In this document: one piece after another, positions 1 to 59,638 of the stretch
How the letters are laid out: each line of letters opens with the position of its first letter
How positions within the stretch are numbered: the stretch's first letter is position 1
IMG/VR virus record: IMGVR_UViG_3300044645_001220
Location: 1 to 59,638 of that record
DNA: 59,638 nt
Direction: 5' to 3' (one strand)
Source: a virus
Taxonomy: Duplodnaviria; Caudoviricetes
The notes under the pieces: model-generated
The model's database searches: none
What the model saw: only the letters and a program-made list of their open reading frames with translations
What the model was told of the DNA's origin: nothing
Position numbers and translations under genes: made by a program

Positions 1-127
1 TTTTTTTTGCTCCCAGGCATCGCTCCCAGGCATCGCTCCCAGGCCGGGACCGTCGGCGATGCCGGTCCTCGTGGCATCGCTCCCAGGCCGGGACCGTCGG
101 CGATGCCGGTCCTCGTGGCATCGCTCC
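1..127. repeat. Terminal direct repeat (identical to 59512..59638), probably a circular assembly overlap
   Basis: Exact 127-nt identity between the two ends; 127 is a common assembler k-mer. Confidence 0.9.
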
Positions 128-176
128 CAGGCCGGGACCGTCGGCGATGCCGGTCCTCGTGGCATCGCTCCCAGGC
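9..176. repeat. Tandem repeats: 2 x 13 bp (GCTCCCAGGCATC), then 3 x 44 bp
   Basis: Identical 44-bp units at 35-78, 79-122 and 123-166, plus a partial unit at 167-176. Confidence 0.95.
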
Positions 177-464
177 AATGCTAAGCTATCGCCCAAAATT
201 CAGCACCCCGCGCCCCTAGTTGGTGAACCCGCAGCAGGAGGAGGATGGGACAATCGGCACCCCCCGAACGTACTAGGGGGGGGAATTATCGCACCCCCCG
301 GATTGTACCCCCCCGCTCAGGTGCGGTAGGGGGGGTATGGTATTCCCCTACTATGTGCCGCCAGACAGTTCTTAGATTCGGCGCAGTGATGCGTGCGATC
401 TGTAATCCGCCCCTGCGCCGATTTTGACCTCTCGCACGCGCGTATTGCAAGTTGCTATTGCTAA

Positions 465-518
465 GCATAGCTGTCGGGCGATTTTCAGCGTGTCGCATCC
501 CAAGGTAGGTGACAGGGC
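465..518 (+). promoter_or_regulatory. Conserved ~50-bp early-operon element, copy 1
   Basis: Ungapped match to 575-628 and 3775-3828 (GCWTRGCTG-N8-TTTTCAGCG-N2-TCGCATCCC-N4-TRGGTGA); enclosed by a perfect 12-bp inverted repeat (453-464/541-552). Confidence 0.6.
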
Positions 519-574
519 AGGGGGCTTTGGGCAGTGGCTTTTAGCAATAGCAGTAGCAAGTAGCTTTTAGCCAT

Positions 575-628
575 GCTTAGCTGTCCCCGATTTTTCAGCG
601 GGTCGCATCCCGGAATGGGTGAGGGGTG
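575..628 (+). promoter_or_regulatory. Conserved ~50-bp early-operon element, copy 2
   Basis: Same motif, directly upstream of the first early gene. Confidence 0.6.
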
Positions 629-665
629 CGACCGACCAACCAAGTTACTCATGGAGAAGAGTATC

Positions 666-1322
666 ATGCCAGCATTGTATGAGAAGTATCGCCCTTCTAC
701 GCTCGATGACGTAGTTGGGCAAGCAGAAGCCGTTAATCGTATTCGTTTCTTGCAGCAGAGAAACGGGCTTGTCGGTAAGGCGTTCTGGATTAAGGGGCCT
801 TCCGCCAGCGGCAAGACGACTCTGGCTAAGATCATGGCCAGTAGTGTCACCGATGATCTTGCTATCGAAGAGCTAGATGCCCAGGACTTGACGCTCGATA
901 AGGTCAGAGAGTTCTCCGATAAGTGCCGCAAGAGGCCGCTATTCGGGGATTGCTGGGCATTTGTCGCCAATGAGGCACACAATCTCCGCAGTCAGGTGGT
1001 TTCTATGCTCCAGACTGTACTGGAGGAGGAACACGTTCAGCGTCATGGACTCTGGATCTTCACTACTACTGACAAAGGGCACAAGAAGCTGTTCGACGAC
1101 AAGTTCGACAGTTCGCCGTTCCTCAGTAGGGCAATCACTATCGAGCTTACGCTGACGCCAGACAAGCGTATTGAGTACGCCCAGCGACTCATGGCAATCG
1201 CACAAGCCGAAGGACTCGATAACGGCAAGGGAATCGTCGATTTCGCCCACCTAATGGCCAGATGCGAGCTTAACTTCCGCAAAGCGTTTGGCGAGTTGGA
1301 AGTCGGCTGTATGTTTGCCTAG
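666..1322 (+). CDS. Clamp-loader-like AAA+ ATPase (DnaX gamma/tau or RFC N-terminal-like)
   Basis: LYEKYRPSTLDDVVGQ (RFC box), Walker A GPSASGKT, variant Walker B FVANEAH, FTTT sensor-1 and FLSR arginine finger; start chosen after SD TCATGGAG at 649-656. Confidence 0.85.
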   Translation: MPALYEKYRPSTLDDVVGQAEAVNRIRFLQQRNGLVGKAFWIKGPSASGKTTLAKIMASSVTDDLAIEELDAQDLTLDKVREFSDKCRKRPLFGDCWAFVANEAHNLRSQVVSMLQTVLEEEHVQRHGLWIFTTTDKGHKKLFDDKFDSSPFLSRAITIELTLTPDKRIEYAQRLMAIAQAEGLDNGKGIVDFAHLMARCELNFRKAFGELEVGCMFA

Positions 1323-1352
1323 ATTGCCTATCCTTACTGACATTTTGTCAGT

Positions 1353-1394
1353 GCCGCAGAGTCGGTCACAGGGGGTTCGATTCCCTCAAGCGGC
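1353..1394 (+). ncRNA. Minimal tRNA-like element (acceptor-like stem plus T-arm)
   Basis: GCCGC...GCGGC stem enclosing GGGGG-TTCGATT-CCCTC; no D or anticodon arm; intergenic. Confidence 0.45.
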
Positions 1395-1466
1395 TTTCCA
1401 CACGGTTTGTAGCAATGCCACAGCGTTTGTGGCGTTGCCGGTTTCTAGTCTCATGGAGAGATAGCT

Positions 1467-1862
1467 ATGGTCCCGTTCTATGTCAAAGACCGATCCTACA
1501 GGGTGGAGCTTATCTGCGATCCACTGCCCGGACAGCCAGAGAGCCACACCAACAAGATTTTGGTGAAGGTTTACCACGAACCAGCGCTGAAGGAATATCG
1601 CATCATGGCGTTCCCGACGCAGGCAGAGCGTAAGGAGCTTGACGGCATTCCCTACGAAGTCACGAATGTCACCAAGTTTCGGGCTTGCATCGGCATTGTC
1701 GGCAAGACGCCTCGCTACAGCGACAAGCAGCTTCGGGACGTAGTTGCTCAGTCGATTCGCTCTGGTGCAGTTCTCGATTGCGTAGAGCAGGCTTGCAATC
1801 GTAACGGCCTAGTTCTATCTGCCGGGATGATCGAGAAGGTCGCCCCAAGCGTACTTGCCTAG
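1467..1862 (+). CDS. Hypothetical early protein
   Basis: 131-aa ORF with SD TCATGGAG at 1451-1458. Confidence 0.8.
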   Translation: MVPFYVKDRSYRVELICDPLPGQPESHTNKILVKVYHEPALKEYRIMAFPTQAERKELDGIPYEVTNVTKFRACIGIVGKTPRYSDKQLRDVVAQSIRSGAVLDCVEQACNRNGLVLSAGMIEKVAPSVLA

Positions 1863-1901
1863 TCCGTCGCCAGTTCCATTCACGTTCATGGAGAATGCAG
1901 C

Positions 1902-2195
1902 ATGACACCGAAGACCGAAGAAGATTTGATCTACGAAAGCGTTGCCGACTTGGCCTACAAAATGGCCAGAGAGCTTAAAGATCAGGCCATGAGCCTGTAC
2001 GACAGCATGACCGAAGACGAGAGGAAGAAGGTTCTTCCAGAGGAGGCACACGGCAAGAGGTACGCCGCCGCCAGGGTGCTTCTACTCGCAGCAAATATGA
2101 TCGACGAAAAGTCGCCTCTGCATCGCGAGTTCGCAGCAGAGTCGATCCTGAAGAATATCAAGTCGGCGAAACGCATTGTGCGTCAGCGACGATAA
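1902..2195 (+). CDS. Hypothetical early protein
   Basis: 97-aa ORF with SD TCATGGAG at 1886-1893. Confidence 0.8.
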   Translation: MTPKTEEDLIYESVADLAYKMARELKDQAMSLYDSMTEDERKKVLPEEAHGKRYAAARVLLLAANMIDEKSPLHREFAAESILKNIKSAKRIVRQRR

Positions 2196-2261
2196 ACGCA
2201 GAGTGGGGGCCGATGGCCCCTAATGCGGCCTTCCATCGTGGAAGCCAGTCACAAGCCTGGA
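2194..2261 (+). ncRNA. Twister self-cleaving ribozyme (P5-type permutation), copy 1; predicted cut at 2221/2222
   Basis: AA-CGCA-GAGTG, P1 GGGGCC/GGCCCC, TAA, P2 TGCG/CGCA, GC (T2), P3 CTTCCA/TGGAAG, P4 CCAG-TCACAAGC-CTGG, T1 CAC/GTG; matches the twister consensus. Confidence 0.88.
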
Positions 2262-2279
2262 TTCATGGAGAGTATGGCA

Positions 2280-2903
2280 ATGAGTACAAGAGGAACCTAT
2301 GGCTTTCACTCAGAAGTTCGTCGGCAAAGGCATTTCGTTTACATCCACCACGACAACTACCCAGAAGGAGCGGCAACCTATTTCTACACGGCACTCATGA
2401 GCGACAATCAACATGGAAATTTTGCCACGGTATTTGTTCGTTCCGTCAGTCGCTCGGAACTGACGGAAAGCCATGAAATCCACGCAGATACCGAGTATCG
2501 CTACGACGTAACGGGACATGGCCCGGATGCGATTCTTCTAGCATACGAACGCCAGCACAGCCAGAAGCCTGAGTGGTTTCCGTTCTTCAACGGAAGACTT
2601 TACGAGTTTATTCACCAATACCCTGACAACATCAACGGATTCGAGCCGTTCAAGAAGGTGGCCCTGCGGTACGACCAGACCATTGTGCTTAACGACACAC
2701 TAGCAGGTGTTCGATTGCACGATGCTCTTCGCAAAATGAATTTATGGAAAGTTACATTTCGCAATTCCGCCAACTGGAATCGTGTAACTGAAGAAGCGAA
2801 AGCTCTTATTGCGGCCTTTCCAGAATTGCCAGAGCGAATGGATCAGAATTTGATTCCAATGCTCGCTTACCTGAACGAGCATGAAGAACAAAACGCAGAG
2901 TGA
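2280..2903 (+). CDS. Hypothetical phage protein (MSTR...YIHHDNYPEG type) flanked by twister ribozymes
   Basis: SD TCATGGAG at 2263-2270; the last codons (QNAE*) overlap twister copy 2. Confidence 0.8.
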   Translation: MSTRGTYGFHSEVRRQRHFVYIHHDNYPEGAATYFYTALMSDNQHGNFATVFVRSVSRSELTESHEIHADTEYRYDVTGHGPDAILLAYERQHSQKPEWFPFFNGRLYEFIHQYPDNINGFEPFKKVALRYDQTIVLNDTLAGVRLHDALRKMNLWKVTFRNSANWNRVTEEAKALIAAFPELPERMDQNLIPMLAYLNEHEEQNAE

Positions 2904-2956
2904 GGGCTTCGGCCCGTAATGCGGCTCCCCACAGTGGGGAACGGTCACAAGCCCGG
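2892..2956 (+). ncRNA. Twister self-cleaving ribozyme (P5-type permutation), copy 2; predicted cut at 2917/2918
   Basis: AA-CGCA-GAGTG, P1 GGGC-TTCG-GCCC, TAA-TGCG-GC, P3 TCCCCA/TGGGGA, P4 CGG-TCACAAGC-CCG; core identical to copy 1 while the stems differ with pairing kept. Confidence 0.88.
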
Positions 2957-2966
2957 AGGAATCACC

Positions 2967-3353
2967 ATGAAGACGATTGAGATTTGCGGGTGCAGCGAAT
3001 GGTTTCGCTTGCACACTGAAGCAGTGCCGAACGGACTCGATAGCGACACAGAGAACGACGCTATCGCTTCCCTGGTGACTGACATCAGCCGAGCGCTCGA
3101 CCATTTGAGGTACGCCAACTACGTCGCAACTCACGGATACCACCAGTGGAACGGCTTGGACGGAGTTGCAGGAGGATACTCTCGCAGGCCGAGAATTGCA
3201 GGCGGCGTAGTTCGTGCAGTCGCTTGCAAACTGACGCCAGAGGAGGTCGATGAAGTAGAGAAAACCGTTTCTCAGTGCATGAGTGACTTCCGTGAAGGAC
3301 TCGATGCCGCCCTGGAAAGTTGCGGGTATTTCGCCGAGCCGGAAGACGAATAA
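2967..3353 (+). CDS. Hypothetical early protein
   Basis: ATG after GGAGGA at 2955-2960; the longer track ORF runs through the ribozyme. Confidence 0.75.
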   Translation: MKTIEICGCSEWFRLHTEAVPNGLDSDTENDAIASLVTDISRALDHLRYANYVATHGYHQWNGLDGVAGGYSRRPRIAGGVVRAVACKLTPEEVDEVEKTVSQCMSDFREGLDAALESCGYFAEPEDE

Positions 3354-3383
3354 AAAAGCCGCAGCAATTACGCCACGGCTTTC
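3352..3383 (-). terminator. Probable intrinsic terminator, possibly bidirectional
   Basis: AAAGCCG/CGGCTTT stem with an A-run on + (U-tail on -), between convergent genes. Confidence 0.55.
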
Positions 3384-3404
3384 ATACGATCGGCGATGGG
3401 TTCG

Positions 3405-3515
3405 CTACTTGCACTTACAGGTGCCAGACCCACACTTGCGGCAACCGCCGCCCTTGCCGCCCTTGCCGCCACCTTTACCGCCCTTTGTCCCCTTCATAGG
3501 AGTGCCCTTTGCCAT
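3405..3515 (-). CDS. 36-aa Gly/Lys/Cys-rich peptide (MAKGTPMKGTKGGKGGGKGGKGGGCRKCGSGTCKCK)
   Basis: Translated by hand (below the ORF-track cutoff); own sigma70 promoter upstream and terminator downstream. Confidence 0.7.
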   Translation of the reverse strand: MAKGTPMKGTKGGKGGGKGGKGGGCRKCGSGTCKCK

Positions 3516-3550
3516 GAAGACTTACTGAAAACCGTAACGCCACAGGTCGA

Positions 3551-3579
3551 AGAGTATCACTGTTTTGTTGTCGTGTCAA
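3551..3579 (-). promoter_or_regulatory. Sigma70-type promoter for the antisense peptide gene
   Basis: TTGACA-17 bp-TACTCT with a TG extension on the minus strand. Confidence 0.7.
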
Positions 3580-3596
3580 ATTCATGGAGGTGCATC

Positions 3597-3770
3597 ATGC
3601 TACGAATCACGGTTCCCGTTGGGGCAAGTTTCATAGTGGGGAAAGCCACTGTTACCCTACTCAAGCGCCACGGAAACCATATCTCGGTGACGGTTGAAGC
3701 GCCGAAGGAAATCCCCATTCGGCGTATCCGCCAAGACGGTACTCCAGTAGAGAGAAAACCAGCCAAGTAG
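3597..3770 (+). CDS. csrA: CsrA/RsmA-family carbon storage regulator homologue (57 aa)
   Basis: MLRITVPVGASFIVGKATVTLLKRHGNHISVTVEAPKEIPIRR aligns with CsrA (ML....G....IG...V.V....G..V......APKE..V.R); SD TCATGGAGG. Confidence 0.8.
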   Translation: MLRITVPVGASFIVGKATVTLLKRHGNHISVTVEAPKEIPIRRIRQDGTPVERKPAK

Positions 3771-3774
3771 CAAT

Positions 3775-3828
3775 GCTTGGCTGGTCCCGATTTTTCAGCG
3801 GCTCGCATCCCGAAGTGGGTGACGGGCA
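3775..3828 (+). promoter_or_regulatory. Conserved ~50-bp early-operon element, copy 3
   Basis: Same motif as 465-518 and 575-628, upstream of the ATPase/vWA gene cluster. Confidence 0.6.
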
Positions 3829-3856
3829 AGTTTCAAATTTTTCATGGAGCAGAATT

Positions 3857-4681
3857 ATGTCGAACAATCTCGGAGAAGTTGTCGGTTGGTCAGTCGATAC
3901 CAAGGGCACTGTCGTTCACGATGTACGCCAAGCACTTGCCACCGCTGGTTTCGAGCCAGACGCCGCTAAGGATCTCAACGCCAAGCACGCCTGGGGCAGA
4001 GCGATCAAGTCGCTAAAGGAAAGCCGATCGATCGACAAGCTGGTTGACGAGGATGGCAGTATCAGCTTCCAGTTCACACGCAAGGCTGTTCTTGGTGGTC
4101 GATTCGAGTTCGATTACGAGTTCACAGTTCACCTTGACGCAACGACTGGCAACGTCACTTGTCCAGAGCGGCCAGATTTTGCGATCGAGGCACAGAACCT
4201 AGTCAATGCGGCCTACAACGACCGCAACGCCAGTGACATCAGCCGCATCGTCATGCGACTGTTCAAGAAACGTGCCGACCTGTTCCCAGTCATCCCCGAC
4301 AAGGGTGTGGTTTACTTCGTGCCGCATCAGCACAAGGAGTTCACCGACCGCATCGAAACTTTCCTGTCTGCTATGGGTGGCAAGTTGCATCGCTTTATTG
4401 TCCCCAAGGGTGACGAGAAGTCGAATCGCGAGGTCCGAGATTCCGTGATGGCTGGCATGGAGGAAATGATTCAGGAGCTTTCCGCTTCCGTCGATGGCTG
4501 GGACGATACGACCCGCACCGACACAATCAACCGCGCTCTTGACCGCTATCAGAAGATCCGCCTCAAGATGGACGCCTACGCTGAGTTCCTGTCCGACAAG
4601 TCAGGAGAGATCCGCACCCGCCTTGACGACGCCAGGAAGCAGTTCCTAGCCAAGGTCGAAGAGTTCTCTGCCGCCAAGTAG
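3857..4681 (+). CDS. Conserved protein upstream of the MoxR ATPase (DUF6744-like)
   Basis: LGEVVGWS and GVVYFVP motifs, helical C-terminus, position before the AAA-vWA pair. Confidence 0.6.
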   Translation: MSNNLGEVVGWSVDTKGTVVHDVRQALATAGFEPDAAKDLNAKHAWGRAIKSLKESRSIDKLVDEDGSISFQFTRKAVLGGRFEFDYEFTVHLDATTGNVTCPERPDFAIEAQNLVNAAYNDRNASDISRIVMRLFKKRADLFPVIPDKGVVYFVPHQHKEFTDRIETFLSAMGGKLHRFIVPKGDEKSNREVRDSVMAGMEEMIQELSASVDGWDDTTRTDTINRALDRYQKIRLKMDAYAEFLSDKSGEIRTRLDDARKQFLAKVEEFSAAK

Positions 4682-4735
4682 TTCACGTTCGATTTGTTTC
4701 AAGTGTTTTTCATCAAGGTTCATGGAGAATCCACT

Positions 4736-5830
4736 ATGTCAGTTCAAGCCAAGTTTGCCGCCTTCCGTACCGCCCTTCATGCTGGCATGGTCCAGCGAGA
4801 AGAGGAGTCCGATATGGTTCTCACGGCCCTTCTTTGCCGGGAACACGCCTTGGTTGTGTCGCCGCCAGGAGAAGGCAAGTCGATGTTGCTCGACGCCATC
4901 ATGGCATGGGCGAAGGCCCCCAAGTTTGATATTCTTCTCAACAAGTTCTCGACTCCAGAAGAAGTCCTCGGCCCCATCAGCGTGACTTCGATGAAGTCTG
5001 ACCAGTATCGTCGCATCACCGACGGTATGCTTCCGCAGGCATCGGTGGCGTTCCTCGACGAAATCTTCAAGGCATCGTCGGCGATCCTCAATACGACTCT
5101 CAAGATCCTCAACGAGCGTAAGTTCCGCAACGGTATCGAGACTCTTGACTGCCCCCTGCTATTGTGTGTCGCCGCCAGCAACGAGTGGCCTTCATCCAGC
5201 GACGGCCTGGGCGCCCTGTTCGATCGGTTCCTGTTCCGCAAGACGGTAGGTACGATCAACGACGAGCGTGGCATCAAGCGATTGCTCTGGGACGACTCGA
5301 TCGGCGTCAAGATTGCCGACACGATCAGCCTGCCGGAAATCAATCTGGCTTGCGATCAAGCAGCGGCAATGCCCTGGACGCCAGAGGCCCAAGACGCCAT
5401 GTACGATTGCGTGGTCGGCGTTCGCCGCGAAGGTGTTCACGTTGGCTCCCGACGTATTCGCAAGTCAGTGCGTGCAGCACAGGCTTTCGCTTTTCTTGAC
5501 GGTTCCGACGCTGTTCAGCCCGAACACTTGGAGATTCTTTCGCACGTTCTCTGGGAAGACCCCAGCGAGCAACCGAAGATCGTCGCCAAGACAATCATGC
5601 AGATTGCCAACCCAGGCAACGCTGTTGTGATGCAGCTTTTAACCGAATGCGAGCAGGCTGTTGACGGCCTCGACATCAAGGATGCAGCCGCCACCACTGT
5701 CTGCATCAAGAAGCTCTCCGAGATTCAGACGCAACTCAAGGGGACCAAGGGGACCAAGGCAACCGCCGCTCTCCAGTACGTCAGCGACAAGATCAAGAAG
5801 ATCAAGCTCGACTTGGTTGCAGCGTTCTAG
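4736..5830 (+). CDS. MoxR/RavA-like AAA+ ATPase
   Basis: SPPGEGKS, STPEEVLGP, FLDEIFKASSAILNTTLKILNER, ASNE, ALFDRF. Confidence 0.92.
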   Translation: MSVQAKFAAFRTALHAGMVQREEESDMVLTALLCREHALVVSPPGEGKSMLLDAIMAWAKAPKFDILLNKFSTPEEVLGPISVTSMKSDQYRRITDGMLPQASVAFLDEIFKASSAILNTTLKILNERKFRNGIETLDCPLLLCVAASNEWPSSSDGLGALFDRFLFRKTVGTINDERGIKRLLWDDSIGVKIADTISLPEINLACDQAAAMPWTPEAQDAMYDCVVGVRREGVHVGSRRIRKSVRAAQAFAFLDGSDAVQPEHLEILSHVLWEDPSEQPKIVAKTIMQIANPGNAVVMQLLTECEQAVDGLDIKDAAATTVCIKKLSEIQTQLKGTKGTKATAALQYVSDKIKKIKLDLVAAF

Positions 5831-5875
5831 GTTTCTCTTGTTCTGTTCACGTTCACCAAACTCAGGAGAATCACT

Positions 5876-7246
5876 ATGGATCTTCGCGACTTACTTGCCG
5901 ACAAGTCAGGCATCGACGACGGTACTGTCGGGACCGCACCAGTGCAGGCGACTCCAACCAAGTTCAGCCTGCACCATGACGAATGGTCGCAGCGACGGGG
6001 TTCCGAATTGTTCCAGGGCAGCGAGGAATTGCAGGGTATCTTCTCCGCTGTTGACGGCGACATCGCAGAGACGGCGACGACCGACTTCCGTGGTGGTGCT
6101 TTCGAGTATCGCCCCAAGCAGTCGGACAACTGCACCAATCCGCGACTCGCCAAGTACATGCAAGCCCTCATGGATACCGAGGAGTTCCGCCAGCTTCGCA
6201 CTGTCACAGTCGGCGACGAGAATGCCAGCGAGATTGCGGCCCTTAAGTTTGCGTCAGGGTTCGCAAAAGTCATGGAGGAAGTCACCGAGGAGCAGGCCGC
6301 TACCGATAAGGGCGAGGTCGCTATCGACGTTCAGGCTGTTCGTGCCGCGATGGACGCCAGCCAAGCCATCGATCAGTACGAGGATGTTCGCGACTCCCTT
6401 CCCGGTATGGGTGGCGATCCCGCTGGGGCCAAGCCAATTACGCAGGAAGCAGTAGCCGGTTTGTTCGGCAAGATCCGCAAGAGTTCGATGCTCATGGGAA
6501 TCATGCGACTGGCAGGACGCTACCGCCGCATCGCCCAGTCTGCCCAGCGCCGCAAGGTTCCAGTCGGCATCGACGATGTTGTCGGCGTGCATCAGTCAGG
6601 CGACATCGGAAAGCTACTGCCGTCAGAGCTTGGCCGATTGTCCGACCCGATGTTCGAGGACGATACCATGCGACGTATCGTAGAGAACGCCGCCCAGTGT
6701 CGCGAGCATTGCGGTAACGAGTCAGTAGGCAAGGGTCCGATTGTCGTGATCGTTGACGAGACTGGCAGCATGACCAACAACGATAACATCTACCACGCAA
6801 AAGCGTTCGCCCTCAGTCTGTACTGGGTGGCGAGCAGCCAGAAGCGATGGTGCTGTCTGGTTGGCTACGCCGGGGAGGGTATGAATGTTCTTGTCATCCC
6901 TCCTGGTGCCAACAAGACCGACCAAGTTCTTGAGTGGCTGGAGCATTTCGAGAACGGTGCAACGAATCTTTGCATCCCAGTCGATAAGCTACCCGCCGCA
7001 TGGAGTTCGTTCGGCTGTCCGAAGGGGCAGACCGACATCGTTCAGATCACCGACGCCATCTGCCGCATCCCTGCGGAGACTGTCGCCAGATTCAACACCT
7101 GGAAAAAGCAGGAGCAGGTTCGGTTCCTCACGATCGTAATCGCCGAGGCAGCAGGAGAAGCCGCCAAGATTAGCGACGATTGCTGGGTGTATAATTCAAT
7201 GGCCGCAGGCAGTGACGCCATCAACGACATTCTCAGAAAGGTGTAA
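5876..7246 (+). CDS. vWA-domain protein (ViaA-like MoxR partner)
   Basis: LLPSEL, GKGPIVVIVDETGSM (MIDAS), GATN, ITDA. Confidence 0.88.
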   Translation: MDLRDLLADKSGIDDGTVGTAPVQATPTKFSLHHDEWSQRRGSELFQGSEELQGIFSAVDGDIAETATTDFRGGAFEYRPKQSDNCTNPRLAKYMQALMDTEEFRQLRTVTVGDENASEIAALKFASGFAKVMEEVTEEQAATDKGEVAIDVQAVRAAMDASQAIDQYEDVRDSLPGMGGDPAGAKPITQEAVAGLFGKIRKSSMLMGIMRLAGRYRRIAQSAQRRKVPVGIDDVVGVHQSGDIGKLLPSELGRLSDPMFEDDTMRRIVENAAQCREHCGNESVGKGPIVVIVDETGSMTNNDNIYHAKAFALSLYWVASSQKRWCCLVGYAGEGMNVLVIPPGANKTDQVLEWLEHFENGATNLCIPVDKLPAAWSSFGCPKGQTDIVQITDAICRIPAETVARFNTWKKQEQVRFLTIVIAEAAGEAAKISDDCWVYNSMAAGSDAINDILRKV

Positions 7247-7248
7247 GC

Positions 7249-7605
7249 ATGGCAAAGTTCCAGCGATACAACTTCGATACCATGACGCCGCAGGAAAGTC
7301 GCAACGTAATCGGCAAGCGATTGCTAGCCTGCGGTGTCAAGTACGTCAACGTCAGGCATGACCCTTCCCTGCCCGACCGCACTACCGATGTTCTGGTTCA
7401 GGGCATCATGGCCGATATGAACCTCAGCACCGACGAGTTCAAGCCGTACTGGGAAAACTTCTGCGCAGCGTCCAACGCATTCCACGATGGCACTATCCAG
7501 AAGGCGATTGCCCAAGCAGTTACCATGACCGATGCAATTCAGTACGAGATTTCACCGTTCAGCAATGATAAGGTTGCGATCAAGCCAATCGGCTACATCA
7601 AATAG
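7249..7605 (+). CDS. Hypothetical protein
   Basis: 118-aa ORF, operonic spacing. Confidence 0.75.
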   Translation: MAKFQRYNFDTMTPQESRNVIGKRLLACGVKYVNVRHDPSLPDRTTDVLVQGIMADMNLSTDEFKPYWENFCAASNAFHDGTIQKAIAQAVTMTDAIQYEISPFSNDKVAIKPIGYIK

Positions 7606-7614
7606 GAGGCAGCT

Positions 7615-7887
7615 ATGGGTTCAAGGATTTTTGTGAAGCATCGCCGAACGCATGAGATCGTCGAACTGATGAAGGGCCGTGGCCATCGCCATCCCAAGTG
7701 GGTTTACAAGCAGATGGGCCTGAAGTCGGAAGAGGATATTCAGTGCGTGATTCGGTTCGTTGACGAGCCAGTCGCAAAGAAAAGCAGGAAGGACATGGAT
7801 GTTCTTGAAGCCCTGCTCGAAGAGTCTGGCGGTGAGTATGACAGCATTGGTGTTCTTGTCATCAGAGAGGAGGTGCCAAGTGCCTGA
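7615..7887 (+). CDS. Hypothetical protein
   Basis: SD AGGAGG; 90 aa. Confidence 0.75.
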   Translation: MGSRIFVKHRRTHEIVELMKGRGHRHPKWVYKQMGLKSEEDIQCVIRFVDEPVAKKSRKDMDVLEALLEESGGEYDSIGVLVIREEVPSA

Positions 7888-7969
7888 CCCCCAGCCGTGG
7901 TATATCAAACTCGGTTCGTGTCTTGTTGTTCTGTTCTGGATTGCTTTCTATCTCTGGTTCAGCCAGTAA
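7880..7969 (+). CDS. 29-aa single-TM peptide
   Basis: GTG after GGAGG; hydrophobic stretch LVVLFWIAFYLWF. Confidence 0.55.
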   Translation: MPDPQPWYIKLGSCLVVLFWIAFYLWFSQ

Positions 7970-7978
7970 GGGGGAACG

Positions 7979-8257
7979 ATGGTTGTCGATGTTGCGTTTA
8001 GAGTTTGGAGAAGCGTCGAAGAAACTCCGAAGGGCGAGCAGTCCAGCGAGACGTTTGCAGACGTAGAGTCTGCGGCAGCGACCGCCTGCAAGTGGAATCG
8101 CAAGTCGAAGGCAACGCTTCATATAGTCATGCTTCGAGCAGACGGATCGATCGTGACTGACAGGGTTGCAATCACCACGACCAGAGCCACGAAGACGGCC
8201 TTGTCGATGGTGAAGAAGGCGGCTCTCGCTGGGGAGATTGACTTCGACGGCGAGTGA
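7979..8257 (+). CDS. Hypothetical protein
   Basis: 92-aa ORF with a purine-rich SD. Confidence 0.7.
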   Translation: MVVDVAFRVWRSVEETPKGEQSSETFADVESAAATACKWNRKSKATLHIVMLRADGSIVTDRVAITTTRATKTALSMVKKAALAGEIDFDGE

Positions 8258-8291
8258 GTTTTAGTTTCGTTCACGTTCACGGAGAAAGGCG

Positions 8292-8459
8292 ATGGACAAG
8301 TCAATCAAAGTCGGAACGCTGGTTAAGACGGAATGCAAGTGGGGAAACCCATCAAGGGTTGATAGAGTCGCAAGCATCACCGTCAACTCTCTCGGAACTA
8401 CGATCTATATCCTCAGAAACGGAGGATGTTTTTCTGCCAGGGAGCTTTCGATCGTCTGA
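8292..8459 (+). CDS. 55-aa hypothetical protein (MDKSIKVGTLVKTEC...)
   Basis: Translated by hand; SD TCACGGAG at 8277-8284; not in the ORF track. Confidence 0.65.
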   Translation: MDKSIKVGTLVKTECKWGNPSRVDRVASITVNSLGTTIYILRNGGCFSARELSIV

Positions 8460-8496
8460 CTTTTTCAATGGCTCATTCATTTAGAGAAAGGGAATC

Positions 8497-8883
8497 ATGG
8501 GCAAGAAAGCATTGGTATTTGACGACAATCGAGGGCTTGTTTACGGGGTCATGGCCAACTGGGCAGAGGCAAGTTGCCCTGTGCTACAACTTGCAGGCGA
8601 ACCGACTTCGCCCGACGAATGGGAGTGGGTGTCAACTCCGTTTCAGGTAGCCGACTTCCGCCACGATCCGCATGATGCACTTCGATGGGCGATGGACGAC
8701 TCTTCATCCCCTTGGGACAGCACCGGAGACGATGAAGCAGACAGCGACTCGCTTGAGAAAGCGGTAGCGGCAGCGAAGTGGTATAACGAAGACGGAACTC
8801 CAGACGAAGATGATTCCATCAGCAAGGAGGCAGACTGGGTTGCGGAAGGAATCATCACGAAGATCCTGAGCGAAGACAAGTAA
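8497..8883 (+). CDS. Acidic hypothetical protein
   Basis: 128-aa D/E-rich ORF with SD. Confidence 0.75.
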   Translation: MGKKALVFDDNRGLVYGVMANWAEASCPVLQLAGEPTSPDEWEWVSTPFQVADFRHDPHDALRWAMDDSSSPWDSTGDDEADSDSLEKAVAAAKWYNEDGTPDEDDSISKEADWVAEGIITKILSEDK

Positions 8884-8936
8884 CCACAAGGGCCGGGGCC
8901 TCCAGCGTTTTTTTGAAACCACTTTTGGAGAATAGG

Positions 8937-9146
8937 ATGAAGTTTGAAAACAAGCTAGAACTAGAAATTCAAAAACTAAAGATTGGGCAGTCGTATTCGT
9001 GGAGCCTAGACTGGACAACGAAGGTTACGCGGGCCGCAACGCATCTGTACTGCGTGAGTGTAAAAGCACCACAATTTGAAAAAGCAGCAGAGTTTACGGG
9101 TTCGCTGAGTTTCTCCTGCGATAAACTGCGAGCGTGGATTCGATGA
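8937..9146 (+). CDS. Hypothetical protein between 20-bp direct repeats
   Basis: SD GGAG; AT-richer than its neighbours. Confidence 0.6.
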   Translation: MKFENKLELEIQKLKIGQSYSWSLDWTTKVTRAATHLYCVSVKAPQFEKAAEFTGSLSFSCDKLRAWIR

Positions 9147-9174
9147 TAAGCCACGAAGGAAACAAAAATAGCCG

Positions 9175-9207
9175 GGGCCTCCAGTGTTTTGCTGGAGGCC
9201 CTTTTTT
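9175..9207 (+). terminator. Intrinsic terminator ending the early operon
   Basis: GGGCCTCCAG/CTGGAGGCCC stem followed by TTTTTT. Confidence 0.85.
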
Positions 9208-9210
9208 ATT

Positions 9211-10170
9211 TCACGGCGAGATCATCTGAAACTCTTTCGGCTTGAACTGCTTTCTCGCTCGACGCTGACCGATCGCGAGTGCCTCATGGAGGTTGTGAGA
9301 GGCAAGCATCGCCGCCGCAATATCGGGACGGCTTGACGCCAGACATTCGCTGACCTTCTGGTAGTTCGCATACACTTCTGGATTGCGTAGCTGGTTGGGG
9401 TCAGTCACCTTCAGGATTCGGTAGCACAGTTCAGGTGCAATCATCCTCCTGAAGCCGTTGCCGTGGGCAAACCCCTCGGTTTCTCTATTGCGATTGGCAG
9501 GCATCAGGTTGATATGCTTGCTGCATTCTGCATCAATCTCGTGGCACGTTCGGTATTCGAGCAGCCACCATTCAGCGAGCTTCTTTGCAGCCTGCCTTGC
9601 TGGTTCGTCCCAGTACAAAACGCGACCGCTCTTTTTTCCCTCAACCCTTATGCCGAATGGGCAGTTCTTCCCACGAAACGCACTTGCATATACGCCCATG
9701 CGGATTCTTTGCTGGAGTCCCTGCCTCGTGCGCGAAGAGATCATCGACGCCTCAAGCTGCGCGAGAGCAGCCATCATCGACAGCATGAAGTCGCCCATCG
9801 GAGTACCGACTGACACGCTACAGCCACGCATATCGACGATATGCACGCTGATTTGATTGCTCTTGAACCACGACATCAGGCGAACAAAGTCTTCCATCGA
9901 TCGCCACATTCGGTCCAGCTTGTCGATAATCAGGTGATCCCCAGGCTTCATGACTGCAATGAGAGCCTTCCCGGCAGGGCGCTCAGCGAATCGAAACTTC
10001 GACGCCGAGCATTGCTTGCCGTCCTGGTGAATCCCTCCCCACGCTACGCCACTGGCCTTCAACATCATGCCGTAGTAGCCCTCGATCCGGTGGGCTTGGG
10101 CAGAAATCGATTCCCCCTCCTGGAATCCCTCCAAGTGGCTAATCCTTGCGTACCCGTATGCCGTCGCCAT
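9211..10170 (-). CDS. Serine recombinase (resolvase-type catalytic domain with extended C-terminus)
   Basis: YGYARIS (catalytic Ser), ERPA, GDHLIIDKLDRMWRS, AQLEASMISSRT, PFG. Confidence 0.92.
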   Translation of the reverse strand: MATAYGYARISHLEGFQEGESISAQAHRIEGYYGMMLKASGVAWGGIHQDGKQCSASKFRFAERPAGKALIAVMKPGDHLIIDKLDRMWRSMEDFVRLMSWFKSNQISVHIVDMRGCSVSVGTPMGDFMLSMMAALAQLEASMISSRTRQGLQQRIRMGVYASAFRGKNCPFGIRVEGKKSGRVLYWDEPARQAAKKLAEWWLLEYRTCHEIDAECSKHINLMPANRNRETEGFAHGNGFRRMIAPELCYRILKVTDPNQLRNPEVYANYQKVSECLASSRPDIAAAMLASHNLHEALAIGQRRARKQFKPKEFQMISP

Positions 10171-10414
10171 TCCTCACCCCTTTCTCTTTGGTGATGTTTT
10201 CCACAAAACTCTCGTACATCTTCAGGCTTGACGCCATTCCGCCAGGAAGGGTCACTGTTTCCAGTTTCACATAAACGTCTGCACCCCTGATCTTCGTCCC
10301 CTTTATCGCCCATCGTCGGACGGAAGCATAAGAGTGGGGGTACGGAAGTATCTTTGCTAGATCGCGGAGAAGCAACAATCGATCCTGCTCAGTGCCGCCA
10401 GTCGATTCCGCCAT
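10139..10414 (-). CDS. DUF1580-like winged-HTH protein (possible excisionase or regulator)
   Basis: ASVRRWAIKG...VKLETVTLPGG..SS....F pattern; family characteristic of Planctomycetes. Confidence 0.75.
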   Translation of the reverse strand: MAESTGGTEQDRLLLLRDLAKILPYPHSYASVRRWAIKGTKIRGADVYVKLETVTLPGGMASSLKMYESFVENITKEKGVRNGDGIRVRKD

Positions 10415-10455
10415 TGCGACTCTCCGTCTTGCGAAAACTTGAATTTGCTTCCATA

Positions 10456-10484
10456 TTCTTAAATCAAATGGCGTTTAGTGTCAA
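10456..10484 (-). promoter_or_regulatory. Possible sigma70 promoter for the HTH-recombinase operon
   Basis: TTGACA-17 bp-TAAGAA on the minus strand; weak -10. Confidence 0.4.
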
Positions 10485-10556
10485 GCGATTTCTTTCTCTG
10501 GCAAATTGTGGCTAGGCTTTCGGCATTGGTGACAACAAAACCACTGGAGAAACCGA

Positions 10557-11678
10557 ATGTCTGGCGAAGAAGAACTCGACGGCGAAGTAGGATCTGCATT
10601 CACTGACGCAATGTCAGTCGCTCAAGGCGAACAGCCGCAGGCCACCCCCGATGTTCCGCCAGAGGCACCTCCAGAGGCACCGCAGCAGCCCGACTATTCC
10701 GATCTTGTAGGGCTGGCTCAGCAAGTCGGCATGAGGGTTGACGGAAATGTTGACCCAGCACAGATGGCAAGGGAAGCACTGGCGGAACTGCAACGTCAGC
10801 GACCATACGTCGATTACGCAAGGCAGATTGCCCCGCACGCGCAGGAGTTCAATGCCTACCTTCAGCAGAGAACCCAGGCCCAGCAGCCACAACCCACCCA
10901 GCAACCACAGCAGAATGAATTTGACCCAGACGAATATCTCAACCAGCAATGGGGCGCTCCAGGGTGGTCCCCAAACTGGGACGAAGCGGTTCGCCGTGGG
11001 GTAGTGCAGCAAGACCCAGACAGCGGCCTCTATGTTGCGGCCCAGGGATACGAGGTAGCGACGGCCAGCCTTGTCGCGGAAATGAATCAAGCACGAGCAG
11101 CCCAGCTTGCCCAGTGGCAGCAGCTTGGAAAGCAGAATCCATACCAGTCGTTCTACAAGGCGGTTCAAGAACCACTTCGCCGACAGTGGCAGAACGATGT
11201 CAAGTCAGAGATCGAGAAGTATTTCTCGCAACAAAGAACCCAGACTGCGATCGAGCAGTTTGAATCCCAGAACGCAGGGTGGCTTTACAGTCAGGATGCG
11301 TTCGGGAATGTCTCCGCTTCCCAGGATGGGCAGCGTTTATTTGATGAACTGCGAACCCTTCAGGACGCCGGGGTGCAAGATCCTCAGACGAGGCTCAACA
11401 TTGCACTCCGATCGACAGGACTCGCAGCCAAGGTATCGGGGTTGCAATCGCCGCAACAGGTTCCCGCACAAGCGGCACCTCAAGCGGCACCAGTGGCAAA
11501 CCAAGCCGCTACTCCGGGGCAGCAACCCTTTTTGAGATCCGCCCTGGAACGAGCCAGCCATGCTCCCCAGATGCAGCCGGGTGTTGGTCAAACCCCGCCT
11601 GCTGAATCTGTGCTGATAACTGAAGGCGAACTGAAAAACATGTTCGCGAATGAGTTCCGCAGAACAAGAGGTGCATGA
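10557..11678 (+). CDS. Putative capsid scaffolding protein
   Basis: Q/P/A-rich, acidic, immediately upstream of and overlapping the capsid gene. Confidence 0.65.
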   Translation: MSGEEELDGEVGSAFTDAMSVAQGEQPQATPDVPPEAPPEAPQQPDYSDLVGLAQQVGMRVDGNVDPAQMAREALAELQRQRPYVDYARQIAPHAQEFNAYLQQRTQAQQPQPTQQPQQNEFDPDEYLNQQWGAPGWSPNWDEAVRRGVVQQDPDSGLYVAAQGYEVATASLVAEMNQARAAQLAQWQQLGKQNPYQSFYKAVQEPLRRQWQNDVKSEIEKYFSQQRTQTAIEQFESQNAGWLYSQDAFGNVSASQDGQRLFDELRTLQDAGVQDPQTRLNIALRSTGLAAKVSGLQSPQQVPAQAAPQAAPVANQAATPGQQPFLRSALERASHAPQMQPGVGQTPPAESVLITEGELKNMFANEFRRTRGA

Positions 11679-12787
11679 TGGCTGACGAATGGATTGGAAT
11701 AGTAAAGACGACTCAACCCAAGTACATGAAAGGTGCTTCGGATTTGACGATCCGCAAGCGACTTTTCCTGGCGATGCTTCAGAAGCGGGGCCGCATCGAG
11801 ACGAATCATTCCGGTACGGAACTGCGATGGCAGGCTGAATACTCTCAGCCTCCCGTACAGACGCACGCTGACGGTGGTGTCGTGGATTTCTCCAACCACG
11901 ATGCCTTTAAGCAGCTTGCGATTGACTGGCGTGGGTACTACGCGACCGACACCATGTCCCGCAAGCAGCAGGAAATGAACAAGGGCAATGAAGCCCTCAT
12001 CAACCTGTTCCAAACCAAGTCCAACCGACTTCAGAAAGCGATCACCGATACGTTCTCGGCAGAGCTTTACAAGGACGGGGAAGCAGCAGGCCGCGAGTCT
12101 GCAATCCACGGCCTCGAAACTTTTCTGGCCGGTTCGGCCACCGCCGCCGATAAGGTCGCCCGACCGAACGATAGCTACGGCTTGACCGCACTATCCACGG
12201 TTCCCGGTGCGGCTGGTGGTGCGTGGTCGAGCGGCCTTGCGACTCCCAACAATGCCGCCATCGGGACCGACTGGCCCGATGGGCAGGGAGATTCCGAGTA
12301 CGATTACCTCTCACCAAAGTTGGTGAACTGGAGTAGCACCAACTGGGGAACAAGCTCGACCGCATGGGAAGACAACGCTTGGCGCGTGGTTTCTCAGACG
12401 ATCACTTGGCTCACCACGACTGGCGGCGAAGACGGAATGCCTCAGTATTTCGGCTTGGCCTCCAATCTTTTCCAGGGGTACAAGAACGCTCAGGAAGTCA
12501 AGACTCGCATCATGGTTCCTCACAAGGAAGCAAGCGATCTCGGCTTCGGTCAGGCTCTCAACCAGGACGGGTGTGCCCTGTACTCGGACTTCGATTGTCC
12601 AGTCAATACTGGCTACGCCCTGAACCTTGCACACATTACTGTGTGCAGCCTGTTCCCCCAACTCCTGTGGATGGAAGGTCCAGACAAAGATCCTCGATCT
12701 CTGTGGTCCTACCTCTGGGGCGTCGGGTTCTACGGCAACGTCAAGTACCAGCCAAAGCACGTTGCCAAGCTGTTCAACTACGCCTGA
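11675..12787 (+). CDS. Major capsid protein
   Basis: 370 aa; N.G.EALINL...K and LY.DG....I.GL patterns typical of HK97-fold coat proteins; position after scaffold. Confidence 0.8.
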   Translation: MMADEWIGIVKTTQPKYMKGASDLTIRKRLFLAMLQKRGRIETNHSGTELRWQAEYSQPPVQTHADGGVVDFSNHDAFKQLAIDWRGYYATDTMSRKQQEMNKGNEALINLFQTKSNRLQKAITDTFSAELYKDGEAAGRESAIHGLETFLAGSATAADKVARPNDSYGLTALSTVPGAAGGAWSSGLATPNNAAIGTDWPDGQGDSEYDYLSPKLVNWSSTNWGTSSTAWEDNAWRVVSQTITWLTTTGGEDGMPQYFGLASNLFQGYKNAQEVKTRIMVPHKEASDLGFGQALNQDGCALYSDFDCPVNTGYALNLAHITVCSLFPQLLWMEGPDKDPRSLWSYLWGVGFYGNVKYQPKHVAKLFNYA

Positions 12788-12845
12788 TCGATAGCGATCC
12801 GGCGAGTTTGGTTACGATTCACAAGAGTTTTCTGGAGACAAGACT

Positions 12846-13481
12846 ATGAGTACGGTAACTGTGCTGCCCAAGCAGGGGCAGACCTTCTTCGGGGGAGAAG
12901 TCCCCTCGGCAACGGCCTTCGGGCAGACCGTTGCACTGGAAGGTACGGTCAAGGAATGGCCCGACAACATCACCGTGGCAGGGCAGGGGGCCGATGGCCG
13001 TCGATCCGGTCGCACTCGGCACTCGCTTCTGGTTCGCAACACGGCGACCGTCAAGCTCCTGCCAAAGCGGGTGGTCAAGTGGCAGAGCGGGTTTCGCGGA
13101 CGGCGCGTAAACGGCTACTGCAACGTGTCTGACGAAGGGGTTGCCGGTGTGGTTGACGATGCAGTCGCCAGCGATGGCGTTGCAATCGGCGACCTTTTCT
13201 GGCTGTACCGCAGGGGTCCGACGATTGTGCGTACCGCATTGGATACGACCAACTCGCCAGTGGCCCTCGATGATATGCTGCTGGCAATTACCGCCGCAGC
13301 GAGTACGTCGACCACGGCTGGTCGCGTCTATCCCTGGACGGGATTGACTTCCACTGTCACCCAAACCACGGACGGAACCCAGTCTCGGCGCACGATCAAC
13401 AGGATCGGGCGAGCTATGTCGGCGACCACCAGCGGCAATACCGACAGCGACATCCTTGTCGATCTGATGCTTGACGACTGA
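12846..13481 (+). CDS. Putative capsid decoration/cement protein
   Basis: Follows the capsid gene; GVVDD and GDLFWL...GP beta-rich motifs. Confidence 0.6.
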   Translation: MSTVTVLPKQGQTFFGGEVPSATAFGQTVALEGTVKEWPDNITVAGQGADGRRSGRTRHSLLVRNTATVKLLPKRVVKWQSGFRGRRVNGYCNVSDEGVAGVVDDAVASDGVAIGDLFWLYRRGPTIVRTALDTTNSPVALDDMLLAITAAASTSTTAGRVYPWTGLTSTVTQTTDGTQSRRTINRIGRAMSATTSGNTDSDILVDLMLDD

Positions 13482-13504
13482 TCTCGACTGTGCGGATAAT
13501 CGTG

Positions 13505-13534
13505 AACCCTCCTCGGAAACGGGGAGGGTTTTTT
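13505..13534 (+). terminator. Intrinsic terminator after the capsid genes
   Basis: AACCCTCCTC/GGGGAGGGTT stem followed by a T-run. Confidence 0.85.
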
Positions 13535-13547
13535 ATGAGAGGAATCT

Positions 13548-13775
13548 ATGGCAATCGACGACAACAAACTCGATCATTGGTTCGGGCGAGTGGACCTTTC
13601 CGCTCTCACGGAAGATCAAAACAAAAAGATCGAACGCATCCGAGCGTCCTGCAAACTTGCAGCCGAATCAATCCTGAGAAACACTGAAGGCTGTGCCGAC
13701 CAGTCTTCGGCAATCCGCGAAGTGCGGAACGCCATGAGTACGGCAGTCAATCTAGTTATCCGGGGAAAGCAGTGA
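13548..13775 (+). CDS. Acb2/Tad1-like helical-hairpin protein (putative nucleotide-signal sponge)
   Basis: 75 aa; WF...Q......IR.....A..I....CADQSSAIR.VR.AM.TA pattern resembles the Acb2/Tad1 hairpin family. Confidence 0.6.
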   Translation: MAIDDNKLDHWFGRVDLSALTEDQNKKIERIRASCKLAAESILRNTEGCADQSSAIREVRNAMSTAVNLVIRGKQ

Positions 13776-15301
13776 AGAACCAAACAGTTGATGTTCTGAT
13801 TGCAGTTCTGACATACGGCGGAAACGGGGGCGTGGCAACATGCCTACCCTCTCACGCGACTTGGATTGCGAAGAACTACGCCGCGATGAAAGCCGACATC
13901 CGAATCGGCAGGGTCAGGGTCAGGCAGTTCGGGGATATTCCCCTGTCGATGGAGAGAAACCGCATCGTCAAGATGGCCAAGCAGGATGGCTTTGACGTAA
14001 TCCTGATGCTCGATTCTGACAACGTGCCCGATATGTACTTCGGTCACGATCCAAACGCCAAGCCATTTTGGTCAACGTCGTTCGATCTCCTGTACGAGCG
14101 CCTTACCAAAGGACTTCCGACTGTGGTGTGTGCCCCCTACTGCGGCCCACCTCCCGACCCAGTTCGTGGGGGAGAGGAGAACGTCTACGTTTTCTATTTC
14201 TCCAACCCGGAAACCGGAAGCGTCACCCCGCGACTGGCACCGTACACAAGAGAACACGCTTGCCTGATGAAAGGCATTCAGCCCATCGGCGCTGGCCCGA
14301 CTGGTGTGATTCTTTACTCGACCAGTGCATTTGATCTTATGCCAGTTCGCCAGAAGACTTCACGCCAAATCCTAGAGGACTACCGCAACGGAAGCGTTTC
14401 CCTGGAAAGGGCAGAGGAGCTTCTGAATCTGGAGTCGTGGTTCTTCTACGAGTACACCGACGCAGAGCAGACCCAGAAGGCGAGTACCGAGGATGTCACC
14501 AACACCCGCGAGATCCAGTTGGCAGGGATCATCAAGCATGGCCAGCCAGTTGTGTTCTGCAACTGGGACGCATGGGCTGGGCACTACAAGCCAAAGCTGG
14601 TTGGCCGTCCGTCGATCATCCCCATCGAGGCGATCAGCACCGTGTTTCGTGATGCTGTACGCAACAACATATCGGCTCACGACGAAGTGCAGATGCTCGA
14701 CCTGTACGATCCAGAGATTGACGGCAGGGTTGACCAGGACATGGGCGAGGATATTTCAGATCAGGTTGCGTATCTACCCGAAGATCAGCCTGCATTTTCT
14801 GAAACCTACGAACTTCTGGACGAAGTTATCCTGCAATACAAAAGGAAGTATTGCCCAGAGGATGACCCCTCCAAGCTCAGGATGCTTGAAATCGCCTGCG
14901 ATGACGGGATGCTGGTGAGTACGCTTGCCAAAAACCATGACGACATTGCGGTATTCTCACTTCGCAACGGCACCACTCCTGCCAAACTGATCGGCTCGGA
15001 GGTCAAGTGCATCGTTGTCAAGCAGGAGGATTTTGGAGCGTATGTCGCAAGCCTTCCTGACAAGGAGGTAGACATTCTCTTGCTCCACTCCCTGAAGGCA
15101 CCACGAGATGTAACGTGCCACGCACTTTCGCTAATGCTCACGAAGGTTCGGCCCGGAGGGTGCATGATCGTTGACACTTCCATGTCCTCAGCGTTCGACG
15201 ACTTAGCCGATCGAATCGATAGCGAGGAAGAAGTTGACACCTTTGAGGCGACAATCAATGCCGAAGGTAAAGCTGGGTTCCTTTGTATCGTCAAGCCATA
15301 A
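13772..15301 (+). CDS. GT-A (GT2-like) glycosyltransferase fused to a degenerate SAM-methyltransferase-like domain
   Basis: RNRIV, MLDSD (DxD), TGVIL, TED, GHYK; C-terminal MLEIA...DILLLH...KVRPGG. Confidence 0.7.
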   Translation: MKNQTVDVLIAVLTYGGNGGVATCLPSHATWIAKNYAAMKADIRIGRVRVRQFGDIPLSMERNRIVKMAKQDGFDVILMLDSDNVPDMYFGHDPNAKPFWSTSFDLLYERLTKGLPTVVCAPYCGPPPDPVRGGEENVYVFYFSNPETGSVTPRLAPYTREHACLMKGIQPIGAGPTGVILYSTSAFDLMPVRQKTSRQILEDYRNGSVSLERAEELLNLESWFFYEYTDAEQTQKASTEDVTNTREIQLAGIIKHGQPVVFCNWDAWAGHYKPKLVGRPSIIPIEAISTVFRDAVRNNISAHDEVQMLDLYDPEIDGRVDQDMGEDISDQVAYLPEDQPAFSETYELLDEVILQYKRKYCPEDDPSKLRMLEIACDDGMLVSTLAKNHDDIAVFSLRNGTTPAKLIGSEVKCIVVKQEDFGAYVASLPDKEVDILLLHSLKAPRDVTCHALSLMLTKVRPGGCMIVDTSMSSAFDDLADRIDSEEEVDTFEATINAEGKAGFLCIVKP

Positions 15302-15968
15302 AGAACGGTGGTGCGCTGCCTGTTGCAAACTGAAGCCCATCGGGGAGTTCGACGACTCCCTGGATGGGCCTTGGGTTCAGTGTGTCGCGTGCAAGGAGAC
15401 TGCCGCCAAGATGGAAGACGAAGCCAACGCCATCCGTCAAGAGAAGAAAGAGGCCGTCAATCTTTTGATGGATCTCGCCAACGCGAAAACCGCTCCCTCT
15501 CTGAATGAAACTCTTGGTGCAATCTGGGATAAGTTTGGCGGGGCCGAAGGGTTCGCCGACAAAATGAATCGGGTGATCGAGGACCAGCTTTCGAGGGACC
15601 GCATCCCGTACCAGACGGCGATGATTATGACGAACCTTCTGCGACTTCAGCTTCACGCAGAGCAGCACAAGGAAGCAGTTCGCGTCAACGATATGACGCA
15701 AGAGCAGATCGAAGCAGAGATCCAGCGAGAGAAACTGAAGTTCATGATCGAAGCCATGTCCGACCCAGACAAGGCAAAGATCATCCAGGGTATGCTCAAA
15801 GACAAGGGGCTGGAAGTATCTATCTCCAACACCTCTGTACCATCGGGAACCGTGATCGTTCACGAAGAAGAGGATATTCCCATCGAGGCCAGGGCATTGC
15901 TCTTGAACAAGATTCGCAGGGAGATTGAAGATGGCCAACCGCCTAAACGAACTGACGCTGGCTCTTGA
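15258..15968 (+). CDS. Zn-finger protein, terminase small subunit candidate
   Basis: CxxC...CxxC then helical region; directly upstream of and overlapping TerL. Confidence 0.5.
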   Translation: MPKVKLGSFVSSSHKERWCAACCKLKPIGEFDDSLDGPWVQCVACKETAAKMEDEANAIRQEKKEAVNLLMDLANAKTAPSLNETLGAIWDKFGGAEGFADKMNRVIEDQLSRDRIPYQTAMIMTNLLRLQLHAEQHKEAVRVNDMTQEQIEAEIQREKLKFMIEAMSDPDKAKIIQGMLKDKGLEVSISNTSVPSGTVIVHEEEDIPIEARALLLNKIRREIEDGQPPKRTDAGS

Positions 15969-17697
15969 GCAGAGGAAGCGGGAGTTCCTTTCAGTCTATC
16001 GGCCAAGTCCTCAGCAAGAAGAAGTTCATCGATCTCCATGCACTGAGCTTATCATCCGTGGTGGTAAGCGTTCAGGAAAGTCAGTCGCGGCGGCAGCGGT
16101 ATTCGGATCTCGCGTTACCGGAACACCGATCATCGGCATTGACGGCAAGCCAATCGATTCACGCTGGCCGGTCGCATCGCACAAGCACCCTCGGATTTAC
16201 TGGATCATCGGATGGGAGACTGACCATATCGGGCAAACCATTCACCGGCTTCTCTTCGAGCCAGGAATGGGGGGCCAGTTCCGTTGCATACGGGACGAAG
16301 TGACGGGGCAGTGGCGAACATACAATCGAGCAGACCCGAAGGACCAGGACCGATACAAGGAATCCCAGCTTACAGATCCAGTCATCCCGGAACGAATGAT
16401 CGTCAAAGATTCCTGGGCCTGGGAGGACAAGAGGCAGAACATCTTCTCTCAGGTGGAGCTTACCAACGGGGCGAGAATCTGTGCGTATCCTTCGAGCGCT
16501 CTGCATCCAAAGCAGGGGGATGCAATCAGCGGGATATGGATCGACGAAGACATCAGATACCCCAAGCACCTGAAGGAATGGCAAGACCGACTCACTGACG
16601 AAGAGGGTTGGTTCATTTGGTCAGTGTGGCCGCACAACCAGAACGATGCACTGGTGAAGTTGCTCGATCGTGCCGACGCTGCTGTCGAAGAGGACGAGCC
16701 TCAAATCAGATCCTTCCGTTTGGCCATGACCGAGAACCCGTTCATCACGGAGAAAGGGAAGCGGGAATCCCTTGGCCGAATGGATAGCGCCGACGAAATC
16801 GCAAGGCGAAACTACGGCGACCTAATGACCGACACCTATGCGATGTACTCGATCCATGTGGACTCGCATTTCATCCAGTCGAAAGACACGAAGACCGACA
16901 AGTTCACGCCGACATTCGCGAAGGTTTACGACCTATGGAAGACATCGGGCAAGTTTCCCAGAACGTGGACCAGATACCTTGCGATCGACCCATCGAATAC
17001 CAGGACGGCGGTTTTAAGTTTCGTGATCCCTCCCCAAGAAGACGCTCGCGTCTACTACGGTTCGATGGCCATTGTCGAATGGGAACTGGTGGTCAAGAAG
17101 TTCTCTGCCCGAATGCTTGCAGAGGAGCTTGCAAGAAAGTGTTCTGGTGAAACATACGAGGCGTTCATCATGGACCAGATGGCGGGAAGAATGACAACAA
17201 TCGGACGAGATGATACGACTTTTCAAGCGTATGAAAAAGAATTTAAGAAGGTGAAATTATATGCACGATCGTCGGGGCATGGATTTATCCCCGGTTGCAA
17301 TGTTCCATCGCAACGCTACCGCATCGTTCGTGATATGCTTTCAATTCAACCGGACTCGCAATGCCCCATGCTGATTCTTGTCGAGAGTCAGTGCCCGGAA
17401 ACTCGGAAAGAATTTACGACGTACCGGAAGAAAGTCATGGAGCAGGCAGACGGAGAGGTTATCCTAGATCAGCCGAGCAATCCCAGGACACACGACTGCA
17501 TGGCCGCACTAGAATACGGCTGTGCTTACCTGTATCCCCTGATGATGCAAGGCGCAGCGTACATAGATCCGTCACTGAACCGCGCAAACGGAAGCGGTAT
17601 TTACCAGAAGGCGATGGGACTCCTGAAGAAACTATCGGCAGGAGACTCAGAGTTTGTTCACCTTGGACCCGGAGCATTCGACGATGCCACTCGATGA
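15931..17697 (+). CDS. terL: Terminase large subunit
   Basis: Q motif, Walker A GGKRSGKS, Walker B IWIDED, ENPF, RNase H-like YLAIDP and HDCMAALEY. Confidence 0.9.
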   Translation: MANRLNELTLALEQRKREFLSVYRPSPQQEEVHRSPCTELIIRGGKRSGKSVAAAAVFGSRVTGTPIIGIDGKPIDSRWPVASHKHPRIYWIIGWETDHIGQTIHRLLFEPGMGGQFRCIRDEVTGQWRTYNRADPKDQDRYKESQLTDPVIPERMIVKDSWAWEDKRQNIFSQVELTNGARICAYPSSALHPKQGDAISGIWIDEDIRYPKHLKEWQDRLTDEEGWFIWSVWPHNQNDALVKLLDRADAAVEEDEPQIRSFRLAMTENPFITEKGKRESLGRMDSADEIARRNYGDLMTDTYAMYSIHVDSHFIQSKDTKTDKFTPTFAKVYDLWKTSGKFPRTWTRYLAIDPSNTRTAVLSFVIPPQEDARVYYGSMAIVEWELVVKKFSARMLAEELARKCSGETYEAFIMDQMAGRMTTIGRDDTTFQAYEKEFKKVKLYARSSGHGFIPGCNVPSQRYRIVRDMLSIQPDSQCPMLILVESQCPETRKEFTTYRKKVMEQADGEVILDQPSNPRTHDCMAALEYGCAYLYPLMMQGAAYIDPSLNRANGSGIYQKAMGLLKKLSAGDSEFVHLGPGAFDDATR

Positions 17698-18124
17698 AAG
17701 TCATCTGCAACCCTACCGACTTCAGCTTGAAGGGTACAAGGAGACGGCAAAGAATCCTCTCCCAACCCCTCCAGTCGGATCTTCCGTCGCTTGGTACAGC
17801 AACGGGAAGAAGGATGATCCCGAACGAGAACATGCGGCAATCGTCACGAAGATTCAAGACTCAGGTAAGATTTCGCTGATCGTCTTCCGTCCAAATGCAA
17901 TGCCGATTCACAAGACCGGCGTGTACTTTCACGAACATCAGTCTCACGCAAAGCCAAGCAATGCCGAGACAATGACCAACGGATGCTGGGATTACCCGAA
18001 GTTCTCGAAGGTTCCCAAAGAGCATTACGACTACCACCTCAAACAGTTGAGTGCCCGCATGGAGGCTGTCCAGCAACAGATCCAGACGCTCAGTCAAACA
18101 CTGAAAGAGCCAGCAAAAGCATAG
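17684..18124 (+). CDS. Hypothetical protein
   Basis: SD GGAG; P.VG..V...AAIVT motif; between TerL and portal. Confidence 0.7.
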   Translation: MPLDESHLQPYRLQLEGYKETAKNPLPTPPVGSSVAWYSNGKKDDPEREHAAIVTKIQDSGKISLIVFRPNAMPIHKTGVYFHEHQSHAKPSNAETMTNGCWDYPKFSKVPKEHYDYHLKQLSARMEAVQQQIQTLSQTLKEPAKA

Positions 18125-18134
18125 GTAAAGCACG

Positions 18135-20288
18135 ATGGATTACTCGGTTATCGAGTCCGAGTTCTTCCGGCCTATGCACACCGCTTGGCTGGCAAAGCTA
18201 GACTGCGCAGAAGCAGCACGCAAAGACTGGAAAGAAGTCTCCGAAGAATGCCTGATGTTCTACGGGAAGTCTGCCGCTGCCATGTGGAGCGACGACTACT
18301 CGAAGAAATTCTGGAAAGGTGTCAAGGCTCCCAAGTTTCGCATCACAGTCAACAAGGCGTTTGAACTTGTTGCCATCTTCGGACCCTCTCTGTTGTGGGA
18401 GAACCCTTTCCGAAATGTGGTGCCGAGAAAGAAGCAGCGATTCGATCTGGACGATCTTGTCTCTGACCCGAACATGCTTCAGTTCTACCAGCAGCTTCAA
18501 GAGCAGCAGGATTCTTTTGAGTCCACTGATCGAGTCACTGCACAACTGATGCAGACTTGGCTGAACTACACCGTTCGGGAGATTCCCGGAGGCGGGTTGG
18601 TTCGGCAGTGCGAAAAAGCTACTACCAACGCTCTAATCAAAGGGCGTGGAATCATAGTGGCAAGGCCGTACATCACCCCAGGAAGCAACAAAGTTATCAC
18701 CGGTGGGTTTAATCTCGACCCAGAAGATTTGCTGATCGACCCAGACGCAAAGAGCCTGGACGACGCGAAGTGGATTGCGATCCGCCATGTCGATCCGTAC
18801 TGGGAAGTCGAGCGACGATTCCAGTTGCCGAAGGATACTCTCAAGGAAAAGGCTACCCTCGAAAGTCTATGGCGATACTCTGAGGCGTTTGCCGTCAGTG
18901 GCAGAGGGACCGCCGACCGCAAGGCTGGAAAGGGACGCGACCTAGTTGTCTGGTACGAGATCCTTTCCAAGATGGGTGCGGGTTGCCGAAACTGCGGAAT
19001 GGTTGACGGAATCCAGCAGCAGCTTGAGGAAACCGTAGGCCAGTACGCCTACATTGCAATCTGCGATAGCGTTCCCTGGCCCCTGAACTGCCCGTCCGAT
19101 CGACTCCGGGACGGCATGACGAACGAAGAAGTTCAGCAAGCGTTCTCTTGGCCAATCCAGTCATGGAAGGATAGTCGCTGGCCGATGGAAGTTTTGGACT
19201 TCTACCCAGACCCAACCTCGCCTTGGCCAATGCCTCCACTCCAGCCTGCAATGGGGGAACTGAAGCTCCTGAACTTCCTGATCCCCTGGCTGTGCAATCG
19301 GGTGTGGAGTTCTTCGAGAGACTTCTGGGCAGTTCCAAGGCAGTACCTAGACGACTACCGGGAAACGATCCTGAAGGGTGAGGACCAGTCGCTACTTGCC
19401 GTCCCTCCTGGAGTGGACGATGTTCGCAAGTCCCTTCAGATTCTTCAGCAGCCTGAGACTCGCGGCGACCTACTGAGAATCATTGAGTTCGTGTCGATGC
19501 AGTTCGACAAGCGAACCGGCTTGATGGCCACGGCCTACGGTGGCAACGAAGGCGGCACGCAGAACAGGACGGCAGAGGAAACCATCGCCAAGCAGAGAGC
19601 GATCGGCATTCGACCTGAGTACATGCAGAAACAAGTGGTGAAGTGGCAGTCAGACTTTGCATCCCTTGAAGCATTCATCACCAAGACATTCGTAACCAGT
19701 ACCGACGTTGACGAATTGCTTGGACCTCTTGGTGCGAGACTTTGGCAAGACTTCATCGAAGGACAGAGCGACGAGAAGATCACTCGCCAGTACGAGTACA
19801 CCATCGAAGCCAACTCGATACGCAGGCCGAACCGCGACAGGGATGTCATAAACTTCCAGCAGGCGATGAATATCTGGATGCCGGTTATGCAGCAGTACGG
19901 TGCAAGCTCTGGCGACTACGAGCCAATGAATGCACTGATGCGGAAGTGGGCCGAGTATCACGATGCCGACCTGGACGATGCCATGATTCCAGAGAAACCA
20001 GAGCCGGAACCAGAAGAACAACAGATGCAGCAGCAGCAACAGATGCTCGCCATGCAGAAGGACGAAGCCACGATAGCAAAGCTCCAAGGCGAGGCCCAAC
20101 GAGCCGCCGCGATGGCACAGATGCAAGGTCAGGCCGACCCGACAGCAGACCAGCAAATGCGACTGATGATGGCACAGCAGGAAGCACAACTCAAACTCGG
20201 ACAGAAACAACAGGAGTTTGAGCAGAAGACCGCACAAGACGTTGAGCGGTTCAACATCGACATGATAAAGAAGGCGCTCTCAACATGA
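18135..20288 (+). CDS. Portal protein
   Basis: 717 aa after TerL; ALIKGRG, DLLIDPDA, RTAEE, Q-rich coiled-coil C-terminus (P22-like barrel). Confidence 0.8.
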   Translation: MDYSVIESEFFRPMHTAWLAKLDCAEAARKDWKEVSEECLMFYGKSAAAMWSDDYSKKFWKGVKAPKFRITVNKAFELVAIFGPSLLWENPFRNVVPRKKQRFDLDDLVSDPNMLQFYQQLQEQQDSFESTDRVTAQLMQTWLNYTVREIPGGGLVRQCEKATTNALIKGRGIIVARPYITPGSNKVITGGFNLDPEDLLIDPDAKSLDDAKWIAIRHVDPYWEVERRFQLPKDTLKEKATLESLWRYSEAFAVSGRGTADRKAGKGRDLVVWYEILSKMGAGCRNCGMVDGIQQQLEETVGQYAYIAICDSVPWPLNCPSDRLRDGMTNEEVQQAFSWPIQSWKDSRWPMEVLDFYPDPTSPWPMPPLQPAMGELKLLNFLIPWLCNRVWSSSRDFWAVPRQYLDDYRETILKGEDQSLLAVPPGVDDVRKSLQILQQPETRGDLLRIIEFVSMQFDKRTGLMATAYGGNEGGTQNRTAEETIAKQRAIGIRPEYMQKQVVKWQSDFASLEAFITKTFVTSTDVDELLGPLGARLWQDFIEGQSDEKITRQYEYTIEANSIRRPNRDRDVINFQQAMNIWMPVMQQYGASSGDYEPMNALMRKWAEYHDADLDDAMIPEKPEPEPEEQQMQQQQQMLAMQKDEATIAKLQGEAQRAAAMAQMQGQADPTADQQMRLMMAQQEAQLKLGQKQQEFEQKTAQDVERFNIDMIKKALST

Positions 20289-21001
20289 CAGCAGCTTGGA
20301 TTCAGGACGAAGAAGACGAATGCGTTCACGAAGCCATTGTCGCTAAGTACCCGGACTGGGCTGGTTACATCGATCTTCTCATCATCCCTCCCGATTGGAG
20401 CGAGGTGGTCGAGGAGTTTCCAGAGTGCGGCCGTAGTTCGCTGAAGTCTTACGAACATCGGGTCACAAGCTACGGCATCCCATGCTTGGCTCTCTATGTC
20501 AAGATGCGACGAGAAGGCACTGCCCACAAGTTCGCTGAAATGGTGGCGACCCAGGCGGGTCCGGTTCTATCAACCGACGACACGTTCTTTGCAGGGTTTG
20601 GTACAGTCTACGATCAGTTCCAGAGCCAGAAGCACCTGAAGCGGTACGTTGACGCTGCGAAGAAGCAGGGATTCACCCCAGGCGTCAACGACGTTTACAT
20701 GCCTGGACTCGCACAGAGGCCGGGAGATCCCGCCGCTTGGGTAAGCCGAGCGCAGGGGAGAGGGTACATTCGCAGGCTGCTCGAATCACGAGGGTATGAG
20801 TGCAACGGAAAGCTATCCGAGATCGTTGCTCGACCACCCGAAGATGATCCTCTCGCTCCCAAGAACTGCAAGCCACTTGGCGAGGATATTATCCGAAGGA
20901 ATATCGCGAAGTACCAATCGGCAGATCCGTCCCTGCGGAACAAAAGCCGCAGGGAATTGCGGGAAATGGTTATCGAAAAGCACAGTCACAAAATTCACTA
21001 G
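20285..21001 (+). CDS. Hypothetical protein
   Basis: 238-aa ORF with ATGA overlap. Confidence 0.75.
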   Translation: MTAAWIQDEEDECVHEAIVAKYPDWAGYIDLLIIPPDWSEVVEEFPECGRSSLKSYEHRVTSYGIPCLALYVKMRREGTAHKFAEMVATQAGPVLSTDDTFFAGFGTVYDQFQSQKHLKRYVDAAKKQGFTPGVNDVYMPGLAQRPGDPAAWVSRAQGRGYIRRLLESRGYECNGKLSEIVARPPEDDPLAPKNCKPLGEDIIRRNIAKYQSADPSLRNKSRRELREMVIEKHSHKIH

Positions 21002-21009
21002 GAGGCATC

Positions 21010-21303
21010 ATGCCAATCAGCAAACGAACACGACGCATCTTTGCCACTGGACTTGCAAACAGAGCGGCGGCTAACAAGATTTGCGACATCGCTGACGCAG
21101 GAACCACAGGGACCACCGTTCCAGCGGGAACCCGAAGGGCCTTGACCATTGCAATCGGAAATGCCAAGGAGGCTGACACGATTGCCGACTGCTGCGAAAC
21201 AGGCGCAGCGATTCCAGCGAATTGTCGAACTGCCCTTGCGGTAGTAATGGGCAATCGAGGTGCGGCAAACGAACTTGTCACTGCAATCAACGCGATTGCG
21301 TGA
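21010..21303 (+). CDS. Small protein with three internal ~32-aa repeats
   Basis: SD GGAGG; R.AL....GN...A..I unit repeated three times. Confidence 0.7.
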   Translation: MPISKRTRRIFATGLANRAAANKICDIADAGTTGTTVPAGTRRALTIAIGNAKEADTIADCCETGAAIPANCRTALAVVMGNRGAANELVTAINAIA

Positions 21304-21314
21304 GGATTCACGAA

Positions 21315-21602
21315 ATGGCTACAGAAGGGACTATCATGAAGCCTGAGAATCTACCAGTACCACCAAGCGACAGTTCTGGATTGATGAACTGGGTTCTTGG
21401 AATCCTTGCCAGTGCCCTTGCCGCAATGTGGAAGATACGCGAAGGCGAAAACAGCAAGAAAATCAAAAGCCTTGAGGATGCAGTTGCCTCATGTGCTGAA
21501 GAACACAAGAAGTCCACCAGGGAAATCATCGAACTCACTTCGGAAGTGGGCTACATGAAGGGCAGGCTTGAGGAAATCGAGCAGAAGATAGCCAAGTCGT
21601 GA
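21315..21602 (+). CDS. Single-TM plus coiled-coil protein (holin-like)
   Basis: WVLGILASALAAMW followed by a coiled coil ending ..KGRLE. Confidence 0.55.
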   Translation: MATEGTIMKPENLPVPPSDSSGLMNWVLGILASALAAMWKIREGENSKKIKSLEDAVASCAEEHKKSTREIIELTSEVGYMKGRLEEIEQKIAKS

Positions 21603-21609
21603 GGGTGTG

Positions 21610-22059
21610 ATGGCAGACGTTATCAACCGGCTGAGTCGGGAGTACAGGCGATCAGTCAATACGCCAGACTACCCTCTGTCGGATTGGATTATCAATCCCG
21701 ATCTTTCAAAAGTCACAGGCGTTCCCTGGAGATACTGGAAGATTGTCGGTGACTCAGTGTTGCCAATGACCCAGGAAGAGCGAGATATTGTTGACGCTCC
21801 ACAGCCAAGAACTGAGCTATACCCGTTTGAGTTACTGAGCCTACTTACTCCATCGCAAGTGGTTGCGGTTCAAACTAGCCTTGACCCGCTGGTGATTCTT
21901 CTTCGGTCAAAGCTACAGACAATCGTTACTCCGATTCCGTTTGTCGATGGGTCTGAAGTCTATGAAGCCATTGAATACTTAGGCGTGTCGATACCGCAAT
22001 ACTTTTCATATTCTGAGGTGCAGAGAATCCTAAGAGGCGAGGTTCCGAGTGGCCAATAA
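21610..22059 (+). CDS. Putative tail-associated protein
   Basis: WIINPDLS.V..VP.RYWK..GD.V..MT..E motif; structural context. Confidence 0.6.
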   Translation: MADVINRLSREYRRSVNTPDYPLSDWIINPDLSKVTGVPWRYWKIVGDSVLPMTQEERDIVDAPQPRTELYPFELLSLLTPSQVVAVQTSLDPLVILLRSKLQTIVTPIPFVDGSEVYEAIEYLGVSIPQYFSYSEVQRILRGEVPSGQ

Positions 22060-22549
22060 CTTCGAAATCAATCTACCCGCCCAGTCGTTCATGATTCCTT
22101 CTACGGCAGGATGTGCAAGACGAGTGTTGCAAGATCGTCCATTTCTTGCTTACGACGACACTACAGTCGAAGCAGCAATCAGTTTGCCGTTTGAAATGCC
22201 AGCTTCATACACCGGATCTGGGTCGCTAAAAGCTGACATTTTCTACATGATGGCGTCTGCGACAAGCGGAAAGGTTGATTTCGATGTGCTTGTCGAAGCG
22301 ATAACGACAGCAGATGCTCTCGACTTGGACTCTGCCTCTTCCTTCGATTCCGCAAACAGCGGAGATCAGGCAGTCCCGTCGGTAGCAGGATACTTGGGCC
22401 AAGTCACAATAACACTTACAAATAAAGACTCTGTTGCAGCAGGAGATTATGTTCGCATCAGGCTTGAAAGAGACGCCGACGATGCAACCAATGACACTGC
22501 AACTGGAGACGCAAGAGTCTTGCTGGTAGTGATTCGAGAGGAAGTGTAG
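22049..22549 (+). CDS. Putative virion structural protein
   Basis: Beta-rich, AGD.V.IRLERDA motif; overlapping starts and stops. Confidence 0.65.
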   Translation: MANNFEINLPAQSFMIPSTAGCARRVLQDRPFLAYDDTTVEAAISLPFEMPASYTGSGSLKADIFYMMASATSGKVDFDVLVEAITTADALDLDSASSFDSANSGDQAVPSVAGYLGQVTITLTNKDSVAAGDYVRIRLERDADDATNDTATGDARVLLVVIREEV

Positions 22550-23328
22550 TGGCAAGAGACTTCAACGGAACAACCGATAGATTGCTCCAGGGGTCTGCAT
22601 TCAGCGGAGGATCTCTTGGGATCGGTACGTTTTCTTGCTGGATAAAAACTTCGTCAACGACAATTCGCTGCGCTTGGGGCGTCATCGAAACTGGAAACAC
22701 TGGAATCGCTGCTTTATACATCAATACCCAAAACGGATCTACGACAACAAACGGCTCTGTCACTTGGCAGATTCGAGATGGTTCAGGATTCCAAGACTTG
22801 GGGTATGTGGCATCAACTGGAATAAATGACGGCGCTTGGCATCATGTTGTAGTAGTTCGGAATGCAGGAACCACACGTCTCTACATTGACGGGACAGAAA
22901 GAACACTGACGTTCAGCAATAACACGTTGGGTTCATCGTCAATCACATTTGCCAGACCAGTTGCAATAGGAGCAAGAAACATCCGAGGAGTATACGATCA
23001 ATACTTTCTTGGAGAAGTTGCACATTGGGCTGAGTGGGACGTAGAACTTTCACTGTCGGATGTTGAATCGCTCAACGATGGAGCAGTACCAGAGATGGTC
23101 AGGCCATCATCTTTGGTCAACTACTATCCGCTTGCTGGTGGAGATCCAGAGTTAGATATTATTGGCCTCAATAATCTAGGCATTACAGGAACATCGGTTA
23201 CTGATGATCCAGGAAAGATTTACTATCCGGCAATGCCGAGGGTAATATCAAAAAAATTTGATGCCACAACATTTCGATCCGCATGGGTAGCAAGACGGCC
23301 AGCCATGATCGGTGGAGGACTTCGGTAA
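22549..23328 (+). CDS. LamG/concanavalin A-like lectin domain protein
   Basis: TFSCWIKT, NDGAWHHVVVV, RLYIDG, IGA, F.G.V motifs. Confidence 0.85.
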   Translation: MARDFNGTTDRLLQGSAFSGGSLGIGTFSCWIKTSSTTIRCAWGVIETGNTGIAALYINTQNGSTTTNGSVTWQIRDGSGFQDLGYVASTGINDGAWHHVVVVRNAGTTRLYIDGTERTLTFSNNTLGSSSITFARPVAIGARNIRGVYDQYFLGEVAHWAEWDVELSLSDVESLNDGAVPEMVRPSSLVNYYPLAGGDPELDIIGLNNLGITGTSVTDDPGKIYYPAMPRVISKKFDATTFRSAWVARRPAMIGGGLR

Positions 23329-25877
23329 TGTATGCACGAAACAACGCAACACCGCGACCGATCTTGCTTGGTAGGGTTGTAAAGATCAGCGACGGAACGC
23401 TAGAGACATCCAGCGTGTCTATTGAAGTCTCAAAGGACGGTGGATACTGGTCCGCTGGTGCAGGAACCACGGCAGTAAATCGTGGTGAGTGGTCCTATGT
23501 TCCGACTCAGGGAGAGACGGATTGCGAGACGCTGCGAGTCGTCGCATACAAGACTGACTACTATTCCGCATCTGCCCAGGTAGTATTTAGCGCCTCCGCC
23601 ACCTTCGGCTACGCTGGAACCGATCAGAGCAAGATCGCCAATCCAACCGCAATCGTAAGCCTCGAAAATACATCAATCAAATCCGTGACTGATGCAGGAA
23701 CTCTAACAGCAGCATACGACGCAGCAAAAACAGCAGCGTCACAGACCAGCGTAGACGGCAAGCCGACGCTGGTTCAAATCGAAGGATCTACGATTCTTGC
23801 CAAGGAAGCGACATCTTCGTCCATCCTCACGGCAATCCAGAATCTCAACAACCTATCAGCAAAGATCAACATCTTTGGCTCTCCGCTTTTGGAGATTCCA
23901 GATTCGTCCTCGAACGTCTATGCCTTCACGGTTTTGGTGAAAGACGACGAAGACAAGCTCGTGAATCTTGACGCAAGCCCGACTATCGCAGCGGCCAATG
24001 CCGCAGGAACAAGCCGCTCTGCGAACCTGTCGGCAGTCTCCAATCCATCTACCGGGCGCTACACATTCACATACACCGTGGCTAGCACACATGCGGCTGA
24101 GAGTCTAAGGATCACCGTCTCAGGAACAGTCTCAACAGAAGGCCGATACATCGAATGGATCGGTGCAGTCGTAGACTACGACACGCTGACTACACTACTC
24201 CAGGTGAAAGCAAAGACGGACTTGATACCTTCTGACATTGGAAGCGTAATCGTTTCGGATAACAGCAACCGCGAAGTCAAGGTTACTGGATCAAAGCACA
24301 TCGCCTGCGATCTCCACGAAATACAGCCAGCAGTCATTGAGTCTACACACTTTGCTGCGACGTTCGTTCAGGACATGGGGATTGCCTTACAGTCAACCGC
24401 GACTTCGATTCTCACCGGAGTCAACCAGCTTACGTCAAGGATCACGGCAAACCTGTTCTCTGGCATCACCTACTTGAGCCGATGGCTTGGAGCAATCGCT
24501 GGCAAGACGGCAGACTCGGCGACCAGAGCAGAGATCAACGCGACCACAGCAGGGGCGGCGTACAACGAAACGACCGATTCGCTCCAGGCAATCCGCGATC
24601 GTGGCGACGAGGCTTGGGTTACTGGATCGGGTGGCGGTGGAGGTGGAGGTGCGAGCGGTGCGGGAACATACCCATCCCTCCAAGTTCCTCCGTATCCTCT
24701 GGCGATCTACATGACGAGCGATCTATTCACCTATGCCGATATTGTTCAGCGACTCAGGGACAAGAGGGGCTTGGCTGGAAGCACTCGCGAAATGCACATG
24801 CTGAAGATTGCAGTGCAGGACGCACTCACGGAACTCGCAGGACGATCGACATGGAGGCACTACAACAGGCGAGCATCGGTAACGACCAAGGCAGTCTCCT
24901 ACCACACCGCCTCCTACGACGCTTCGACGATGGTTATGTCCATCGCCACAGGAACATGGCCTACCGACGCGCAGTACGGCGAGGTGGTCTACGACAACCA
25001 GCGTTACAAAGTTGCGTCAAGGCTCACAGATACTACGCTGCTCATTCATTCAGCCACGGCACCAGCGGCGAACTTCACCAGCAAAGCCGTCACCTGGATG
25101 CAGGCGAGCTATGCCTTGCCGTTTATGATTCGGCAAATCAGGTCGGTGATTGACGAGGACGCATATAGGCCACTTGTCTACATGAGTCCAGCCGATGCGG
25201 TTCGCCATCGCAAGCTGGCAAGAACCACAGGGCAGACTCTCAGATACACCCTGCGATCGAGCGAGAACTACATGGGCCTCAAGGAGATCGAGTTCAGCCC
25301 AGTCCCAGCCCAGGCGACTCGCTTTGAGATTGCGATGATCGTCAGGCCCAGGCCGTTCAAGACTTACGAACTGACCGGGACCGACGGAGCATACACCACC
25401 AGCACCAAGACATTCACCTCTGCCACGGCAGCGTTCGAGGCAAATCATGTCGGGTGCATCCTTAGAATCTCCGCAAGCGCCACTCTGCCCAGGGGAAGGA
25501 CAATCTTCGACGAGGCGAGAGTTGACTTCGCCATCCAGACGTTCATCACGGAAGTCGTCTCTGCTACCGAAGTCAAGGTTTCGTCATCGTTCACGGCAAC
25601 CGCAAGCGGAAAGGGATACACTGTCAGCGACCCAGCAGACATCGATCCAACCACAATGCTTGCCGCTCTGGAAGCCTTGTCGTGGGAGAAATACTGCATC
25701 AATCACGAGCAGGCCGTCGAGCTTCTTCCCGCCGCCAGGGCGCTTGCCACCCAGGAATTTGACCGGGGAATCGCCGCCGATTCCGCAGATTCCAACCAGA
25801 GCGAAAGTGCGATCTGCTACGATGTTGATACCTTCGAGGACTTTGAACCGAACGTGGATGTGATGGGAGGCCAGTAA
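23328..25877 (+). CDS. Large virion protein: Ig-like/beta-rich N-half, Gly linker, head-tail-adaptor-like C-half
   Basis: TGRYTFTYTV; GSGGGGGGGASG linker; C-half starts TYADIVQRL...AVQDAL.EL...W. Confidence 0.6.
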   Translation: MYARNNATPRPILLGRVVKISDGTLETSSVSIEVSKDGGYWSAGAGTTAVNRGEWSYVPTQGETDCETLRVVAYKTDYYSASAQVVFSASATFGYAGTDQSKIANPTAIVSLENTSIKSVTDAGTLTAAYDAAKTAASQTSVDGKPTLVQIEGSTILAKEATSSSILTAIQNLNNLSAKINIFGSPLLEIPDSSSNVYAFTVLVKDDEDKLVNLDASPTIAAANAAGTSRSANLSAVSNPSTGRYTFTYTVASTHAAESLRITVSGTVSTEGRYIEWIGAVVDYDTLTTLLQVKAKTDLIPSDIGSVIVSDNSNREVKVTGSKHIACDLHEIQPAVIESTHFAATFVQDMGIALQSTATSILTGVNQLTSRITANLFSGITYLSRWLGAIAGKTADSATRAEINATTAGAAYNETTDSLQAIRDRGDEAWVTGSGGGGGGGASGAGTYPSLQVPPYPLAIYMTSDLFTYADIVQRLRDKRGLAGSTREMHMLKIAVQDALTELAGRSTWRHYNRRASVTTKAVSYHTASYDASTMVMSIATGTWPTDAQYGEVVYDNQRYKVASRLTDTTLLIHSATAPAANFTSKAVTWMQASYALPFMIRQIRSVIDEDAYRPLVYMSPADAVRHRKLARTTGQTLRYTLRSSENYMGLKEIEFSPVPAQATRFEIAMIVRPRPFKTYELTGTDGAYTTSTKTFTSATAAFEANHVGCILRISASATLPRGRTIFDEARVDFAIQTFITEVVSATEVKVSSSFTATASGKGYTVSDPADIDPTTMLAALEALSWEKYCINHEQAVELLPAARALATQEFDRGIAADSADSNQSESAICYDVDTFEDFEPNVDVMGGQ

Positions 25878-26323
25878 TGGGGTCCACCGACCGGCACCTA
25901 GCACACGCCAACCGTATCGTCGAAATCCTCAAGACGATCACTTGGCCAGACGGAATCAAAGCCGACGAGGTTCGCCGATCCGAGGACGTATTCAACGCAT
26001 CCTCTCCGGGCAGAGGGATTCATGTCATCGTCAACGAGGAAGACTTCGGCATCGGAGTTTCCAACAAGACAGACGTTCGATACAAATGCACAGTTGTACG
26101 GGTGATTCCCGTATCAACCCACCAAAGAGACAGCCTGAACTATCGCTCTCAGTTCCGCATACTGGTGAGACAGTACCTAAATGACTTGCGGATAATGACG
26201 GATGGTTCTTGCGAAATCATCACGAAAGTTAAGCCGAGCCAAATGCGGTTTCCCAGAGAATGGAGAAAGTCGCTGGACGTTTCGGCAATGGAAGTCACCA
26301 CCCTGATACGGGAAGTTTTGTAG
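25877..26323 (+). CDS. Putative tail completion/terminator protein
   Basis: 148 aa immediately before the tube gene. Confidence 0.45.
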   Translation: MGSTDRHLAHANRIVEILKTITWPDGIKADEVRRSEDVFNASSPGRGIHVIVNEEDFGIGVSNKTDVRYKCTVVRVIPVSTHQRDSLNYRSQFRILVRQYLNDLRIMTDGSCEIITKVKPSQMRFPREWRKSLDVSAMEVTTLIREVL

Positions 26324-26333
26324 GAGAGACGCA

Positions 26334-27278
26334 ATGACTGGATGTGCAGCAGTCGGAAGCCTTGCGGTCATGCTGGTCATGCCGCGAACCAACACCACAG
26401 ATGCAGACCCGACGTTCAACGCTTCGTCGGAAATCTATCCGTTTCTGTACGAGGATGTGAAGGCAGTTCGCAAGCGGGTGTCAAGCAACCTGATTACCGG
26501 ATCAGGCTCCCAGTATTCTTCGAGATCCACCAAGGCAAGCTACGTCCCGCAGGGACCGATCGGCTTGCAGCTTGGACCGGCAGAACTTGACAAGTGGCTA
26601 CCGAGGATTCTCGGAGCAGACGAATCAAGCAACGTCTTTGCCATCTCGGAATCGATCAAGCTGTTTGACATGATGATCTATCGGGACAACGGCGTGTTCT
26701 ACTACCGCAACTGCGTAGTAGCCGCTGCTCTATTCCAGTCGAAGTCGGCGGACGGAGGGGACGAAGAAGAAATCCTCAACACCCAGCTTCGCATCATCGC
26801 ACGCGAAGAGGATCTTACGAAGTCGTGGCCGGGAACAATTCCGACGCACTTTGACGGGGAGGACTACGCTCCATACACCCACGGCCAGCATCGATTCTCA
26901 ATCAATGGGACTGCCTACAACTCGATGGAGACTTCTATCCTCATTGACAACGGAATCCAGGCACGCACGCGAAACAGCCTGACTCCCAACTGCGTGTTCA
27001 AGACTCGCCGCAGGATTCGGGCAATGATTACGGCACCGTTCACAACCGGGGCATGGTCAGCCGCACAGAGCCTCTACGACGCCGCCGACGACGTTCGGCT
27101 GCGATGGGAGACTGGGACAGGCGTTTCGGACGAAGCCCTTCAGTTCGACTTCCCTCTCATGCTCAACACCCAGGAGCCTCCGACGGCCAAGGGCCACGGA
27201 GAAATGCCGCTCCAATTCATGCTCGAAGCACAGGCCAGCGCGTCAGGAAATGAACTCAGCGTAACCAACATTAGCTAG
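26334..27278 (+). CDS. Putative tail tube protein
   Basis: 314 aa, beta-rich, S/I.IDNG and R.I...IT patterns; position. Confidence 0.6.
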   Translation: MTGCAAVGSLAVMLVMPRTNTTDADPTFNASSEIYPFLYEDVKAVRKRVSSNLITGSGSQYSSRSTKASYVPQGPIGLQLGPAELDKWLPRILGADESSNVFAISESIKLFDMMIYRDNGVFYYRNCVVAAALFQSKSADGGDEEEILNTQLRIIAREEDLTKSWPGTIPTHFDGEDYAPYTHGQHRFSINGTAYNSMETSILIDNGIQARTRNSLTPNCVFKTRRRIRAMITAPFTTGAWSAAQSLYDAADDVRLRWETGTGVSDEALQFDFPLMLNTQEPPTAKGHGEMPLQFMLEAQASASGNELSVTNIS

Positions 27279-27282
27279 GATT

Positions 27283-28155
27283 ATGGCAACACCTAAGCGG
27301 AAGATGACACCGGCCCAGGTGAAGAAGGCCGCGAACGAAGCGCTCAAGATTCTATCCAATGACGCCAAGTTCGCGATCGGCCAGAAGCTCACCTCGACCG
27401 AAGCTACGATCCCCAAGATTCCAAAGGCGAAGGTAACGACGCCCGACACAATGGAATCGGATCTTTCGTTTTCTGCCTTCGCCTCTCAGGTCGATCTTTC
27501 CGCAGACAAAGAGCAGTCCAAAAGACTTTCGGAAGCCGTCACCGAAATCACGACCGACCAAGCTACTGACAATTTGTCAGTTAAAATGGGCAAGGAACCA
27601 CAGGCGTCAGGCATGGAGGCCGACGCCACAAGGGACACGACTCCGACGATCTTTTCAAAGCCTCTTGAAGTTCTGAAGCCGTCGGAACTGGAAGGGCAGT
27701 CGCCGCTCCCTGAGACGCCTATCGCGGCGGTCACTGAGGCGGTAGCGACGGCGATGCCACTGGACCTGGAGGAAGATCAGGGCGCCCAGGCCGCGCCGCA
27801 GGACGAGCCGTTTATCATTGGGGAGGAGGAGCCGGTAGACGAGGGGCCGCAAGAACCTTCTGGGCCTCCTCAGCCTGGGGCACCGATTGACATCGGGCCA
27901 ACTCCGTTCTCCATGCTGAACCAGCAAATGGCTGGCGTCAAAGGATCGGCGATCGAGCAGGCGACAGGGGCCGACTTCAACCAGTGGCAGCAGCTTTCTC
28001 AAGAGGGCATGGAGTCTGAAGACCAGAGCGATTCGCTTGAGCAGTTCAACGAGCATTCAGTTGCAATCATCGAGCGACTTGCCGGTCAGGTGGCGAATCT
28101 CACCATGCGACTCCGCCTAGTCGAAGATTTGCTAGACCGTATTGGAGCAGACTGA
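27283..28155 (+). CDS. Low-complexity acidic protein in the tail module
   Basis: 290-aa E/P/A-rich ORF with a helical C-terminus. Confidence 0.7.
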   Translation: MATPKRKMTPAQVKKAANEALKILSNDAKFAIGQKLTSTEATIPKIPKAKVTTPDTMESDLSFSAFASQVDLSADKEQSKRLSEAVTEITTDQATDNLSVKMGKEPQASGMEADATRDTTPTIFSKPLEVLKPSELEGQSPLPETPIAAVTEAVATAMPLDLEEDQGAQAAPQDEPFIIGEEEPVDEGPQEPSGPPQPGAPIDIGPTPFSMLNQQMAGVKGSAIEQATGADFNQWQQLSQEGMESEDQSDSLEQFNEHSVAIIERLAGQVANLTMRLRLVEDLLDRIGAD

Positions 28156-28901
28156 TGTACTTCAAGGTCGGCGCCTATCAGCACGAAGACAACACGGTGA
28201 CGGTCGCAAGTTTCAACTATCGGCCAGTCCGGTCCCCTCGCGGAAGGAGGATGACGACCAGAGTTGAGGTTCATGTTCGCGGAGAACTTCTGGCCAACCC
28301 GACGCTGACCACCAACCTCCAGAAGCAAGACGATCTCAATACGAAAATGCTGGCACTGGAGGCGGCATATTCAACTGACTATCAGGACATCGGATTCTAC
28401 CGAGACGACGGCGACGTTACTTCGATGTTCCTTCAGTCGGCACATTCGACAAGTCTCACAGGAAACGTTCTGACCTACTTGAACTGGGCACCTGGGGACG
28501 ACACTGAGTTCTGCTCGAAGAAGACGTTTCAAGCAGGATTTTACAACGAGTTTGTGTCGTCGTACTCGAACGTGGTTGACTACCAGGACACGATCCAGAG
28601 GATCGGAACAGCGGGGCCGATCAAGCGGTGGAGGGTTTACCCAACACAGTATCCTCAGCCTCGCCTTCTATCGTACTACAGTGTTCAGAAGATCGTTCAC
28701 AGCGGATATGCCGTATCTCTTCTCGGATACCCAACTCCTCCAGCACCTCTTGCGTCTGGATGGAATTACCTAGAAGATTTGACAACCGTAGCCTACACTT
28801 CTCCGAAAAAGTGGGGGCAGGGATATGCTCTCTACCGAACAGCGTGGAAGTATATCTATCAATTCCCGTACAATAACAACCTAGCCCCAGTGATTCTCTG
28901 A
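28155..28901 (+). CDS. Putative tail/distal-tail protein
   Basis: Overlapping stop and start; Y/T-rich beta protein. Confidence 0.55.
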   Translation: MYFKVGAYQHEDNTVTVASFNYRPVRSPRGRRMTTRVEVHVRGELLANPTLTTNLQKQDDLNTKMLALEAAYSTDYQDIGFYRDDGDVTSMFLQSAHSTSLTGNVLTYLNWAPGDDTEFCSKKTFQAGFYNEFVSSYSNVVDYQDTIQRIGTAGPIKRWRVYPTQYPQPRLLSYYSVQKIVHSGYAVSLLGYPTPPAPLASGWNYLEDLTTVAYTSPKKWGQGYALYRTAWKYIYQFPYNNNLAPVIL

Positions 28902-30184
28902 TGCCGACGCAATTCAGTATCAATGGGTATCCATGTACCTCGCCGGATCTACTGCACGCCCCTCGCAGCGAATCGATCTACGCACTGAACTGGTGGAACA
29001 AGGTCAACAGCATCGAGCATTTTCGTGGACGAAGGGCGGCGACAGCACACCTCCTGGTAGACAAACAGTACGTCGAACAGCTTCCAGCCGCACCAACGAC
29101 AGTGACAATCTCGGTCGCCCAAGACGGGGCACCGACGTTCTCAAGTGCAGGGTGGACGATCACCAAAATTGAAGCGATCGAAGAGGCACAAGCGAATCCT
29201 GACCCAGCACGCACCTACTACGTTCAGTGCAAAGACCCAAGGCATGTTGGCGAGAATGCGTTCGTCGATAACTCTTGGCTCTTGAACGATAAGATGTTTG
29301 CCTATGACGTTAGCGCAGGACTTACTTGGCAGCAACTACTCAACGCACTATGGTTGCTCCTCCCAGCGACAGCGAAAGCAAACTCAACGACATGCCCTAC
29401 GCTCGCAAGGACTCCGGTAAGCGTTCCCGAAAATCTGAACTTCGACGGAGTGAGCGTCTGGCAATCGATCTGCCAAGCCCTTGAAGCCTGCGGTCATTTC
29501 CCAGTCTACGATCTTGCAACGGGGCTGTACCGATTCGCTTCGCACAACGGCACGCAGACTGGACTGAGCGCACTACTCTCAAGCTACGAGCCTCTTATCA
29601 AGTGGACGGCAGACGTTCCGTACAACGGACGCAACGCACCAGAAAAGGTGAGCGTCGTATTCCCTCCGGTTCTGCACACGAAGATTACTTGGGCCTCCTA
29701 CGCACAGCCAGAGGCGATAGAGTTCAGCAGCGGGGCATCGGGAGCCATTCCCGGCACGAAGGTCAGCATTGTCGATACGACGTACACGGTCCTCCTTGAC
29801 GGCCAAGTCTACAACACCACGCAAATCAACAACCGAGCCACCGATCTTTCGTACTCGATCTACGGCAAGGCGACCGCCAATTCCCTTCCTGGACTATCAG
29901 CCTACTCCCAACTTCTGTTTGATCTTGTTCCTGGAGAACAGTTGTCACGAGTCTACTACCACGACTCAAAGAAGAAGGGCGACTACACAGTCATCGAACT
30001 GTTTGAACCATTCGAGTTCGATCTACCCAAGCCGATCCAAAGAGCGTATTCGGTGATGGAAGTTGTCCTGGTGACATCAAGCGCACCAGGACCAGATGGA
30101 CTCTACGACGGAATCGTCCAGCGATTCGAGAACGGATCTTGGCGTGACCTATACGTCTGCAAGGTCAAGGACTTATCGACATGA
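28901..30184 (+). CDS. Putative baseplate hub/tail protein
   Basis: 427 aa; TWQQLL..LW and FDGVS....I patterns. Confidence 0.55.
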   Translation: MPTQFSINGYPCTSPDLLHAPRSESIYALNWWNKVNSIEHFRGRRAATAHLLVDKQYVEQLPAAPTTVTISVAQDGAPTFSSAGWTITKIEAIEEAQANPDPARTYYVQCKDPRHVGENAFVDNSWLLNDKMFAYDVSAGLTWQQLLNALWLLLPATAKANSTTCPTLARTPVSVPENLNFDGVSVWQSICQALEACGHFPVYDLATGLYRFASHNGTQTGLSALLSSYEPLIKWTADVPYNGRNAPEKVSVVFPPVLHTKITWASYAQPEAIEFSSGASGAIPGTKVSIVDTTYTVLLDGQVYNTTQINNRATDLSYSIYGKATANSLPGLSAYSQLLFDLVPGEQLSRVYYHDSKKKGDYTVIELFEPFEFDLPKPIQRAYSVMEVVLVTSSAPGPDGLYDGIVQRFENGSWRDLYVCKVKDLST

Positions 30185-30867
30185 GTTCTGACAGCAGTTC
30201 ATCTTCATCTGGGATATGCTCAATCACTCGCAGGCGGTACAAGGCTGTTCACCTTGGCAACACCGTTTTCGGTACTCGCTGCGGCGATAAGAAGGCGTCG
30301 AGGCGTGTGATGGTTTACGCAGGTCCATCGTCGGACGGATCGCCCCTGTTCATCGTCAACGAATGCGAGACGTTTACTCCGGGACTGAGATACCCAGGCA
30401 CTTACCTTGGGGCCACAGCATCGTTCGTCCCAGTCTTTGAAGTCACTTGCTGCACTTGCAAGACACCTCCTCCACCACCATCAGAGTCGAGTTCGTCAAG
30501 CTCCAGTTCCTCAATCCCGTCAAGCTCCAGTTCTTCTAGCTCCTCCAGTTCTAGCCCAAGCTCCAGTTCTTCAAGCCCGTCAAGCTCTAGCAGCCCACCA
30601 CCGTCCGAGTCGTCTAGCTCCCTGCCGCCTCCTGGAAAGTCATCATCTAGTTCCTCAAGTTCCTCATCGTCCAGCAGTAGCGGCGGAGGCGGCGAGCCTC
30701 CTGTTTGCGGGACATGCACCTTGACATGGAACGGATCTGGATGGACAAACACTAGCGACGATTGCACAGCACCATTCCCAGGTGGGCCTAAATGTGCTTG
30801 CAATGCCCCTCAGTTCAACGGTGATTTCCCTGGTCAAACTGTCGTTACGAATTGCGGTGCAATATGA
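30181..30867 (+). CDS. Poly-Ser/Pro, Cys-rich protein (fibre- or mucin-like)
   Basis: About 70-residue Ser/Pro tract with mixed Ser codons between Cys-rich domains. Confidence 0.8.
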   Translation: MSSDSSSSSSGICSITRRRYKAVHLGNTVFGTRCGDKKASRRVMVYAGPSSDGSPLFIVNECETFTPGLRYPGTYLGATASFVPVFEVTCCTCKTPPPPPSESSSSSSSSSIPSSSSSSSSSSSSPSSSSSSPSSSSSPPPSESSSSLPPPGKSSSSSSSSSSSSSSGGGGEPPVCGTCTLTWNGSGWTNTSDDCTAPFPGGPKCACNAPQFNGDFPGQTVVTNCGAI

Positions 30868-31376
30868 ACTGCGCTTTTCGTGAAGTTGAAAGAGACGGCT
30901 CTTATTCGTGCCGAGTGGCAAGCTCTCTGGCGAGGATTGCAGACGGAGAGAAGAGGGCGGCAGTCACCAGCGACGCTTGTGTGTTTTGCCACGCCCAGGC
31001 CGAGGCAATGGCACCGAACCATGTCACCTACTCCATTGCGATCTATCACCTCAAGAACGAAGGCAAGCTCGACATCAACGGCCAGCACGCCTACCTTCGC
31101 GATGGGGCAGTCGGAAAAGTTCCGAAGTCCGGGCCGGGAACATCCCTGTCGAAGTTCTTTTCGTGGCTCGATACCGAAGGCTGCGACTGCAAGGCCCATC
31201 AGCAGATGATGGATCTTTGGGGTCCGGCATTGTGCCGGGAACGCATTGACGAAATCTTGTCGTGGCTGCGAACGGAAGCGGCTCGAAAAGGAATCCCGTT
31301 CATCGAAACTGCGGCTCGCGGACTGGTAATGACCGCGATCATGCTGCACGAAAGGAGAGGCAGTGAAACCGTTTGA
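30864..31376 (+). CDS. Cys-rich hypothetical protein
   Basis: GPGT.L....CDC....MD.WG...C...I.EI..WL..EA motif. Confidence 0.7.
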   Translation: MNCAFREVERDGSYSCRVASSLARIADGEKRAAVTSDACVFCHAQAEAMAPNHVTYSIAIYHLKNEGKLDINGQHAYLRDGAVGKVPKSGPGTSLSKFFSWLDTEGCDCKAHQQMMDLWGPALCRERIDEILSWLRTEAARKGIPFIETAARGLVMTAIMLHERRGSETV

Positions 31377-32379
31377 CGCAACATTCGTCATCAATCTTCA
31401 ATTCAAAAACGATCGACTTGAAAAGTTCCGTGAGGCTTACCCGGAATCATTTCTTGGAGAACTTCAAGTCTGGAGAGCGGTGCATGGCGACACTGTTCAG
31501 CACCCCTCCTGGTGGACTGCCGGTCGCGGCGCGTGGGGTTGTTATCGGTCCCACATGCAGATTCTTGAACACGCATGGAACATGGGATACGACTCCTATC
31601 TAGTATTCGAGGACGACGCAATCTTTGCGGAAGACTTCTCAGAATCCTTGGCGACCATGATGCAGACTCTCCCTGAAGACTGGGAGCAGCTTTATCTCGG
31701 AGGCCAGCTTCTCTACGAGGCAGAGCATCCCCCGAATCGCGTCAGCCAACACTGGCTCATGCCTTACAACGTCAATCGAACTCACTGCTTTGCCGTCCAC
31801 CGAAGAGGCTACCCCAAACTGTACGAGCATCTGTTTGCGGTCCCGTTCCACGAAGGGGAGCATATCGATCATCACCTTGGGAGGCTGCACGAACGCCACG
31901 GAATCAACGTGTACGTTCCGAATCGCTGGCTAGTAGGTCAGGATGCAGGCAGATCGAACATCAGCGGAAAGGAGAATCCTGCGAACTGGTGGCATGACCC
32001 AGAGAAGTTCAGTCGGGATCATAGGTTGTTCAGCAGGCCGGAGGGGATTTTCCTTCGGGCACCTCTCGAAGTTGCGGCAGACCTTCAGAAACTTGGATGG
32101 CACCAAGGGAACTGGAAGACAGAAGAAGGGCTTGATCGTGGAGTTTGCCAAGCAATAGGATCGTCCAAGCCAGTTGAGAACATCAAGCGCTGGTACGAGT
32201 GGGTTCAGCGTGAAGTCGTTCGGGACGGAATGATCTTGCCATGTCTGTACCACCCATCCATCACCGACGAGTTGCTTGAGCAGTTCACCTTCGCACGTTG
32301 GCACAAGGTAACAGCGTCCACATCAGAAGATGCCATCCGTCAACTGGAAGGAGTAAGGGCCAATGTACTTCAGCCATAG
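31363..32379 (+). CDS. Glycosyltransferase family 25
   Basis: FVINL, AVHG, GCYRSH, LVFEDDA, QLYLGG, THCFAV. Confidence 0.88.
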   Translation: MKPFDATFVINLQFKNDRLEKFREAYPESFLGELQVWRAVHGDTVQHPSWWTAGRGAWGCYRSHMQILEHAWNMGYDSYLVFEDDAIFAEDFSESLATMMQTLPEDWEQLYLGGQLLYEAEHPPNRVSQHWLMPYNVNRTHCFAVHRRGYPKLYEHLFAVPFHEGEHIDHHLGRLHERHGINVYVPNRWLVGQDAGRSNISGKENPANWWHDPEKFSRDHRLFSRPEGIFLRAPLEVAADLQKLGWHQGNWKTEEGLDRGVCQAIGSSKPVENIKRWYEWVQREVVRDGMILPCLYHPSITDELLEQFTFARWHKVTASTSEDAIRQLEGVRANVLQP

Positions 32380-33064
32380 CGGCGACTTGGGCGACATCAT
32401 CTATGCCCTGCCAACAATTCGGGCTTGCGGCGGCGGGGAGCTATGGTTGTTCAACTACCCAGGAAGAACGACACATCAAATGACCAAGGAGCGAGCGGAA
32501 AGGCTTCGCAGACTAATTGAACACCAGGACTACATCACCACCTTTGGGTTCACCGAGCAGCCGACCGACACAAGCATCAACGGATTTCGGGACCATAAGA
32601 GGCAGGGGAACACAAGCGACAAGCATCTATCCACGATGGGCCTGGACTGGCGACACAGAACGACCGCTTGGCTGAATGTTCCAGAAGCCATCAAGACTCA
32701 CAGAGTAGTCATCAACAGGACACCTAGATACCAGAGCCAGTGGTTTGACTGGGGTGCGGTTTGCGACAAGTATCAGGGAAACATTGGGTTTATCGGACTG
32801 TACGACGAGTGGATCGACTTCTGTAATACGTTCAAGAAAAGCATCCCAAGGATTCCTGCAAACGATCTTATGGAAGTCGCCCAGGCCATAGCTGGATGCG
32901 ACATCTACCTTGGCAATGCAACATGCTCGACAGCGATTGCCGAAGGACTCAAGCATCCCAAGATGATCGTCGAAGTCACAGAGCAGACAGACAGCGACGT
33001 TCGATTCAATCGATACGGAGTATCCTACGTCCAAGATGGAAAGATCGAGCTACCCGAACTATGA
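32363..33064 (+). CDS. GT9/heptosyltransferase-like glycosyltransferase
   Basis: HSGDLGDII and L.E.A..IAGCD.YLGN....AIA motifs. Confidence 0.7.
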   Translation: MYFSHSGDLGDIIYALPTIRACGGGELWLFNYPGRTTHQMTKERAERLRRLIEHQDYITTFGFTEQPTDTSINGFRDHKRQGNTSDKHLSTMGLDWRHRTTAWLNVPEAIKTHRVVINRTPRYQSQWFDWGAVCDKYQGNIGFIGLYDEWIDFCNTFKKSIPRIPANDLMEVAQAIAGCDIYLGNATCSTAIAEGLKHPKMIVEVTEQTDSDVRFNRYGVSYVQDGKIELPEL

Positions 33065-33636
33065 GAACAGTCGTCATCCAAAATGCCACCGGCATCTACA
33101 AGTCTATGCTGTATCTCACGGCAGGGCATCACTACGAACTATGCCGTCGTTATGACTACTCTTATCAGGTTTCGCACACGATCAGGACGGACAGGCACCC
33201 AGTATGGGAGAGGGTGTATCTGATTCGCGATGCACTTCGCCAGGGATATGAAAGAATCGTCTGGATTGACGCAGACGCCCTTTGGCTTCACGGCACGCTG
33301 GACACTCAGCAACAAGCCGCATTCGGTATGGTGTGGCATCACAACCCCATCTACGACCACTACAATGCAGGAGTCATGCACATCCTCAATAGGGATGGAC
33401 TGGCATCATTCGTTGACGACTGGGAAAACTCCAGGGACGATGGGCACCAGTGGAAAGAACAGCACTGCCTCAATCTCATGCTCAAGGACAGGCCGTTCAT
33501 GGCCGAGAGGCTTGGCTACGAATGGAACAGCCTTGACCATGACCCGGAACACCGATCTGATTCACCACGAATTGTCGCGTGGCATGGCAGGCCAGAGCTA
33601 GCCTGCGAAGGAATAATCAAGTGGCTTGCTAGATAG
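33061..33636 (+). CDS. Nucleotide-diphospho-sugar transferase (GT34/MNN10-like)
   Basis: WIDADA (DxD), NAGV, W.EQ..LN, EWN, WHG. Confidence 0.8.
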   Translation: MRTVVIQNATGIYKSMLYLTAGHHYELCRRYDYSYQVSHTIRTDRHPVWERVYLIRDALRQGYERIVWIDADALWLHGTLDTQQQAAFGMVWHHNPIYDHYNAGVMHILNRDGLASFVDDWENSRDDGHQWKEQHCLNLMLKDRPFMAERLGYEWNSLDHDPEHRSDSPRIVAWHGRPELACEGIIKWLAR

Positions 33637-33756
33637 CCACCCATTTATACTACTTTTTGCCTCTTTGCGATTTTCATGCACCACCACAGAAAAATCCGAT
33701 ATGATTCACCATTGATCGGGTTCTGGCAGTTGGCGAAGCTGATGGGGTAAATCATC

Positions 33757-34125
33757 ATGGCGAATGAAGTGACGATCGACTTCGGGCTACGTTTCGAGCG
33801 GTCGGGCATCGCCATCCAGATTCCCAACAAGCAATTCCTGATCGACAGCGGATCGACGCTGTATGCTGGAGGATCTCAGAACATCGGGACCACAGCAGAG
33901 GCAGTCGTTCTTTCCGCCCTAACCAACGGCGGGGCAACCTACCTTTTCAATCCAGATACGACGAACAGCGTTCAGATCGGTGTAGACGTTTCCGGGACTT
34001 TCTACCCGCTATTCACTCTGCCACCAGGGGAGATAGCGTTCCTGCCAAGGCTACAGACCCTCGACGTTTACGCGAAGGCCAGTGCCTCGACCGTCAACCT
34101 CACGTTCCTCGTATTCCAACAGTAG
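33757..34125 (+). CDS. Hypothetical virion protein
   Basis: 122 aa; N.D.TN.V.IG and L.PGE.A motifs. Confidence 0.7.
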   Translation: MANEVTIDFGLRFERSGIAIQIPNKQFLIDSGSTLYAGGSQNIGTTAEAVVLSALTNGGATYLFNPDTTNSVQIGVDVSGTFYPLFTLPPGEIAFLPRLQTLDVYAKASASTVNLTFLVFQQ

Positions 34126-34132
34126 GTGCATC

Positions 34133-36631
34133 ATGCCAGTGGACGGAACCCCATACGCCACCCAAAACGCAAATCAGCAGGGACAGCAGAAGCGACGGGC
34201 AGCGGCCAACGTGCCAGCACCTCCAGCGCCGGTCCAGCCAGCACCGTACCAGACTCCGACTTACGGCGACGTTCTCAAGGATGCAAGGGCCGGGGTCCAG
34301 GATCCAGGATCGCAGTACGGATTGGACCGCATGACAGGCCAGCCGTTCTCCGTTGGAAGGATGCAGCAACAGGGAATCCAAGACGCCAATCAGATCGTCG
34401 ATCGATCTATCTATCGACGGGCAATGACCGATCCTCGATCGCTGTACCCAGACAATCGCACCGGGATTGCACCGATCAACCTGATGGCAGAAAACGATCG
34501 AAGACTGGATCTTGATGCAGCGCGTCAAGCAATGGCCGAATCTGGAGCAGCAAGGCGGGAGCGTCTAACTGCCGACGCAATACGGCAGGGAGAAGAAATC
34601 GGAAACTACAACCAGATCCTTCGCGGCAACATGGCGCTTGACAGAGCGTACTACATGAACAAGTACGGAACTCCAAGATCGCCAGGACAGATGAACGCAT
34701 GGGCAGAACGGGCAGACGCTCGACAGAGAATGCTAGATCGCAAGGCCGCTTTCGAGCGAGCTAAGTATGGCAGGATCGCCCTTGACCGTTACGGAATCCT
34801 CCCGGACATGGCGACGGCAAACCTCTACGCCATGACGAACCAGCCCGTCGAAACCATGACGGCAATGGGGGCACTGAACGCAGCCGAAGCAGCTTCAGAA
34901 CAGGCCAAGGCCCAGATGGAATACCAGAAGGGACTCTTTGAACAGCAGGCCAGGCAGGCCGATATGGAGTCTTTGAAGACGATCATCACCACCCCAGGTA
35001 TTGATCAAGGGACACGGAGGAGAGCAGAAAAAAGGCTGTTTGAACTTTCGTCAGGATTGACGGGGCAGGGAGCTACGCAAGCTGGACCCCCAGGACAAGC
35101 AGGCCCATCGGAAGCGGTCAAGGCCCTGACTCCGATGCAAGCAGCCAACATGAATCCACAGGAACGTCAGGACGTAATCGATACTGCCAGATACGACGAA
35201 GGACTCAAGCAATACTTTCCCGACATGAAAGACCCTCAATCCATTGCCTGGACAATGGGAGAGAAACTTAGGTACGGGGTCGTTCCGCCTGAAGATGTTC
35301 TTCAGAAGCTATCCAATTACGTTTCTGCGATGGGTGCAGTGGACACGACGTTTAGGGCTGGAAGCCAGCGAAAACTTCTTACGCTTTTTGGATTGACTGG
35401 AGGCGACTGGAGGGTTTACGACGACATCATCAACGCACCTCCTGGAAAGAAGCGAGAAGCAGCAATACGAACTCTGAGAGACGTTTACGGATCTGGTTCC
35501 GTTGCATTGCTACCACAGGAAGACCAGCAAATTCTTGCGGGAATCCAGGCACCACCAGCGGCACCGCCTCAAGCGTCACCGGCAACCCCTGCGCCTGCCG
35601 CTCCACCACGGCCTGCATCGCCACAGGCACCAACGGCACCACAAGCAACCGCACCACCGGCGGCACCACAGCGACCGATGACGCCAGACGAAGACGCTGA
35701 AGCACGAATGGCCGATCAGCAGCAACAGGGCGAAGTCGATGATATTGAGCCTGGAGTTCGGACTGCACCAAAGACTCCGCTTCAGCAAGCAAGGGAAGCA
35801 ACTCAAGCCAGTCTCCCGCAGCGACCGGCAGAACCACAGCGACAGCCCCAGCCAAACGTCGCAGTTCCATTTTTCGCTGGACCTTCTATGATGCCACCGC
35901 AAGGGCCTGCCCCTCCGTCAGTTGTTCAGCAAGTGCGTGAGGCTATCGGATTGTCTGGGCCTCCGGCAAATGTTCCAGTCAGAGCGCCGGACAGATATGC
36001 GACAAACTCGCCGGAGCTTTCGCCGATGAACATCACTTCTCCGCAGGTGAACGCTCCTGAAGCTGGGCTTCCTCCTGCCCCTCAGAGGACAGTATCGCCT
36101 GACTTTGGCGTTCCACCTGGGCCAGTCCGAACCGTCGGATCGGTAGCGGCACCAAGCGAAGGCGCTCCACCAAATCCCGCCATTCCCGTCGCATCTCCGC
36201 AGGCTGGTATTGCCCCCGTTCCTCAATCGGCAACCCCGCAAGCATTCGCAAATCTTTCACCAGAAAACATGCTGATGCTACAACAGGCCGTCGAACGACA
36301 GCTTGCAGCACAGCGGCAACTAGAGGCAATGAGGCTTCGGGAAATGCTGAAGTCTATGACGCCGGAGCAGGCCGCAAGGCAGATGGAATACATGCCAAGA
36401 GGCATGGCAATGCCAGGACAGGTTCCAATGGCACCAGAACAGTTCAACGCACCGATTACCCCGACTCCATCGCCGACGATGCTTCAGAATCTTCTGAGAG
36501 CAGAACAACCGTGGATCAGCACCGAGCCTATGACCAGAACGATTCCACGAGCAATGGGACGAGCATACGGAAATCTGCAACAAGGCATGAGAAGCCTGGA
36601 CGAGAGAATCAACAGATTCCTTATGCCTTGA
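34133..36631 (+). CDS. Large Pro/Gln/Ala-rich protein, putative internal virion (ejection) protein
   Basis: 832 aa, helical then low-complexity; late-gene position. Confidence 0.6.
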   Translation: MPVDGTPYATQNANQQGQQKRRAAANVPAPPAPVQPAPYQTPTYGDVLKDARAGVQDPGSQYGLDRMTGQPFSVGRMQQQGIQDANQIVDRSIYRRAMTDPRSLYPDNRTGIAPINLMAENDRRLDLDAARQAMAESGAARRERLTADAIRQGEEIGNYNQILRGNMALDRAYYMNKYGTPRSPGQMNAWAERADARQRMLDRKAAFERAKYGRIALDRYGILPDMATANLYAMTNQPVETMTAMGALNAAEAASEQAKAQMEYQKGLFEQQARQADMESLKTIITTPGIDQGTRRRAEKRLFELSSGLTGQGATQAGPPGQAGPSEAVKALTPMQAANMNPQERQDVIDTARYDEGLKQYFPDMKDPQSIAWTMGEKLRYGVVPPEDVLQKLSNYVSAMGAVDTTFRAGSQRKLLTLFGLTGGDWRVYDDIINAPPGKKREAAIRTLRDVYGSGSVALLPQEDQQILAGIQAPPAAPPQASPATPAPAAPPRPASPQAPTAPQATAPPAAPQRPMTPDEDAEARMADQQQQGEVDDIEPGVRTAPKTPLQQAREATQASLPQRPAEPQRQPQPNVAVPFFAGPSMMPPQGPAPPSVVQQVREAIGLSGPPANVPVRAPDRYATNSPELSPMNITSPQVNAPEAGLPPAPQRTVSPDFGVPPGPVRTVGSVAAPSEGAPPNPAIPVASPQAGIAPVPQSATPQAFANLSPENMLMLQQAVERQLAAQRQLEAMRLREMLKSMTPEQAARQMEYMPRGMAMPGQVPMAPEQFNAPITPTPSPTMLQNLLRAEQPWISTEPMTRTIPRAMGRAYGNLQQGMRSLDERINRFLMP

Positions 36632-36675
36632 TATTCCATCATCTGATGCGATCAAAACTCAACGGAGTTTCGTAA

Positions 36676-39600
36676 ATGTCCACCGGACTCCCTATGTTTG
36701 GCAATCAGATTCGCCAGCCTCGATCGCCATTTGCACCGGCGCAACCGATTCAGTCGCCGTTCCAAATTCCCGCATTTCAGAACCCAGCACCAGGAATCCC
36801 TCGGCCACAAGAGCCTCAGCTTCCTGAGTACGAGTTCACGGAGCAGCCGAAGGAAGAACAGCAGAGCATCATCCGAAGCATCGCCGACACTGGGATCAGT
36901 GGACTCCAGAAGGGGGCCAATCTTCTCAGCACGCCGGGGGACGTAATTCGGAACCTGATTGCCGGGAAGCCTCTCGGAGAATCGTTCGCCCCGCTTCTCA
37001 GCCCAACCTCCTCAGAGAACAGAACGACAGGACGGGACATTCTCAGGCAGCAGGGACTCATTGGCGACGAAGACACATGGGGCAACTTTCTTGCGGGTGT
37101 CGCCACCGAGATCGTCACCGATCCCCTGACTCTCCTGACAGGCGGTCTATCGAAGGGCGGTCAGCTTGCGGCCAGGGCCAAGGCTCTCGATACGGCGAAG
37201 TTCGCCGCCGCGAAGAAGCTGAACAAGGAAGTCGGTCGCGTCGGGCCACGACAAGCAAGAGCGATTACCACTCTCCGGGAGTTGATTGACGAAGCACCCA
37301 AAGAGCAGGCCGATACATTGCGAGCCATGCTTTCTAGGTACTCGCAAAAGCGGCAGGAAAAGATCCTCAATCAGACGCTTGGGGGGCCGCTTGCGTTCGC
37401 ACTTCCGGGAATGATGCCGATCGTTCCTGGACTCGGAAAGGCTGGAGAAGCATACACCGAGGGCGTGGACTCCCTGATGCGAGGGATTCAGTTTGGCAAG
37501 CCTCTGAAAGCTCTCGGAATCGACATCGCACCAGTCAACGATTTCCTCAATTTGTTCAGCAAGCGATCCAACGAAACTCGCTCCCCAACCGCCAGGGCCT
37601 ACGCACGCCAAGCATTCGAGGACCAGCAGGCCGGTCGATACGGCGCGAAGATGGAAGCCTATGACGTTATGGACGAACTCAAGGGAACTGAGTTTGTGAC
37701 AGAGGCAGGGCAGGAGAAACTTCGGGAATTGCTGACGGCAAAGACTGAGATCGGACTAACACCTCTCGACTTCCAGAATGCCGCAGCACCTCTAATGCGA
37801 GCAGGGTTTGTCAGGAATCAAGCAACTGACATCCAAAAGCTATTCACTGATCCAAAATTCCTTGCGACTCAAGACCAAGAAGTCGTAGATGCAGTGAACA
37901 ATCTGATTACGAACTTCGGCGTAAATAGCCCTAGTCAAGTGAATAGGCTCCAGGGACTCATGGAACTGAAGAGTCCTCTTGAGAGACAGCCGCAAAAAAT
38001 CCAGGAAGCCCTTGGCGTCCTGAAGGGGGCAGGGCAACGAATGCTCGATACTGCTCGGCACTACGGCATCCCAATGACTTACCTGAACGATATGTACGCC
38101 GACTACTTCGCTCGGCAAAAGGCCGGAGGGAAGGTCAAGGGAGCCACCCAGACGACAGCATTCGCAGCCAATGACTTTGGACAGAAGGCTCGACTTGACT
38201 TCTTCCGAGACATTCCGGGAGCAGAAAAGACACTCAACGAAGTTCTTTCGGACGAAGACATCTGGCAGCTTATCGACTCAAGTGCCGATTCGGACACGAT
38301 TGCCGAAGCGCTAAGGGCAAAGTTCGGGAACATTGTCCCAGATAGATACACGACCCTTGAGGAACGAAGGCGAATCGAGGCGATCAATAAAGAGATTGAC
38401 ATCAAGAATGCGAAAATCTCCAAGCAGAATCAGGAGCGAGTAGCGAAAGGCCAGGAGCCAAAGCCGCTGATACCCCGCAAAACACCAAAAACGAAAGACA
38501 GATTCAAGGCTCTTGGAAAGTTCATGGAGAACCAAGCGAGCGAAGACCTTGCTAATGGGATCTTCACCAACAGTCCGTTTGCAGACTTCATCGTTCGACG
38601 ATCGGTCGCGTCCGACTACGAGAAGCAACTTGAGAATGCCGTGAAACTTCTCGCAGAACCGGGGGTCATCCAGAACACATACGTTCGCGGGCAGAACCAG
38701 CCATTACTGAAGATGATTGCCAAGCTACGCCTGAAGCCAGGGCAGCTAGTGACGGATGAAGCTGGCGATCTCCTGCCGCTTGAGGACATGGATGGATTCC
38801 TTCCGAGAATCGCTGAGGAGCTTGAAAGACGAGGCATTGCACAGGCATCCGATATTGACCCAAAGGGAATGTTTGTCCGCAACGACATCGCTGAAGACAT
38901 CCTGCGATTCATCAAGCCGTTTACCGCCCCAGAGTCTACGACTCGCTGGTACGAGCTATACGATTCAGCAATGAACTTTCACAAGGCAATGCTCACCGGC
39001 GTTCGTCCAGCGTTCCACGTTCGCAACCTGATGAGTGCTACACTCAAGAATGCCCTGCGAAACATGATCGACGTTCAGTCGCTCAAAGACACATGGGATC
39101 TCATGCGAGGCAAGACGGTTCGGAATGCTAGCAAGATTCCCAAGGTGCGTGAATACTGGACTGAGATGGGCAACAGCCTTGACCAGCTTGACGACCAGAA
39201 AGCGACCGAAGTTCTCGGACGAATGCTGGCGGCATCTGGCCAGGGACCAAGGCTCGGAGGCGAACTGGCCAACAAGATCGGTGCAACCGTTGACCCAGAT
39301 CCGGGAAGCATTTCGGAAATACTTGGGGGCGTAACAGGCAGAGGAAACAAAGTCCTATCTTTCCGTGAGTTCGCTCGCAAAGTCGCCGGTATGTCTGACG
39401 ACAGTTCATGGAAGGTGAGGGACTGGATCAATGTTGACAAGCTAGCACCGATCACTTCCGGGAAATACTTGGGAGGTGCGATCGAGGCGTTCGCTAGAAC
39501 CAGCCCGATGATCTACCTGATGCGACAGGGCTACGATCCAGTTGTCGCGGCCAGGAGAGTCGCGGAGGCTCAGGTTGACTACGGTTCCAGGAACTACACG

Positions 39601-40479
39601 AAGCTCGAACTTCAGCGAATGACGAGGCTCTTTCCGTTCTACAAGTTCACCAGAGGGACCATTCCTGAAGAACTGCGGTATCTCGCCCAGAACCCCGGAG
39701 GGCTTGAATCTCAACTCATTCGGCAGTCTGGGAGAACTTCCGAGAACGATGAACTGACGCCCGATTACGTCGCCGAATCGGTGAGTATCCCAACGACCGG
39801 GACGCCACTGGATTACGGCAAGCCAGCGGGAACAGACAGGTACGTCACTGGGTTTGGGTTTGCGTTTGAAGATCCCTTCGCGTTCCTCAGCGGCGGCGGT
39901 CGCGGTGCGATCGGAGAGACTATCAGCCGAATGAACCCGCTTGTGAAGGGTGCAATCGAGTGGGGGTCGGGAGAGTCGTTCTTCCAGAGGACGCCTACCG
40001 GGGGCCGGGAGCTTGCAGACCAAGACCCAAACATCGGGCGACTGATGGCCAACCTGACAGGACTGGAAAAGCCAGTGCGATTCGCCTACCAAGAACCGAT
40101 CGAGTTCCTTGCGGCAAACAGCCCTATCAGCCCATTCCTAACGATTGCACGCCAACTGACCGATACCAGAAAGAACAGCCTTGCCAAAGCAGCAAACCTC
40201 CTGACGGGTATCAAAGTCACCGACGTAAGCCCAGCCGTCAAGGATCAACTGCTACGAGGATTCGTCGAACAGCAGATGGTCAAGAGAGGGGCCAAGCAGT
40301 TCCTTCGGACGTACTATCCAAAGGAAGAACTGGCGACACTTTCACCTGACGAACAGATGGAAATATTGCAACTTCAGAGCATTGCGAATATGCTTGCCGA
40401 GGAAACAAAGAAGCGCAAGGCGCTCAAGGAACAGGAAAAGCAACGTGCCAACCTGATGAAGTCTCAATCTATGGAGTGA
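36676..40479 (+). CDS. Large putative DNA-ejection protein (LPD-like C-terminal region)
   Basis: 1267 aa; TDPL, PAFHVRN, DY, LFPFY.F and NPLVK motifs typical of large podoviral internal proteins. Confidence 0.65.
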   Translation: MSTGLPMFGNQIRQPRSPFAPAQPIQSPFQIPAFQNPAPGIPRPQEPQLPEYEFTEQPKEEQQSIIRSIADTGISGLQKGANLLSTPGDVIRNLIAGKPLGESFAPLLSPTSSENRTTGRDILRQQGLIGDEDTWGNFLAGVATEIVTDPLTLLTGGLSKGGQLAARAKALDTAKFAAAKKLNKEVGRVGPRQARAITTLRELIDEAPKEQADTLRAMLSRYSQKRQEKILNQTLGGPLAFALPGMMPIVPGLGKAGEAYTEGVDSLMRGIQFGKPLKALGIDIAPVNDFLNLFSKRSNETRSPTARAYARQAFEDQQAGRYGAKMEAYDVMDELKGTEFVTEAGQEKLRELLTAKTEIGLTPLDFQNAAAPLMRAGFVRNQATDIQKLFTDPKFLATQDQEVVDAVNNLITNFGVNSPSQVNRLQGLMELKSPLERQPQKIQEALGVLKGAGQRMLDTARHYGIPMTYLNDMYADYFARQKAGGKVKGATQTTAFAANDFGQKARLDFFRDIPGAEKTLNEVLSDEDIWQLIDSSADSDTIAEALRAKFGNIVPDRYTTLEERRRIEAINKEIDIKNAKISKQNQERVAKGQEPKPLIPRKTPKTKDRFKALGKFMENQASEDLANGIFTNSPFADFIVRRSVASDYEKQLENAVKLLAEPGVIQNTYVRGQNQPLLKMIAKLRLKPGQLVTDEAGDLLPLEDMDGFLPRIAEELERRGIAQASDIDPKGMFVRNDIAEDILRFIKPFTAPESTTRWYELYDSAMNFHKAMLTGVRPAFHVRNLMSATLKNALRNMIDVQSLKDTWDLMRGKTVRNASKIPKVREYWTEMGNSLDQLDDQKATEVLGRMLAASGQGPRLGGELANKIGATVDPDPGSISEILGGVTGRGNKVLSFREFARKVAGMSDDSSWKVRDWINVDKLAPITSGKYLGGAIEAFARTSPMIYLMRQGYDPVVAARRVAEAQVDYGSRNYTKLELQRMTRLFPFYKFTRGTIPEELRYLAQNPGGLESQLIRQSGRTSENDELTPDYVAESVSIPTTGTPLDYGKPAGTDRYVTGFGFAFEDPFAFLSGGGRGAIGETISRMNPLVKGAIEWGSGESFFQRTPTGGRELADQDPNIGRLMANLTGLEKPVRFAYQEPIEFLAANSPISPFLTIARQLTDTRKNSLAKAANLLTGIKVTDVSPAVKDQLLRGFVEQQMVKRGAKQFLRTYYPKEELATLSPDEQMEILQLQSIANMLAEETKKRKALKEQEKQRANLMKSQSME

Positions 40480-40483
40480 CGAA

Positions 40484-40792
40484 ATGTCGGACTCGAACAA
40501 CGAAGAACTGATGGGATCGAAGACACTGGAGCGACGGCAGAGGATGTTTGGCAATAGGCCAATGCTGCGGCACTTCATTCGCGGCCAAATCCGAAACAAC
40601 CCCAAGCTGACGCCAGAGCAGAAGAATCAGCTACAGCAGGCCCTTCGGGATGGCGATGTCATTGATTCTGCCCTCCTAGAAATTGCCGCAAGGCCCCAGG
40701 CCCCGGCAGACGGAATCAGGTTTCTCGATTGGCTGCTTGACAACGCCGACGAGATTATCGCTATCATCATCAAGATCATCTCTCTCCTGTAA
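40484..40792 (+). CDS. Small protein with hydrophobic C-terminus
   Basis: FLDWLLDNADEIIAIIIKIISLL; SD GGAG. Confidence 0.7.
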   Translation: MSDSNNEELMGSKTLERRQRMFGNRPMLRHFIRGQIRNNPKLTPEQKNQLQQALRDGDVIDSALLEIAARPQAPADGIRFLDWLLDNADEIIAIIIKIISLL

Positions 40793-40809
40793 GGATTCAC
40801 GAAACTACG

Positions 40810-41607
40810 ATGAACGCCATCGCCCTTTTGACTACTGCGGTTTTCGCGATCGTCTTTCAAGACCCTGCCCAACTTTCTATCGTGGCTAGGCCGACGAAGG
40901 TGGTTGAGATCAAGTCAGAGTCTCAGCCTGAGATTTACGGGAAGACCGTCGTGGCCGAAGGGCTTACGGGTGCATCAGTTGTGTCGGCGGCGAAAGTCGT
41001 CGTCGAACACAACATGAAGTTCGTGGACGTTACAGCGAGAAAGTCGATCCAAGAGTCCGGGACTCTTGACCAAATCTCTCTGGCCCCTGGCGTGGTGGTT
41101 TACATTCTCACCGGAACCCCAGGGGATTACTTGATTGAGGCGGTCGCGTTTGACCCAGAACTGGGGATCAAGCGGCAGCAGATCGTCGTAAAGATCGAGG
41201 GCACTCAGCCCGTTCCGCCCGGACCTGGACCGGGGCCTGGACCAGAGCCGACGCCCGACCCAGCGCCCAACGTGCTGAACGACTACAACGTCGGCTTGGT
41301 CGCTTTTCAAAACGCTCCCAAAGACCCCGCTTTGGCCTTGAAGATTGCCGGATTCTACAAGGATGGTGCCGACAGGCTTTTCGGCCAGAGCGGGATTTCT
41401 GATATTCAGACGGTTATTCGTGACATCGACCGAAAGTTCCAGGACAAGCAATGCACTGACCAAGAATCGTGCAGGCAATGGAATATCTGGAAGAACGAAG
41501 TCACCAAGGCTCTTGCTCTTGAGCAGCAAAGGCGGAAGTTCTTTACGCGAGACAACTGGTTCTTCGCACTCAACGAGATTGCATCGGCACTGGAGCAAGT
41601 CAAATGA
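40810..41607 (+). CDS. Signal-peptide protein with a PGPGP linker
   Basis: N-terminal hydrophobic signal; PVPPGPGPGPGPEPTPDP linker between two domains. Confidence 0.75.
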   Translation: MNAIALLTTAVFAIVFQDPAQLSIVARPTKVVEIKSESQPEIYGKTVVAEGLTGASVVSAAKVVVEHNMKFVDVTARKSIQESGTLDQISLAPGVVVYILTGTPGDYLIEAVAFDPELGIKRQQIVVKIEGTQPVPPGPGPGPGPEPTPDPAPNVLNDYNVGLVAFQNAPKDPALALKIAGFYKDGADRLFGQSGISDIQTVIRDIDRKFQDKQCTDQESCRQWNIWKNEVTKALALEQQRRKFFTRDNWFFALNEIASALEQVK

Positions 41608-42374
41608 CGCTGGAACGAGGAACACTCGGATACGCCTGGGAGTTTGAACGCAAGGCCATGCTCGACAATCGGGGGGAGGAACCCCTGGAGCTTATGGCAA
41701 AGTTCAAGGATGTGCTTCCTAAGTTGGCAATCGACTCCGATCCGACTGGCGTGTACGACGTTCGCGACCAAGGAAGGCAAGGCTCCTGCCAGGGTCAAGC
41801 TCTTGCAGGGATCTTCGGCGCCTGCTTCTGGCTGCACACTGGACGCAAGATCAAGTTCAGTGCGGCGGCAGGGTACTACCTGTCGCAGAAGCGAGACGGG
41901 ATCGTTGGGGACCGAGGCTCCACCCTGAGCGGGGGCCAATGGGTTGCTACTCAGCATGGGATGTGCATCGAGGACGATTGGCCGTACCCGCAACAGTACA
42001 ACAACCGGGAGCCTCAGAACGCCAACTACGCATACAAGCTGGCCGTCACGAAGCCGTTTTCCAGAACCCAGGATTTGCTAGCCTGGATCGACCTGGGCTT
42101 GCCGGTTCAGATCGGGGTCATGTGGGGAGACTCATGTGATCGGGAAATCGTCAATAACTGGCAACCAGCAGGCGGTGGTCACTCGACGTTCTTCTGGTTC
42201 CGAAGCAAGAGCGGCAACGTCAGGAACATCAATTCCTGGGGCAAGCGATGGAACGGCGATGGCGTCCACGAATGGACCGAGGCGTCGATCGATCGAGCCA
42301 TCAAACACCGATACTCGACCTTCATCGGGTATGGTCCCGCCGAAATGATTCACCCAACTCCCGAACCAATCTGA
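41604..42374 (+). CDS. Papain-like (C1A) cysteine peptidase
   Basis: VRDQGRQGSC (oxyanion Gln, catalytic Cys), GGGH, NSWG..W..DG. Confidence 0.9.
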   Translation: MTLERGTLGYAWEFERKAMLDNRGEEPLELMAKFKDVLPKLAIDSDPTGVYDVRDQGRQGSCQGQALAGIFGACFWLHTGRKIKFSAAAGYYLSQKRDGIVGDRGSTLSGGQWVATQHGMCIEDDWPYPQQYNNREPQNANYAYKLAVTKPFSRTQDLLAWIDLGLPVQIGVMWGDSCDREIVNNWQPAGGGHSTFFWFRSKSGNVRNINSWGKRWNGDGVHEWTEASIDRAIKHRYSTFIGYGPAEMIHPTPEPI

Positions 42375-42381
42375 GGACAGC

Positions 42382-42678
42382 ATGAGCAAGACGCTTGACG
42401 CCAAGAAGAAAATGCGGTGCGGTGAAGTCAGGAAGTCCACGCGCCCAGGCAAGAAGGTGATGAAGAAGGTTTGTCAGGGCGGTGCCGAGCGATTGATTCA
42501 CGCAGGCGATACGCAGTACGGTCACAACATCAGCCCCGGTGCCAGGAAGAATTTTCGAGCCAGACACAACTGCGCAACAGCTAGCTCCAATACGCCAAGA
42601 GGACTGGCCTGCGAAGCACTCTGGACGGCTGGAGGCTCCAAGAAAACCACTGCCGCCAAGGGGCGAGCGGCAAAATAA
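42382..42678 (+). CDS. Small basic phage protein (RKNFRARHNC type)
   Basis: IHAG...RKNFRARHNC...AC..LW motif common in phages. Confidence 0.7.
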   Translation: MSKTLDAKKKMRCGEVRKSTRPGKKVMKKVCQGGAERLIHAGDTQYGHNISPGARKNFRARHNCATASSNTPRGLACEALWTAGGSKKTTAAKGRAAK

Positions 42679-42690
42679 TCCGCCTGACCA

Positions 42691-42719
42691 TTGACACAAG
42701 AACGCCCTCCGTGTAATCT
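42691..42719 (+). promoter_or_regulatory. Sigma70 promoter of the recombination/replication operon
   Basis: TTGACA-17 bp-TAATCT. Confidence 0.75.
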
Positions 42720-42756
42720 ATTGTCATTCGCTGGCAATTCATCACGGAGAAGGGCA

Positions 42757-43866
42757 ATGTTCAAGAAGCAAGAGACGAATCAGGCGTATCTCAAGGCAGG
42801 GATTCTCGGACTCCAGGGTTCCGGGAAGACGTTCACGGCAAAGGAACTCGCGATTGGGTTCCATGATCTTCTGCTGAAAAAGCAACTCCCAGGCGGTATC
42901 GGGACCGTGTTCATGGTCGATACGGAGACTGGATCTGGGTGGCTTGTCGAATCTTTCAGAAAGGCCGGAATCGCTCTCGAAGTCGATCACACTCGGTCGT
43001 TCGCTACCCTCTTGGATGATATGGACCACGTTGCAAGGGTCAACGGAATCCTGATTATCGACTCGATCACGCACTTCTGGCAGGACTTGGTTTTGTCGTA
43101 CAAGTCGAAGCAGCCAGAGTTTAAGCAGAAGCGGGTTACGTTCGAGGACTGGGGTGCGATTAAGAATCTCTGGAAGCCGTTCACTGACCGCTATCTGACC
43201 CAGCCGAACCATGTCATTATGCTTGGCCGCCAGGGATATGAGTACGCCCATATCGAGGATGAGGACGGCAAGAAGCAGATCAGCAAGGTCGGCGTCAAGA
43301 TGAAGGGCGAGACTGAAACCGGCTACGAACCTAGCCTCTTGGTGCTGATGCAGCGAGAGCAGGCGATGGACGATAACGGGAAACTGGCAAAGACGATCAG
43401 GACTGCGACGATCCTCAAGGATCGGTCAAATACGATGGACGGGATCGTCATCGAGAATCCCACGTTCGCCGACTTCATGCCGCATATCGCCAGCCTGAAC
43501 CTTGGAGGCGAGGTGATGGCGTTCGATCCAAAGGCCGACAGTGCCCACCTGTTTGTCTCTGAGTCTGAGAGAAATCAGCTTTACAACCAACGGAAGATCG
43601 TCCTTGAAGAAGTCAAGCAGGCGATTCAAAAGCGGTATCCTAGCCAGTCCGCCGAAGACAAGCAGGGTCGATTCAATTTGATGGAGGAGATTTTCAAAAC
43701 CAGGGCATGGACCCTGATTGAGAAACTTCACGTTGATGAACTGAAGACCGGATACGAAAGCATCTGTGCTAAGTTTGGATGGGAGCCTCTGCCTACTGTG
43801 GCGGCGAATAAGCGAATGGACTCCCATGCCAGCCAAACTATCTCGGCTGAAGAAACACCGTTCTGA
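42757..43866 (+). CDS. Sak4-like (AAA_24) ATPase/recombinase
   Basis: GLQGSGKT, DTETGS, LIIDSITHFW, YE, KDR; SD TCACGGAG. Confidence 0.8.
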   Translation: MFKKQETNQAYLKAGILGLQGSGKTFTAKELAIGFHDLLLKKQLPGGIGTVFMVDTETGSGWLVESFRKAGIALEVDHTRSFATLLDDMDHVARVNGILIIDSITHFWQDLVLSYKSKQPEFKQKRVTFEDWGAIKNLWKPFTDRYLTQPNHVIMLGRQGYEYAHIEDEDGKKQISKVGVKMKGETETGYEPSLLVLMQREQAMDDNGKLAKTIRTATILKDRSNTMDGIVIENPTFADFMPHIASLNLGGEVMAFDPKADSAHLFVSESERNQLYNQRKIVLEEVKQAIQKRYPSQSAEDKQGRFNLMEEIFKTRAWTLIEKLHVDELKTGYESICAKFGWEPLPTVAANKRMDSHASQTISAEETPF

Positions 43867-43906
43867 CCAAACTCTGGTCGCTTCTACCCTTTTTCTGGAG
43901 TGAGTT

Positions 43907-45238
43907 ATGAAAGTGCTGGAACTCGTTGCGCACAACGTCATGGGTGTTAAGGACGTTCGATTCGATCTTGAGGGACACAACCTGTTTCTCATCGGAGGAA
44001 AGAACGGGCAGGGAAAGACCTCTGCAATCAAGGCCCTGTTGATGGCCCTGTGCGGTCGATCGGGAATGAGCGACTATCCCGAAGTCGCATTACGCGAAGG
44101 CGAAGACTCTGGTTTTGTTACTGTCAAGTTGTCAGGAAGCCAGGAACTCCACGACGACAAGGGGTTCACCGTAAGGCTTCACATGAAACGGAAGGTCGGT
44201 GGCGGCGTGTCCGAGGAGTTTGAAGTCCTCGATTCGACCGGCGACCCAGCAGCCAGCCCAAGGGATCTTCTCAAGAGCCTCTACAGCCTCAAGGCATTCG
44301 ACCCGATGGCGTTCGAGAGAATGTCACCCAAGGAGCAACTGGCCTTGGTGGTCAAGCTGGTTGGCCTGGACCTGTCTGAACTCGATTCGGAATACAAGGA
44401 GAAGTATGCCGAGCGAACCCAAGTGAACAACGCAGGCAAGAAGCTGAAGGCAGTCGTTGACGCCATGAAGTCTCACGACGACGCGCCGAAAGCAATGGTC
44501 AGCATGGGCGATCTGGCCGACAAGATGAATGCGGCTGTCCAGCACAATAGCACGCTTGAGAAGATGCGAAGAAACATCGAATCTGGCATGAAGAACCTAC
44601 GGTCCACCGAAGAGCAGATCGAAGAGATCAATCAGAAGATCGAGCAGCTTGCAAAGAAAGCGGCTGACCTTGCTGCTCTATCGGCTTCGATGGAAGCCAG
44701 AATCAAGGCAGAGGAAGAAGAACTCTCCAACATGCCCCCGGAAATCGACGTTACCGAAATCAAGTCGCAGATGTCGGTACTCGAATCCCAGAACCAGAAG
44801 TTTCTGGAGAACAAGAATCGATCGGAAAAGCTCGCCGAACTGGAAGACATGCGAAGCCAGTCGGAGGCTCTGACCAATCGCCTCAAGCAGATCCTTGAGG
44901 AGAAGGCCAGCAAGATCAAGAATGCAAACTGGCCGGTTCCGGGGCTGTCTCTCACCGACGATTGCGTTCTCTACGAAGAACTTCCATTCCAGCAGGCCAA
45001 CAAAGCGAAGCGAGTGGAGATCTCTACCAAGATCGGGATGGCCCTCAATCCATCCCTTCGCCTCCTGGTGTGCGAGGACGGCTCAAGCCTGGACACTGAC
45101 ACTTTGTCAGTGCTGGACGAAATGCTGAAAGAAGGTGACTTCCAGATGATTATGGAAGTCGTTACCCGAACTCAGCAGGACAACGATCTATGCTCTGTTG
45201 TGATAAGGAACGGCCATGTCGATGCTGCTGCAAGTTGA
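43907..45238 (+). CDS. SMC/Rad50-like ABC ATPase with coiled coil
   Basis: GKNGQGKTS, long coiled coil, degenerate signature and Walker B (CEDGSSLD). Confidence 0.85.
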   Translation: MKVLELVAHNVMGVKDVRFDLEGHNLFLIGGKNGQGKTSAIKALLMALCGRSGMSDYPEVALREGEDSGFVTVKLSGSQELHDDKGFTVRLHMKRKVGGGVSEEFEVLDSTGDPAASPRDLLKSLYSLKAFDPMAFERMSPKEQLALVVKLVGLDLSELDSEYKEKYAERTQVNNAGKKLKAVVDAMKSHDDAPKAMVSMGDLADKMNAAVQHNSTLEKMRRNIESGMKNLRSTEEQIEEINQKIEQLAKKAADLAALSASMEARIKAEEEELSNMPPEIDVTEIKSQMSVLESQNQKFLENKNRSEKLAELEDMRSQSEALTNRLKQILEEKASKIKNANWPVPGLSLTDDCVLYEELPFQQANKAKRVEISTKIGMALNPSLRLLVCEDGSSLDTDTLSVLDEMLKEGDFQMIMEVVTRTQQDNDLCSVVIRNGHVDAAAS

Positions 45239-45998
45239 CCCCGAGTTTGAGTCATTCCTGGTCGATTGCCACGAAGAGGACGATGCTGCCCTAGAGGCAA
45301 GTCTTGTCGAATGTGGAGGGGCAAGAGATCCGATTGTGGTGTGGAAGGGCCACGGCGTTATTGTCGATGGCCACCGCCGATACAAAATCTGCCAGAGACT
45401 AGGATTCCCGTATCGCGTCGAGGAGATACACTTCGACGATCGAACGGCAATCCTGAAGTGGATGGCGAATTGGCAGTTCATGCGGCGGAACATGACTCCC
45501 GCACAACGGGCAGTCCTGGTCCACCGAATCGTCAATCAGCGAACGATCGAGTCGCCGTCGGCCCCGGTGACGGCAGTGGTTCGAGAAGTCGCCGAGCAGA
45601 CACAGCGAAGCGAACGACAGGTGTATCGCGATGCTGCGGCTGGAAGGGTGCTGGATACGGCCCCGGAGGAGATTCGTGAAGTTGCACTAGAAATGCCGCT
45701 CTCCGAAGTCTCTCAGATTGGGGCGATTCCAGAATCCGCCAAGGACGAGATTGTGTCGATCCACGACAAGGGCGAGCGGAAGAAGCGAATCAAGTCGGAG
45801 ATCGCCAAGACGAAATCCAAGGGCAAGCCCACCGGCCCATGCTCTCGGACATTGCAGGATGCGACAGAACTTCTTGCGCTACTGCAAAAGAAGTGCAGCG
45901 ATATTTCGCGGCAAGTGGATGACGCTCATGGATTCAAGACTCTTCGATTCCACTTCAAGGGAATCGACGACATGCTTGACACATGGAGGAGGAAGTAG
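45216..45998 (+). CDS. ParB/Srx N-terminal domain protein
   Basis: G.RDPIVVW..IVDGHRRY.IC, RRNMT. Confidence 0.8.
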   Translation: MSMLLQVDPEFESFLVDCHEEDDAALEASLVECGGARDPIVVWKGHGVIVDGHRRYKICQRLGFPYRVEEIHFDDRTAILKWMANWQFMRRNMTPAQRAVLVHRIVNQRTIESPSAPVTAVVREVAEQTQRSERQVYRDAAAGRVLDTAPEEIREVALEMPLSEVSQIGAIPESAKDEIVSIHDKGERKKRIKSEIAKTKSKGKPTGPCSRTLQDATELLALLQKKCSDISRQVDDAHGFKTLRFHFKGIDDMLDTWRRK

Positions 45999-45999
45999 A

Positions 46000-47574
46000 A
46001 TGTTTCAGCTTGGCCCCGATCTGTGGACGCCTCAAGCGGACGGTATCAGCAGGGCGATTCCTCTCTTGGAGGAGAAGAGAGTAGTTATCCTGCAAGGTCC
46101 AACCGGCTGCGGAAAGACAAGGATGTCGATCGAACTATTTCGATGGGCAATGCACAAGCAGATCGGGGCCAACTTTTATGTCAATCGAAAACTTCTGATT
46201 GGTCAGACTGCGGCTAGGTTCGACTCCCTCGGATTGAAGTACGGCATTCGAGCAGCAGACTACCCCGATTACTTTGACGGGTTTGCACCAATTCAGATTA
46301 CGTCTGCCGACACTGAGGCATCCAGGGTTTTTGATAAGAAGATATGGGACTTGGCAGATGCAGGACTCATAGTCGTTGACGAAGCCCACCTTCAAAAAAC
46401 TCAGGTGATGCGGAAGATCCTCGACGAGTACAAGCGAAGAGGGGCAATGATCTGCCTGCTATCGGCAACTCCAGTTGACATGAAAGACTGGGCCGACGAG
46501 TTGGTAATCTCCGGGACAATGAAGCAGTATCGAGACTGCGGCGCACTGGTCCCGGCGCTAGTCAAGACGATCAGCGTTCCCGACTTGTCGAAGATCAAAC
46601 GCAACGCGACTGGCGAGTACATGATGGACGGCAAGGTCCGAAAGCAGTACACCCAGCATATCGTCGGCGATGTCGTCGATATGTGGAAGAAGTTCAACCC
46701 GGACGCTAGGCCGACAATGATGTATGCTCCAGGTAAGCCAGAAAGCATTTGGCTCACCCAGCAATTCGAGAAGATCGGCGTTCGGTGGTGCCATATCGAC
46801 GCAACAGATGCGTACCTTGACGGAGTTTCGTACAAGCTCACGAGAAAAGCATGGGAGGAGATCAGCGAGCAGTACGTCAAAGGAGAAATCAAAGGGCTTT
46901 CCTGTAGGTTCAAACTCAGGGAGGGGATCGATTTTCCATGCACCTACCACCTAATCCTCGCTACCCCGATCGGCTCTCTCGCCTCGGCCATCCAAACGGT
47001 CGGAAGAGGGATGCGAGCAGATCCAAAAAACCCAGCAAAGGACCATTGCCTAATAACCGACCACGGCGGATACCGCCACAATCACGGAAGCCCGAACCAC
47101 GACCAACCCTGGGAACAACTGTGGAAGATGAATGAGAGGGCAGCGGCCAATCTCCACAAGGACCGCCGAAAGGAAGGAGAAGAGAAGGAGGGCATCGTCT
47201 GCCCCAACTGCTTCACCGAGCGGAACAAGGGACCAAAGTGCCCGTCTTGCGGGTTCGAGCATCCAAAGAGCGTTCGCAGGGTGATGATGGAGGACGGGAA
47301 ATTCATCACGAAGGAAGGTGATTTGGTTCGACCAACACCGAGAATCAAGAGGCATGACACGGAAAAGGTCTGGAGGAAGATGTTCTTCTCATGGAAGAAA
47401 TACCATCCAGACAAGTCTTTCCTACAGCTTGAGGGGTGGTTCTATCGGAAGCATGGCTACAAGCCACCTCGGAACCTACCTCTCATGCCAATCAGAAACA
47501 TCGACTGGCGGCTCAAGATCAGTGACTTGAAGATGGAGGAATTACATGGCTGGAAGCAAGGAGCCAATGGCTAG
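46000..47574 (+). CDS. SF2 DEAH helicase with C-terminal Zn ribbon
   Basis: PTGCGKT, VVDEAH, SATP, EGID.P, Q.VGRGMR, CPNC..CPSCG. Confidence 0.92.
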   Translation: MFQLGPDLWTPQADGISRAIPLLEEKRVVILQGPTGCGKTRMSIELFRWAMHKQIGANFYVNRKLLIGQTAARFDSLGLKYGIRAADYPDYFDGFAPIQITSADTEASRVFDKKIWDLADAGLIVVDEAHLQKTQVMRKILDEYKRRGAMICLLSATPVDMKDWADELVISGTMKQYRDCGALVPALVKTISVPDLSKIKRNATGEYMMDGKVRKQYTQHIVGDVVDMWKKFNPDARPTMMYAPGKPESIWLTQQFEKIGVRWCHIDATDAYLDGVSYKLTRKAWEEISEQYVKGEIKGLSCRFKLREGIDFPCTYHLILATPIGSLASAIQTVGRGMRADPKNPAKDHCLITDHGGYRHNHGSPNHDQPWEQLWKMNERAAANLHKDRRKEGEEKEGIVCPNCFTERNKGPKCPSCGFEHPKSVRRVMMEDGKFITKEGDLVRPTPRIKRHDTEKVWRKMFFSWKKYHPDKSFLQLEGWFYRKHGYKPPRNLPLMPIRNIDWRLKISDLKMEELHGWKQGANG

Positions 47575-47938
47575 CCACATGGAGAGAGACTTGAACGTCT
47601 TTCTTCTCGGCGTGCTTTGTGCAAATTCAGAACGATCCAAGACGGTGCTGAACACCATGCCCGAAGGATCGTTTACCGGAGAGATCGAGGAGATCGTTCG
47701 GGGGTTTCGGATAGGCAACTACTCGAAGCTCCACGCATGGCTGTGCGAGCGGCGAGCGATTGTCGAGAAGGGTACTGACAGCGTGTCAGTAGCTTGCCAA
47801 GCACTGCTGGCAAACAACCGAATCCTGAAGGTCAGGCAGATTTGCCAAGAACTCAACTATGCGAGCAGCGTAGAAAACGCTACCCTGTTGATCGAACGAC
47901 TTGAAAAAGCATTGACGGAACTAAAGAGCATCAAATGA
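47567..47938 (+). CDS. Hypothetical protein, weakly DnaB N-terminal-like
   Basis: SD AAGGAG; helical. Confidence 0.65.
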   Translation: MASHMERDLNVFLLGVLCANSERSKTVLNTMPEGSFTGEIEEIVRGFRIGNYSKLHAWLCERRAIVEKGTDSVSVACQALLANNRILKVRQICQELNYASSVENATLLIERLEKALTELKSIK

Positions 47939-48327
47939 CAACCAAGCCGATCCAGATTCGACTTACTCTTTCGTTCCCAGATCCGTATCTGTTTCCAAAC
48001 AAAACGGCACACTGGGCAAAGAAAGCAAGGCTGGCGGCGAGGCAGAAAGACGAGGCGGCTCTGGTAGCTCTGAATTTCTTCAACAGGAGCGGTCTGGAGC
48101 CTCCAAGGTGGAAAGAGGCGACTATCGACATACGAGCGTTCAAACGAAGCGGGAGGGCCATAGATCGTGACAATTTCCTGAATGCGATGAAGAGGGCTTG
48201 GGACGGACTGGAAAAGGCTGGTGTCGTTGAGAATGATTCTGGATTCTGGCACATGCCGCCCATATTCGAGGTGGACGCAAAGAATCCAAGAGTTGAGTTA
48301 ATCATCACGGAAAGGACTGAGAAATGA
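47935..48327 (+). CDS. RusA-like Holliday junction resolvase
   Basis: PN...HW, DRDN....K...DGL..AGV..ND, PRVE. Confidence 0.8.
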   Translation: MTTKPIQIRLTLSFPDPYLFPNKTAHWAKKARLAARQKDEAALVALNFFNRSGLEPPRWKEATIDIRAFKRSGRAIDRDNFLNAMKRAWDGLEKAGVVENDSGFWHMPPIFEVDAKNPRVELIITERTEK

Positions 48328-48620
48328 GCGGCTGGGACAATACGAATCGTGGGTCACTTTTTTCTAATGATCGGAAGGAAAAGGACTCGCACCCGGACTA
48401 CAAGGGTTCAATCAACATCGATGGCGTCGAATACTGGATCAGCGGGTGGAAGAAGAAGATCCAGAGAGGCGACAAGGCAGGCCAAGTGTTCGTGTCCCTC
48501 AGCGTGCAGGAGAAGGATGGATCGGCGTCGAAGCCACCTTCCAGCAATTCGTTTGGCAGCGGGGACTCGACCAACGGCAATCCTTCGATGGTAGGAGGAG
48601 AAGACGACCTCCCTTTCTGA
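48324..48620 (+). CDS. Putative ssDNA-binding protein
   Basis: PDYKG.I.IDG.EYWISGW, acidic tail ending DDLPF. Confidence 0.8.
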   Translation: MSGWDNTNRGSLFSNDRKEKDSHPDYKGSINIDGVEYWISGWKKKIQRGDKAGQVFVSLSVQEKDGSASKPPSSNSFGSGDSTNGNPSMVGGEDDLPF

Positions 48621-48764
48621 GTACGAAGCAGCAGGATGGCAACTGTTGCTTCCATCGGGAAAACTGGATCGATACTCCCAGTGGCGAAGGGACGGCTAAG
48701 ACGCACTGTAAAAAATGCGGCAAGTTCATTGGCTACAAGAGGACCGATACAAGGCCACCAGGAC

Positions 48765-49169
48765 ATGAGAAAAATCAGCATCAAACGCAAGGAGATCGTT
48801 CGTCAGGCGGCGGCGTTTCGCAAGACTTTGACGAAGACGGTGGGGAAATGCGAGATTTGTTCGGCGAGTCCTGAGAAACCTCACCGGAACTTACATCCCG
48901 CGATGAGCGCTCTATGCGTGCATGAGATTGCAAACGGCCCCGATCGAATGAAAGCACTCGACAAGCCGTTCGCAGTTCTATGCCTGTGCTGGAAGTGCAA
49001 CTCGATGTCCGTAATGAACAAGAAGGATTGGCCGCAGTCTCGACAACTTGCCGTCCTTCTAAAGAGCAGGCCGAACGACTTCGACCTGACTGCTTTCAAC
49101 AGTTTGGTGAACCCTAACGCACCAAACAGAATTACCATTGACGAAGTGAAGGAATATCTGGAGGATTGA
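48765..49169 (+). CDS. HNH-like Zn-binding protein
   Basis: CEIC...HEI...LC..C. Confidence 0.55.
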   Translation: MRKISIKRKEIVRQAAAFRKTLTKTVGKCEICSASPEKPHRNLHPAMSALCVHEIANGPDRMKALDKPFAVLCLCWKCNSMSVMNKKDWPQSRQLAVLLKSRPNDFDLTAFNSLVNPNAPNRITIDEVKEYLED

Positions 49170-49170
49170 A

Positions 49171-49395
49171 ATGACCGAATCAACGAACACCGAAGAACGA
49201 AAGGTCGCATTGGGAAACGTGATGACCATTCAAGCCGTTGCCAAGTATCTCAGCGTCCACGACAACACAGTCCGAAACTGGATACGGTCTGGATCTCTGA
49301 AGTGCATCCGGCTTCCAGGAGGAGGTGTGTCCCGATGCACGATCAGGATTCCAGAAGAGAACCTGAAAGAGTTTCTGAGCAGCCGCACTAAGTAA
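49171..49395 (+). CDS. Excisionase-like HTH protein
   Basis: MT...VA.YL.V...TVRNWI.SG.L....RI....L..FL. Confidence 0.85.
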   Translation: MTESTNTEERKVALGNVMTIQAVAKYLSVHDNTVRNWIRSGSLKCIRLPGGGVSRCTIRIPEENLKEFLSSRTK

Positions 49396-49470
49396 AAGAA
49401 AAGCCCCCCTCGGTCTGGCGGAACCAAGGGGGGCCGTCGCTGGTGACGCGAGAGAAAGGATTCGCGTCAC
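49395..49470 (-). ncRNA. Putative ~75-nt small RNA with an anti-SD loop and intrinsic terminator
   Basis: Promoter at 49476-49503; hairpin 49441-49472 with minus-strand loop AUCCUUUCUC; GC stem 49403-49434 followed by a U-tail. Confidence 0.55.
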
Positions 49471-49475
49471 CAGTA

Positions 49476-49503
49476 ATAGTAGTCCGCCGAACCATCTTGT
49501 CAA
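49476..49503 (-). promoter_or_regulatory. Sigma70 promoter of the putative sRNA
   Basis: TTGACA-16 bp-TACTAT on the minus strand. Confidence 0.65.
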
Positions 49504-49800
49504 TACGTTCGGCGTCCGGCCAAGCCAAGCATCCAAGGCGAAAGCACAGATCGATTGGCCGGGAAACTATTTCCGAAAGGACACCGTAGCGTCCGGTGCA
49601 AACGACGCTCCTGCGTTCCCGTTGTCATGCTGACGACTCCAGGCAACGGTAAAGAGCAGGCGCGAGAGAGTGAGGATTTTCCTGGGCTATCGCGTTACCA
49701 ATCGCCCCAAAGCTGACGACGGGCCGGGACGGAACCGAAGGCAGCGACTACCCATGCAGGGAGTCGCTGTCTCTCAACCGAACAAAACCGAAGGCATGTC

Positions 49801-49828
49801 TTGACTCGTGTTTACCTGATGATAAACT
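49801..49828 (+). promoter_or_regulatory. Possible sigma70 promoter
   Basis: TTGACT-16 bp-TAAACT with a TG extension. Confidence 0.5.
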
Positions 49829-49867
49829 TGTCTACGTTGTAAATGTTTTCTCAAGCAAAGGACGGAC

Positions 49868-50401
49868 ATGAACGACATAATCAACCTGATTGCACTGATG
49901 AACAAGGCGTTCAAGCAGCCAGTCGCTACCGATCTACAGAACCTTGGGCCAGAGCGAATCGCCAAGTTCGAGGCCGCTCTTGCCGAAGAAGTCAAAGAGC
50001 TTTCTCTTTGCCTCAAGGTCGAGGACGGAGAGGCCGTCGCCATCGACTTCGTTCAGTTTGCCGACACACTTTCCGACATCCTGGTCTATGTCCTGAGTGA
50101 ATCGGTCAAGTGGGGAATACCTATCCTGTCCGTGACGAGGGCCGTCATTGCCAGCCAGGAAACGAAACTGGTTGACGGCGAACCTGTCATGTCTCCATGC
50201 GGAAACAAGTGGGGAAAGGGACCGAAATTTACGCCTCCCGACGACGACATCGAGACGCTGCTTGTAGCCAGCCTGTCCGATCAAGACATCGACCTGTATC
50301 GGAGGATCGGCAACTTCGTTCGCAACTATCCTGTCGATAGGAATCTAGTTATTCCAGAAGCAGAGAGTTTGATTTCCAATAAGAATGAAGTAGTAGAATG
50401 A
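49868..50401 (+). CDS. MazG-like (PRA-PH/DR2231-type) nucleotide pyrophosphohydrolase
   Basis: EEVKE, AD.L.D..VY, S..TK, K..KGP.F.PPD. Confidence 0.75.
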   Translation: MNDIINLIALMNKAFKQPVATDLQNLGPERIAKFEAALAEEVKELSLCLKVEDGEAVAIDFVQFADTLSDILVYVLSESVKWGIPILSVTRAVIASQETKLVDGEPVMSPCGNKWGKGPKFTPPDDDIETLLVASLSDQDIDLYRRIGNFVRNYPVDRNLVIPEAESLISNKNEVVE

Positions 50402-50613
50402 GTTCATCTATTCCCGCACGTTCGAGACATGGCGTGTCGGGTAGGACTCCGGGACGATCGTGCCAGCCGGACAATAAATATGGGACGATTTCGGGATTCT
50501 CCTTTTGGTTGCCCGTCGTCTAGCGAGGATACTGAAGCGATTCAGAGACGCAGGAATCGACGCCTGCCGGGTGCTTGGTGTTGGTAACGTGGTTTTACTT
50601 TGGAGATTGAAAC

Positions 50614-50796
50614 ATGAGCGGCGTCGAGGCATGGCTGATTTTCTGGATGATCTTCGGCATCGAGGGCGCATTCCGTCCTGTCGAAAGGGTTGGTGAGTGG
50701 GTGACTGGCCAGGATCTTTTGGTTCCTGGAATCGCGGCGATTGACGATCCGCTTTGGGGTCGCAATGGCGATGTCAAGCCGCCGACGGTGGAGTAG
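50614..50796 (+). CDS. Small hypothetical protein
   Basis: 60 aa, SD GGAG. Confidence 0.4.
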   Translation: MSGVEAWLIFWMIFGIEGAFRPVERVGEWVTGQDLLVPGIAAIDDPLWGRNGDVKPPTVE

Positions 50797-50803
50797 GTGT
50801 GGC

Positions 50804-50899
50804 GGGTCGGTGGAGTAGACGAGCGGCATTGCCGGAAGCGGGAGTTGGTACCTGCGGCTGCGTCGGCCCTCTTCGCGGGTTCGAATCCCGCCCGACCTG
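50804..50899 (+). ncRNA. tRNA-like element with canonical acceptor and T-arm but non-canonical middle
   Basis: GGGTCGG/CCGACCT acceptor; GCGGG-TTCGAAT-CCCGC T-arm; no canonical D or anticodon arm. Confidence 0.55.
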
Positions 50900-50908
50900 A
50901 TGAGAAGT

Positions 50909-51018
50909 GTATAACGTCAGCAATCAGCGGGCCGCAACAATTTCAGTTTGAATAAGGATAGTTTCATGGAATCAGAGAATCAGGTTGATGCGGCTCCGTC
51001 TGCATTGCGTTGTTCTAC
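50909..51018 (+). mobile_element. attC-like integron cassette recombination site 1
   Basis: GTATAAC...GTTCTAC ends; bulged hairpin GCAATCAGCGGGCCGCAACAA/TTGATGCGGCTCCGTCTGCATTGC. Confidence 0.7.
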
Positions 51019-51271
51019 TACCAAGCTATGCGATTTTGTGCATGAGCTTGAATCCGCGTTGAGCTTCGTTACAGATGAATGTCGCCTCACAAGTCAAGTC
51101 GAAGTTTTCTACGAGATGCGAGATGGTGAAGGGTTCATGCGAGTTACGTGCAAGGAAGATCGTGAAGACGCAGAAGCATATCGACGGTTGAAGCGAGGTT
51201 TAGCCGAATCGCACAAAGCCAGCCTTGGCAAGGATTGTGGAGTTTGGGATTCGCGGAATGTAGGTCAGTAG
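50966..51271 (+). CDS. Cassette gene 1, hypothetical (starts inside attC)
   Basis: SD AAGGA and ATG lie in the attC loop; the stop overlaps GTAGAAC. Confidence 0.6.
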   Translation: MESENQVDAAPSALRCSTTKLCDFVHELESALSFVTDECRLTSQVEVFYEMRDGEGFMRVTCKEDREDAEAYRRLKRGLAESHKASLGKDCGVWDSRNVGQ

Positions 51272-51355
51272 AACAAGCTTTATACAGTTCCCGCCCGACC
51301 TGATTTGGATTGCGTGAACTGATCGAATTTTTCGAAGCGTTGAAAGGAGATTGCG

Positions 51356-52162
51356 ATGAGCGAACCAAACGACGTTATCGGCAACGCCGATTCATCACAT
51401 TGTTCTGCGGTCTTGAACTATGGAGGCGGCAGACAGACAGCAGCAATTATCGTGTTGATTTTGCGTGGTGTAATTGAGCGTCCAGGCAAGATCATCATGG
51501 CAAACACAGGGCGAGAGAATCAGTCGACATGGGATTATCTGGCGAAGCATGTTCAACCGGCCTTGGACGGCATTGGAATGCAGGTCGAAGTAATCGACCC
51601 ACCAAAGATTCCGTTGCTGACATACGGCGCAGACGATAAGCCAATCATTCCGGTTTACACGGCAGATGGAAAGATGAGCCCGTTTTGCAGTGGTAACTGG
51701 AAGCGGGACCGAATGAACAGTTACCTAGCGTCGATAAAATGGCCAGGGCGTGAGCGATGGATAGGATTTTCCGCAAACGAAAAAAAGCGAATTAATCGAA
51801 TGGTTTCATCCGAGAGACCAGACAAATACACGTTTCGTTTTCCGTTGGCGGAAATGTTCATCACTACTGACGACTGCTTAGCAATCGTCGAAAAATGGGG
51901 CTGGCCACAGCCGAGCGTCAGCTCGTGCTGGATGTGCCCGCACAAGAAAAACGAAGAATGGGCAAGGGTTCGCGACAGCGAGCCCGAACACTGGGAAGAG
52001 GCTTGCCGCATAGATGAGGAATTGCGGGAGGAAGATTTGGAGCGCGGCGGAACAGGCGTGTGGCTGCACCATTCGCGGGTTCCGTTGCGTCAAGCAGATT
52101 TGAGCGTTGCCGAGCCGTTGCGGGTGGAGCGTCAATGCAGCCTCGGCATGTGTTTTGTTTAG
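51356..52162 (+). CDS. PAPS-reductase-like/PP-loop adenine nucleotide alpha hydrolase (cassette gene 2)
   Basis: NYGGGRQT, ANTG.E...T, C...WK, WIGFS..E..R, FPL, SSCWMCP. Confidence 0.8.
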   Translation: MSEPNDVIGNADSSHCSAVLNYGGGRQTAAIIVLILRGVIERPGKIIMANTGRENQSTWDYLAKHVQPALDGIGMQVEVIDPPKIPLLTYGADDKPIIPVYTADGKMSPFCSGNWKRDRMNSYLASIKWPGRERWIGFSANEKKRINRMVSSERPDKYTFRFPLAEMFITTDDCLAIVEKWGWPQPSVSSCWMCPHKKNEEWARVRDSEPEHWEEACRIDEELREEDLERGGTGVWLHHSRVPLRQADLSVAEPLRVERQCSLGMCFV

Positions 52163-52270
52163 ATCCGCATAACAATCGTTAGACTGAAACGCGGGTTCGA
52201 ATCCCGCCCGACCTGATGTGAATTGCATAACGCTCGGATTCACCGAGCCGAAAGGAAACAGGTAACAAGA

Positions 52271-52483
52271 ATGAGCAAGTTCAGACGGATTTCAGAGTTA
52301 GAAGCAGCGGAGATTGCGAACGACAGCGAGCAAGGTCGGATGCTGGTGATGGAGCGTGATTTCCTCCGTGATCTTGTCGCGGCAAAGGACGAATACATTG
52401 CGTGCTACAAGACAGGCAAGCGACCAAGCGAGAAGTTGTTTGCAAAGTTGGAGCGCCTCACTGCGTTGGTGATTGCGGACTAG
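52271..52483 (+). CDS. Cassette gene 3, hypothetical
   Basis: ORF between attC-like boundaries. Confidence 0.6.
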   Translation: MSKFRRISELEAAEIANDSEQGRMLVMERDFLRDLVAAKDEYIACYKTGKRPSEKLFAKLERLTALVIAD

Positions 52484-52487
52484 GTAA

Positions 52488-52577
52488 GACGAACGCTGGC
52501 AATCACGGGGCCGCGACCGTGACAGCCAGCCATGAGAAAAGACGTTGTCGCGGCTCCCGTGCATTGCTTTGTTCATC
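52488..52577 (+). mobile_element. attC-like site (best-preserved copy)
   Basis: GACGAAC...GTTCATC; arms GCAATCACGGGGCCGCGAC/GTCGCGGCTCCCGTGCATTGC pair fully apart from two bulged bases. Confidence 0.78.
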
Positions 52578-52594
52578 GTTCTTTGGAGATTTGA

Positions 52595-52816
52595 TTGATT
52601 ATGACGAGTCGAAGAGTTGGTGAGTTGGTCGAAACCATCAATGCGGCTTTGTTTGAGTTGCGAGAAATCAAGAAGCGAAAGCCGCAATTTCGCGTTGAAG
52701 TTCGAGACGAACCCGGCAGCATTTTGAATGGATACAGAGAGGGCGACATCACTTTTGATGAAGCAAAGGAACGGCTGGAACGTGTGTTTCTCAGTCAGTA
52801 TGGAAGCAACGCCTAG
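52595..52816 (+). CDS. Cassette gene 4, hypothetical
   Basis: SD GGAG; followed by GATGAAC, complementary to the cassette's own GTTCATC start. Confidence 0.65.
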   Translation: MIMTSRRVGELVETINAALFELREIKKRKPQFRVEVRDEPGSILNGYREGDITFDEAKERLERVFLSQYGSNA

Positions 52817-52908
52817 ATTCGATGAACAATCGTTATGCAGATCCCGCCCGACCTGATTTTGATTGCGGGAACGGTTCGAATTTTTAGAAGGGTTGAAAGG
52901 AGGTAGCG

Positions 52909-53118
52909 ATGGCTGACGGATTTCGAGGCATCCCCGGCGTGCCGGAGGGGTGGGAGTTGGTGGAGTTCCGCACTGTGCGCAAGGGTGACTGGATCTTGTC
53001 TGACCAAGGCTGGCCGACGCTATGGCAAAGCGATGGAACTGGCGATCGTGGTGGAATATTTGCGATCATCCGCGAGACCGAAAATCGTGAGGGCGTTGAG
53101 GTGACAGATGGCGAGTGA
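52909..53118 (+). CDS. Hypothetical protein
   Basis: SD AAAGGAGGT; VPEGWELV motif. Confidence 0.7.
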   Translation: MADGFRGIPGVPEGWELVEFRTVRKGDWILSDQGWPTLWQSDGTGDRGGIFAIIRETENREGVEVTDGE

Positions 53119-53533
53119 CGTTGACGCTCTGGTGGCGACGCTTGATGAGCGGTACGGAGCCTACGGCTGGAGCATGTGGCGTGCTGCGATCGGTGGCTGG
53201 GTGGTCAAGATCGAGAGCGACAAGAGCACGCACAGCAAGCCAACCATCGGCCAAGCGTTGCAAGCAGCAATTGACCACAAGCCTCTGCCGGTGGTGCCGA
53301 GGAGGCCGAGCATTTTTTCGGCTAGCGGTGCAATTGTCTACAAGGTCAGGGGAGGCGGCTGGGGCGTGGAGTATAAGGGGCGAGATTGTTACGTCTGGTT
53401 GCCAACAAAGAAGATGGCCGAGCAGTGGGCTAAGCAGAACGAAGAGCGGGTTGATAAAGCCTATGACGCCTGGATGACCAATCACGGCTGGACTATCAAA
53501 AAGAAGGAAGGAGTGGATTTTAGGTATGAGTAG
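53108..53533 (+). CDS. Hypothetical protein
   Basis: SD GAGGTG; overlapping gene chain. Confidence 0.7.
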   Translation: MASDVDALVATLDERYGAYGWSMWRAAIGGWVVKIESDKSTHSKPTIGQALQAAIDHKPLPVVPRRPSIFSASGAIVYKVRGGGWGVEYKGRDCYVWLPTKKMAEQWAKQNEERVDKAYDAWMTNHGWTIKKKEGVDFRYE

Positions 53534-53768
53534 TACAACAGAGACACTTGCAAAGGCGGCAAGAAAACTTGCCGAGCAGTGCGACGGACTCACAGGCGAT
53601 GGCGTTGTTGGTGCGGCGCTGCATGAGATTGCAGAGCGATTGCTGGCGCAACATCGCCTGCTGGAACGCATCGCAACGACTGCATCGCATTTGACTCACG
53701 ACCGCCACTATTGCATGAGGATTGACGCTGAAGTTATCGATGAGATAAGGAGGCGTGTAAATGGCTGA
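53526..53768 (+). CDS. Hypothetical protein
   Basis: Overlapping gene chain. Confidence 0.65.
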   Translation: MSSTTETLAKAARKLAEQCDGLTGDGVVGAALHEIAERLLAQHRLLERIATTASHLTHDRHYCMRIDAEVIDEIRRRVNG

Positions 53769-54132
53769 CAATAAGCGAACCGATGCGGAGTTGATGGCGG
53801 CAGCGAGGCACATCACCAAAATCGAAGAAGTGACCCTTCTTTGCGAGCGTCTGGAGGAGTATCGCAACGAGGTTATGAGAGTGCTGTCCATGCTTTCTGT
53901 ATTATCTAGCCAGTTGAGAGATCAATACTCCGTGGATTCCAGCAATTGCATCGATATATGCCGGAATCGTCTTGGTGATCTATTGAACGGAAATCCAATC
54001 GTTTGCTGTTCTTGCGGATGCAAGGATGGGCTGGAGTATGGGCCAGATCCATTTTCATCAGAGATTGGTGGTGATTATACTCCAGTCTGGGAGTGCGGAC
54101 CATGCCGACTTGAAAGCGTGAGAGAGATATAA
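53761..54132 (+). CDS. Hypothetical protein with C-terminal Zn-binding motif
   Basis: C..CG...DPF..EI.GD......C..C. Confidence 0.7.
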   Translation: MADNKRTDAELMAAARHITKIEEVTLLCERLEEYRNEVMRVLSMLSVLSSQLRDQYSVDSSNCIDICRNRLGDLLNGNPIVCCSCGCKDGLEYGPDPFSSEIGGDYTPVWECGPCRLESVREI

Positions 54133-54174
54133 ATGATTGTCGAAGGTTTTCAAATCTCAACGGAGGATGGTGGT

Positions 54175-54315
54175 ATGCCACTGAAAAAAGGTTCGAGTAA
54201 CAAGGTAATCCAGGCCAACATCAAGAAGGAGATCGCCGCAGGCAAGCCGCAGAAGCAAGCCGTCGCGATTGCCCTGAATGCTGCTGGCAAGTCCAAGCCA
54301 AAGAAAGGCAAGTGA
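54175..54315 (+). CDS. Small basic phage protein (MPLKKG...KQAVAIAL type)
   Basis: Recognisable motif; SD GGAGG. Confidence 0.8.
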   Translation: MPLKKGSSNKVIQANIKKEIAAGKPQKQAVAIALNAAGKSKPKKGK

Positions 54316-54319
54316 GACG

Positions 54320-54607
54320 GTGAGTCTTAAAACGTACAAGTCGAGCGCTCGGAAGTACCGAAGCACCAAGAAACTGCTTGGTGAGTATCAGCGACAAATC
54401 AACTCTGACTTCGTTAGGCTTCTTGAAAGTCTGCTGGAGAGTCATTCCCTGAGCGATGTTGCAAAGAGGACTGGATACGGAGTCACCTACTTGTGTCTGT
54501 TGCGTTACGGCAAGAGGATGGCGACAATCGATGTTTTCGAGTCGCTTATCGCTCTAGCCGAGGGACGCAAGAATGAACGCAAGAGGAAGATTCCTTCCAA
54601 GCCGTAG
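54320..54607 (+). CDS. XRE-like HTH protein
   Basis: SLSDVAKRTG....YL..L..GKR; start uncertain. Confidence 0.65.
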   Translation: MSLKTYKSSARKYRSTKKLLGEYQRQINSDFVRLLESLLESHSLSDVAKRTGYGVTYLCLLRYGKRMATIDVFESLIALAEGRKNERKRKIPSKP

Positions 54608-55052
54608 TGCTTCAATGGTTTTGACGATCGCTTTCCTGGCGGCAGTTGCGGCCCCGGCTTCAACTGCCGTTTCTTATTTGGCCGATCGAGTAGAACCGTC
54701 GTTCGTCTACGCTGCAAAGGTGGTCGATGTCGTTGATGGAGACACGATCGATGTCCTCATTGACCTTGGGTTCAAGACTTTCTCCGAGCAGCGAATCAGG
54801 GTTCTCGGAATCGACTGCCCGGAGGTGAAGGGCAAGACAAAGAAGGCCGGTGACGCTGCGACTGAGGCTACTCGAATCTGGGTGAAGTCTCACGGAAGTA
54901 TCGTCGTCCGAACTGTGAAGGCCAAGAAAGGCCAGATCGATTCGTTCGGTCGGTATCTCGCAGAAGTCCTTGGGGACGATCAGGCAGGAACCCAATCGTC
55001 CCTCGGAGAGTTTCTTCTGTCAGAGGGGCACGCTAAGGCGTATCGGGAGTGA
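54573..55052 (+). CDS. Thermonuclease (SNase family) with N-terminal hydrophobic segment
   Basis: VVDGDTID, RVLGIDCPE, DSFGRYLA, LL.EGHA. Confidence 0.92.
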   Translation: MNARGRFLPSRSASMVLTIAFLAAVAAPASTAVSYLADRVEPSFVYAAKVVDVVDGDTIDVLIDLGFKTFSEQRIRVLGIDCPEVKGKTKKAGDAATEATRIWVKSHGSIVVRTVKAKKGQIDSFGRYLAEVLGDDQAGTQSSLGEFLLSEGHAKAYRE

Positions 55053-55689
55053 TCTTGATGCGTGCGTACTTCCACGTCAGCGCATGCCTTCCGTTGCAGC
55101 GGTCGCGACAAACAAATCTTTGATACAAGTTTTGGTCGCTGATTACTGCAAGAAGCTCTCTGGTTTCAAAACCCATTTCCTGGCAGTCGCTCACCTCAAC
55201 CATCTCCCCAACGTCTGCCTGCGTCGGATCTCGGTACTGCTCAGAGGGTGGGGTGGTGGGGACAATGACGGGGCAAGCGTGACCGCACCAATTTACATCA
55301 GCCACCCTCGATTCGTTCAATAGGCAAAAATACCTTTGACCAATTCTGGGCCTCTCGTACACCAACGCATTGCCCTCGCCAATCTCAGACGCCATCGCAT
55401 CCGGCACCGCGATATCGACAACGCTGTAGCCTTCCGGAACCCAAGATTGCATCGGCTCAACCGGATCGCCAACATTCAGCGTCTTTGGCTCAACCGGCTC
55501 AAGCCAGTCCGGATGGAAATGGTAATCTCCAGCGCCCACCAGCTTAAAGTAGCCACTATACGCAACCAACTCCCTAATTCGATGCAACGATCCATCAAAA
55601 AGATCCATTTCCGGGGACCACGCTGGGCCGTGCATCACATTCGCAGGCTTCCGCACTCGCACCCGATCTCCAACCTGAAACTTACTCAC
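55033..55689 (-). CDS. Hypothetical protein with SH3/KOW-like N-terminus
   Basis: KFQVGDRVRV; C-terminal W.YARI. Confidence 0.75.
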   Translation of the reverse strand: MSKFQVGDRVRVRKPANVMHGPAWSPEMDLFDGSLHRIRELVAYSGYFKLVGAGDYHFHPDWLEPVEPKTLNVGDPVEPMQSWVPEGYSVVDIAVPDAMASEIGEGNALVYERPRIGQRYFCLLNESRVADVNWCGHACPVIVPTTPPSEQYRDPTQADVGEMVEVSDCQEMGFETRELLAVISDQNLYQRFVCRDRCNGRHALTWKYARIKITPDTP

Positions 55690-55721
55690 GATCTACCTTC
55701 CTCTCTCTTCCAGCAACAAAA

Positions 55722-56270
55722 TCACACAAGCAGCAACGCCGCTGCATACACAACAGTCACAGTCAAGATGAACGCACCCACAACCAAAGCCAACTCAAAC
55801 AGCCAGCCAGTAGGCTCCCAGTCTCCGTCGTCCTTGGAATCTGCGTCAGGGTCCACGGAATTGCCCTGCCTACGCCACGCCAGAGCTTCGGGCGACTGAC
55901 CATAGGCAAACGGATCGGATGCGTCATACTGGCCAGAAACGGGCTTTCTCCAGCCCTCTTCCGGGAGGTACAGGTACTCGACATCCTTCGCCTTCCAAGG
56001 ATACCCACTAGAAATGTCGATCGTAGCCGTCTGCGCCCAGACACCCCTGGGAAGCGGATCGCTTTCAACCCACAGGTTTCGCTCAGAGACAAGCATTTTC
56101 GCGTAGTCGGCTGACTCCTCAGAAGAGCAGACCTGATGTTTGTCGATCTCCCCCGGTATCCGGCCACTGGAATTCTTACTGGGATTCTCAGACCAAATCT
56201 CGAAAACCCACCAGTCACCCAGCTTGCGAAGTTTCCCGATACGCAATGAATCTTTTCCGCCAGTCATCAC
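55722..56270 (-). CDS. Hypothetical protein with C-terminal TM segment
   Basis: Hydrophobic C-terminus; overlapping gene chain. Confidence 0.65.
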   Translation of the reverse strand: MMTGGKDSLRIGKLRKLGDWWVFEIWSENPSKNSSGRIPGEIDKHQVCSSEESADYAKMLVSERNLWVESDPLPRGVWAQTATIDISSGYPWKAKDVEYLYLPEEGWRKPVSGQYDASDPFAYGQSPEALAWRRQGNSVDPDADSKDDGDWEPTGWLFELALVVGAFILTVTVVYAAALLLV

Positions 56271-56665
56271 TCGCTCTCCTCTCCAGGTACAAATTCACCG
56301 TGACTCCAACTCACAACCTCGCTCTGGATAGCTTTCAAGCTACCCTCGTCGCACTTGTGTAAATGATCGCGCAAGTCACCATACGTCTTGCGGAATAGAA
56401 TCTGCCAAGCCAGCATCCGTCTCGTCCGGTCGTCCAGGATCACCCCAAGCTCTCTCTGAACACCGTCGTCCCGGACACGCACGTTCGCCCCGTTACTCAG
56501 AATCAGGACGCCATTGTGGACGTTCATCACCTTGGCAAGTTGCAACCTGGGAAGCTCTCCGTAGTCGGCGCCGTACTTCCTCCAGACATGAAGAACCTCG
56601 TCACCAGGACGAAGCTCCGATAGGTCGCCGTCAAACGTCACTCGCCCAATGTCAACTCGCTGCAT
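56267..56665 (-). CDS. Hypothetical protein
   Basis: 132 aa in the minus-strand operon. Confidence 0.7.
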   Translation of the reverse strand: MQRVDIGRVTFDGDLSELRPGDEVLHVWRKYGADYGELPRLQLAKVMNVHNGVLILSNGANVRVRDDGVQRELGVILDDRTRRMLAWQILFRKTYGDLRDHLHKCDEGSLKAIQSEVVSWSHGEFVPGEESE

Positions 56666-56667
56666 GG

Positions 56668-57048
56668 CTAATCCCTCCCTTTGGACTTGCGGCCCATCTC
56701 CCGCTGATGGACTTGCATCACTACAGCATACACCTGCTCAAGCTCCTCGTTCGTGAAATCAAGCCAGTCCGAGAAGTAGGCAAGCCGATGAATCATCTCC
56801 TGCCTCCTCGCCTTCTCCAGCAACTCAGGCGTAGGAATCATGGCTTTGTCCGCTGAAGTGGAGTACGGCTGACGGCCACGAACCGTCAGGTCCGGGTTCA
56901 GCGTCCTGCCCCCCTTCATCACAATCCTGCCGCTAGGAGTCACCTTCTCCACCGTGTCAGTCACATACCGACTGTGATCCTTGAAAACCAGCTTGTCCCC
57001 AGGCTTCACAACAGGATTCTCTTTTGATCCAGGCATAACCTCACCCAC
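56668..57048 (-). CDS. Hypothetical protein
   Basis: VKPGDK..., VEKVTPSGRI motif. Confidence 0.7.
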   Translation of the reverse strand: MGEVMPGSKENPVVKPGDKLVFKDHSRYVTDTVEKVTPSGRIVMKGGRTLNPDLTVRGRQPYSTSADKAMIPTPELLEKARRQEMIHRLAYFSDWLDFTNEELEQVYAVVMQVHQREMGRKSKGRD

Positions 57049-57075
57049 CTAAAGCCTCTCGGATACCAGTGTACG

Positions 57076-57489
57076 TCACTTCATAGACTCCAGGATGAAT
57101 GCTAGCTCGCGGCACTGCCTAATGTGTTCTTTGTGCTTCGCAAGCTCATCGGCCTTCCTCTGTATCATTAGGTCGCTAGCAAAAAACCCCGGATCTTTGC
57201 GCTTCAGTGCAAGTATGCCGTGCAAGCTGACCAGAGCCGATATTCTGCTGTCTGCCGGAACAACATACAGTTCTTCTCGATAGACCACTGCAACCTCGTC
57301 ACGCGCACCATCAGGACACTTGTCCCACACGGTTATCATAATATCCGGCGTGTCATTGCCTCGTAGATATTGCCTTGCGTCGGAAATCGCGTCCCTCGCC
57401 GTCTTCGAGAAAAAGCAGTCGATTCTCTGGTTGTCGTCCTCGACATAGCACCTAAACCTCCATTCATCCATCCAGTCTCGATCTGACAT
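57076..57489 (-). CDS. Hypothetical protein
   Basis: SD GAGGT; 137 aa. Confidence 0.7.
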   Translation of the reverse strand: MSDRDWMDEWRFRCYVEDDNQRIDCFFSKTARDAISDARQYLRGNDTPDIMITVWDKCPDGARDEVAVVYREELYVVPADSRISALVSLHGILALKRKDPGFFASDLMIQRKADELAKHKEHIRQCRELAFILESMK

Positions 57490-57493
57490 AACC

Positions 57494-57766
57494 TCACCCC
57501 CCTAAAGCCTCTCGGCCACCAGCAGCAACAGATCGCATACGCTCAAAAACCTCACTCAACCGCTCCTGCACCCACACATCTTCTCCGTCAATCCTCACCA
57601 ATGTCCCGTTCACATCCACATACCCAGTGTCGGCCACAATCCGCTGCTTCTTCGCTCGAAGCATCGTCACCGCCGTCAAACGAACCTGGATCAGATACCC
57701 GTTCACATCCGTCAGCTTCATAAACCCCGGCATCCAACACCCCCTCCCGGCCCACTCCCAGGCCAT
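57494..57766 (-). CDS. FlbD-like small protein (true start may be downstream)
   Basis: MKLT..NG....V......T.V...G....V.E...EV pattern. Confidence 0.55.
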   Translation of the reverse strand: MAWEWAGRGCWMPGFMKLTDVNGYLIQVRLTAVTMLRAKKQRIVADTGYVDVNGTLVRIDGEDVWVQERLSEVFERMRSVAAGGREALGG

Positions 57767-58003
57767 TCACCAGCCATCCAACCAAAAAACAACCAAACAA
57801 CCACACAAAGAACAACAAACAGTATCAAGAAGTGATAGGAAAATCAAGCCGAATCGTACAGTTTTTTGTAAATCAAAAATCGAAATTACCAAGCAAATCA
57901 TTCAAGTCGCTGTATATGGGGGATCAATGATTTCTCACGAAAATTCTGGAGGGGGAATCTGAGGTTCACTGTGCCGCCAGCGGGGCCCCCCCCTCCCTCC
58001 GGT

Positions 58004-58079
58004 CCTCTGGACCCCCTCTGGACCCCCTTTTCCCAGCCTTTTCCAGCCTTTTCCAGCCTTTTCCATCCGGTTTCCATTC
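58004..58079. repeat. Short tandem repeats (CTCTGGACCCC x2; TTTTCCAGCC x4, degenerate)
   Basis: Directly visible in the divergent non-coding region. Confidence 0.85.
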
Positions 58080-58375
58080 GTCACCATCGACCGTTTCCGA
58101 AGACGGACCCCATCGGATGCCATGCAATGCCATGAATTAACTCCCAATGCCACCCCCGCCCCCTCCTCCAACCCTGCCAATGCCCCCTATGTTGCAAAAA
58201 CCAAGTGTCCAACCAACCCTACCAATCCCGCTTCCACCCTTATTTTTATTGGCAATTCGACGATTCCCAAAAATTCCACCTTTACCCCGCCGTAAAATAA
58301 GAGCAGAGCCGACCCCAGCAGCACCCCGCAGCACTGGACGATCGGCACCCAACCCTCTTCAAGGAGCAGAAGACG

Positions 58376-58945
58376 ATGGACCCTGTTAAAGCATACTTGA
58401 GACGACGAACCGCTATTGCGGACCACATCCACCGAAAAACCCGTATCGGCCTGAAGACAGCCTACTTCATAGCCGATGAACATCTAGCCAAGTGTGAGCG
58501 ACGACAGGAGGACCGCCTGAAAGACGCCCCCGCCCATTGGAGCGCCCCGACGAACGCGCCTGACTGGTATGCCGAGCAGTGGCATGACGTTTACGCAGGC
58601 TACCTTGCCGATGGATTCGAGCCTGAAGAGATCCGCCTTTGGATGATAGAGGATTCGATTCTCAAGCGGCGCAACACCCTACGCCATCGGCAGAAGCTAC
58701 GACTTGCCGTACTTGCCGCCCTTTGGCGATCCCGACAAAACGACGAACCGGAAGACGACCGCGCCCCTATCGTTGATCGTGTCATTCTCTACGAGGAAGC
58801 AGTATCGCAAGGCGTGAGACTGGACGAGGTGAACGAGGCACTTCGGCTAGTGGCGATCGATCGAAAGACTCGGAAAGAGCAGAACCGCTTGGCGTATATC
58901 GTTCGACGTATGCGGGGAAGGAGGAGCGCGAACGCCGGTTGCTAG
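58376..58945 (+). CDS. Hypothetical Arg-rich protein
   Basis: SD AAGGAG; 189 aa. Confidence 0.65.
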   Translation: MDPVKAYLRRRTAIADHIHRKTRIGLKTAYFIADEHLAKCERRQEDRLKDAPAHWSAPTNAPDWYAEQWHDVYAGYLADGFEPEEIRLWMIEDSILKRRNTLRHRQKLRLAVLAALWRSRQNDEPEDDRAPIVDRVILYEEAVSQGVRLDEVNEALRLVAIDRKTRKEQNRLAYIVRRMRGRRSANAGC

Positions 58946-59003
58946 TGGTTGAAGTGTGGTTGAAGTGTGGTTTGATTCTCAATTTTTCAAGGAACTGAAA
59001 ACC

Positions 59004-59459
59004 ATGGCTAAGAAGAGCGAAAACGTAGCAATCGATTGGGCTTTCGGTGGCATTGTGGCTGATATGCCCACGAAGAAAGCCACGAAGGCTAACCAAAAAG
59101 TCTTCGGGGGGTGGATTGTCGAAACGTACCGATCGAAGGACGGTAAGGAGGGGGTTTCCATCTTCCCGGCCAATTTCACTGGCTTTTATGGCAAATTGAC
59201 GATCGCATCGGCAACGAAACTGGCGCAGTCATACCTATCGGCGGGCGCGGGAGGTGGAACGCGCGAGAAGTGTACGGAGAAAGCAGAAGCAGCAGCGCGA
59301 CAATTCGTCGCGAATCCGTTTAGTGATCCCAATATGCGCCAGCATGTTCAAGGATTGATTGACGATTTGCCCGGTTTTCAGCTTGCATACGCATTCGCCC
59401 AGAAAGCAGGCGCAGGTCCCGACGACCTAGCCGCAGCGCGAGCCGCATTGAAAGACTAG
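59004..59459 (+). CDS. Hypothetical protein
   Basis: SD AAGGA; followed by a terminator. Confidence 0.75.
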   Translation: MAKKSENVAIDWAFGGIVADMPTKKATKANQKVFGGWIVETYRSKDGKEGVSIFPANFTGFYGKLTIASATKLAQSYLSAGAGGGTREKCTEKAEAAARQFVANPFSDPNMRQHVQGLIDDLPGFQLAYAFAQKAGAGPDDLAAARAALKD

Positions 59460-59488
59460 GCGAGATTGGCGGATGATTGATTGACCGC

Positions 59489-59519
59489 AGGGGGGGACTT
59501 GTTCCCCCCCTTTTTTTTT
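59489..59519 (+). terminator. Intrinsic terminator
   Basis: AGGGGGGGA/TCCCCCCCT stem plus a 9-T run. Confidence 0.9.
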
Positions 59520-59638
59520 GCTCCCAGGCATCGCTCCCAGGCATCGCTCCCAGGCCGGGACCGTCGGCGATGCCGGTCCTCGTGGCATCGCTCCCAGGCC
59601 GGGACCGTCGGCGATGCCGGTCCTCGTGGCATCGCTCC

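Follow-up and report, generated by a model that had tools for sequence, protein, structure and literature searches.

The left arm of this phage carries TCA(N)GGAG boxes shortly ahead of start codons, which are most likely extended Shine-Dalgarno (SD) elements, selected as such and marking a presumably early gene module that includes a gene for a CsrA-like protein. Our preferred reading, to which we assign a probability of about 0.4, is that the phage CsrA takes part in binding the boxes and in repressing the genes behind them. A CsrA-family dimer would bind the CA-N-GGA core overlapping the SD and block 30S binding, and translation of the box genes and of csrA would fall as the protein accumulates, closing a negative feedback loop that shuts them off. 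That the boxes are sites for some CsrA-family protein approaches even odds. We infer three points of the model, namely that the phage protein rather than a host paralog is the binder, that binding represses and that the module is early; self-run translational control by the phage csrA is plausible.

Our own gene calls on the window (the whole stretch of 59,638 nt) gave 77 genes. The left-arm set was defined as the + strand genes with a start at or before 8300 (n = 13) and compared with the remaining 64 genes, the label "early" for this module being an assumption from gene order. A blastn search of positions 600 to 8400 against deposited phages returned zero matches, and a sigma-70-type promoter scan of positions 1 to 10600 yielded 3 sites where 5.4 were expected, all of them away from the boxes. 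The phage is from a lake, with planctomycetes probably its host group; the sequencing runs with matching DNA are mostly lake-water metagenomes, and none of the listed matching runs is an RNA run. The box sites are as follows.

649 to 656, + strand: TCATGGAG box of a clamp-loader-like AAA gene (ATG 666)
1451 to 1458, + strand: TCATGGAG box of the gene at 1467; AUGGA in a 5-nt loop closed by five flanking base pairs
1886 to 1893, + strand: TCATGGAG box of the gene at 1902; directly behind the box, one strain variant carries an inserted 587-nt gene
2263 to 2270, + strand: TCATGGAG box of the gene at 2280, 3 nt past twister 1
3582 to 3589, + strand: TCATGGAG(G) box, ribosome site of csrA itself (ATG 3597)
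3842 to 3849, + strand: TCATGGAG box of a DUF6744 gene (ATG 3857)
4720 to 4727, + strand: TCATGGAG box of a MoxR-type AAA gene (ATG 4736)
5862 to 5868, + strand: TCAGGAG variant, VWA gene (ATG 5876)
8277 to 8284, + strand: TCACGGAG variant, 55-aa gene at 8292
42742 to 42749, + strand: TCACGGAG variant, AAA_24 ATPase gene (ATG 42757)
45982 to 45988, + strand: CATGGAG(GAGG), helicase gene (ATG 46000)

A first-pass annotation made from the sequence alone had placed TCATGGAG shortly before seven starts, and all seven copies were confirmed, ending 6-9 nt upstream of the ATG at 666, 1467, 1902, 2280, 3597, 3857 and 4736; the variants that it listed at 5862, 8277, 42742 and 45982 are likewise present. 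Since a full AGGAGG comes after it, the helicase box counts as the weakest member. Over the whole window, TCATGGAG has 11 exact matches, exclusively on the + strand, against a shuffle expectation of 2.70 (sd 1.73, largest 7; 0 of 100 shuffles reach 11), and the remaining four copies (6270, 9284, 17435 and 38522) have no called start behind them. The enrichment in early genes that the annotation had proposed to examine was found, with "early" taken from gene order: 7 of the 13 left-arm genes and 0 of the 64 others have TCATGGAG at most 22 nt ahead of the start (Fisher p = 7e-7), and 8/13 versus 4/64 have the broader CANGGAG there (p = 2e-5). The ATG within TCATGGAG was rejected as the true start since only two of the seven sites have it in frame with the gene.

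Across 11 box instances, one of them from a strain variant, TCA and GGAG are constant, and the base between them is T, C or G or is missing altogether; this is where the CsrA motif is degenerate. In RNA form the boxes read UUCAUGGAGAA and GUUCAUGGAGAAU in the phage under study and UUCACCGGAGAA in a sister phage. Ten leaders carry UCA-N-GGAG 6-9 nt upstream of the start, so that the form of a CsrA site (GGA core, upstream CA, SD overlap) is present. The TCAT half presumably adds no pairing with the canonical 16S tail, reasoning from the anti-SD sequence.

Presentation of the core within the leaders is uneven. Around A(N)GGA, 5 of the 10 box leaders have 3-5 contiguous pairs that close a 5-nt loop into a short hairpin, with different positions paired in different copies, and at least five flanking pairs occur in 3 of 8 leaders (p = 0.007); minimum-energy folds leave the whole GGA mostly unpaired (P > 0.8 at each base) in only 2 of 11. 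The SELEX consensus of CsrA is RUACARGGAUGU, with ACA and GGA invariant, and its ligands contain short stems (PMC7652899). Well-studied targets such as glgC have two or more sites (PMC7652899), an arrangement that is typical of CsrA-regulated leaders, not obligatory; between -80 and -19, 0 of the 10 box leaders carry a further A(N)GGA or AGGA. A search of the window for a CsrA-sponge RNA revealed no non-coding A(N)GGA cluster, the densest windows all lying within coding regions.

The candidate regulator is encoded within the same module.

3597 to 3770, + strand: csrA-like gene (protein P0001, 57 aa), with Pfam, PHROG, PDB and structure-model matches

A 124-aa call from an upstream ATG was rejected, the true start being 3597; M1-L2 is invariant in the CsrA family alignment. 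Judging by profile and structure-model matches, the 57-aa ORF encodes a true though divergent member of the CsrA-fold family. P0001 matches Pfam CsrA (PF02599) at E = 1.2e-5 (25.6 bits, under the 27-bit cut-off), the PHROG "CsrA-like regulator" at E = 7e-5 and PDB CsrA chains at E of about 5e-4; its scores against the NCBIfam CsrA equivalogs (23.3 and 16.4 bits) are far under the cut-offs of 73 and 70. In an alignment of P0001 with its relatives, all 11 members match PF02599 at E <= 0.001, and the profile built from them matches CsrA structures at 3e-21. The AlphaFold model (pLDDT 85.4) retrieves only CsrA, RsmA and RsmE among its top 15 Foldseek PDB matches, with TM of 0.68-0.71 for most, an rmsd of about 1 A over 44 columns and a probability of 1.00, the best E being only 5.6e-3 for this short chain. 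The dimer-forming beta core is kept in the model, and the C-terminal helix is not predicted.

The RNA-contact residues critical in CsrA are L4 and R44 (PMC7652899). P0001 has R43 as the equivalent of R44, a conservative I4 at L4 and a retained L2, which argues that RNA binding was retained; V6/P7 replace R6/R7, which make secondary contacts, and R45 stands at E46. The alignments thus bear out the earlier claim that the R44 equivalent is kept and that R6/R7 and E46 are gone. One amino-acid change separates P0001 among three strain variants, and neither a word-indexed protein search nor a viral-contig scan found close relatives. The CsrAs of three related phages (G009, G007 and G005) are much less divergent than this protein; tblastn with P0001 against the first relative loci missed their csrA genes, which the Pfam model alone recovered.

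By such matches, csrA is a core gene of the phage clade, being present in 8 of 10 related records, including all four near-complete ones. Completeness is 64% and 74% for the two records that gave no match, the expected csrA position in one of them (G001) falling past the contig end, and no complete relative lacking csrA was found among the 10. Strict CANGGA covers the gene's own ribosome site in 6 of the 8 phage csrA genes, compared with a pooled 76 of 552 at other ribosome sites (p = 1e-4) and with 2 of 8 host-lineage csrA genes. E. coli CsrA represses its own translation via an SD-overlapping site (PMC7652899). The motif on csrA's own site makes autoregulation the best-supported part of the model, and we consider it more likely than the model as a whole.

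Other records show how far the box extends beyond this genome. The nearest relatives (G002 and G001) carry a different box, TTCACCGGAGA, at 7 and 4 sites, embedded in longer repeats such as GTTTCGTTTACGTTCACCGGAGA; in their TCACCGGAG, an A three bases ahead of GGA means that it is not A(N)GGA. A dominant extended box is absent from seven records further away, of which six have csrA and one is a csrA-less fragment (G008). MoxR ortholog leaders (51 distinct loci) are G-poor ahead of GGAG and do not conserve CANGGA, which occurs in nine, two of them from near-identical strains, and hence at the background rate.

Within strain variants, the boxes show 0 substitutions over 120 aligned nt (one swapped joint excluded) versus 4.4% in other intergenic DNA (p = 0.005); the TCAT half by itself does not reach significance (p = 0.07), and the strain variants do not count as independent. 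Contigs from four sequencing runs repeat the strain variants and mosaic joints of the metagenome loci and add no independent test of box conservation. The boxes coincide exactly with mosaic gene-swap joints, as expected of shared ribosome-site linkers, whoever the reader: the site at 2263 to 2270 reads TCAGGGAGA in the strain with a swapped gene, and strain L171 lacks the 55-aa gene at 8292, its TCACGGAG box being joined to the ribosome site of the following gene. Three box copies in the window have in common a 34-nt repeat (family D4) that reaches through the start codon. For six of the seven TCATGGAG copies, the upstream DNA is otherwise unrelated (the copies stand behind a twister, a D2 element or a tRNA-like stretch), so recent duplication does not explain the identical 8-mer.

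Two ribozymes lie in the same module.

2197 to 2260, + strand: Twister-P5 ribozyme 1 (RF02684), 48.7 bits (gathering score 37.6), in the spacer before the gene at 2280
2894 to 2956, + strand: Twister-P5 ribozyme 2 (RF02684), 46.6 bits, its last stem overlapping the GGAGG of the gene at 2967

Both copies match the full Rfam model length, differ from each other by paired stem changes and show 0 substitutions in 381 positions among strain variants. Twister-P5 ribozymes between phage genes have been proposed to process polycistronic messages (PMC6765202). Like those, both copies here lie in spacers between small genes, but they stand directly ahead of ribosome sites in the box module, where they are predicted to cleave. 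The D2 repeat, present in three copies confined to the phage under study, has a 5' half resembling a terminator hairpin; it was rejected as a new ribozyme, with no Rfam match at E <= 5 and a strain substitution rate equal to background. The tRNA-like stretch near 1372 was not called a tRNA by ARAGORN or Rfam.

Another explanation of TCATGGAG, that it is chance or ordinary host SD context, could appeal to GGAG being the common SD core phage-wide, often preceded by T (CTGGAG, TTGGAG, ATGGAG), with CTGGAG upstream of the starts at 10557, 12846, 41604 and 43907. It is highly improbable given the shuffle counts, the left-arm enrichment and the candidate host background: in a Planctomycetaceae MAG holding a related phage contig, TCATGGAG lies upstream of 0 of 310 called genes, and CATGGAG at just 4 of the 310 ribosome sites, so that the usual host SD context, named by the first-pass annotation as what would undo its idea, does not account for the box there. 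The background MAG has 64% G+C versus 54% for the phage and may for this reason not be the true host. The boxes may, quite possibly, be a leader and ribosome-site cassette particular to the lineage, which recombination keeps uniform and no dedicated repressor reads; the phage CsrA would then act on host mRNAs (defence, motility, metabolism). Such a cassette would be a strong, unstructured, G-poor leader with GGAG common to early genes, and it agrees with the MoxR ortholog leaders, the analogous but different repeat-embedded box of the sister phages, the D4 repeat, the gene-swap joints, the one site per leader and the inconsistent loop presentation; phage RsmA/CsrA genes turned out to be numerous in a survey that proposed suppression of host defence as their role (Campa et al. 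2021, PMC8450108). However, it fits poorly with the unrelated contexts of six copies, leaves the constant TCA and the variable middle base unexplained by SD pairing, and has against it the motif on csrA's own site in 6 of the 8 clade members.

The annotation had also suggested a dominant-negative partner. In this account host CsrA paralogs would read the boxes, and P0001, by competing for the sites, pairing into mixed dimers or titrating host antagonists, would alter the treatment of phage messages in the host. The absence of R6/R7 and of the C-terminal helix, the retained dimer-forming core, the divergence of P0001 from the CsrAs of its relatives and the 8 and 6 CsrA matches in two Planctomycetaceae MAGs with related phage contigs all lean this way, but the retained R43 and L2/I4 argue for RNA binding by P0001 itself and the host assignment is indirect, and we consider this account unlikely. 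The translational regulon first proposed for the phage CsrA, our preferred reading, stands in part: the CsrA family, the SD-overlapping CA-N-GGA, the confinement to one module and the site on csrA itself speak for it, whereas the box is not common to csrA-carrying relatives, each leader has a single site, GGA is not consistently looped and P0001 lacks two basic RNA contacts. An extended form, a CsrA circuit of the phage clade's own that would repress itself and the module, with a box drifting alongside the fast-evolving protein (UCAUGGAG here, UCACCGGAG in the sister phage) and twisters cutting the module into separate messages, seems rather unlikely.

The preferred reading resembles CsrA/RsmA/RsmE repression, as in E. 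coli glgC and csrA, in having a small protein of CsrA fold that keeps the R44 equivalent and a CA-N-GGA that overlaps the SD, in some copies within short hairpin loops, the regulator's own site included. The hcnA site of P. fluorescens, which we take to be UUCACGGAUGAA, closely resembles GUUCACGGAGAA at 8292. Unlike the classical systems, the regulator is phage-encoded and devoid of R6/R7, E46 and the C-terminal helix, its putative targets have a single site per leader, and a sponge RNA was not found in the window. About 1.2% of phage genomes (30/2517) carry csrA, with function unknown or proposed as host control (PMC7366521, PMC8450108). As with those homologs (Sobrero and Valverde 2020; Campa et al. 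2021), a csrA allele lies within the phage genome; here it is core to a likely planctomycete phage clade and paired with boxes on the phage's own genes, and the parts of PMC7366521 and PMC8450108 drawn on make no mention of phage-internal CsrA targets. For the documented phage csrA genes, the literature proposes control of the host; if true, our reading would give phage-borne CsrA proteins a first concrete, testable function, describe a compact timing device for gene shut-off and add post-transcriptional control to the scant knowledge of Planctomycetota phages. In T4, the small protein RegA represses translation of several early mRNAs, as well as its own, by binding at their ribosome sites. 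The putative circuit would follow the same logic, with an unrelated fold and an unrelated recognition sequence.

The box TCATGGAG, an 8-mer of CA(N)GGA form, occurs 11 times in the window, every time on the plus strand, against a shuffled expectation of 2.7 ± 1.7 (11 was reached in 0 of 100 shuffles). Its claimed position ahead of seven early starts was confirmed, as seven copies end 6-9 nt upstream of the ATGs at 666, 1467, 1902, 2280, 3597, 3857 and 4736, and every box variant named in the first-pass annotation was found. Among the 77 genes called in this analysis, TCATGGAG precedes 7 of the 13 plus-strand genes starting at or before 8300 versus none of the 64 others (p = 7e-7). The enrichment at left-arm ribosome sites also held for the looser motif, with CANGGAG ahead of 8/13 left-arm genes versus 4/64 others (p = 2e-5); the left-arm module is called early from its position only. 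An alignment anchored at GGAG gives TCA-(T, C or nothing)-GGAG for ten leaders. Just two sites place the ATG within the box in the reading frame of the following gene, and it was therefore rejected as a gene start.

The window, which is the entire 59,638-bp record, comes from a tailed phage and carries the following features:

666-1322, clamp-loader-like AAA gene
2197-2260, plus strand, Twister-P5 ribozyme 1, above the Rfam gathering score, in the spacer just before the ribosome site of gene 2280
2894-2956, plus strand, Twister-P5 ribozyme 2, above the Rfam gathering score, in the spacer just before the ribosome site of gene 2967
3597-3770, P0001, CsrA-like protein of 57 aa (Pfam CsrA, PHROG, solved CsrA/RsmA chains, structure model)
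3857-7246, DUF6744-MoxR-VWA trio
9211-10170, minus strand, serine recombinase with a Resolvase domain, flanked by two terminator hairpins
11678-12787, major head protein
15931-17697, large terminase
18135-20288, portal
46000-47574, helicase

Because its first 127 bases recur at the end (the contig ends, 1-176 and 59490-59638, overlap by 127 nt), the record represents either a circular assembly or a terminally redundant genome. The contig-end region holds a strong hairpin with a T9 terminator and, behind it, about 3.6 copies of a 44-nt tandem repeat; it may serve as an origin or as regulatory DNA preceding the left-arm module. The recombinase may point to a temperate phage or be an invertase. 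No DNA-level likeness of 600-8400 to deposited phages was found.

P0001 is a divergent CsrA-family protein. It matches Pfam CsrA at E = 1.2e-5 (25.6 bits; cut-off 27 bits), solved CsrA/RsmA chains at about 5e-4 and PHROG families described as 'CsrA-like regulator', and scores far below the NCBIfam equivalog cut-offs. A search of 1.84 billion representative proteins returned only four matches at E <= 0.001, namely this locus itself, in a call that begins at an ATG further upstream, plus three CsrA-like proteins of 41-47% identity. The structure predicted from an 11-row alignment (pLDDT 85.4) has CsrA, RsmA or RsmE as its top 15 PDB matches (TM about 0.70, rmsd about 1 Å over 44 residues; best E 5.6e-3), and its model contains no predicted C-terminal helix. 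The residue pattern read from the sequence earlier proved correct: P0001 retains L2, I4 (for L4) and R43 (for R44), but has V and P at positions 6 and 7 and R at the E46 position. L4 and R44 are singled out as critical in passages of a CsrA review (PMC7652899).

Strain variants, metagenome contigs of 96-98% identity over most of 90-10634, differ by one residue in P0001 across three variants. Setting aside a single swapped joint, no substitution falls within the seven boxes over 120 aligned nt (p = 0.005), compared with 64/1467 in other intergenic DNA and 445/13822 in coding DNA; tested by itself, the TCAT half of the boxes gives p = 0.07, and the variants are related by descent. Their mosaic joints coincide exactly with the boxes (1895-1914, 2271-2892 and 8276-8483, against contigs L123, L122 and L171), genes being inserted, swapped or deleted between conserved boxes and twisters. 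A 587-nt gene is inserted directly after the box at 1886-1893 and uses it; gene 2280-2903 is swapped between its box and twister 2 for a replacement carrying TCAGGGAGA; and deletion of gene 8292 joins TCACGGAGA to the next ribosome site. Such joints are compatible both with selection on a motif whose middle base is free and with shared cassette-exchange linkers. The box motif itself is genuine, under selection and of the CsrA kind.

In 5 of 10 leaders, 3-5 contiguous pairs flank A(N)GGA (e.g. GUCUC-AUGGA-GAGAU and CGUUC-AUGGA-GAAUG), and the paired positions vary among copies. At least five flanking pairs occur in 3/8 leaders (p = 0.007), two of the three being repeat copies. When entire leaders are folded, just 2/11 keep the three GGA bases mostly unpaired (P > 0.8 for each). 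At -80 to -19, none of the box leaders has a further A(N)GGA or AGGA, and no sponge-like non-coding cluster of A(N)GGA-type motifs was found in the window.

The twisters show no substitution in 381 aligned nt of the strain variants (p = 4e-8), the adjoining spacers vary, and the two copies are distinguished by paired changes in their stems; the twisters probably cut the module transcript shortly before the genes 2280 and 2967, ahead of their ribosome sites. Two further twisters flank the csrA region of related record G003 (L028, 13912-13993 and 19774-19841, minus strand), and none was detected in the eight other related records scanned (all but G008). Three plus-strand copies of a 60-nt repeat, D2, lie before the first gene (457-519 and 567-628) and directly after csrA (3767-3830). 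Its 5' half forms a terminator-like hairpin with a T run (3758-3785), and D2 may be a terminator/promoter unit; it is absent from relatives, has no Rfam match and is conserved among strain variants no more than background. Just upstream of csrA, an antisense, minus-strand ORF (3405-3515) encodes 36 aa rich in Gly/Lys and Cys (MAKGTPMKGTKGG...CRKCGSGTCKCK); it has no Pfam match and is probably a real gene because 7/8 strain substitutions fall at its third codon positions. Numerous unrelated metagenome contigs align over the region of this ORF. Within the spacer 1323-1466, GGTTCGATTCC near 1372 resembles the T-arm and acceptor of a tRNA; ARAGORN and Rfam report no tRNA there, and the element may be a remnant or serve as a signal for processing.

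Head-protein and MoxR searches gathered 17 loci in 10 related viral records. Pfam CsrA matches occur in 8/10, including 4/4 of those at least 90% complete; seven exceed the cut-off, the two records lacking a match are fragments, and the sequences span canonical (MLVLSRK...) to divergent. In the nearest relative, G002, csrA occupies the same position, directly before the DUF6744-MoxR-VWA genes. Strict CANGGA overlies csrA's own ribosome site in 6/8 called phage csrA genes (the G010 start is not fixable), versus 76/552 pooled over all ribosome sites of 11 phages (p = 1e-4); the site reads CAGGAGG in G002 and CTTGGAGG in G004. The figure for host-lineage csrA genes is 2/8. The phage csrA sites offer the strongest comparative support, which bears on autoregulation, and self-control of csrA is well supported by the comparison.

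Of the earlier proposal of a phage translational regulon with autoregulation, the autoregulation part has the best support; the box is not shared with csrA-carrying relatives. TCATGGAG is confined to the window phage. The sister records use TTCACCGGAGA at seven (G002) and four (G001) ribosome sites, often within longer repeats; in G002 (L026-L027, 27692-33645, minus strand), 35-40-nt repeats ending in TTCACCGGAGA precede seven consecutive early genes. No dominant extended box was found in the more distant records, all with csrA except G008. CANGGA rates at ribosome sites are 14/53 in the window and 1/35 to 13/69 in relatives. Among distinct MoxR-ortholog leaders from viral and metagenome contigs, generally G-poor ahead of GGAG, 9/51 carry CANGGA, two of the nine being near-identical strains. 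The absence of TCATGGAG from relatives, the lack of a dominant box in distant ones and the MoxR leaders argue that the box regulon is not ancestral to the csrA-carrying clade.

We put at about 0.4 the probability that P0001 would also shut down the whole left-arm module, in addition to csrA self-control. The main rival, a tenable alternative short of an even chance, is that the boxes form a ribosome-site cassette peculiar to this lineage and that the phage CsrA acts on host messages; it accommodates the linker reading of the mosaic joints, and a host-message target is proposed by Campa et al. (PMC8450108), while csrA's own sites speak for a phage-internal target. Host CsrA paralogs may instead read the boxes, the phage protein being a competitor, which we consider improbable. 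Head-protein relatives lie on contigs L061 and L062 of two MAGs titled Planctomycetaceae (G011, G012), which have 8 and 6 CsrA matches, and passages of PMC13443453 report CsrA as widespread in Planctomycetota. That the boxes reflect chance or generic host context is very unlikely. In 310 genes called in 385 kb of one Planctomycetaceae MAG, CATGGAG precedes four and CANGGA occurs in 16/197 GGA-bearing ribosome sites, and TCATGGAG precedes 0/310, which speaks against its being the host's usual Shine-Dalgarno context; as caveats, this MAG has 64% G+C versus 54% for the phage, and a host link by binning is indirect.

We found no published account of phage-internal CsrA boxes in a search of openly accessible article texts. 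Phage csrA alleles themselves are already published and form the known part, with 30/2517 phage genomes carrying them according to a passage of PMC7366521 and many alleles in GenBank and IMG/VR according to one in PMC8450108.

What the first reader, a model, noticed from the sequence alone, without database searches (positions are those of the whole stretch)
2194..2956. Two twister ribozymes bracket one gene: a natural Tornado- or retrozyme-like cassette
Seen: two twister cores with identical conserved nucleotides (AACGCAGAGTG...TAATGCGGC...GTCACAAGCC) and different but still paired P1/P3/P4 stems flank ORF 2280-2903, whose last codons are part of ribozyme 2. Established: twisters cut U/A, leaving 5'-OH and 2',3'-cyclic phosphate, the ends RtcB ligates; this is the principle of the engineered Tornado system and resembles eukaryotic retrozymes. 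Inference: cuts at 2221/2222 and 2917/2918 free a 696-nt RNA holding the RBS and complete ORF. It could circularise, and the junction would rebuild a chimeric twister. That suggests a circular or stabilised phage mRNA, or a ribozyme-bounded mobile gene unit.
Basis: partly seen in the sequence, partly recalled or inferred. Interest (0 to 1): 0.9.

Follow-up and report, generated by a model that had tools for sequence, protein, structure and literature searches.

The report
Twister ribozyme pair framing a phage gene
Two genuine self-cutting twister RNAs sit in the gaps on either side of one small gene in a lake phage, a known phage habit that most likely chops a long early message into single-gene pieces; nothing here shows that the piece becomes a circle.

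Summary
Rfam's Twister-P5 model (RF02684) matches 2197-2260 (48.7 bits) and 2894-2956 (46.6 bits), against a gathering score of 37.6. The cores are identical and the stems differ but still pair. The predicted cuts, U2221/A2222 and U2917/A2918, would release 696 nt holding the ribosome-binding site and ORF 2280-2903.

The window is a complete 59.6-kb tailed phage. Each ribozyme starts at the upstream stop codon and ends at the downstream Shine-Dalgarno sequence.

This layout is common in phages. Of 50 twister-bearing viral records, 12 carry 2-7 twisters. In 78 of 138 phage twisters an ORF stop lies at the ribozyme's first bases. Perreault et al. 2011 described the same layout for hammerheads, including the variable genes and the circle idea.

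What is new here is that near-identical strains keep both twisters but carry a different gene between them (DUF4942, L203), or an extra hybrid twister plus a 74-aa gene (L205). Swaps also occur at a junction without a ribozyme. Twister junctions break no more often than ordinary gene junctions (7/17 against 90/288).

The phage encodes no RtcB, RNA ligase or reverse transcriptase, and no RNA data could be had. My verdict is mRNA processing and insulation. Circles and mobility remain untested.

This scan has noted ribozyme pairs flanking phage genes on other DNA before.

The parts
1902..2195 (+). Upstream gene (97 aa, no family). Its TAA stop at 2193-2195 lies two bases before ribozyme 1.
   Evidence: ORF list, sequence; no Pfam or PHROG hit
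2197..2260 (+). Twister ribozyme 1, type P5. P2 is CGCA/UGCG; P1, P3 and P4 are closed hairpins. Predicted cut between U2221 and A2222.
   Evidence: RF02684 at 48.7 bits against a cut-off of 37.6; fold; pair counts; identical in L202, L203 and L206
2222..2917 (+). The 696-nt RNA that cutting at both ribozymes would release. It runs from the 3' part of ribozyme 1, through the Shine-Dalgarno sequence and the gene, to the 5' part of ribozyme 2 with its P1 hairpin. Predicted ends are a 5'-OH and a 2',3'-cyclic phosphate.
   Evidence: Inferred from the class cut site and the sequence; not observed as RNA
2267..2272 (+). Shine-Dalgarno sequence GGAGAG of the framed gene, 7 nt before ATG 2280. It lies inside the TCATGGAG box that recurs before other early genes.
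   Evidence: Sequence; repeat families D4 and D7
2280..2903 (+). The framed gene, 'cargo A' (207 aa). It belongs to a large unnamed phage family with a conserved N-terminal His/Asp-rich half. Its TGA stop lies inside ribozyme 2.
   Evidence: No Pfam or PHROG hit; 671 clusters of relatives at E<=0.001; AlphaFold2 pLDDT 91.7; no PDB fold match at E<=0.001
2894..2956 (+). Twister ribozyme 2, type P5. Same core as ribozyme 1, different P1, P3 and P4. Predicted cut between U2917 and A2918. The outer P4 pair is A.G.
   Evidence: RF02684 at 46.6 bits; fold; identical in L202, L203 and L206
2955..3353 (+). Shine-Dalgarno sequence GGAGG (2955-2959, its first two bases inside P4 of ribozyme 2) and the downstream gene 2967-3353 (128 aa), which is confined to this phage lineage.
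   Evidence: Sequence; only 3 clusters of relatives, 74-100% identical
3597..3770 (+). CsrA-like gene (57 aa), the last gene before the terminator-like element. Context only.
   Evidence: PF02599 at 25.6 bits, E 1.2e-05, just under the cut-off of 27
3758..3826 (+). Terminator-like hairpin with a T run, inside a 59-nt element that is repeated at 458 and 568. It may mark the limits of the transcription unit that holds the ribozymes.
   Evidence: consensus scans only

Best explanation
The two twisters are active-type self-cleaving ribozymes. They sit in two successive gaps between genes in an early, same-strand operon near the left end of a tailed lake phage.

As the long transcript is made, each ribozyme folds and cuts itself at its U-A step. 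This separates the message into single-gene pieces. The middle piece (2222-2917) carries one accessory gene. It begins with a compact folded leader (the P3 and P4 hairpins, 5'-OH) just ahead of its Shine-Dalgarno sequence. It ends 14 nt after its stop codon with the P1 hairpin and a cyclic phosphate.

The likely effect is to uncouple each gene's stability and translation from its neighbours. This would be a natural counterpart of engineered ribozyme insulators. It would suit a slot whose gene is exchanged between strains.

Shown here: class membership, placement, recurrence in phages, and the variable cargo. Inferred: cleavage in vivo, and its effect on stability or translation. The direction of any stability effect depends on the host's RNases and is unknown.
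For: Both copies exceed the Rfam gathering score over the full model. Their helices and pseudoknots covary across 18 phage twisters.

The placement is tight and matches the common phage pattern. In 138 core-pattern twisters from 119 viral loci, the stop of an ORF of 50 or more codons lies within -6 to +12 of the ribozyme's first base in 78 of 138. At random places in the same loci the figure is 66 of 690. The peaks at -3, -4 and +7 include both classes seen in this window. A downstream start lies within 30 nt in 82 of 138, against 268 of 690 at random.

Same-strand arrays are frequent. Of 50 twister-bearing viral records, 12 have 2-7 matches at E<=0.001, and 8 of 50 have two or more above the cut-off. 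Most gaps between twisters hold a single small ORF.

Both ribozymes are kept unchanged in strains 96-97% identical, including the strain with a different cargo. The hybrid twister in L205 differs from ribozyme 1 in P3 by two compensatory pair changes and keeps the same loop. This argues for selection on the fold.

Literature, passages read:
- Perreault et al. 2011 (PMC3088659, section 6) report hammerheads flanking single genes of changing identity in prophages. All were cleaved in vitro, and the authors read them as processing long phage transcripts.
- The review PMC6765202 (section 13) states the same suggestion for twisters.
Against: No cleavage assay or RNA data exist for this locus. Only 2 of the many gene junctions in this operon carry a ribozyme, so processing is not a general need of the operon.

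Ribozyme 2 has a non-standard outer P4 pair. Its fold z-score alone is weak (-1.16).

The benefit of cutting (stability, insulation, or control by the nearby CsrA-like protein) is conjecture. Published work on the glmS ribozyme, which I recall and did not read here, shows that a 5'-OH end can destabilise an RNA in some hosts rather than protect it.
Confidence: 0.72

Rival explanations
1. Circular or end-joined mRNA. After both cuts, the ends of the 696-nt piece dock as a hybrid twister and are joined, either by a host RtcB-type ligase or by reversal of the ribozyme reaction. This would give a circular, exonuclease-resistant message.
For: The end chemistry of the class fits RtcB (established knowledge, recalled). 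All contacts between the two halves are identical in the two copies: P2 and the two pseudoknot pairings. A natural hybrid of this kind (L205:693-757) is a valid twister at 49.4 bits. The released piece holds a complete Shine-Dalgarno sequence and ORF.
Against: The phage encodes no RtcB and no PF09414 RNA ligase, and the host is unknown. The junction would rebuild an intact self-cleaving twister, which should reopen the circle. Engineered systems, as I recall them, avoid this. The ORF has its own stop codon, so a circle gives no endless reading frame. Perreault et al. 2011 looked for circular or spliced products from hammerhead arrays and report finding none (data not shown; PMC3088659 section 6, passage read). 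My paper searches found no report of natural phage mRNA circles made by ribozyme pairs.
Confidence: 0.08
2. Ribozyme-bounded mobile or exchangeable cassette. The unit 'twister half - gene - twister half' moves between phages. It would move either by DNA recombination within the conserved ribozyme cores or through an RNA intermediate, as retrozymes do.
For: Strains 96-97% identical keep both twisters but carry a different gene. Homology stops 2-11 nt after ribozyme 1 and resumes 2 nt before ribozyme 2 (L203; the same loose ends appear in runs X18 and X23). L205 has a hybrid twister and an extra 74-aa gene. Two related arrays differ by two whole twister-plus-gene units (L207 against L211). HSP ends lie near twisters 150 times in 2088, against 28.8 expected at random places.
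Against: Measured against the fairer control of ordinary same-strand gene junctions, there is no excess: 7 of 17 twister junctions against 90 of 288 others carry a breakpoint, p = 0.43. The sample is small and my gene calling was crude. In the same operon, L203 has a 559-nt gene inserted at a junction that has only a conserved Shine-Dalgarno box and no ribozyme. Relatives of cargo A in other phages have no ribozymes (0 of 20 loci by Rfam; 0 of 80 by pattern). There is no reverse transcriptase in the phage, and no empty site or target duplication was seen.
Confidence: 0.15
3. Leaderless translation from the cut end. Cutting leaves an AUG (from the UAAUGC core) one base from the new 5' end, which would give an N-terminally extended protein.
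For: The core AUG is in frame and open into the downstream gene for ribozyme 1 (226 codons), ribozyme 2 (144), ribozyme 1 of L203 with its other cargo (288) and L204a (124).
Against: It is not general. Only 20 of 138 phage twisters are open for 60 or more codons in the AUG frame, against 28 and 30 in the other two frames. The hybrid twister in L205 and the second twister in L204 meet an early stop (read). Relatives of cargo A all start at the Met of ATG 2280 (M1 invariant), and each gene has its own Shine-Dalgarno sequence.
Confidence: 0.04

Closest known systems
Type-P5 twister self-cleaving ribozyme (Rfam RF02684). The class was described by Roth et al. 2014; that paper was not held here, so it is cited from recall and from the reference list of PMC6765202.
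   Same: Full-length matches above the gathering score. Same conserved core. P1 closed, with the ends open at P5. P2, P4 and the pseudoknot pairings are present and covary.
   Different: Nothing essential. Both copies carry the optional P3 hairpin. Ribozyme 2 has an A.G outer P4 pair.
Clustered hammerhead ribozymes flanking single genes or short gene blocks in prophages (Perreault et al. 2011, PMC3088659, section 6, passages read).
   Same: Several same-strand self-cleaving ribozymes lie close together in phage DNA and bracket single genes whose identity is not constant. The proposed role is processing long phage transcripts into single-gene mRNAs. The circle idea was raised there too.
   Different: The ribozyme class is twister, not hammerhead. 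Here the change of cargo is seen between near-identical strains, with the breakpoints at the ribozyme edges.
Twister ribozymes as mRNA 3'-UTR and polycistronic processing elements in bacteria (Felletti et al. 2017, seen only as cited in review PMC6765202 section 13; the paper itself was not held).
   Same: Twister cleavage within an mRNA is proposed to set the stability or expression of the flanking cistrons.
   Different: That work used reporter constructs. Nothing was measured here.
Engineered ribozyme devices: the Tornado circular-RNA system and RiboJ-type insulators (both recalled; no paper on either was read here).
   Same: Flanking or leader ribozymes give defined 5'-OH and cyclic-phosphate ends. 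An insulator standardises the leader of the downstream gene whatever lies upstream.
   Different: Tornado removes the ribozymes and leaves a ligation stem. Here a junction would restore an intact ribozyme, and no ligase is encoded. No circle was shown.
Eukaryotic retrozymes (PMC4918200 seen only in a search listing; review PMC7761336 passages read).
   Same: Two self-cleaving ribozymes delimit an RNA that could be excised.
   Different: As I recall them, retrozymes are non-coding eukaryotic retroelements with repeated ends. They spread through circular RNA and a reverse transcriptase supplied in trans. Here the unit is a protein-coding phage gene, only the roughly 60-nt ribozymes repeat (74% identical), and no reverse transcriptase is present.

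Membership tests
Twister ribozyme, type P5 (RF02684) | Score at or above Rfam's curated gathering score over the full model | tested here: met
   48.7 and 46.6 bits against 37.6; model positions 1-58 of 58 for both
Twister ribozyme, type P5 (RF02684) | Conserved core nucleotides, including the U-A cut step followed by A | tested here: met
   The cmscan alignments match every upper-case consensus position. There are 20 invariant columns across 18 phage twisters. The U-A cut site is taken from PMC6154101.
Twister ribozyme, type P5 (RF02684) | P2 and P4 helices and the two loop-to-junction pseudoknots, kept by compensatory change | tested here: met
   98.6% of 216 cells are paired. Seven of 12 pairs change on both sides; 0 of 500 shuffles reach this, and slid controls give 22-35%. 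Which pseudoknot is called T1 and which T2 is recalled.
Twister ribozyme, type P5 (RF02684) | P5 permutation: P1 closed by a loop, with the RNA entering and leaving at P5 | tested here: met
   P1, P3 and P4 are closed hairpins in the model alignment and in the folds
Twister ribozyme, type P5 (RF02684) | Site-specific self-cleavage | not testable with these tools
   Needs an in vitro transcription and cleavage assay
Phage ribozyme clusters that flank genes (Perreault et al. 2011 type) | Two or more same-strand self-cleaving ribozymes close together in phage DNA, bracketing single genes or short blocks | tested here: met
   Two twisters 697 nt apart on the + strand bracket one ORF in a complete tailed-phage genome. 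The same is seen in 12 of 50 other twister-bearing viral records.
Phage ribozyme clusters that flank genes (Perreault et al. 2011 type) | The identity of the flanked genes is not constant | tested here: met
   Cargo A is seen in the window, L202 and L206. A DUF4942 gene takes its place in L203. A 74-aa gene is seen in L205.
Ribozyme-made circular RNA (Tornado-like or viroid-like) | A covalently closed RNA with the predicted back-junction | not testable with these tools
   No run on record as RNA holds the stretch. The runs laid were contigs and probably DNA.
Ribozyme-made circular RNA (Tornado-like or viroid-like) | A ligase for 5'-OH and 2',3'-cyclic phosphate ends is at hand | tested here: inconclusive
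   No RtcB (PF01139) and no PF09414 ligase in the phage. The host is unknown, and RtcB is common in cells (10 of 14 control genomes).
Retrozyme-like retroelement | Spread through reverse transcription; repeated ends beyond the ribozymes; copies at several sites | tested here: not met
   No RVT_1 in the phage. Only the ribozymes themselves repeat. Relatives of the cargo elsewhere lack ribozymes.

The most novel reading that the evidence does not exclude
Twister-framed slots are the phage's plug-in sockets. Because every type-P5 twister shares the same inter-half contacts, any 'twister 3' half - gene - twister 5' half' unit can be dropped between two resident twisters, by recombination in the cores or through an RNA intermediate. 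The unit would then be expressed as its own insulated message. In cells with RtcB, the docked ends of each released message would be joined into a translatable circle that opens and closes through the rebuilt ribozyme.
Probability: 0.08. Interest if true: 0.8.

Novelty: new member of a known kind. Interest (0 to 1): 0.35.

Why it matters
What self-cleaving ribozymes do in phages and bacteria has been open since they were found there. Reviews still call their roles elusive (PMC6765202 section 13; PMC13725137 introduction; passages read).

This locus does not answer that question, but it is a tidy test case:
- It has two intact twisters and one framed gene.
- Natural alleles differ only in the cargo, or in an added hybrid twister.
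- A CsrA-like regulator lies in the same unit.

That set allows clean experiments on three points: whether cutting insulates or stabilises the framed message, whether the ends are ever joined, and whether the conserved cores help genes to be exchanged. If it is only mRNA punctuation, it is one more example of a habit that is already in print for hammerheads and was met many times in this scan.

Tried and rejected
Context of the cargo's closest relative. L205 and a backward joint in run X13 suggest a strain with the order cargo A, an 87-nt MoxR patch, the hybrid twister, the 74-aa gene, then ribozyme 2. L205 may itself be an assembly path through that 87-nt repeat. This remains unresolved.

Relatives in IMG/VR. 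None was found with cargo A alone, with cargo B, with the DUF6744 neighbour, with a lineage-specific twister pattern, or by blastn against GenBank phages.

RNA evidence. No RNA holder was listed for the stretch. Runs X23 and X24 are labelled RNA-Seq, but the tool rates them as probably DNA and they are held only as contigs. They say nothing about expression, ends or circles.

Function of cargo A. There was no Pfam or PHROG hit. The AlphaFold2 model was confident, but no PDB fold match reached E<=0.001. Atlas feature hits were all under 0.9.

Function of genes in other arrays. Most are of unknown function: DUF7249, DUF6011, one pentapeptide-repeat protein and unnamed PHROGs. No common theme emerged.

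Promoters. The sigma-70 scan found 0 promoter-like sites in 1-6000, so the transcript's start is unknown.

Twisters as recombination hot spots. I considered this and rejected it at the present sample size.

Leaderless translation from the core AUG. I considered this and rejected it as a general feature.

Papers not held: Roth et al. 2014, Weinberg et al. 2015 and Felletti et al. 2017. What they say about twister arrays in phages may bear on novelty, and I could not check it. Supplements were not opened.
Full report
WHAT IS THERE

The window is a complete 59,638-bp virus record with direct terminal repeats. Its major head, terminase, portal and helicase genes mark it as a tailed phage. The same stretch occurs in 22 lake or freshwater metagenome runs.

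All genes in the first 9 kb run on the + strand. Rfam's Twister-P5 model (RF02684) matches 2197-2260 at 48.7 bits and 2894-2956 at 46.6 bits. Both matches are full length and above the gathering score of 37.6. They are the only matches in the window to reach a gathering score, and no other ribozyme family appears even at E<=1.

The two copies share the core words and differ in P1, P3 and P4, which still pair. In an alignment of 18 phage twisters that includes these two, P2, P4 and the two pseudoknot pairings are 98.6% paired. Seven of 12 pairs change on both sides, and 0 of 500 shuffles reach this.

Twisters cut at the U-A step (PMC6154101). That gives U2221/A2222 and U2917/A2918, and a released piece of 696 nt.

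ANATOMY

- Ribozyme 1 begins two bases after the TAA stop of ORF 1902-2195.
- It ends 6 nt before the GGAGAG Shine-Dalgarno sequence (2267-2272) of ORF 2280-2903.
- That ORF's TGA stop (2901-2903) lies inside the 5' strand of ribozyme 2.
- The last P4 bases of ribozyme 2 overlap the GGAGG Shine-Dalgarno sequence (2955-2959) of ORF 2967-3353.

The released piece would therefore start with the folded P3 and P4 hairpins and a 5'-OH. It would end 14 nt past its stop codon with the P1 hairpin and a cyclic phosphate.

A 59-nt element with a terminator-like hairpin and T run stands at 568 and again at 3768. It may bound the transcription unit. The last gene before it is CsrA-like.

HOW COMMON IS THIS?

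I searched the whole records behind 50 of those 119 loci with RF02684. Twelve of the 50 have 2-7 matches at E<=0.001, and 8 of 50 have two or more above the cut-off. The matches lie on one strand, about 350-1300 nt apart. These records were chosen for having a twister, and some are related to each other.

Among 138 core-pattern twisters in the 119 loci, the stop of an ORF of 50 or more codons lies within -6 to +12 of the ribozyme's first base in 78 cases. At random places the figure is 66 of 690. The peaks at -3, -4 and +7 include both offsets seen in this window (-4 and +7). A start codon follows within 30 nt in 82 of 138, against 268 of 690 at random. Most gaps between twisters hold one small ORF of unknown function.

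The layout 'stop, twister, Shine-Dalgarno sequence, start', repeated along an operon, is thus a general phage habit. Perreault et al. 2011 described it for hammerheads. They noted that the flanked genes are not constant, that long phage transcripts may be processed to single-gene mRNAs, and that circular or spliced products are conceivable but were not detected (PMC3088659 section 6). The review PMC6765202 repeats the processing idea for twisters. This scan has noted such ribozyme pairs in at least 86 genomes.

WHAT THIS LOCUS ADDS

A lineage-specific pattern found five metagenome loci.

- L202 and L206 have the window's layout at 96-97% identity.
- L203 is collinear, and both its twisters score the same bits as the window's. 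The gene between them, however, is a 269-aa DUF4942 protein (PF13708, E 6.9e-29). Homology stops 2-11 nt after ribozyme 1 and resumes 2 nt before ribozyme 2.
- Contigs of runs X18 and X23 break at the same places. X18's loose ends match the two ends of that other gene, and X23's matches its start. X18 holds both alleles.
- L205 shows a third twister. Its 5' half equals that of ribozyme 2 (34 of 34 bases). Its P4 is that of ribozyme 1. Its P3 is ribozyme 1's with two compensatory pair changes and the same loop. A 74-aa ORF follows, and then ribozyme 2.
- The 16 letters of that P3 also explain the backward joint seen in run X13. That joint is therefore a DNA variant and not a circle junction.
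- Two related arrays from other phages differ by two whole twister-plus-gene units.

DOES THIS MAKE THE UNIT MOBILE?

The evidence is weak.

- In L203 a 559-nt gene is also inserted at window 1895/1898. That junction has only a conserved Shine-Dalgarno box and no ribozyme.
- Relatives of cargo A are widespread: 671 clusters and 171 viral stretches. None of the 80 loci kept has a twister core, and none of the best 20 has any ribozyme by Rfam.
- HSP ends between related twister-bearing loci fall near twisters five times more often than at random places: 150 of 2088 against 28.8 expected. Set against ordinary same-strand gene junctions, the excess vanishes: 7 of 17 against 90 of 288, p = 0.43. 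The sample is small and my gene calling was crude.

The swaps look like ordinary phage mosaicism at gene borders.

CIRCLES

Nothing tests this directly. No RNA run was listed. The phage has no RtcB, no PF09414 RNA ligase and no reverse transcriptase, and the host is unknown.

The hybrid junction would be a valid twister, as the natural hybrid shows. For that very reason it should cut itself open again (inference). My paper searches found no report of natural phage mRNA circles made by ribozyme pairs.

A SIDE OBSERVATION

The AUG inside the UAAUGC core lies one base after each cut. It is in frame and open into the downstream gene for both ribozymes, and also for L203 and L204a. It is not enriched in phage twisters in general: 20 of 138, against 28 and 30 in the other two frames. 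I give it little weight.

VERDICT

The best reading, with confidence about 0.7, is co-transcriptional cutting of an early phage operon into single-gene messages with structured, protected ends. This would insulate a strain-variable accessory gene from its neighbours. The finding is a new member of a known kind. The circle and mobile-cassette readings stay open but have no direct support.

Noticed in passing
window 458-516, 568-626, 3768-3826: A 59-nt element in three copies (69-100% identical). The copy at 3758-3795 starts with a 12-bp hairpin and a T run (terminator-like), followed by a second small hairpin. Copies stand just ahead of the clamp-loader-like gene and the DUF6744 gene. It may be a terminator-plus-start module that bounds the early units.
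   Followed up: partly
window 3597-3770: A 57-aa ORF matches CsrA (PF02599, 25.6 bits, E 1.2e-05, just under the cut-off of 27). A TCATGGAG-type box recurs before early starts (families D4 and D7 at 1873, 4708, 5840 and 8264) and also lies right after ribozyme 1 at 2263. A first-stage note on this genome proposed a phage CsrA regulon (e1-6283712).
   Followed up: partly
window 5043-5129; protein P0001; L205:1-696: A relative of cargo A (P0001, 91% identical) ends in 27 residues copied from the phage's own MoxR-like ATPase gene. L205 joins MoxR sequence (window 4434-5129) directly to a stop codon and a twister. This is either an 87-nt patch from an illegitimate recombination or an assembly path through that repeat. 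The contig could not be read.
   Followed up: partly
window 1895-1898; L203:1808-2366: A 559-nt insert in strain L203 carries a 145-aa ORF of no known family. It sits exactly after the conserved Shine-Dalgarno box TTCACGTTCATGGAGAA. Run X18 shows the same replacement (587 letters). This is a gene swap at a junction without a ribozyme.
   Followed up: yes
window 2223 and 2919: The AUG of the twister core lies one base after each predicted cut. It is in frame and open into the downstream gene (226 and 144 codons). This is also true in L203 and L204a but is not general among phage twisters (20 of 138).
   Followed up: yes
window 29-176: Three exact 60-nt copies spaced 44 nt apart, with shorter 13-nt-spaced copies at 3-50, lie next to the terminal repeat at the left genome end.
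   Followed up: no
L148:11533-11601: In another phage, an HDV-like ribozyme (RF02682, 48.4 bits against a cut-off of 44) lies about 1.9 kb downstream of two twisters on the same strand. Different ribozyme classes share one operon.
   Followed up: no
L204:508-571 and 909-978: A different lake phage contig has two twisters 400 nt apart around a 108-aa ORF. The second twister has P2 changed from CGCA/UGCG to CCCA/UGGG, a compensatory change.
   Followed up: yes

Follow-up and report, generated by a model that had tools for sequence, protein, structure and literature searches.

The region between positions 50,804 and 53,118 of a complete tailed-phage genome from lake water (59,638 bp, which as a whole is called the window here) raises the question of whether a phage can carry an array of integron gene cassettes without an integron integrase of its own, and of how such cassettes would be exchanged and expressed.

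attC sites and the missing integrase

Two intact sites were found in the region:

50908..51016, + strand: attC site H1, with its bottom strand on the + strand (covariance model and DNA fold)
52487..52578, + strand: attC site H2, with its bottom strand on the + strand (covariance model and DNA fold)

Both had been described in the first-pass annotation as full attC-like hairpins and both are present at these places; that the + strand is the attC bottom strand had been overlooked. The sites were scored with R1, our own covariance model and not that of IntegronFinder, built only from 57 bacterial sites whose consensus has 22 pairs, 8 of them with two-sided changes. R1 accepts H1 with 38.3 bits (E 5.9e-8) and H2 with 64.9 bits (E 2.6e-15), both on the + strand; since a 20-nt motif of the phage's 3' arm had served to find the bacterial sites, the 3'-arm part of these scores is circular, whereas the motif has no bearing on the 5' arm, the boxes and the spacing. 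Because of an indel between the two arms, a rigid 3'-arm pattern gave no match, and a gapped one took its place. The minus strand of H2 scores only 17.4 bits and, beyond H1 and H2, no R1 match in the 59.6 kb passes E 0.01. A 14-base pattern of the box region was unspecific, with 116 stretches that were nearly all unrelated, and these loci were reused as a negative control, in which R1 had 0 matches (79 unrelated viral loci, 738 kb).

Folded as single-stranded DNA, the + strand reaches -17.2 kcal/mol in H1 (z -2.97) and -23.6 kcal/mol in H2 (z -4.00), each against 200 shuffles. The AAC and GTT boxes pair in both sites (AAC 50913-50915 and GTT 51012 in H1, AAC 52492-52494 and GTT 52571 in H2), and both sites align to R1 over their full length as imperfect hairpins. 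On the 3' arm of H1 there are three single-base bulges, T, T and C, with 3+3 bp between them and the third bulge midway; on that of H2 there are two, T and C, six base pairs apart. This geometry fits the attC definition as quoted from PMC5027507, namely AAC on the 5' arm, bulges opposite, a distal T and a 6-bp stem from the first to the last bulge. Two features differ from those given as usual in the quoted part of that source: next to the GTT box, H1 and H2 have a bulged C (usually G), and the unpaired spacer is 2-4 nt (usually 5-6 nt). The terminal loop of H1 holds a ribosome-binding site and the ATG (50966) of gene 1, and a near-identical copy of H2 is found in five other viral contigs. Judged by sequence, H1 and H2 are genuine integron attC sites.

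No intI gene was detected in the 59,638-bp genome (TIGR02249, 0 matches), which is thus without a complete integron, and PF00589 gave 0 matches in the complete genome at E<=0.1, in line with the first-pass statement that no tyrosine recombinase is encoded. Both models give matches in 14/14 control genomes. Among the 10 related or similar viral records, none has an IntI above the cut-off. The minimum for a CALIN, a cluster of attC sites lacking an integrase, is two attC sites as quoted in PMC9892861; H1 and H2 lie 1.47 kb apart, and the genome is without an integrase. With attC sites and no tyrosine recombinase, the region is therefore a CALIN in a phage, although only two of the about seven junctions in the window are intact sites.

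Cassettes, junctions and exchange among relatives

The following genes lie in and directly behind the array:

50966..51271, + strand: cassette gene 1, 101 aa, no family; cassette 1 is 50915-51273
51356..52162, + strand: PAPS-reductase-like gene, 268 aa, phrog_424 (E 7.7e-33); cassette 2 is 51274-52172
52271..52483, + strand: cassette gene 3, 70 aa, no family; cassette 3 is 52231-52493
52601..52816, + strand: cassette gene 4, 71 aa, no family above the cut-off; cassette 4 is 52494-52826
52909-53118: gene 5, a conserved backbone gene common to the relatives L011, L012 and L016

Each small gene is a cassette-like unit. A cassette would begin at the C of the AAC box, contain its own attC site, a GTTnnnn box and an ORF, and end in nnnnAA. 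Pairing in the circular form of the cassette accounts for the complementarity of the boxes at its start and end. The first-pass annotation had drawn attention to this complementarity, and it holds for cassette 1 with GTTCTACT at 51012 and AGTAGAAC at 51267 (8/8 positions), for cassette 2 with GTTCTGCGG at 51402 and CCGCATAAC at 52165 (8/9) and for cassette 4 with GTTCATCG at 52571 and CGATGAAC at 52820 (8/8). A homologue of gene 1 is found in L004 and L007 with the same two boxes. A degenerate 3' half-site (51363-51410) with GTTCTGCGG at its end overlaps the first 15 codons of the PAPS-reductase-like gene, and L011 has the same 16-codon start with a covarying box pair, GTTCCACGG/CCGTGGAAC, and another gene body.

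The same signature is found beyond the window. In the phage arrays L003 and L004, complementarity extends 4-7 nt beyond GTT across the cassettes in 7/9 adjacent pairs, and in bacterial arrays 4-9 nt in 8/10 pairs, counts that keep as misses the mislocated GTT boxes (L004 1276-1368 and window H2) as well as one L004 pair and one L228 pair that are not neighbours. As controls, the median across hairpins is 1, and random pairs reach at least 4 in 173/2000. A guide pairing of the IS200/IS605 type was considered for the boxes and dropped, because IntI-linked arrays account for them.

The remaining junctions are degenerate:

51267..51285, + strand: AAC box closing cassette 1 (AGTAGAAC), then 4 nt later the GTT-like TTTATAC (direct reading; family D3)
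52165..52184, + strand: AAC box closing cassette 2 (CCGCATAAC), 4 nt, GTTAGAC (direct reading)
52225..52250, + strand: AAC box GCATAAC with an attC 5'-arm remnant, leader of gene 3, hairpin GCTCGG-ATTCA-CCGAGC
52820..52838, + strand: AAC box closing cassette 4 (CGATGAAC), 4 nt, GTTATGC (direct reading)

No hairpin lies between the AAC and GTT-like boxes of 51267-51285, and in its alignment of the minus strand of 52165-52184, R1 (10.3 bits, E 3.4) treats the entire hairpin as missing from the site. The stretch 51363-51410 resembles a 3' half-site in that 19/27 positions are like the 3' arm of another site type, with an R1 score of only 8.7 bits (E 9.2). By our reading, the partial sites of the first-pass annotation are AAC boxes and half-site remnants; they fail R1 and none is significant alone (best 8.7-10.3 bits, E 3-9). 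The leader of gene 3 (52225-52250) also precedes another gene in L004, has high contig depth and has four different upstream continuations in lake-metagenome contigs.

Comparing cassette content across relatives had been proposed as a check, and the content does differ: relatives carry 1 to 8 attC-type sites with different genes. One example is a unit of about 375 bp, consisting of a site and a gene, which differs at 3 positions between L003 and L004 and has unrelated flanks, with the breaks exactly at the AAC boxes. Contigs of the lake metagenome diverge right after 52494 and right before 52225/52227; these differing contig ends are alternative neighbours, not observed recombination events, and stretches left uncovered by partly matching contigs do not count as evidence here. 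L004 encodes Lar (E 1.5e-11), a GIY-YIG protein and a weak D12 methylase match, and the site motif is also present in at least 16 other IMG/VR contigs. L014 and L015 are an unrelated phage and were left out of all counts.

Bacterial integrons and the orientation of the ORFs

The family of H1 and H2 is the one that fills chromosomal integrons of Planctomycetota and some other phyla; 28/80 names among the genome matches listed lie outside Planctomycetota. IntI was found in 5/5 bacterial genomes tested with 290-435 bits (NCBIfam cut-off 265) and above the cut-off in 0/14 control genomes. In 3/3 loci examined, the bacterial sites form one-stranded arrays directly upstream of intI. At E<=1e-5, the window has no protein in common with any bacterial locus, and the bacterial site matches are therefore not prophages of this phage. 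A DNA-level copy of the window's cassettes was likewise absent from 401 Planctomycetota genomes (2 candidates per genome scored), with one 33-nt match only.

The chromosomal integrons of Planctomycetota (G001:C17, G003:C5 and G005:C44) share with the phage arrays the attC family (R1 37-91 bits), the logic of AAC and GTT boxes across cassettes and similar cassette sizes. They differ in having intI and an attI junction, in lacking the tRNA-derived element described below and in the direction of their genes, with ORFs mostly opposite to the bottom strand (7/8 intervals). The longest frame between sites lies on the site's strand in 32/36 viral intervals, compared to 1/8 bacterial ones. Since the + strand is the attC bottom strand, the phage ORFs are inverted relative to bacterial cassettes, and thus the phage cassettes cannot derive unchanged from ordinary host cassettes. 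Furthermore, an ATG in the loop (offsets 37-58) opens an ORF of at least 50 codons in 19/56 viral sites, while an ATG at these offsets is found in 0/16 bacterial sites. Only this ATG-in-loop count is used, as the ORF test also accepted GTG starts, which swells its 'inside site' class (31 viral, 6 bacterial). From the orientation and ORF counts we left out L005-L007 and L010, which duplicate L003, L004 and L008, and L240 and L242, which duplicate L244 and L236.

These comparisons bear on the possibility of an inert relic, in which a fragment of a host integron was acquired in one event of illegitimate recombination and has been decaying since. Routes of this kind are raised for phage CALINs in PMC9892861, and the degenerate state of most window junctions would fit. 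A relic would not be expected to have its ORFs inverted against bacterial cassettes in nearly all viral intervals, to differ in content between relatives or to show a near-identical cassette in two contexts, and no bacterial locus shares proteins with the window. We therefore regard this origin as highly improbable.

What we propose instead is that an integron integrase supplied by the host excises and inserts the cassettes, and that it would act on the folded bottom strand with the crossover between the AA and the C of the box. The homology of the sites and the positions of the breakpoints suggest that such a host IntI acts in trans. With the ORF on the bottom strand, each site would act as 5' leader to its gene; the ribosome-binding site and the start codon would in many sites come from the terminal loop, and the 3' arm would be translated as a shared N-terminal peptide. 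As a whole explanation, a CALIN in a tailed phage, with cassettes moved by a host IntI in trans and with ORFs on the bottom strand, is probable.

The tRNA-derived element, leader repeats and related systems

Besides the attC sites, the array holds a second set of repeated modules:

50804..50899, + strand: tRNA-derived element (TLS), 96 nt, upstream edge of the array
50887..50901, + strand: 15-mer core CCCGCCCGACCTGAT, copy 1, end of the TLS (exact match)
51290..51304, + strand: 15-mer core, copy 2, without T-arm (exact match)
51305..51355, + strand: leader B, about 50 nt, with a TCGAA-N-TTCGA palindrome and a GGAG ribosome-binding site (family D1)
52190..52217, + strand: T-arm with 15-mer core, copy 3, without the 5' acceptor strand (repeat, exact match)
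52843..52857, + strand: 15-mer core, copy 4, without T-arm (exact match)
52858..52908, + strand: leader B', repeat of leader B, before gene 5 (family D1)

The TLS has an acceptor-like stem (50804-50810 / 50892-50898) and a T-arm (50875-50891), and a 64-nt insert replaces the D and anticodon arms. The 'T-arm 29-mer' of the first-pass annotation does exist, but it is only the end of this larger element. The TLS is not called as a tRNA (ARAGORN, 0; Rfam, no tRNA match at the gathering score or at E<=5). Its copies in L008 and L012 reach 41.7 and 39 bits with the Rfam tRNA model, compared to a gathering score of 29; the copies in relatives lack the anticodon arm and have 14-63 nt of other sequence in its place. 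Between phage groups, the acceptor and T stems keep their pairing through two-sided changes. The RNA fold of the TLS is no more stable than those of shuffles (z -0.24), so the claim of structure is based on covariation among relatives and not on energy. A group I intron, a tmRNA and a permuted tRNA were rejected, as none had a model match (ARAGORN, Rfam).

The 15-mer CCCGCCCGACCTGAT has four exact copies in the window, starting at 50887, 51290, 52203 and 52843; a fifth match at 33181 with 3 mismatches is at chance level. The scaffold that had been reported to occur twice was recovered as a 64-nt repeat (50874-50937 and 52190-52253, 83%) and an 88-nt repeat (51271-51358 and 52824-52911, 86%). 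Leader B precedes different genes in L008, L011, L012, L013 and L016, and across the window and L008-L016 the 15-mer has at least five right-hand continuations and three left-hand forms. In relatives, the 15-mer is a module joint, and the TLS with its repeated 15-nt end would mark further joints between modules. A scan for the sigma-70 consensus, which may not be that of the host, found 3 in the region compared to 2.5 expected, with 0 in the leaders. Two twister ribozymes were also seen in gene leaders of the same genome.

In tandem islands at tRNA genes, the att direct repeats are made of the tRNA 3' end. The array is similar in that it opens with a complete tRNA-like element, whose 3' end then recurs between segments; it differs in that the segments are 0.4-0.9 kb long and without an integrase, the element does not look like a functional tRNA and the searched genomes yielded no matching host tRNA. 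The tRNA-end copies could accordingly be att-type repeats, left by tandem insertions of a tRNA-targeting integrase acting in trans, with the attC sites as cargo. An exact 15-mer with variable sequence on both sides and a full element placed first, with 3' fragments downstream, would be in keeping with this, as would one metagenome contig in which 52218 runs into 52881 across 12 other letters. The 22-mer at the end of the TLS is however absent from 401 Planctomycetota genomes (<=1 mismatch), and the 21/22-mer from the 5 IntI-bearing genomes, so the end was not copied from a host tRNA of these genomes, and no tRNA source or attB is shown. Moreover, no integrase is encoded in the phage, the T-arm is missing from two of the three internal copies, and tandem insertion leaves the box complementarity and the sites themselves unexplained. 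On balance, we find an att origin of the repeats unlikely.

T4-type phages possess mobile regulatory cassettes called PeSL (promoter-stem-loop), for which homologous shuffling between conserved intergenic repeats has been proposed. Here too, conserved intergenic modules stand beside small accessory genes in a hyperplastic region with shuffling, and leader B and the 15-mer behave in this way; the differences are that no promoter was recognised and that the main junctions are attC sites with site-specific breakpoints. By analogy, the hairpins could work mainly at the RNA level, as leaders for translation start or mRNA processing, in a hyperplastic region shuffled by homologous recombination between repeats, their likeness to attC reflecting ancestry and not present use. 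The sites do sit in 5' leaders with a ribosome-binding site and ATG in the loops, leader B and the 15-mer are common to many different genes, and the twister ribozymes in gene leaders and the lack of an integrase point the same way. Homologous exchange, however, would neither keep the boxes complementary nor put the breaks exactly at AAC; the same box signature occurs in bacterial arrays beside IntI, the bulge geometry that IntI requires is kept across at least four unrelated arm sequences, and no sigma-70-like promoter was found in the leaders. Use mainly as RNA leaders is therefore very unlikely in our view, and we retain the reading of the region as a CALIN that would be served by a host IntI.

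CALINs in phages are not new as a kind, as they were published in 2023 (Qi et al., Front Microbiol, PMC9892861), a report that the first-pass annotation had overlooked. As quoted from that paper, 10,705 NCBI phage genomes were surveyed and 17 CALINs found, phage attC sites were recombined by IntI1, the cassettes include methyltransferases, and the arrays are described as typically oriented; its available text holds no occurrence of Planctomyc, tRNA or 'opposite'. As far as those CALINs are described there, they are similar to the present one in having at least two attC sites, small cassettes, no IntI and genes of anti-restriction type, which are found here in relatives. The present arrays differ from that description in their bottom-strand ORFs, start codons in loops, the flanking tRNA-derived element and their origin in uncultured lake phages. 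What is new here are the ORFs on the bottom strand, the loop ATG codons that open ORFs and the tRNA-derived element at the start of the array with its recurring 15-nt end.

More tentatively, and with considerable doubt, a set of freshwater phages might hold a private pool of cassettes with bottom-strand ORFs, adapted to use in phages, in which the loop is the translation start, host IntI does the shuffling, the TLS is an anchor and the 15-nt end is a joint. If so, unrelated proteins would share an attC-encoded N-terminal peptide, and the inversion would separate the phage and host pools functionally, since the cassettes of each would be antisense in an array of the other. The shuffling by host IntI would then take place during infection, and the 15-nt end would serve either recombination or RNA processing as a second joint.

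Integron cassettes rank among the main routes by which bacteria exchange genes. Phages have only recently been shown to carry attC sites, and here whole arrays, with up to 8 sites in the loci examined, are found in uncultured phages. The cassettes of anti-restriction type in relatives (Lar, methylase-like and GIY-YIG) fit a role in the arms race between phage and host. That the ORFs are systematically inverted and that start codons lie within the sites suggests that phages may run a cassette economy of their own on the recombinase of the host, instead of merely ferrying host cassettes, and that an attC site may act as a recombination site and a translation leader at once.

Sites and layout of the array

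With the crossover set between AA and C, the array region divides into the units listed below, in which leaders B and B' are copies of a repeated gene leader of about 50 nt and the 15-mer is the end of the tRNA-derived element.

Features of the array region (both hairpins were read in the sequence and supported by covariance model and DNA fold)
50804-50899: tRNA-derived element, unit 1 of the region
50908-51016, plus strand: attC hairpin H1
50915-51273: cassette 1, H1 and gene 1
51274-52172: cassette 2, box pair lacking a hairpin, 15-mer copy 2, leader B and a PAPS-reductase-like gene
52173-52230: 58-bp unit, T-arm and 15-mer copy 3, between boxes
52231-52493: cassette 3, 5'-arm remnant and gene 3
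52487-52578, plus strand: attC hairpin H2
52494-52826: cassette 4, H2 and gene 4
Array end, before the conserved backbone gene at 52909: box pair, 15-mer copy 4 and leader B'

The first-pass annotation had described two attC-like hairpins, complementary boxes at cassette starts and ends, a scaffold occurring twice and tRNA-end repeats, and all four are present. Besides H1 (50908-51016) and H2 (52487-52578), there are three gene-flanking box pairs, GTTCTACT/AGTAGAAC, GTTCTGCGG/CCGCATAAC (with one mismatch) and GTTCATCG/CGATGAAC. The scaffold consists of one 64-nt and one 88-nt repeat pair, and the 15-mer CCCGCCCGACCTGAT has four exact copies. H1 and H2 are the only intact sites in the window; the half-sites are putative, being read by alignment to other site types and not significant by the covariance model R1 described below. 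The PAPS-reductase-like gene (phrog_424, E 7.7e-33) overlaps a putative decayed 3' half-site with its first 15 codons.

Folded as single-stranded DNA, the plus strands of H1 and H2 reach z-scores of -2.97 and -4.00 against shuffled sequences. H1 has three single-base bulges and H2 two, every one on the 3' arm. The arm sequences of the two sites differ, and pairing is retained by compensatory changes.

Rfam has no attC model, so we built one from independent bacterial material. A 20-nt 3'-arm motif was scanned across one genome per prokaryote species and gave 87 stretches; 52 among the 80 matches listed carry names such as Fuerstiella, Pirellulaceae, Rubripirellula, Aporhodopirellula rubra and Gimesia, which we take to be Planctomycetota. 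In 61 bacterial matches the site is complete, with an AAC box about 82 nt 5' of the GTT box. All five site-bearing genomes tested have an integron integrase (290-435 bits, curated cut-off 265), and none of 14 control genomes has one above this cut-off. At the three loci retrieved with surrounding DNA (G003:C5, G001:C17 and G005:C44), one-stranded site arrays lie immediately upstream of intI, on its coding strand.

In the RNAalifold consensus of 57 long bacterial sites (alignment A1), a base helix of 4 bp (AAC-G / T-GTT) is followed by a short spacer of unpaired bases and by a stem of 18 bp whose 3' arm bears two single-base bulges; of the 22 consensus pairs, 8 show two-sided compensatory changes. 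The model R1, for which only these bacterial sites were used, was run on the whole window with filters off and matched the plus strand of H2 with 64.9 bits (E 2.6e-15) and of H1 with 38.3 bits (E 5.9e-8), scores to which the 20-nt stretch contributes circularly because the search motif was copied from the 3' arm of this phage; the AAC box, 5' arm, spacing and bulge positions of the bacterial sites are independent of the motif. The next best match in the window was the minus strand of H2 (17.4 bits), no other match had an E-value under 0.01, and R1 had no hits in 79 unrelated viral loci (738 kb). R1 stands in for a curated attC model here and supports both hairpins.

The same attC family was also seen in records named Blastocatellia, Pyrinomonadaceae, Verrucomicrobiales, a cyanobacterium, Nitrospira and Chloroflexia, and a 62-nt short version in Desulfobacter-type and other MAGs (loci L134, L139, L146, L155, L168, L189, L207; L137, L143, L149, L170); its range thus extends beyond Planctomycetota.

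Absence of an integrase and probable exchange of cassettes

The window is an entire virus record (59,638 bp, direct terminal repeats, completeness rating 100%) encoding portal protein, large terminase and helicase, with 61 of its 80 greedy ORFs on the plus strand. Searches of the complete window gave no match to the IntI family model TIGR02249 and none to the general tyrosine recombinase model PF00589 at E<=0.1; both models detected targets in 14 of 14 control genomes as positive control. The claim that the phage lacks a tyrosine recombinase therefore holds, and the first-pass interpretation is right in kind: with R1-matching sites and no integrase the array is a CALIN, an attC cluster lacking an integrase. 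The first-pass observation is confirmed. Among ten further viral records tested, none had an IntI above cut-off and two had one weak ordinary tyrosine recombinase each (24 and 20 bits). The record of viral locus L004 has a single weak tyrosine recombinase match of 24 bits, far under the IntI cut-off, and a 347-aa ORF (L004 4295-5338) lies directly 3' of its 7-site array.

Such an array belongs to a known kind, since passages of Qi et al. 2023 (PMC9892861) report 17 CALINs from a screen of 10,705 NCBI phage genomes. According to the same passages, five of six phage attC sites tested recombine with attI1 under IntI1 (PMC9892861). In the proposed mechanism, a host IntI acting in trans would recombine the phage cassettes.

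Units once circular and closed at the crossover point leave a classical signature, box complementarity, which we measured on neighbouring sites by matching the GTT box that follows the first against the reverse-complemented AAC box preceding the second. In phage arrays L003 and L004 the match extends 4-7 nt past GTT in 7 of 9 adjacent pairs (one miss involves a mislocated box, the other a pair separated by two cassettes), and by 4-9 nt in 8 of 10 pairs of bacterial arrays. Within single sites, measured across the hairpin, the median match is 1 (27 sites), and 173 of 2000 random box pairs match by at least 4. The signature is thus alike in phage arrays and in arrays adjoining IntI, and the three pairs of the window agree with it.

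Scanning IMG/VR with the site motif gave 22 stretches, which lie on about 20 contigs, and the relatives examined have 1 to 8 sites per locus. A near-unchanged H2, including its loop, is found in five other viral contigs behind differing upstream genes, and cassette content differs among relatives. Furthermore, L003 and L004 have in common a unit of about 375 bp with 3 differences, made up of the C of the AAC box, H2, the GTT box, an 87-aa gene and the end box; its flanks are unrelated on both sides and break exactly at the two AAC boxes.

Contigs from four lake-water metagenome runs were aligned to window positions 50400-53400. Run X2, a sample that differs from the likely source, covers nearly all of this region. 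Contigs from X2, X13 and X15 diverge from the window directly past 52494, where the C of the AAC box preceding H2 lies, and four distinct upstream continuations stop at 52225/52227, the AAC box that precedes gene 3. In one contig of X15, 52218 and 52881 are connected through 12 other letters, which resembles the arrangement of viral locus L008. As these data are contigs, they show alternative neighbours and not recombination events.

Most cassette genes of the window and its relatives have no family assignment. Besides the PAPS-reductase-like protein of the window, L004 cassettes encode a Lar restriction alleviation protein (E 1.5e-11), a GIY-YIG domain (E 2.3e-5) and a D12 methylase (weak match, below cut-off). 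These products agree with the methyltransferases noted in phage cassettes in passages of Qi et al. (PMC9892861).

tRNA-derived elements and possible RNA signals

The first copy of the tRNA-end repeat, 96 nt long, combines an acceptor-like stem of 7 bp with a canonical T-arm and has no anticodon arm. Neither ARAGORN nor Rfam recognises it as tRNA, and ARAGORN calls no tRNA genes in the window. In viral loci L008 and L012 the homologous first copies score above the Rfam tRNA threshold (41.7 and 39 bits) and have good acceptor, D and T arms, with 14 or 63 nt of other sequence replacing the anticodon arm. Between phage groups, both the acceptor stem (GGGTCGG/CCGACCT versus GGATCGG/CCGATCC) and the T stem (GCGGG/CCCGC versus GCAGG/CCTGC) change on two sides with pairing retained, so selection acts on the first copy as a structured element.

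All internal copies are 3' fragments. Of the window's three, one has the T-arm and none a proper 5' acceptor strand. Comparison across relatives shows at least five different sequences continuing from the exact 15-mer and three forms preceding it, which makes it a module joint. The 22-mer tRNA end was absent from 401 Planctomycetota genomes searched and from five IntI-bearing genomes. Moreover, the element was found in none of 15 further viral loci with the site motif and is thus not a general partner of phage arrays.

The repeat is possibly a joint for short-homology or site-specific recombination, or possibly an RNA-processing signal. Two type-P5 twister ribozymes lie 696 nt apart on the plus strand of the window (2197-2260 and 2894-2956; 48.7 and 46.6 bits, gathering score 37.6), each in the leader or across the annotated start of one ORF (2223-2903 and 2919-3353). 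If self-cleaving, they would cut the transcript just 5' of two consecutive genes, and their presence in gene leaders of the same genome makes RNA processing of leaders plausible.

Within the cassette region of L012, a 103-nt match to the Rfam tRNA model (8044-8146, minus strand, 48.2 bits) has 44 nt in the anticodon region where 13 are expected and gets no ARAGORN call; possibly this is a tRNA carrying a short insertion. A second type of tRNA-derived element (117 nt, acceptor GGATCGG/CCGATCC) is found in L008 (reverse strand, about 4856-4972) and L011 (7075-7191), upstream of the small membrane-protein gene preceding the array, so some relatives hold two such elements. In L014 and L015, from an unrelated IMG/VR phage, nearly all intergenic regions are filled with runs of ACTGA/CAGT-type heptamer-like repeats in both orientations, an unrelated repeat system.

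Orientation of the phage cassettes

Nivina et al. 2016 (PMC5027507), in passages on site geometry, place the AAC triplet and the extrahelical bases of the bottom strand on opposite arms, with a conserved T as distal and usually a G as proximal base, a possible third between them, and six base pairs from first to last. On the window's plus strand the 5' arm holds AAC and the 3' arm the bulges: T then C with six pairs between in H2, and T, T, C with three plus three pairs between in H1. Instead of G, the phage and 57 of 57 bacterial sites have C as proximal base. From the bulge geometry, together with the position of the bacterial arrays relative to intI, the attC bottom strand is the plus strand, which is the phage coding strand.

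GC skew over about 43000-59000 is +0.14 to +0.22 across 50-55 kb and -0.19 to -0.30 beyond 55 kb, where genes switch to the minus strand; the array lies within the strongly positive stretch, which puts the attC bottom strand on the G-rich strand.

In bacterial arrays, 7 of 8 intervals between sites have their longest open frame on the strand facing the bottom strand, as ordinary cassettes predict. In nine viral arrays this frame lies on the bottom strand itself in 32 of 36 intervals, so that the attC forms the 5' leader of its gene. Furthermore, 19 of 56 viral sites, H1 among them, have an ATG at loop offsets 37-58 from which an ORF of 50 or more codons continues through the 3' arm and GTT box. 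No such ATG occurs in 16 bacterial sites, the lone bacterial one being at offset 63 of an unusually long site.

With the ORF start in the loop and the 3' arm translated, unrelated proteins share similar N-terminal peptides: gene 1 and the PAPS-like protein of the window, and the Lar, methylase-like and other proteins of L004. In L011, the 16-codon start of the window's PAPS-like gene and a covarying box pair are combined with another gene body. Because of the crossover position, site, start codon and ORF move as one unit, and this explains why H2 stays with its downstream gene.

Passages of Qi et al. describe the arrays of two virulent phages as having the orientation most typical of bacterial arrays, and 'Planctomyc', 'tRNA' and 'opposite' do not occur in the main text (PMC9892861). 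A limited literature search found no description of inverted phage cassettes or attC-embedded start codons. We infer that these phages hold a cassette population of their own and have not borrowed it from hosts. Inserted by the same chemistry, host cassettes would run antisense to phage transcription; phage cassettes, likewise, would be antisense within host arrays.
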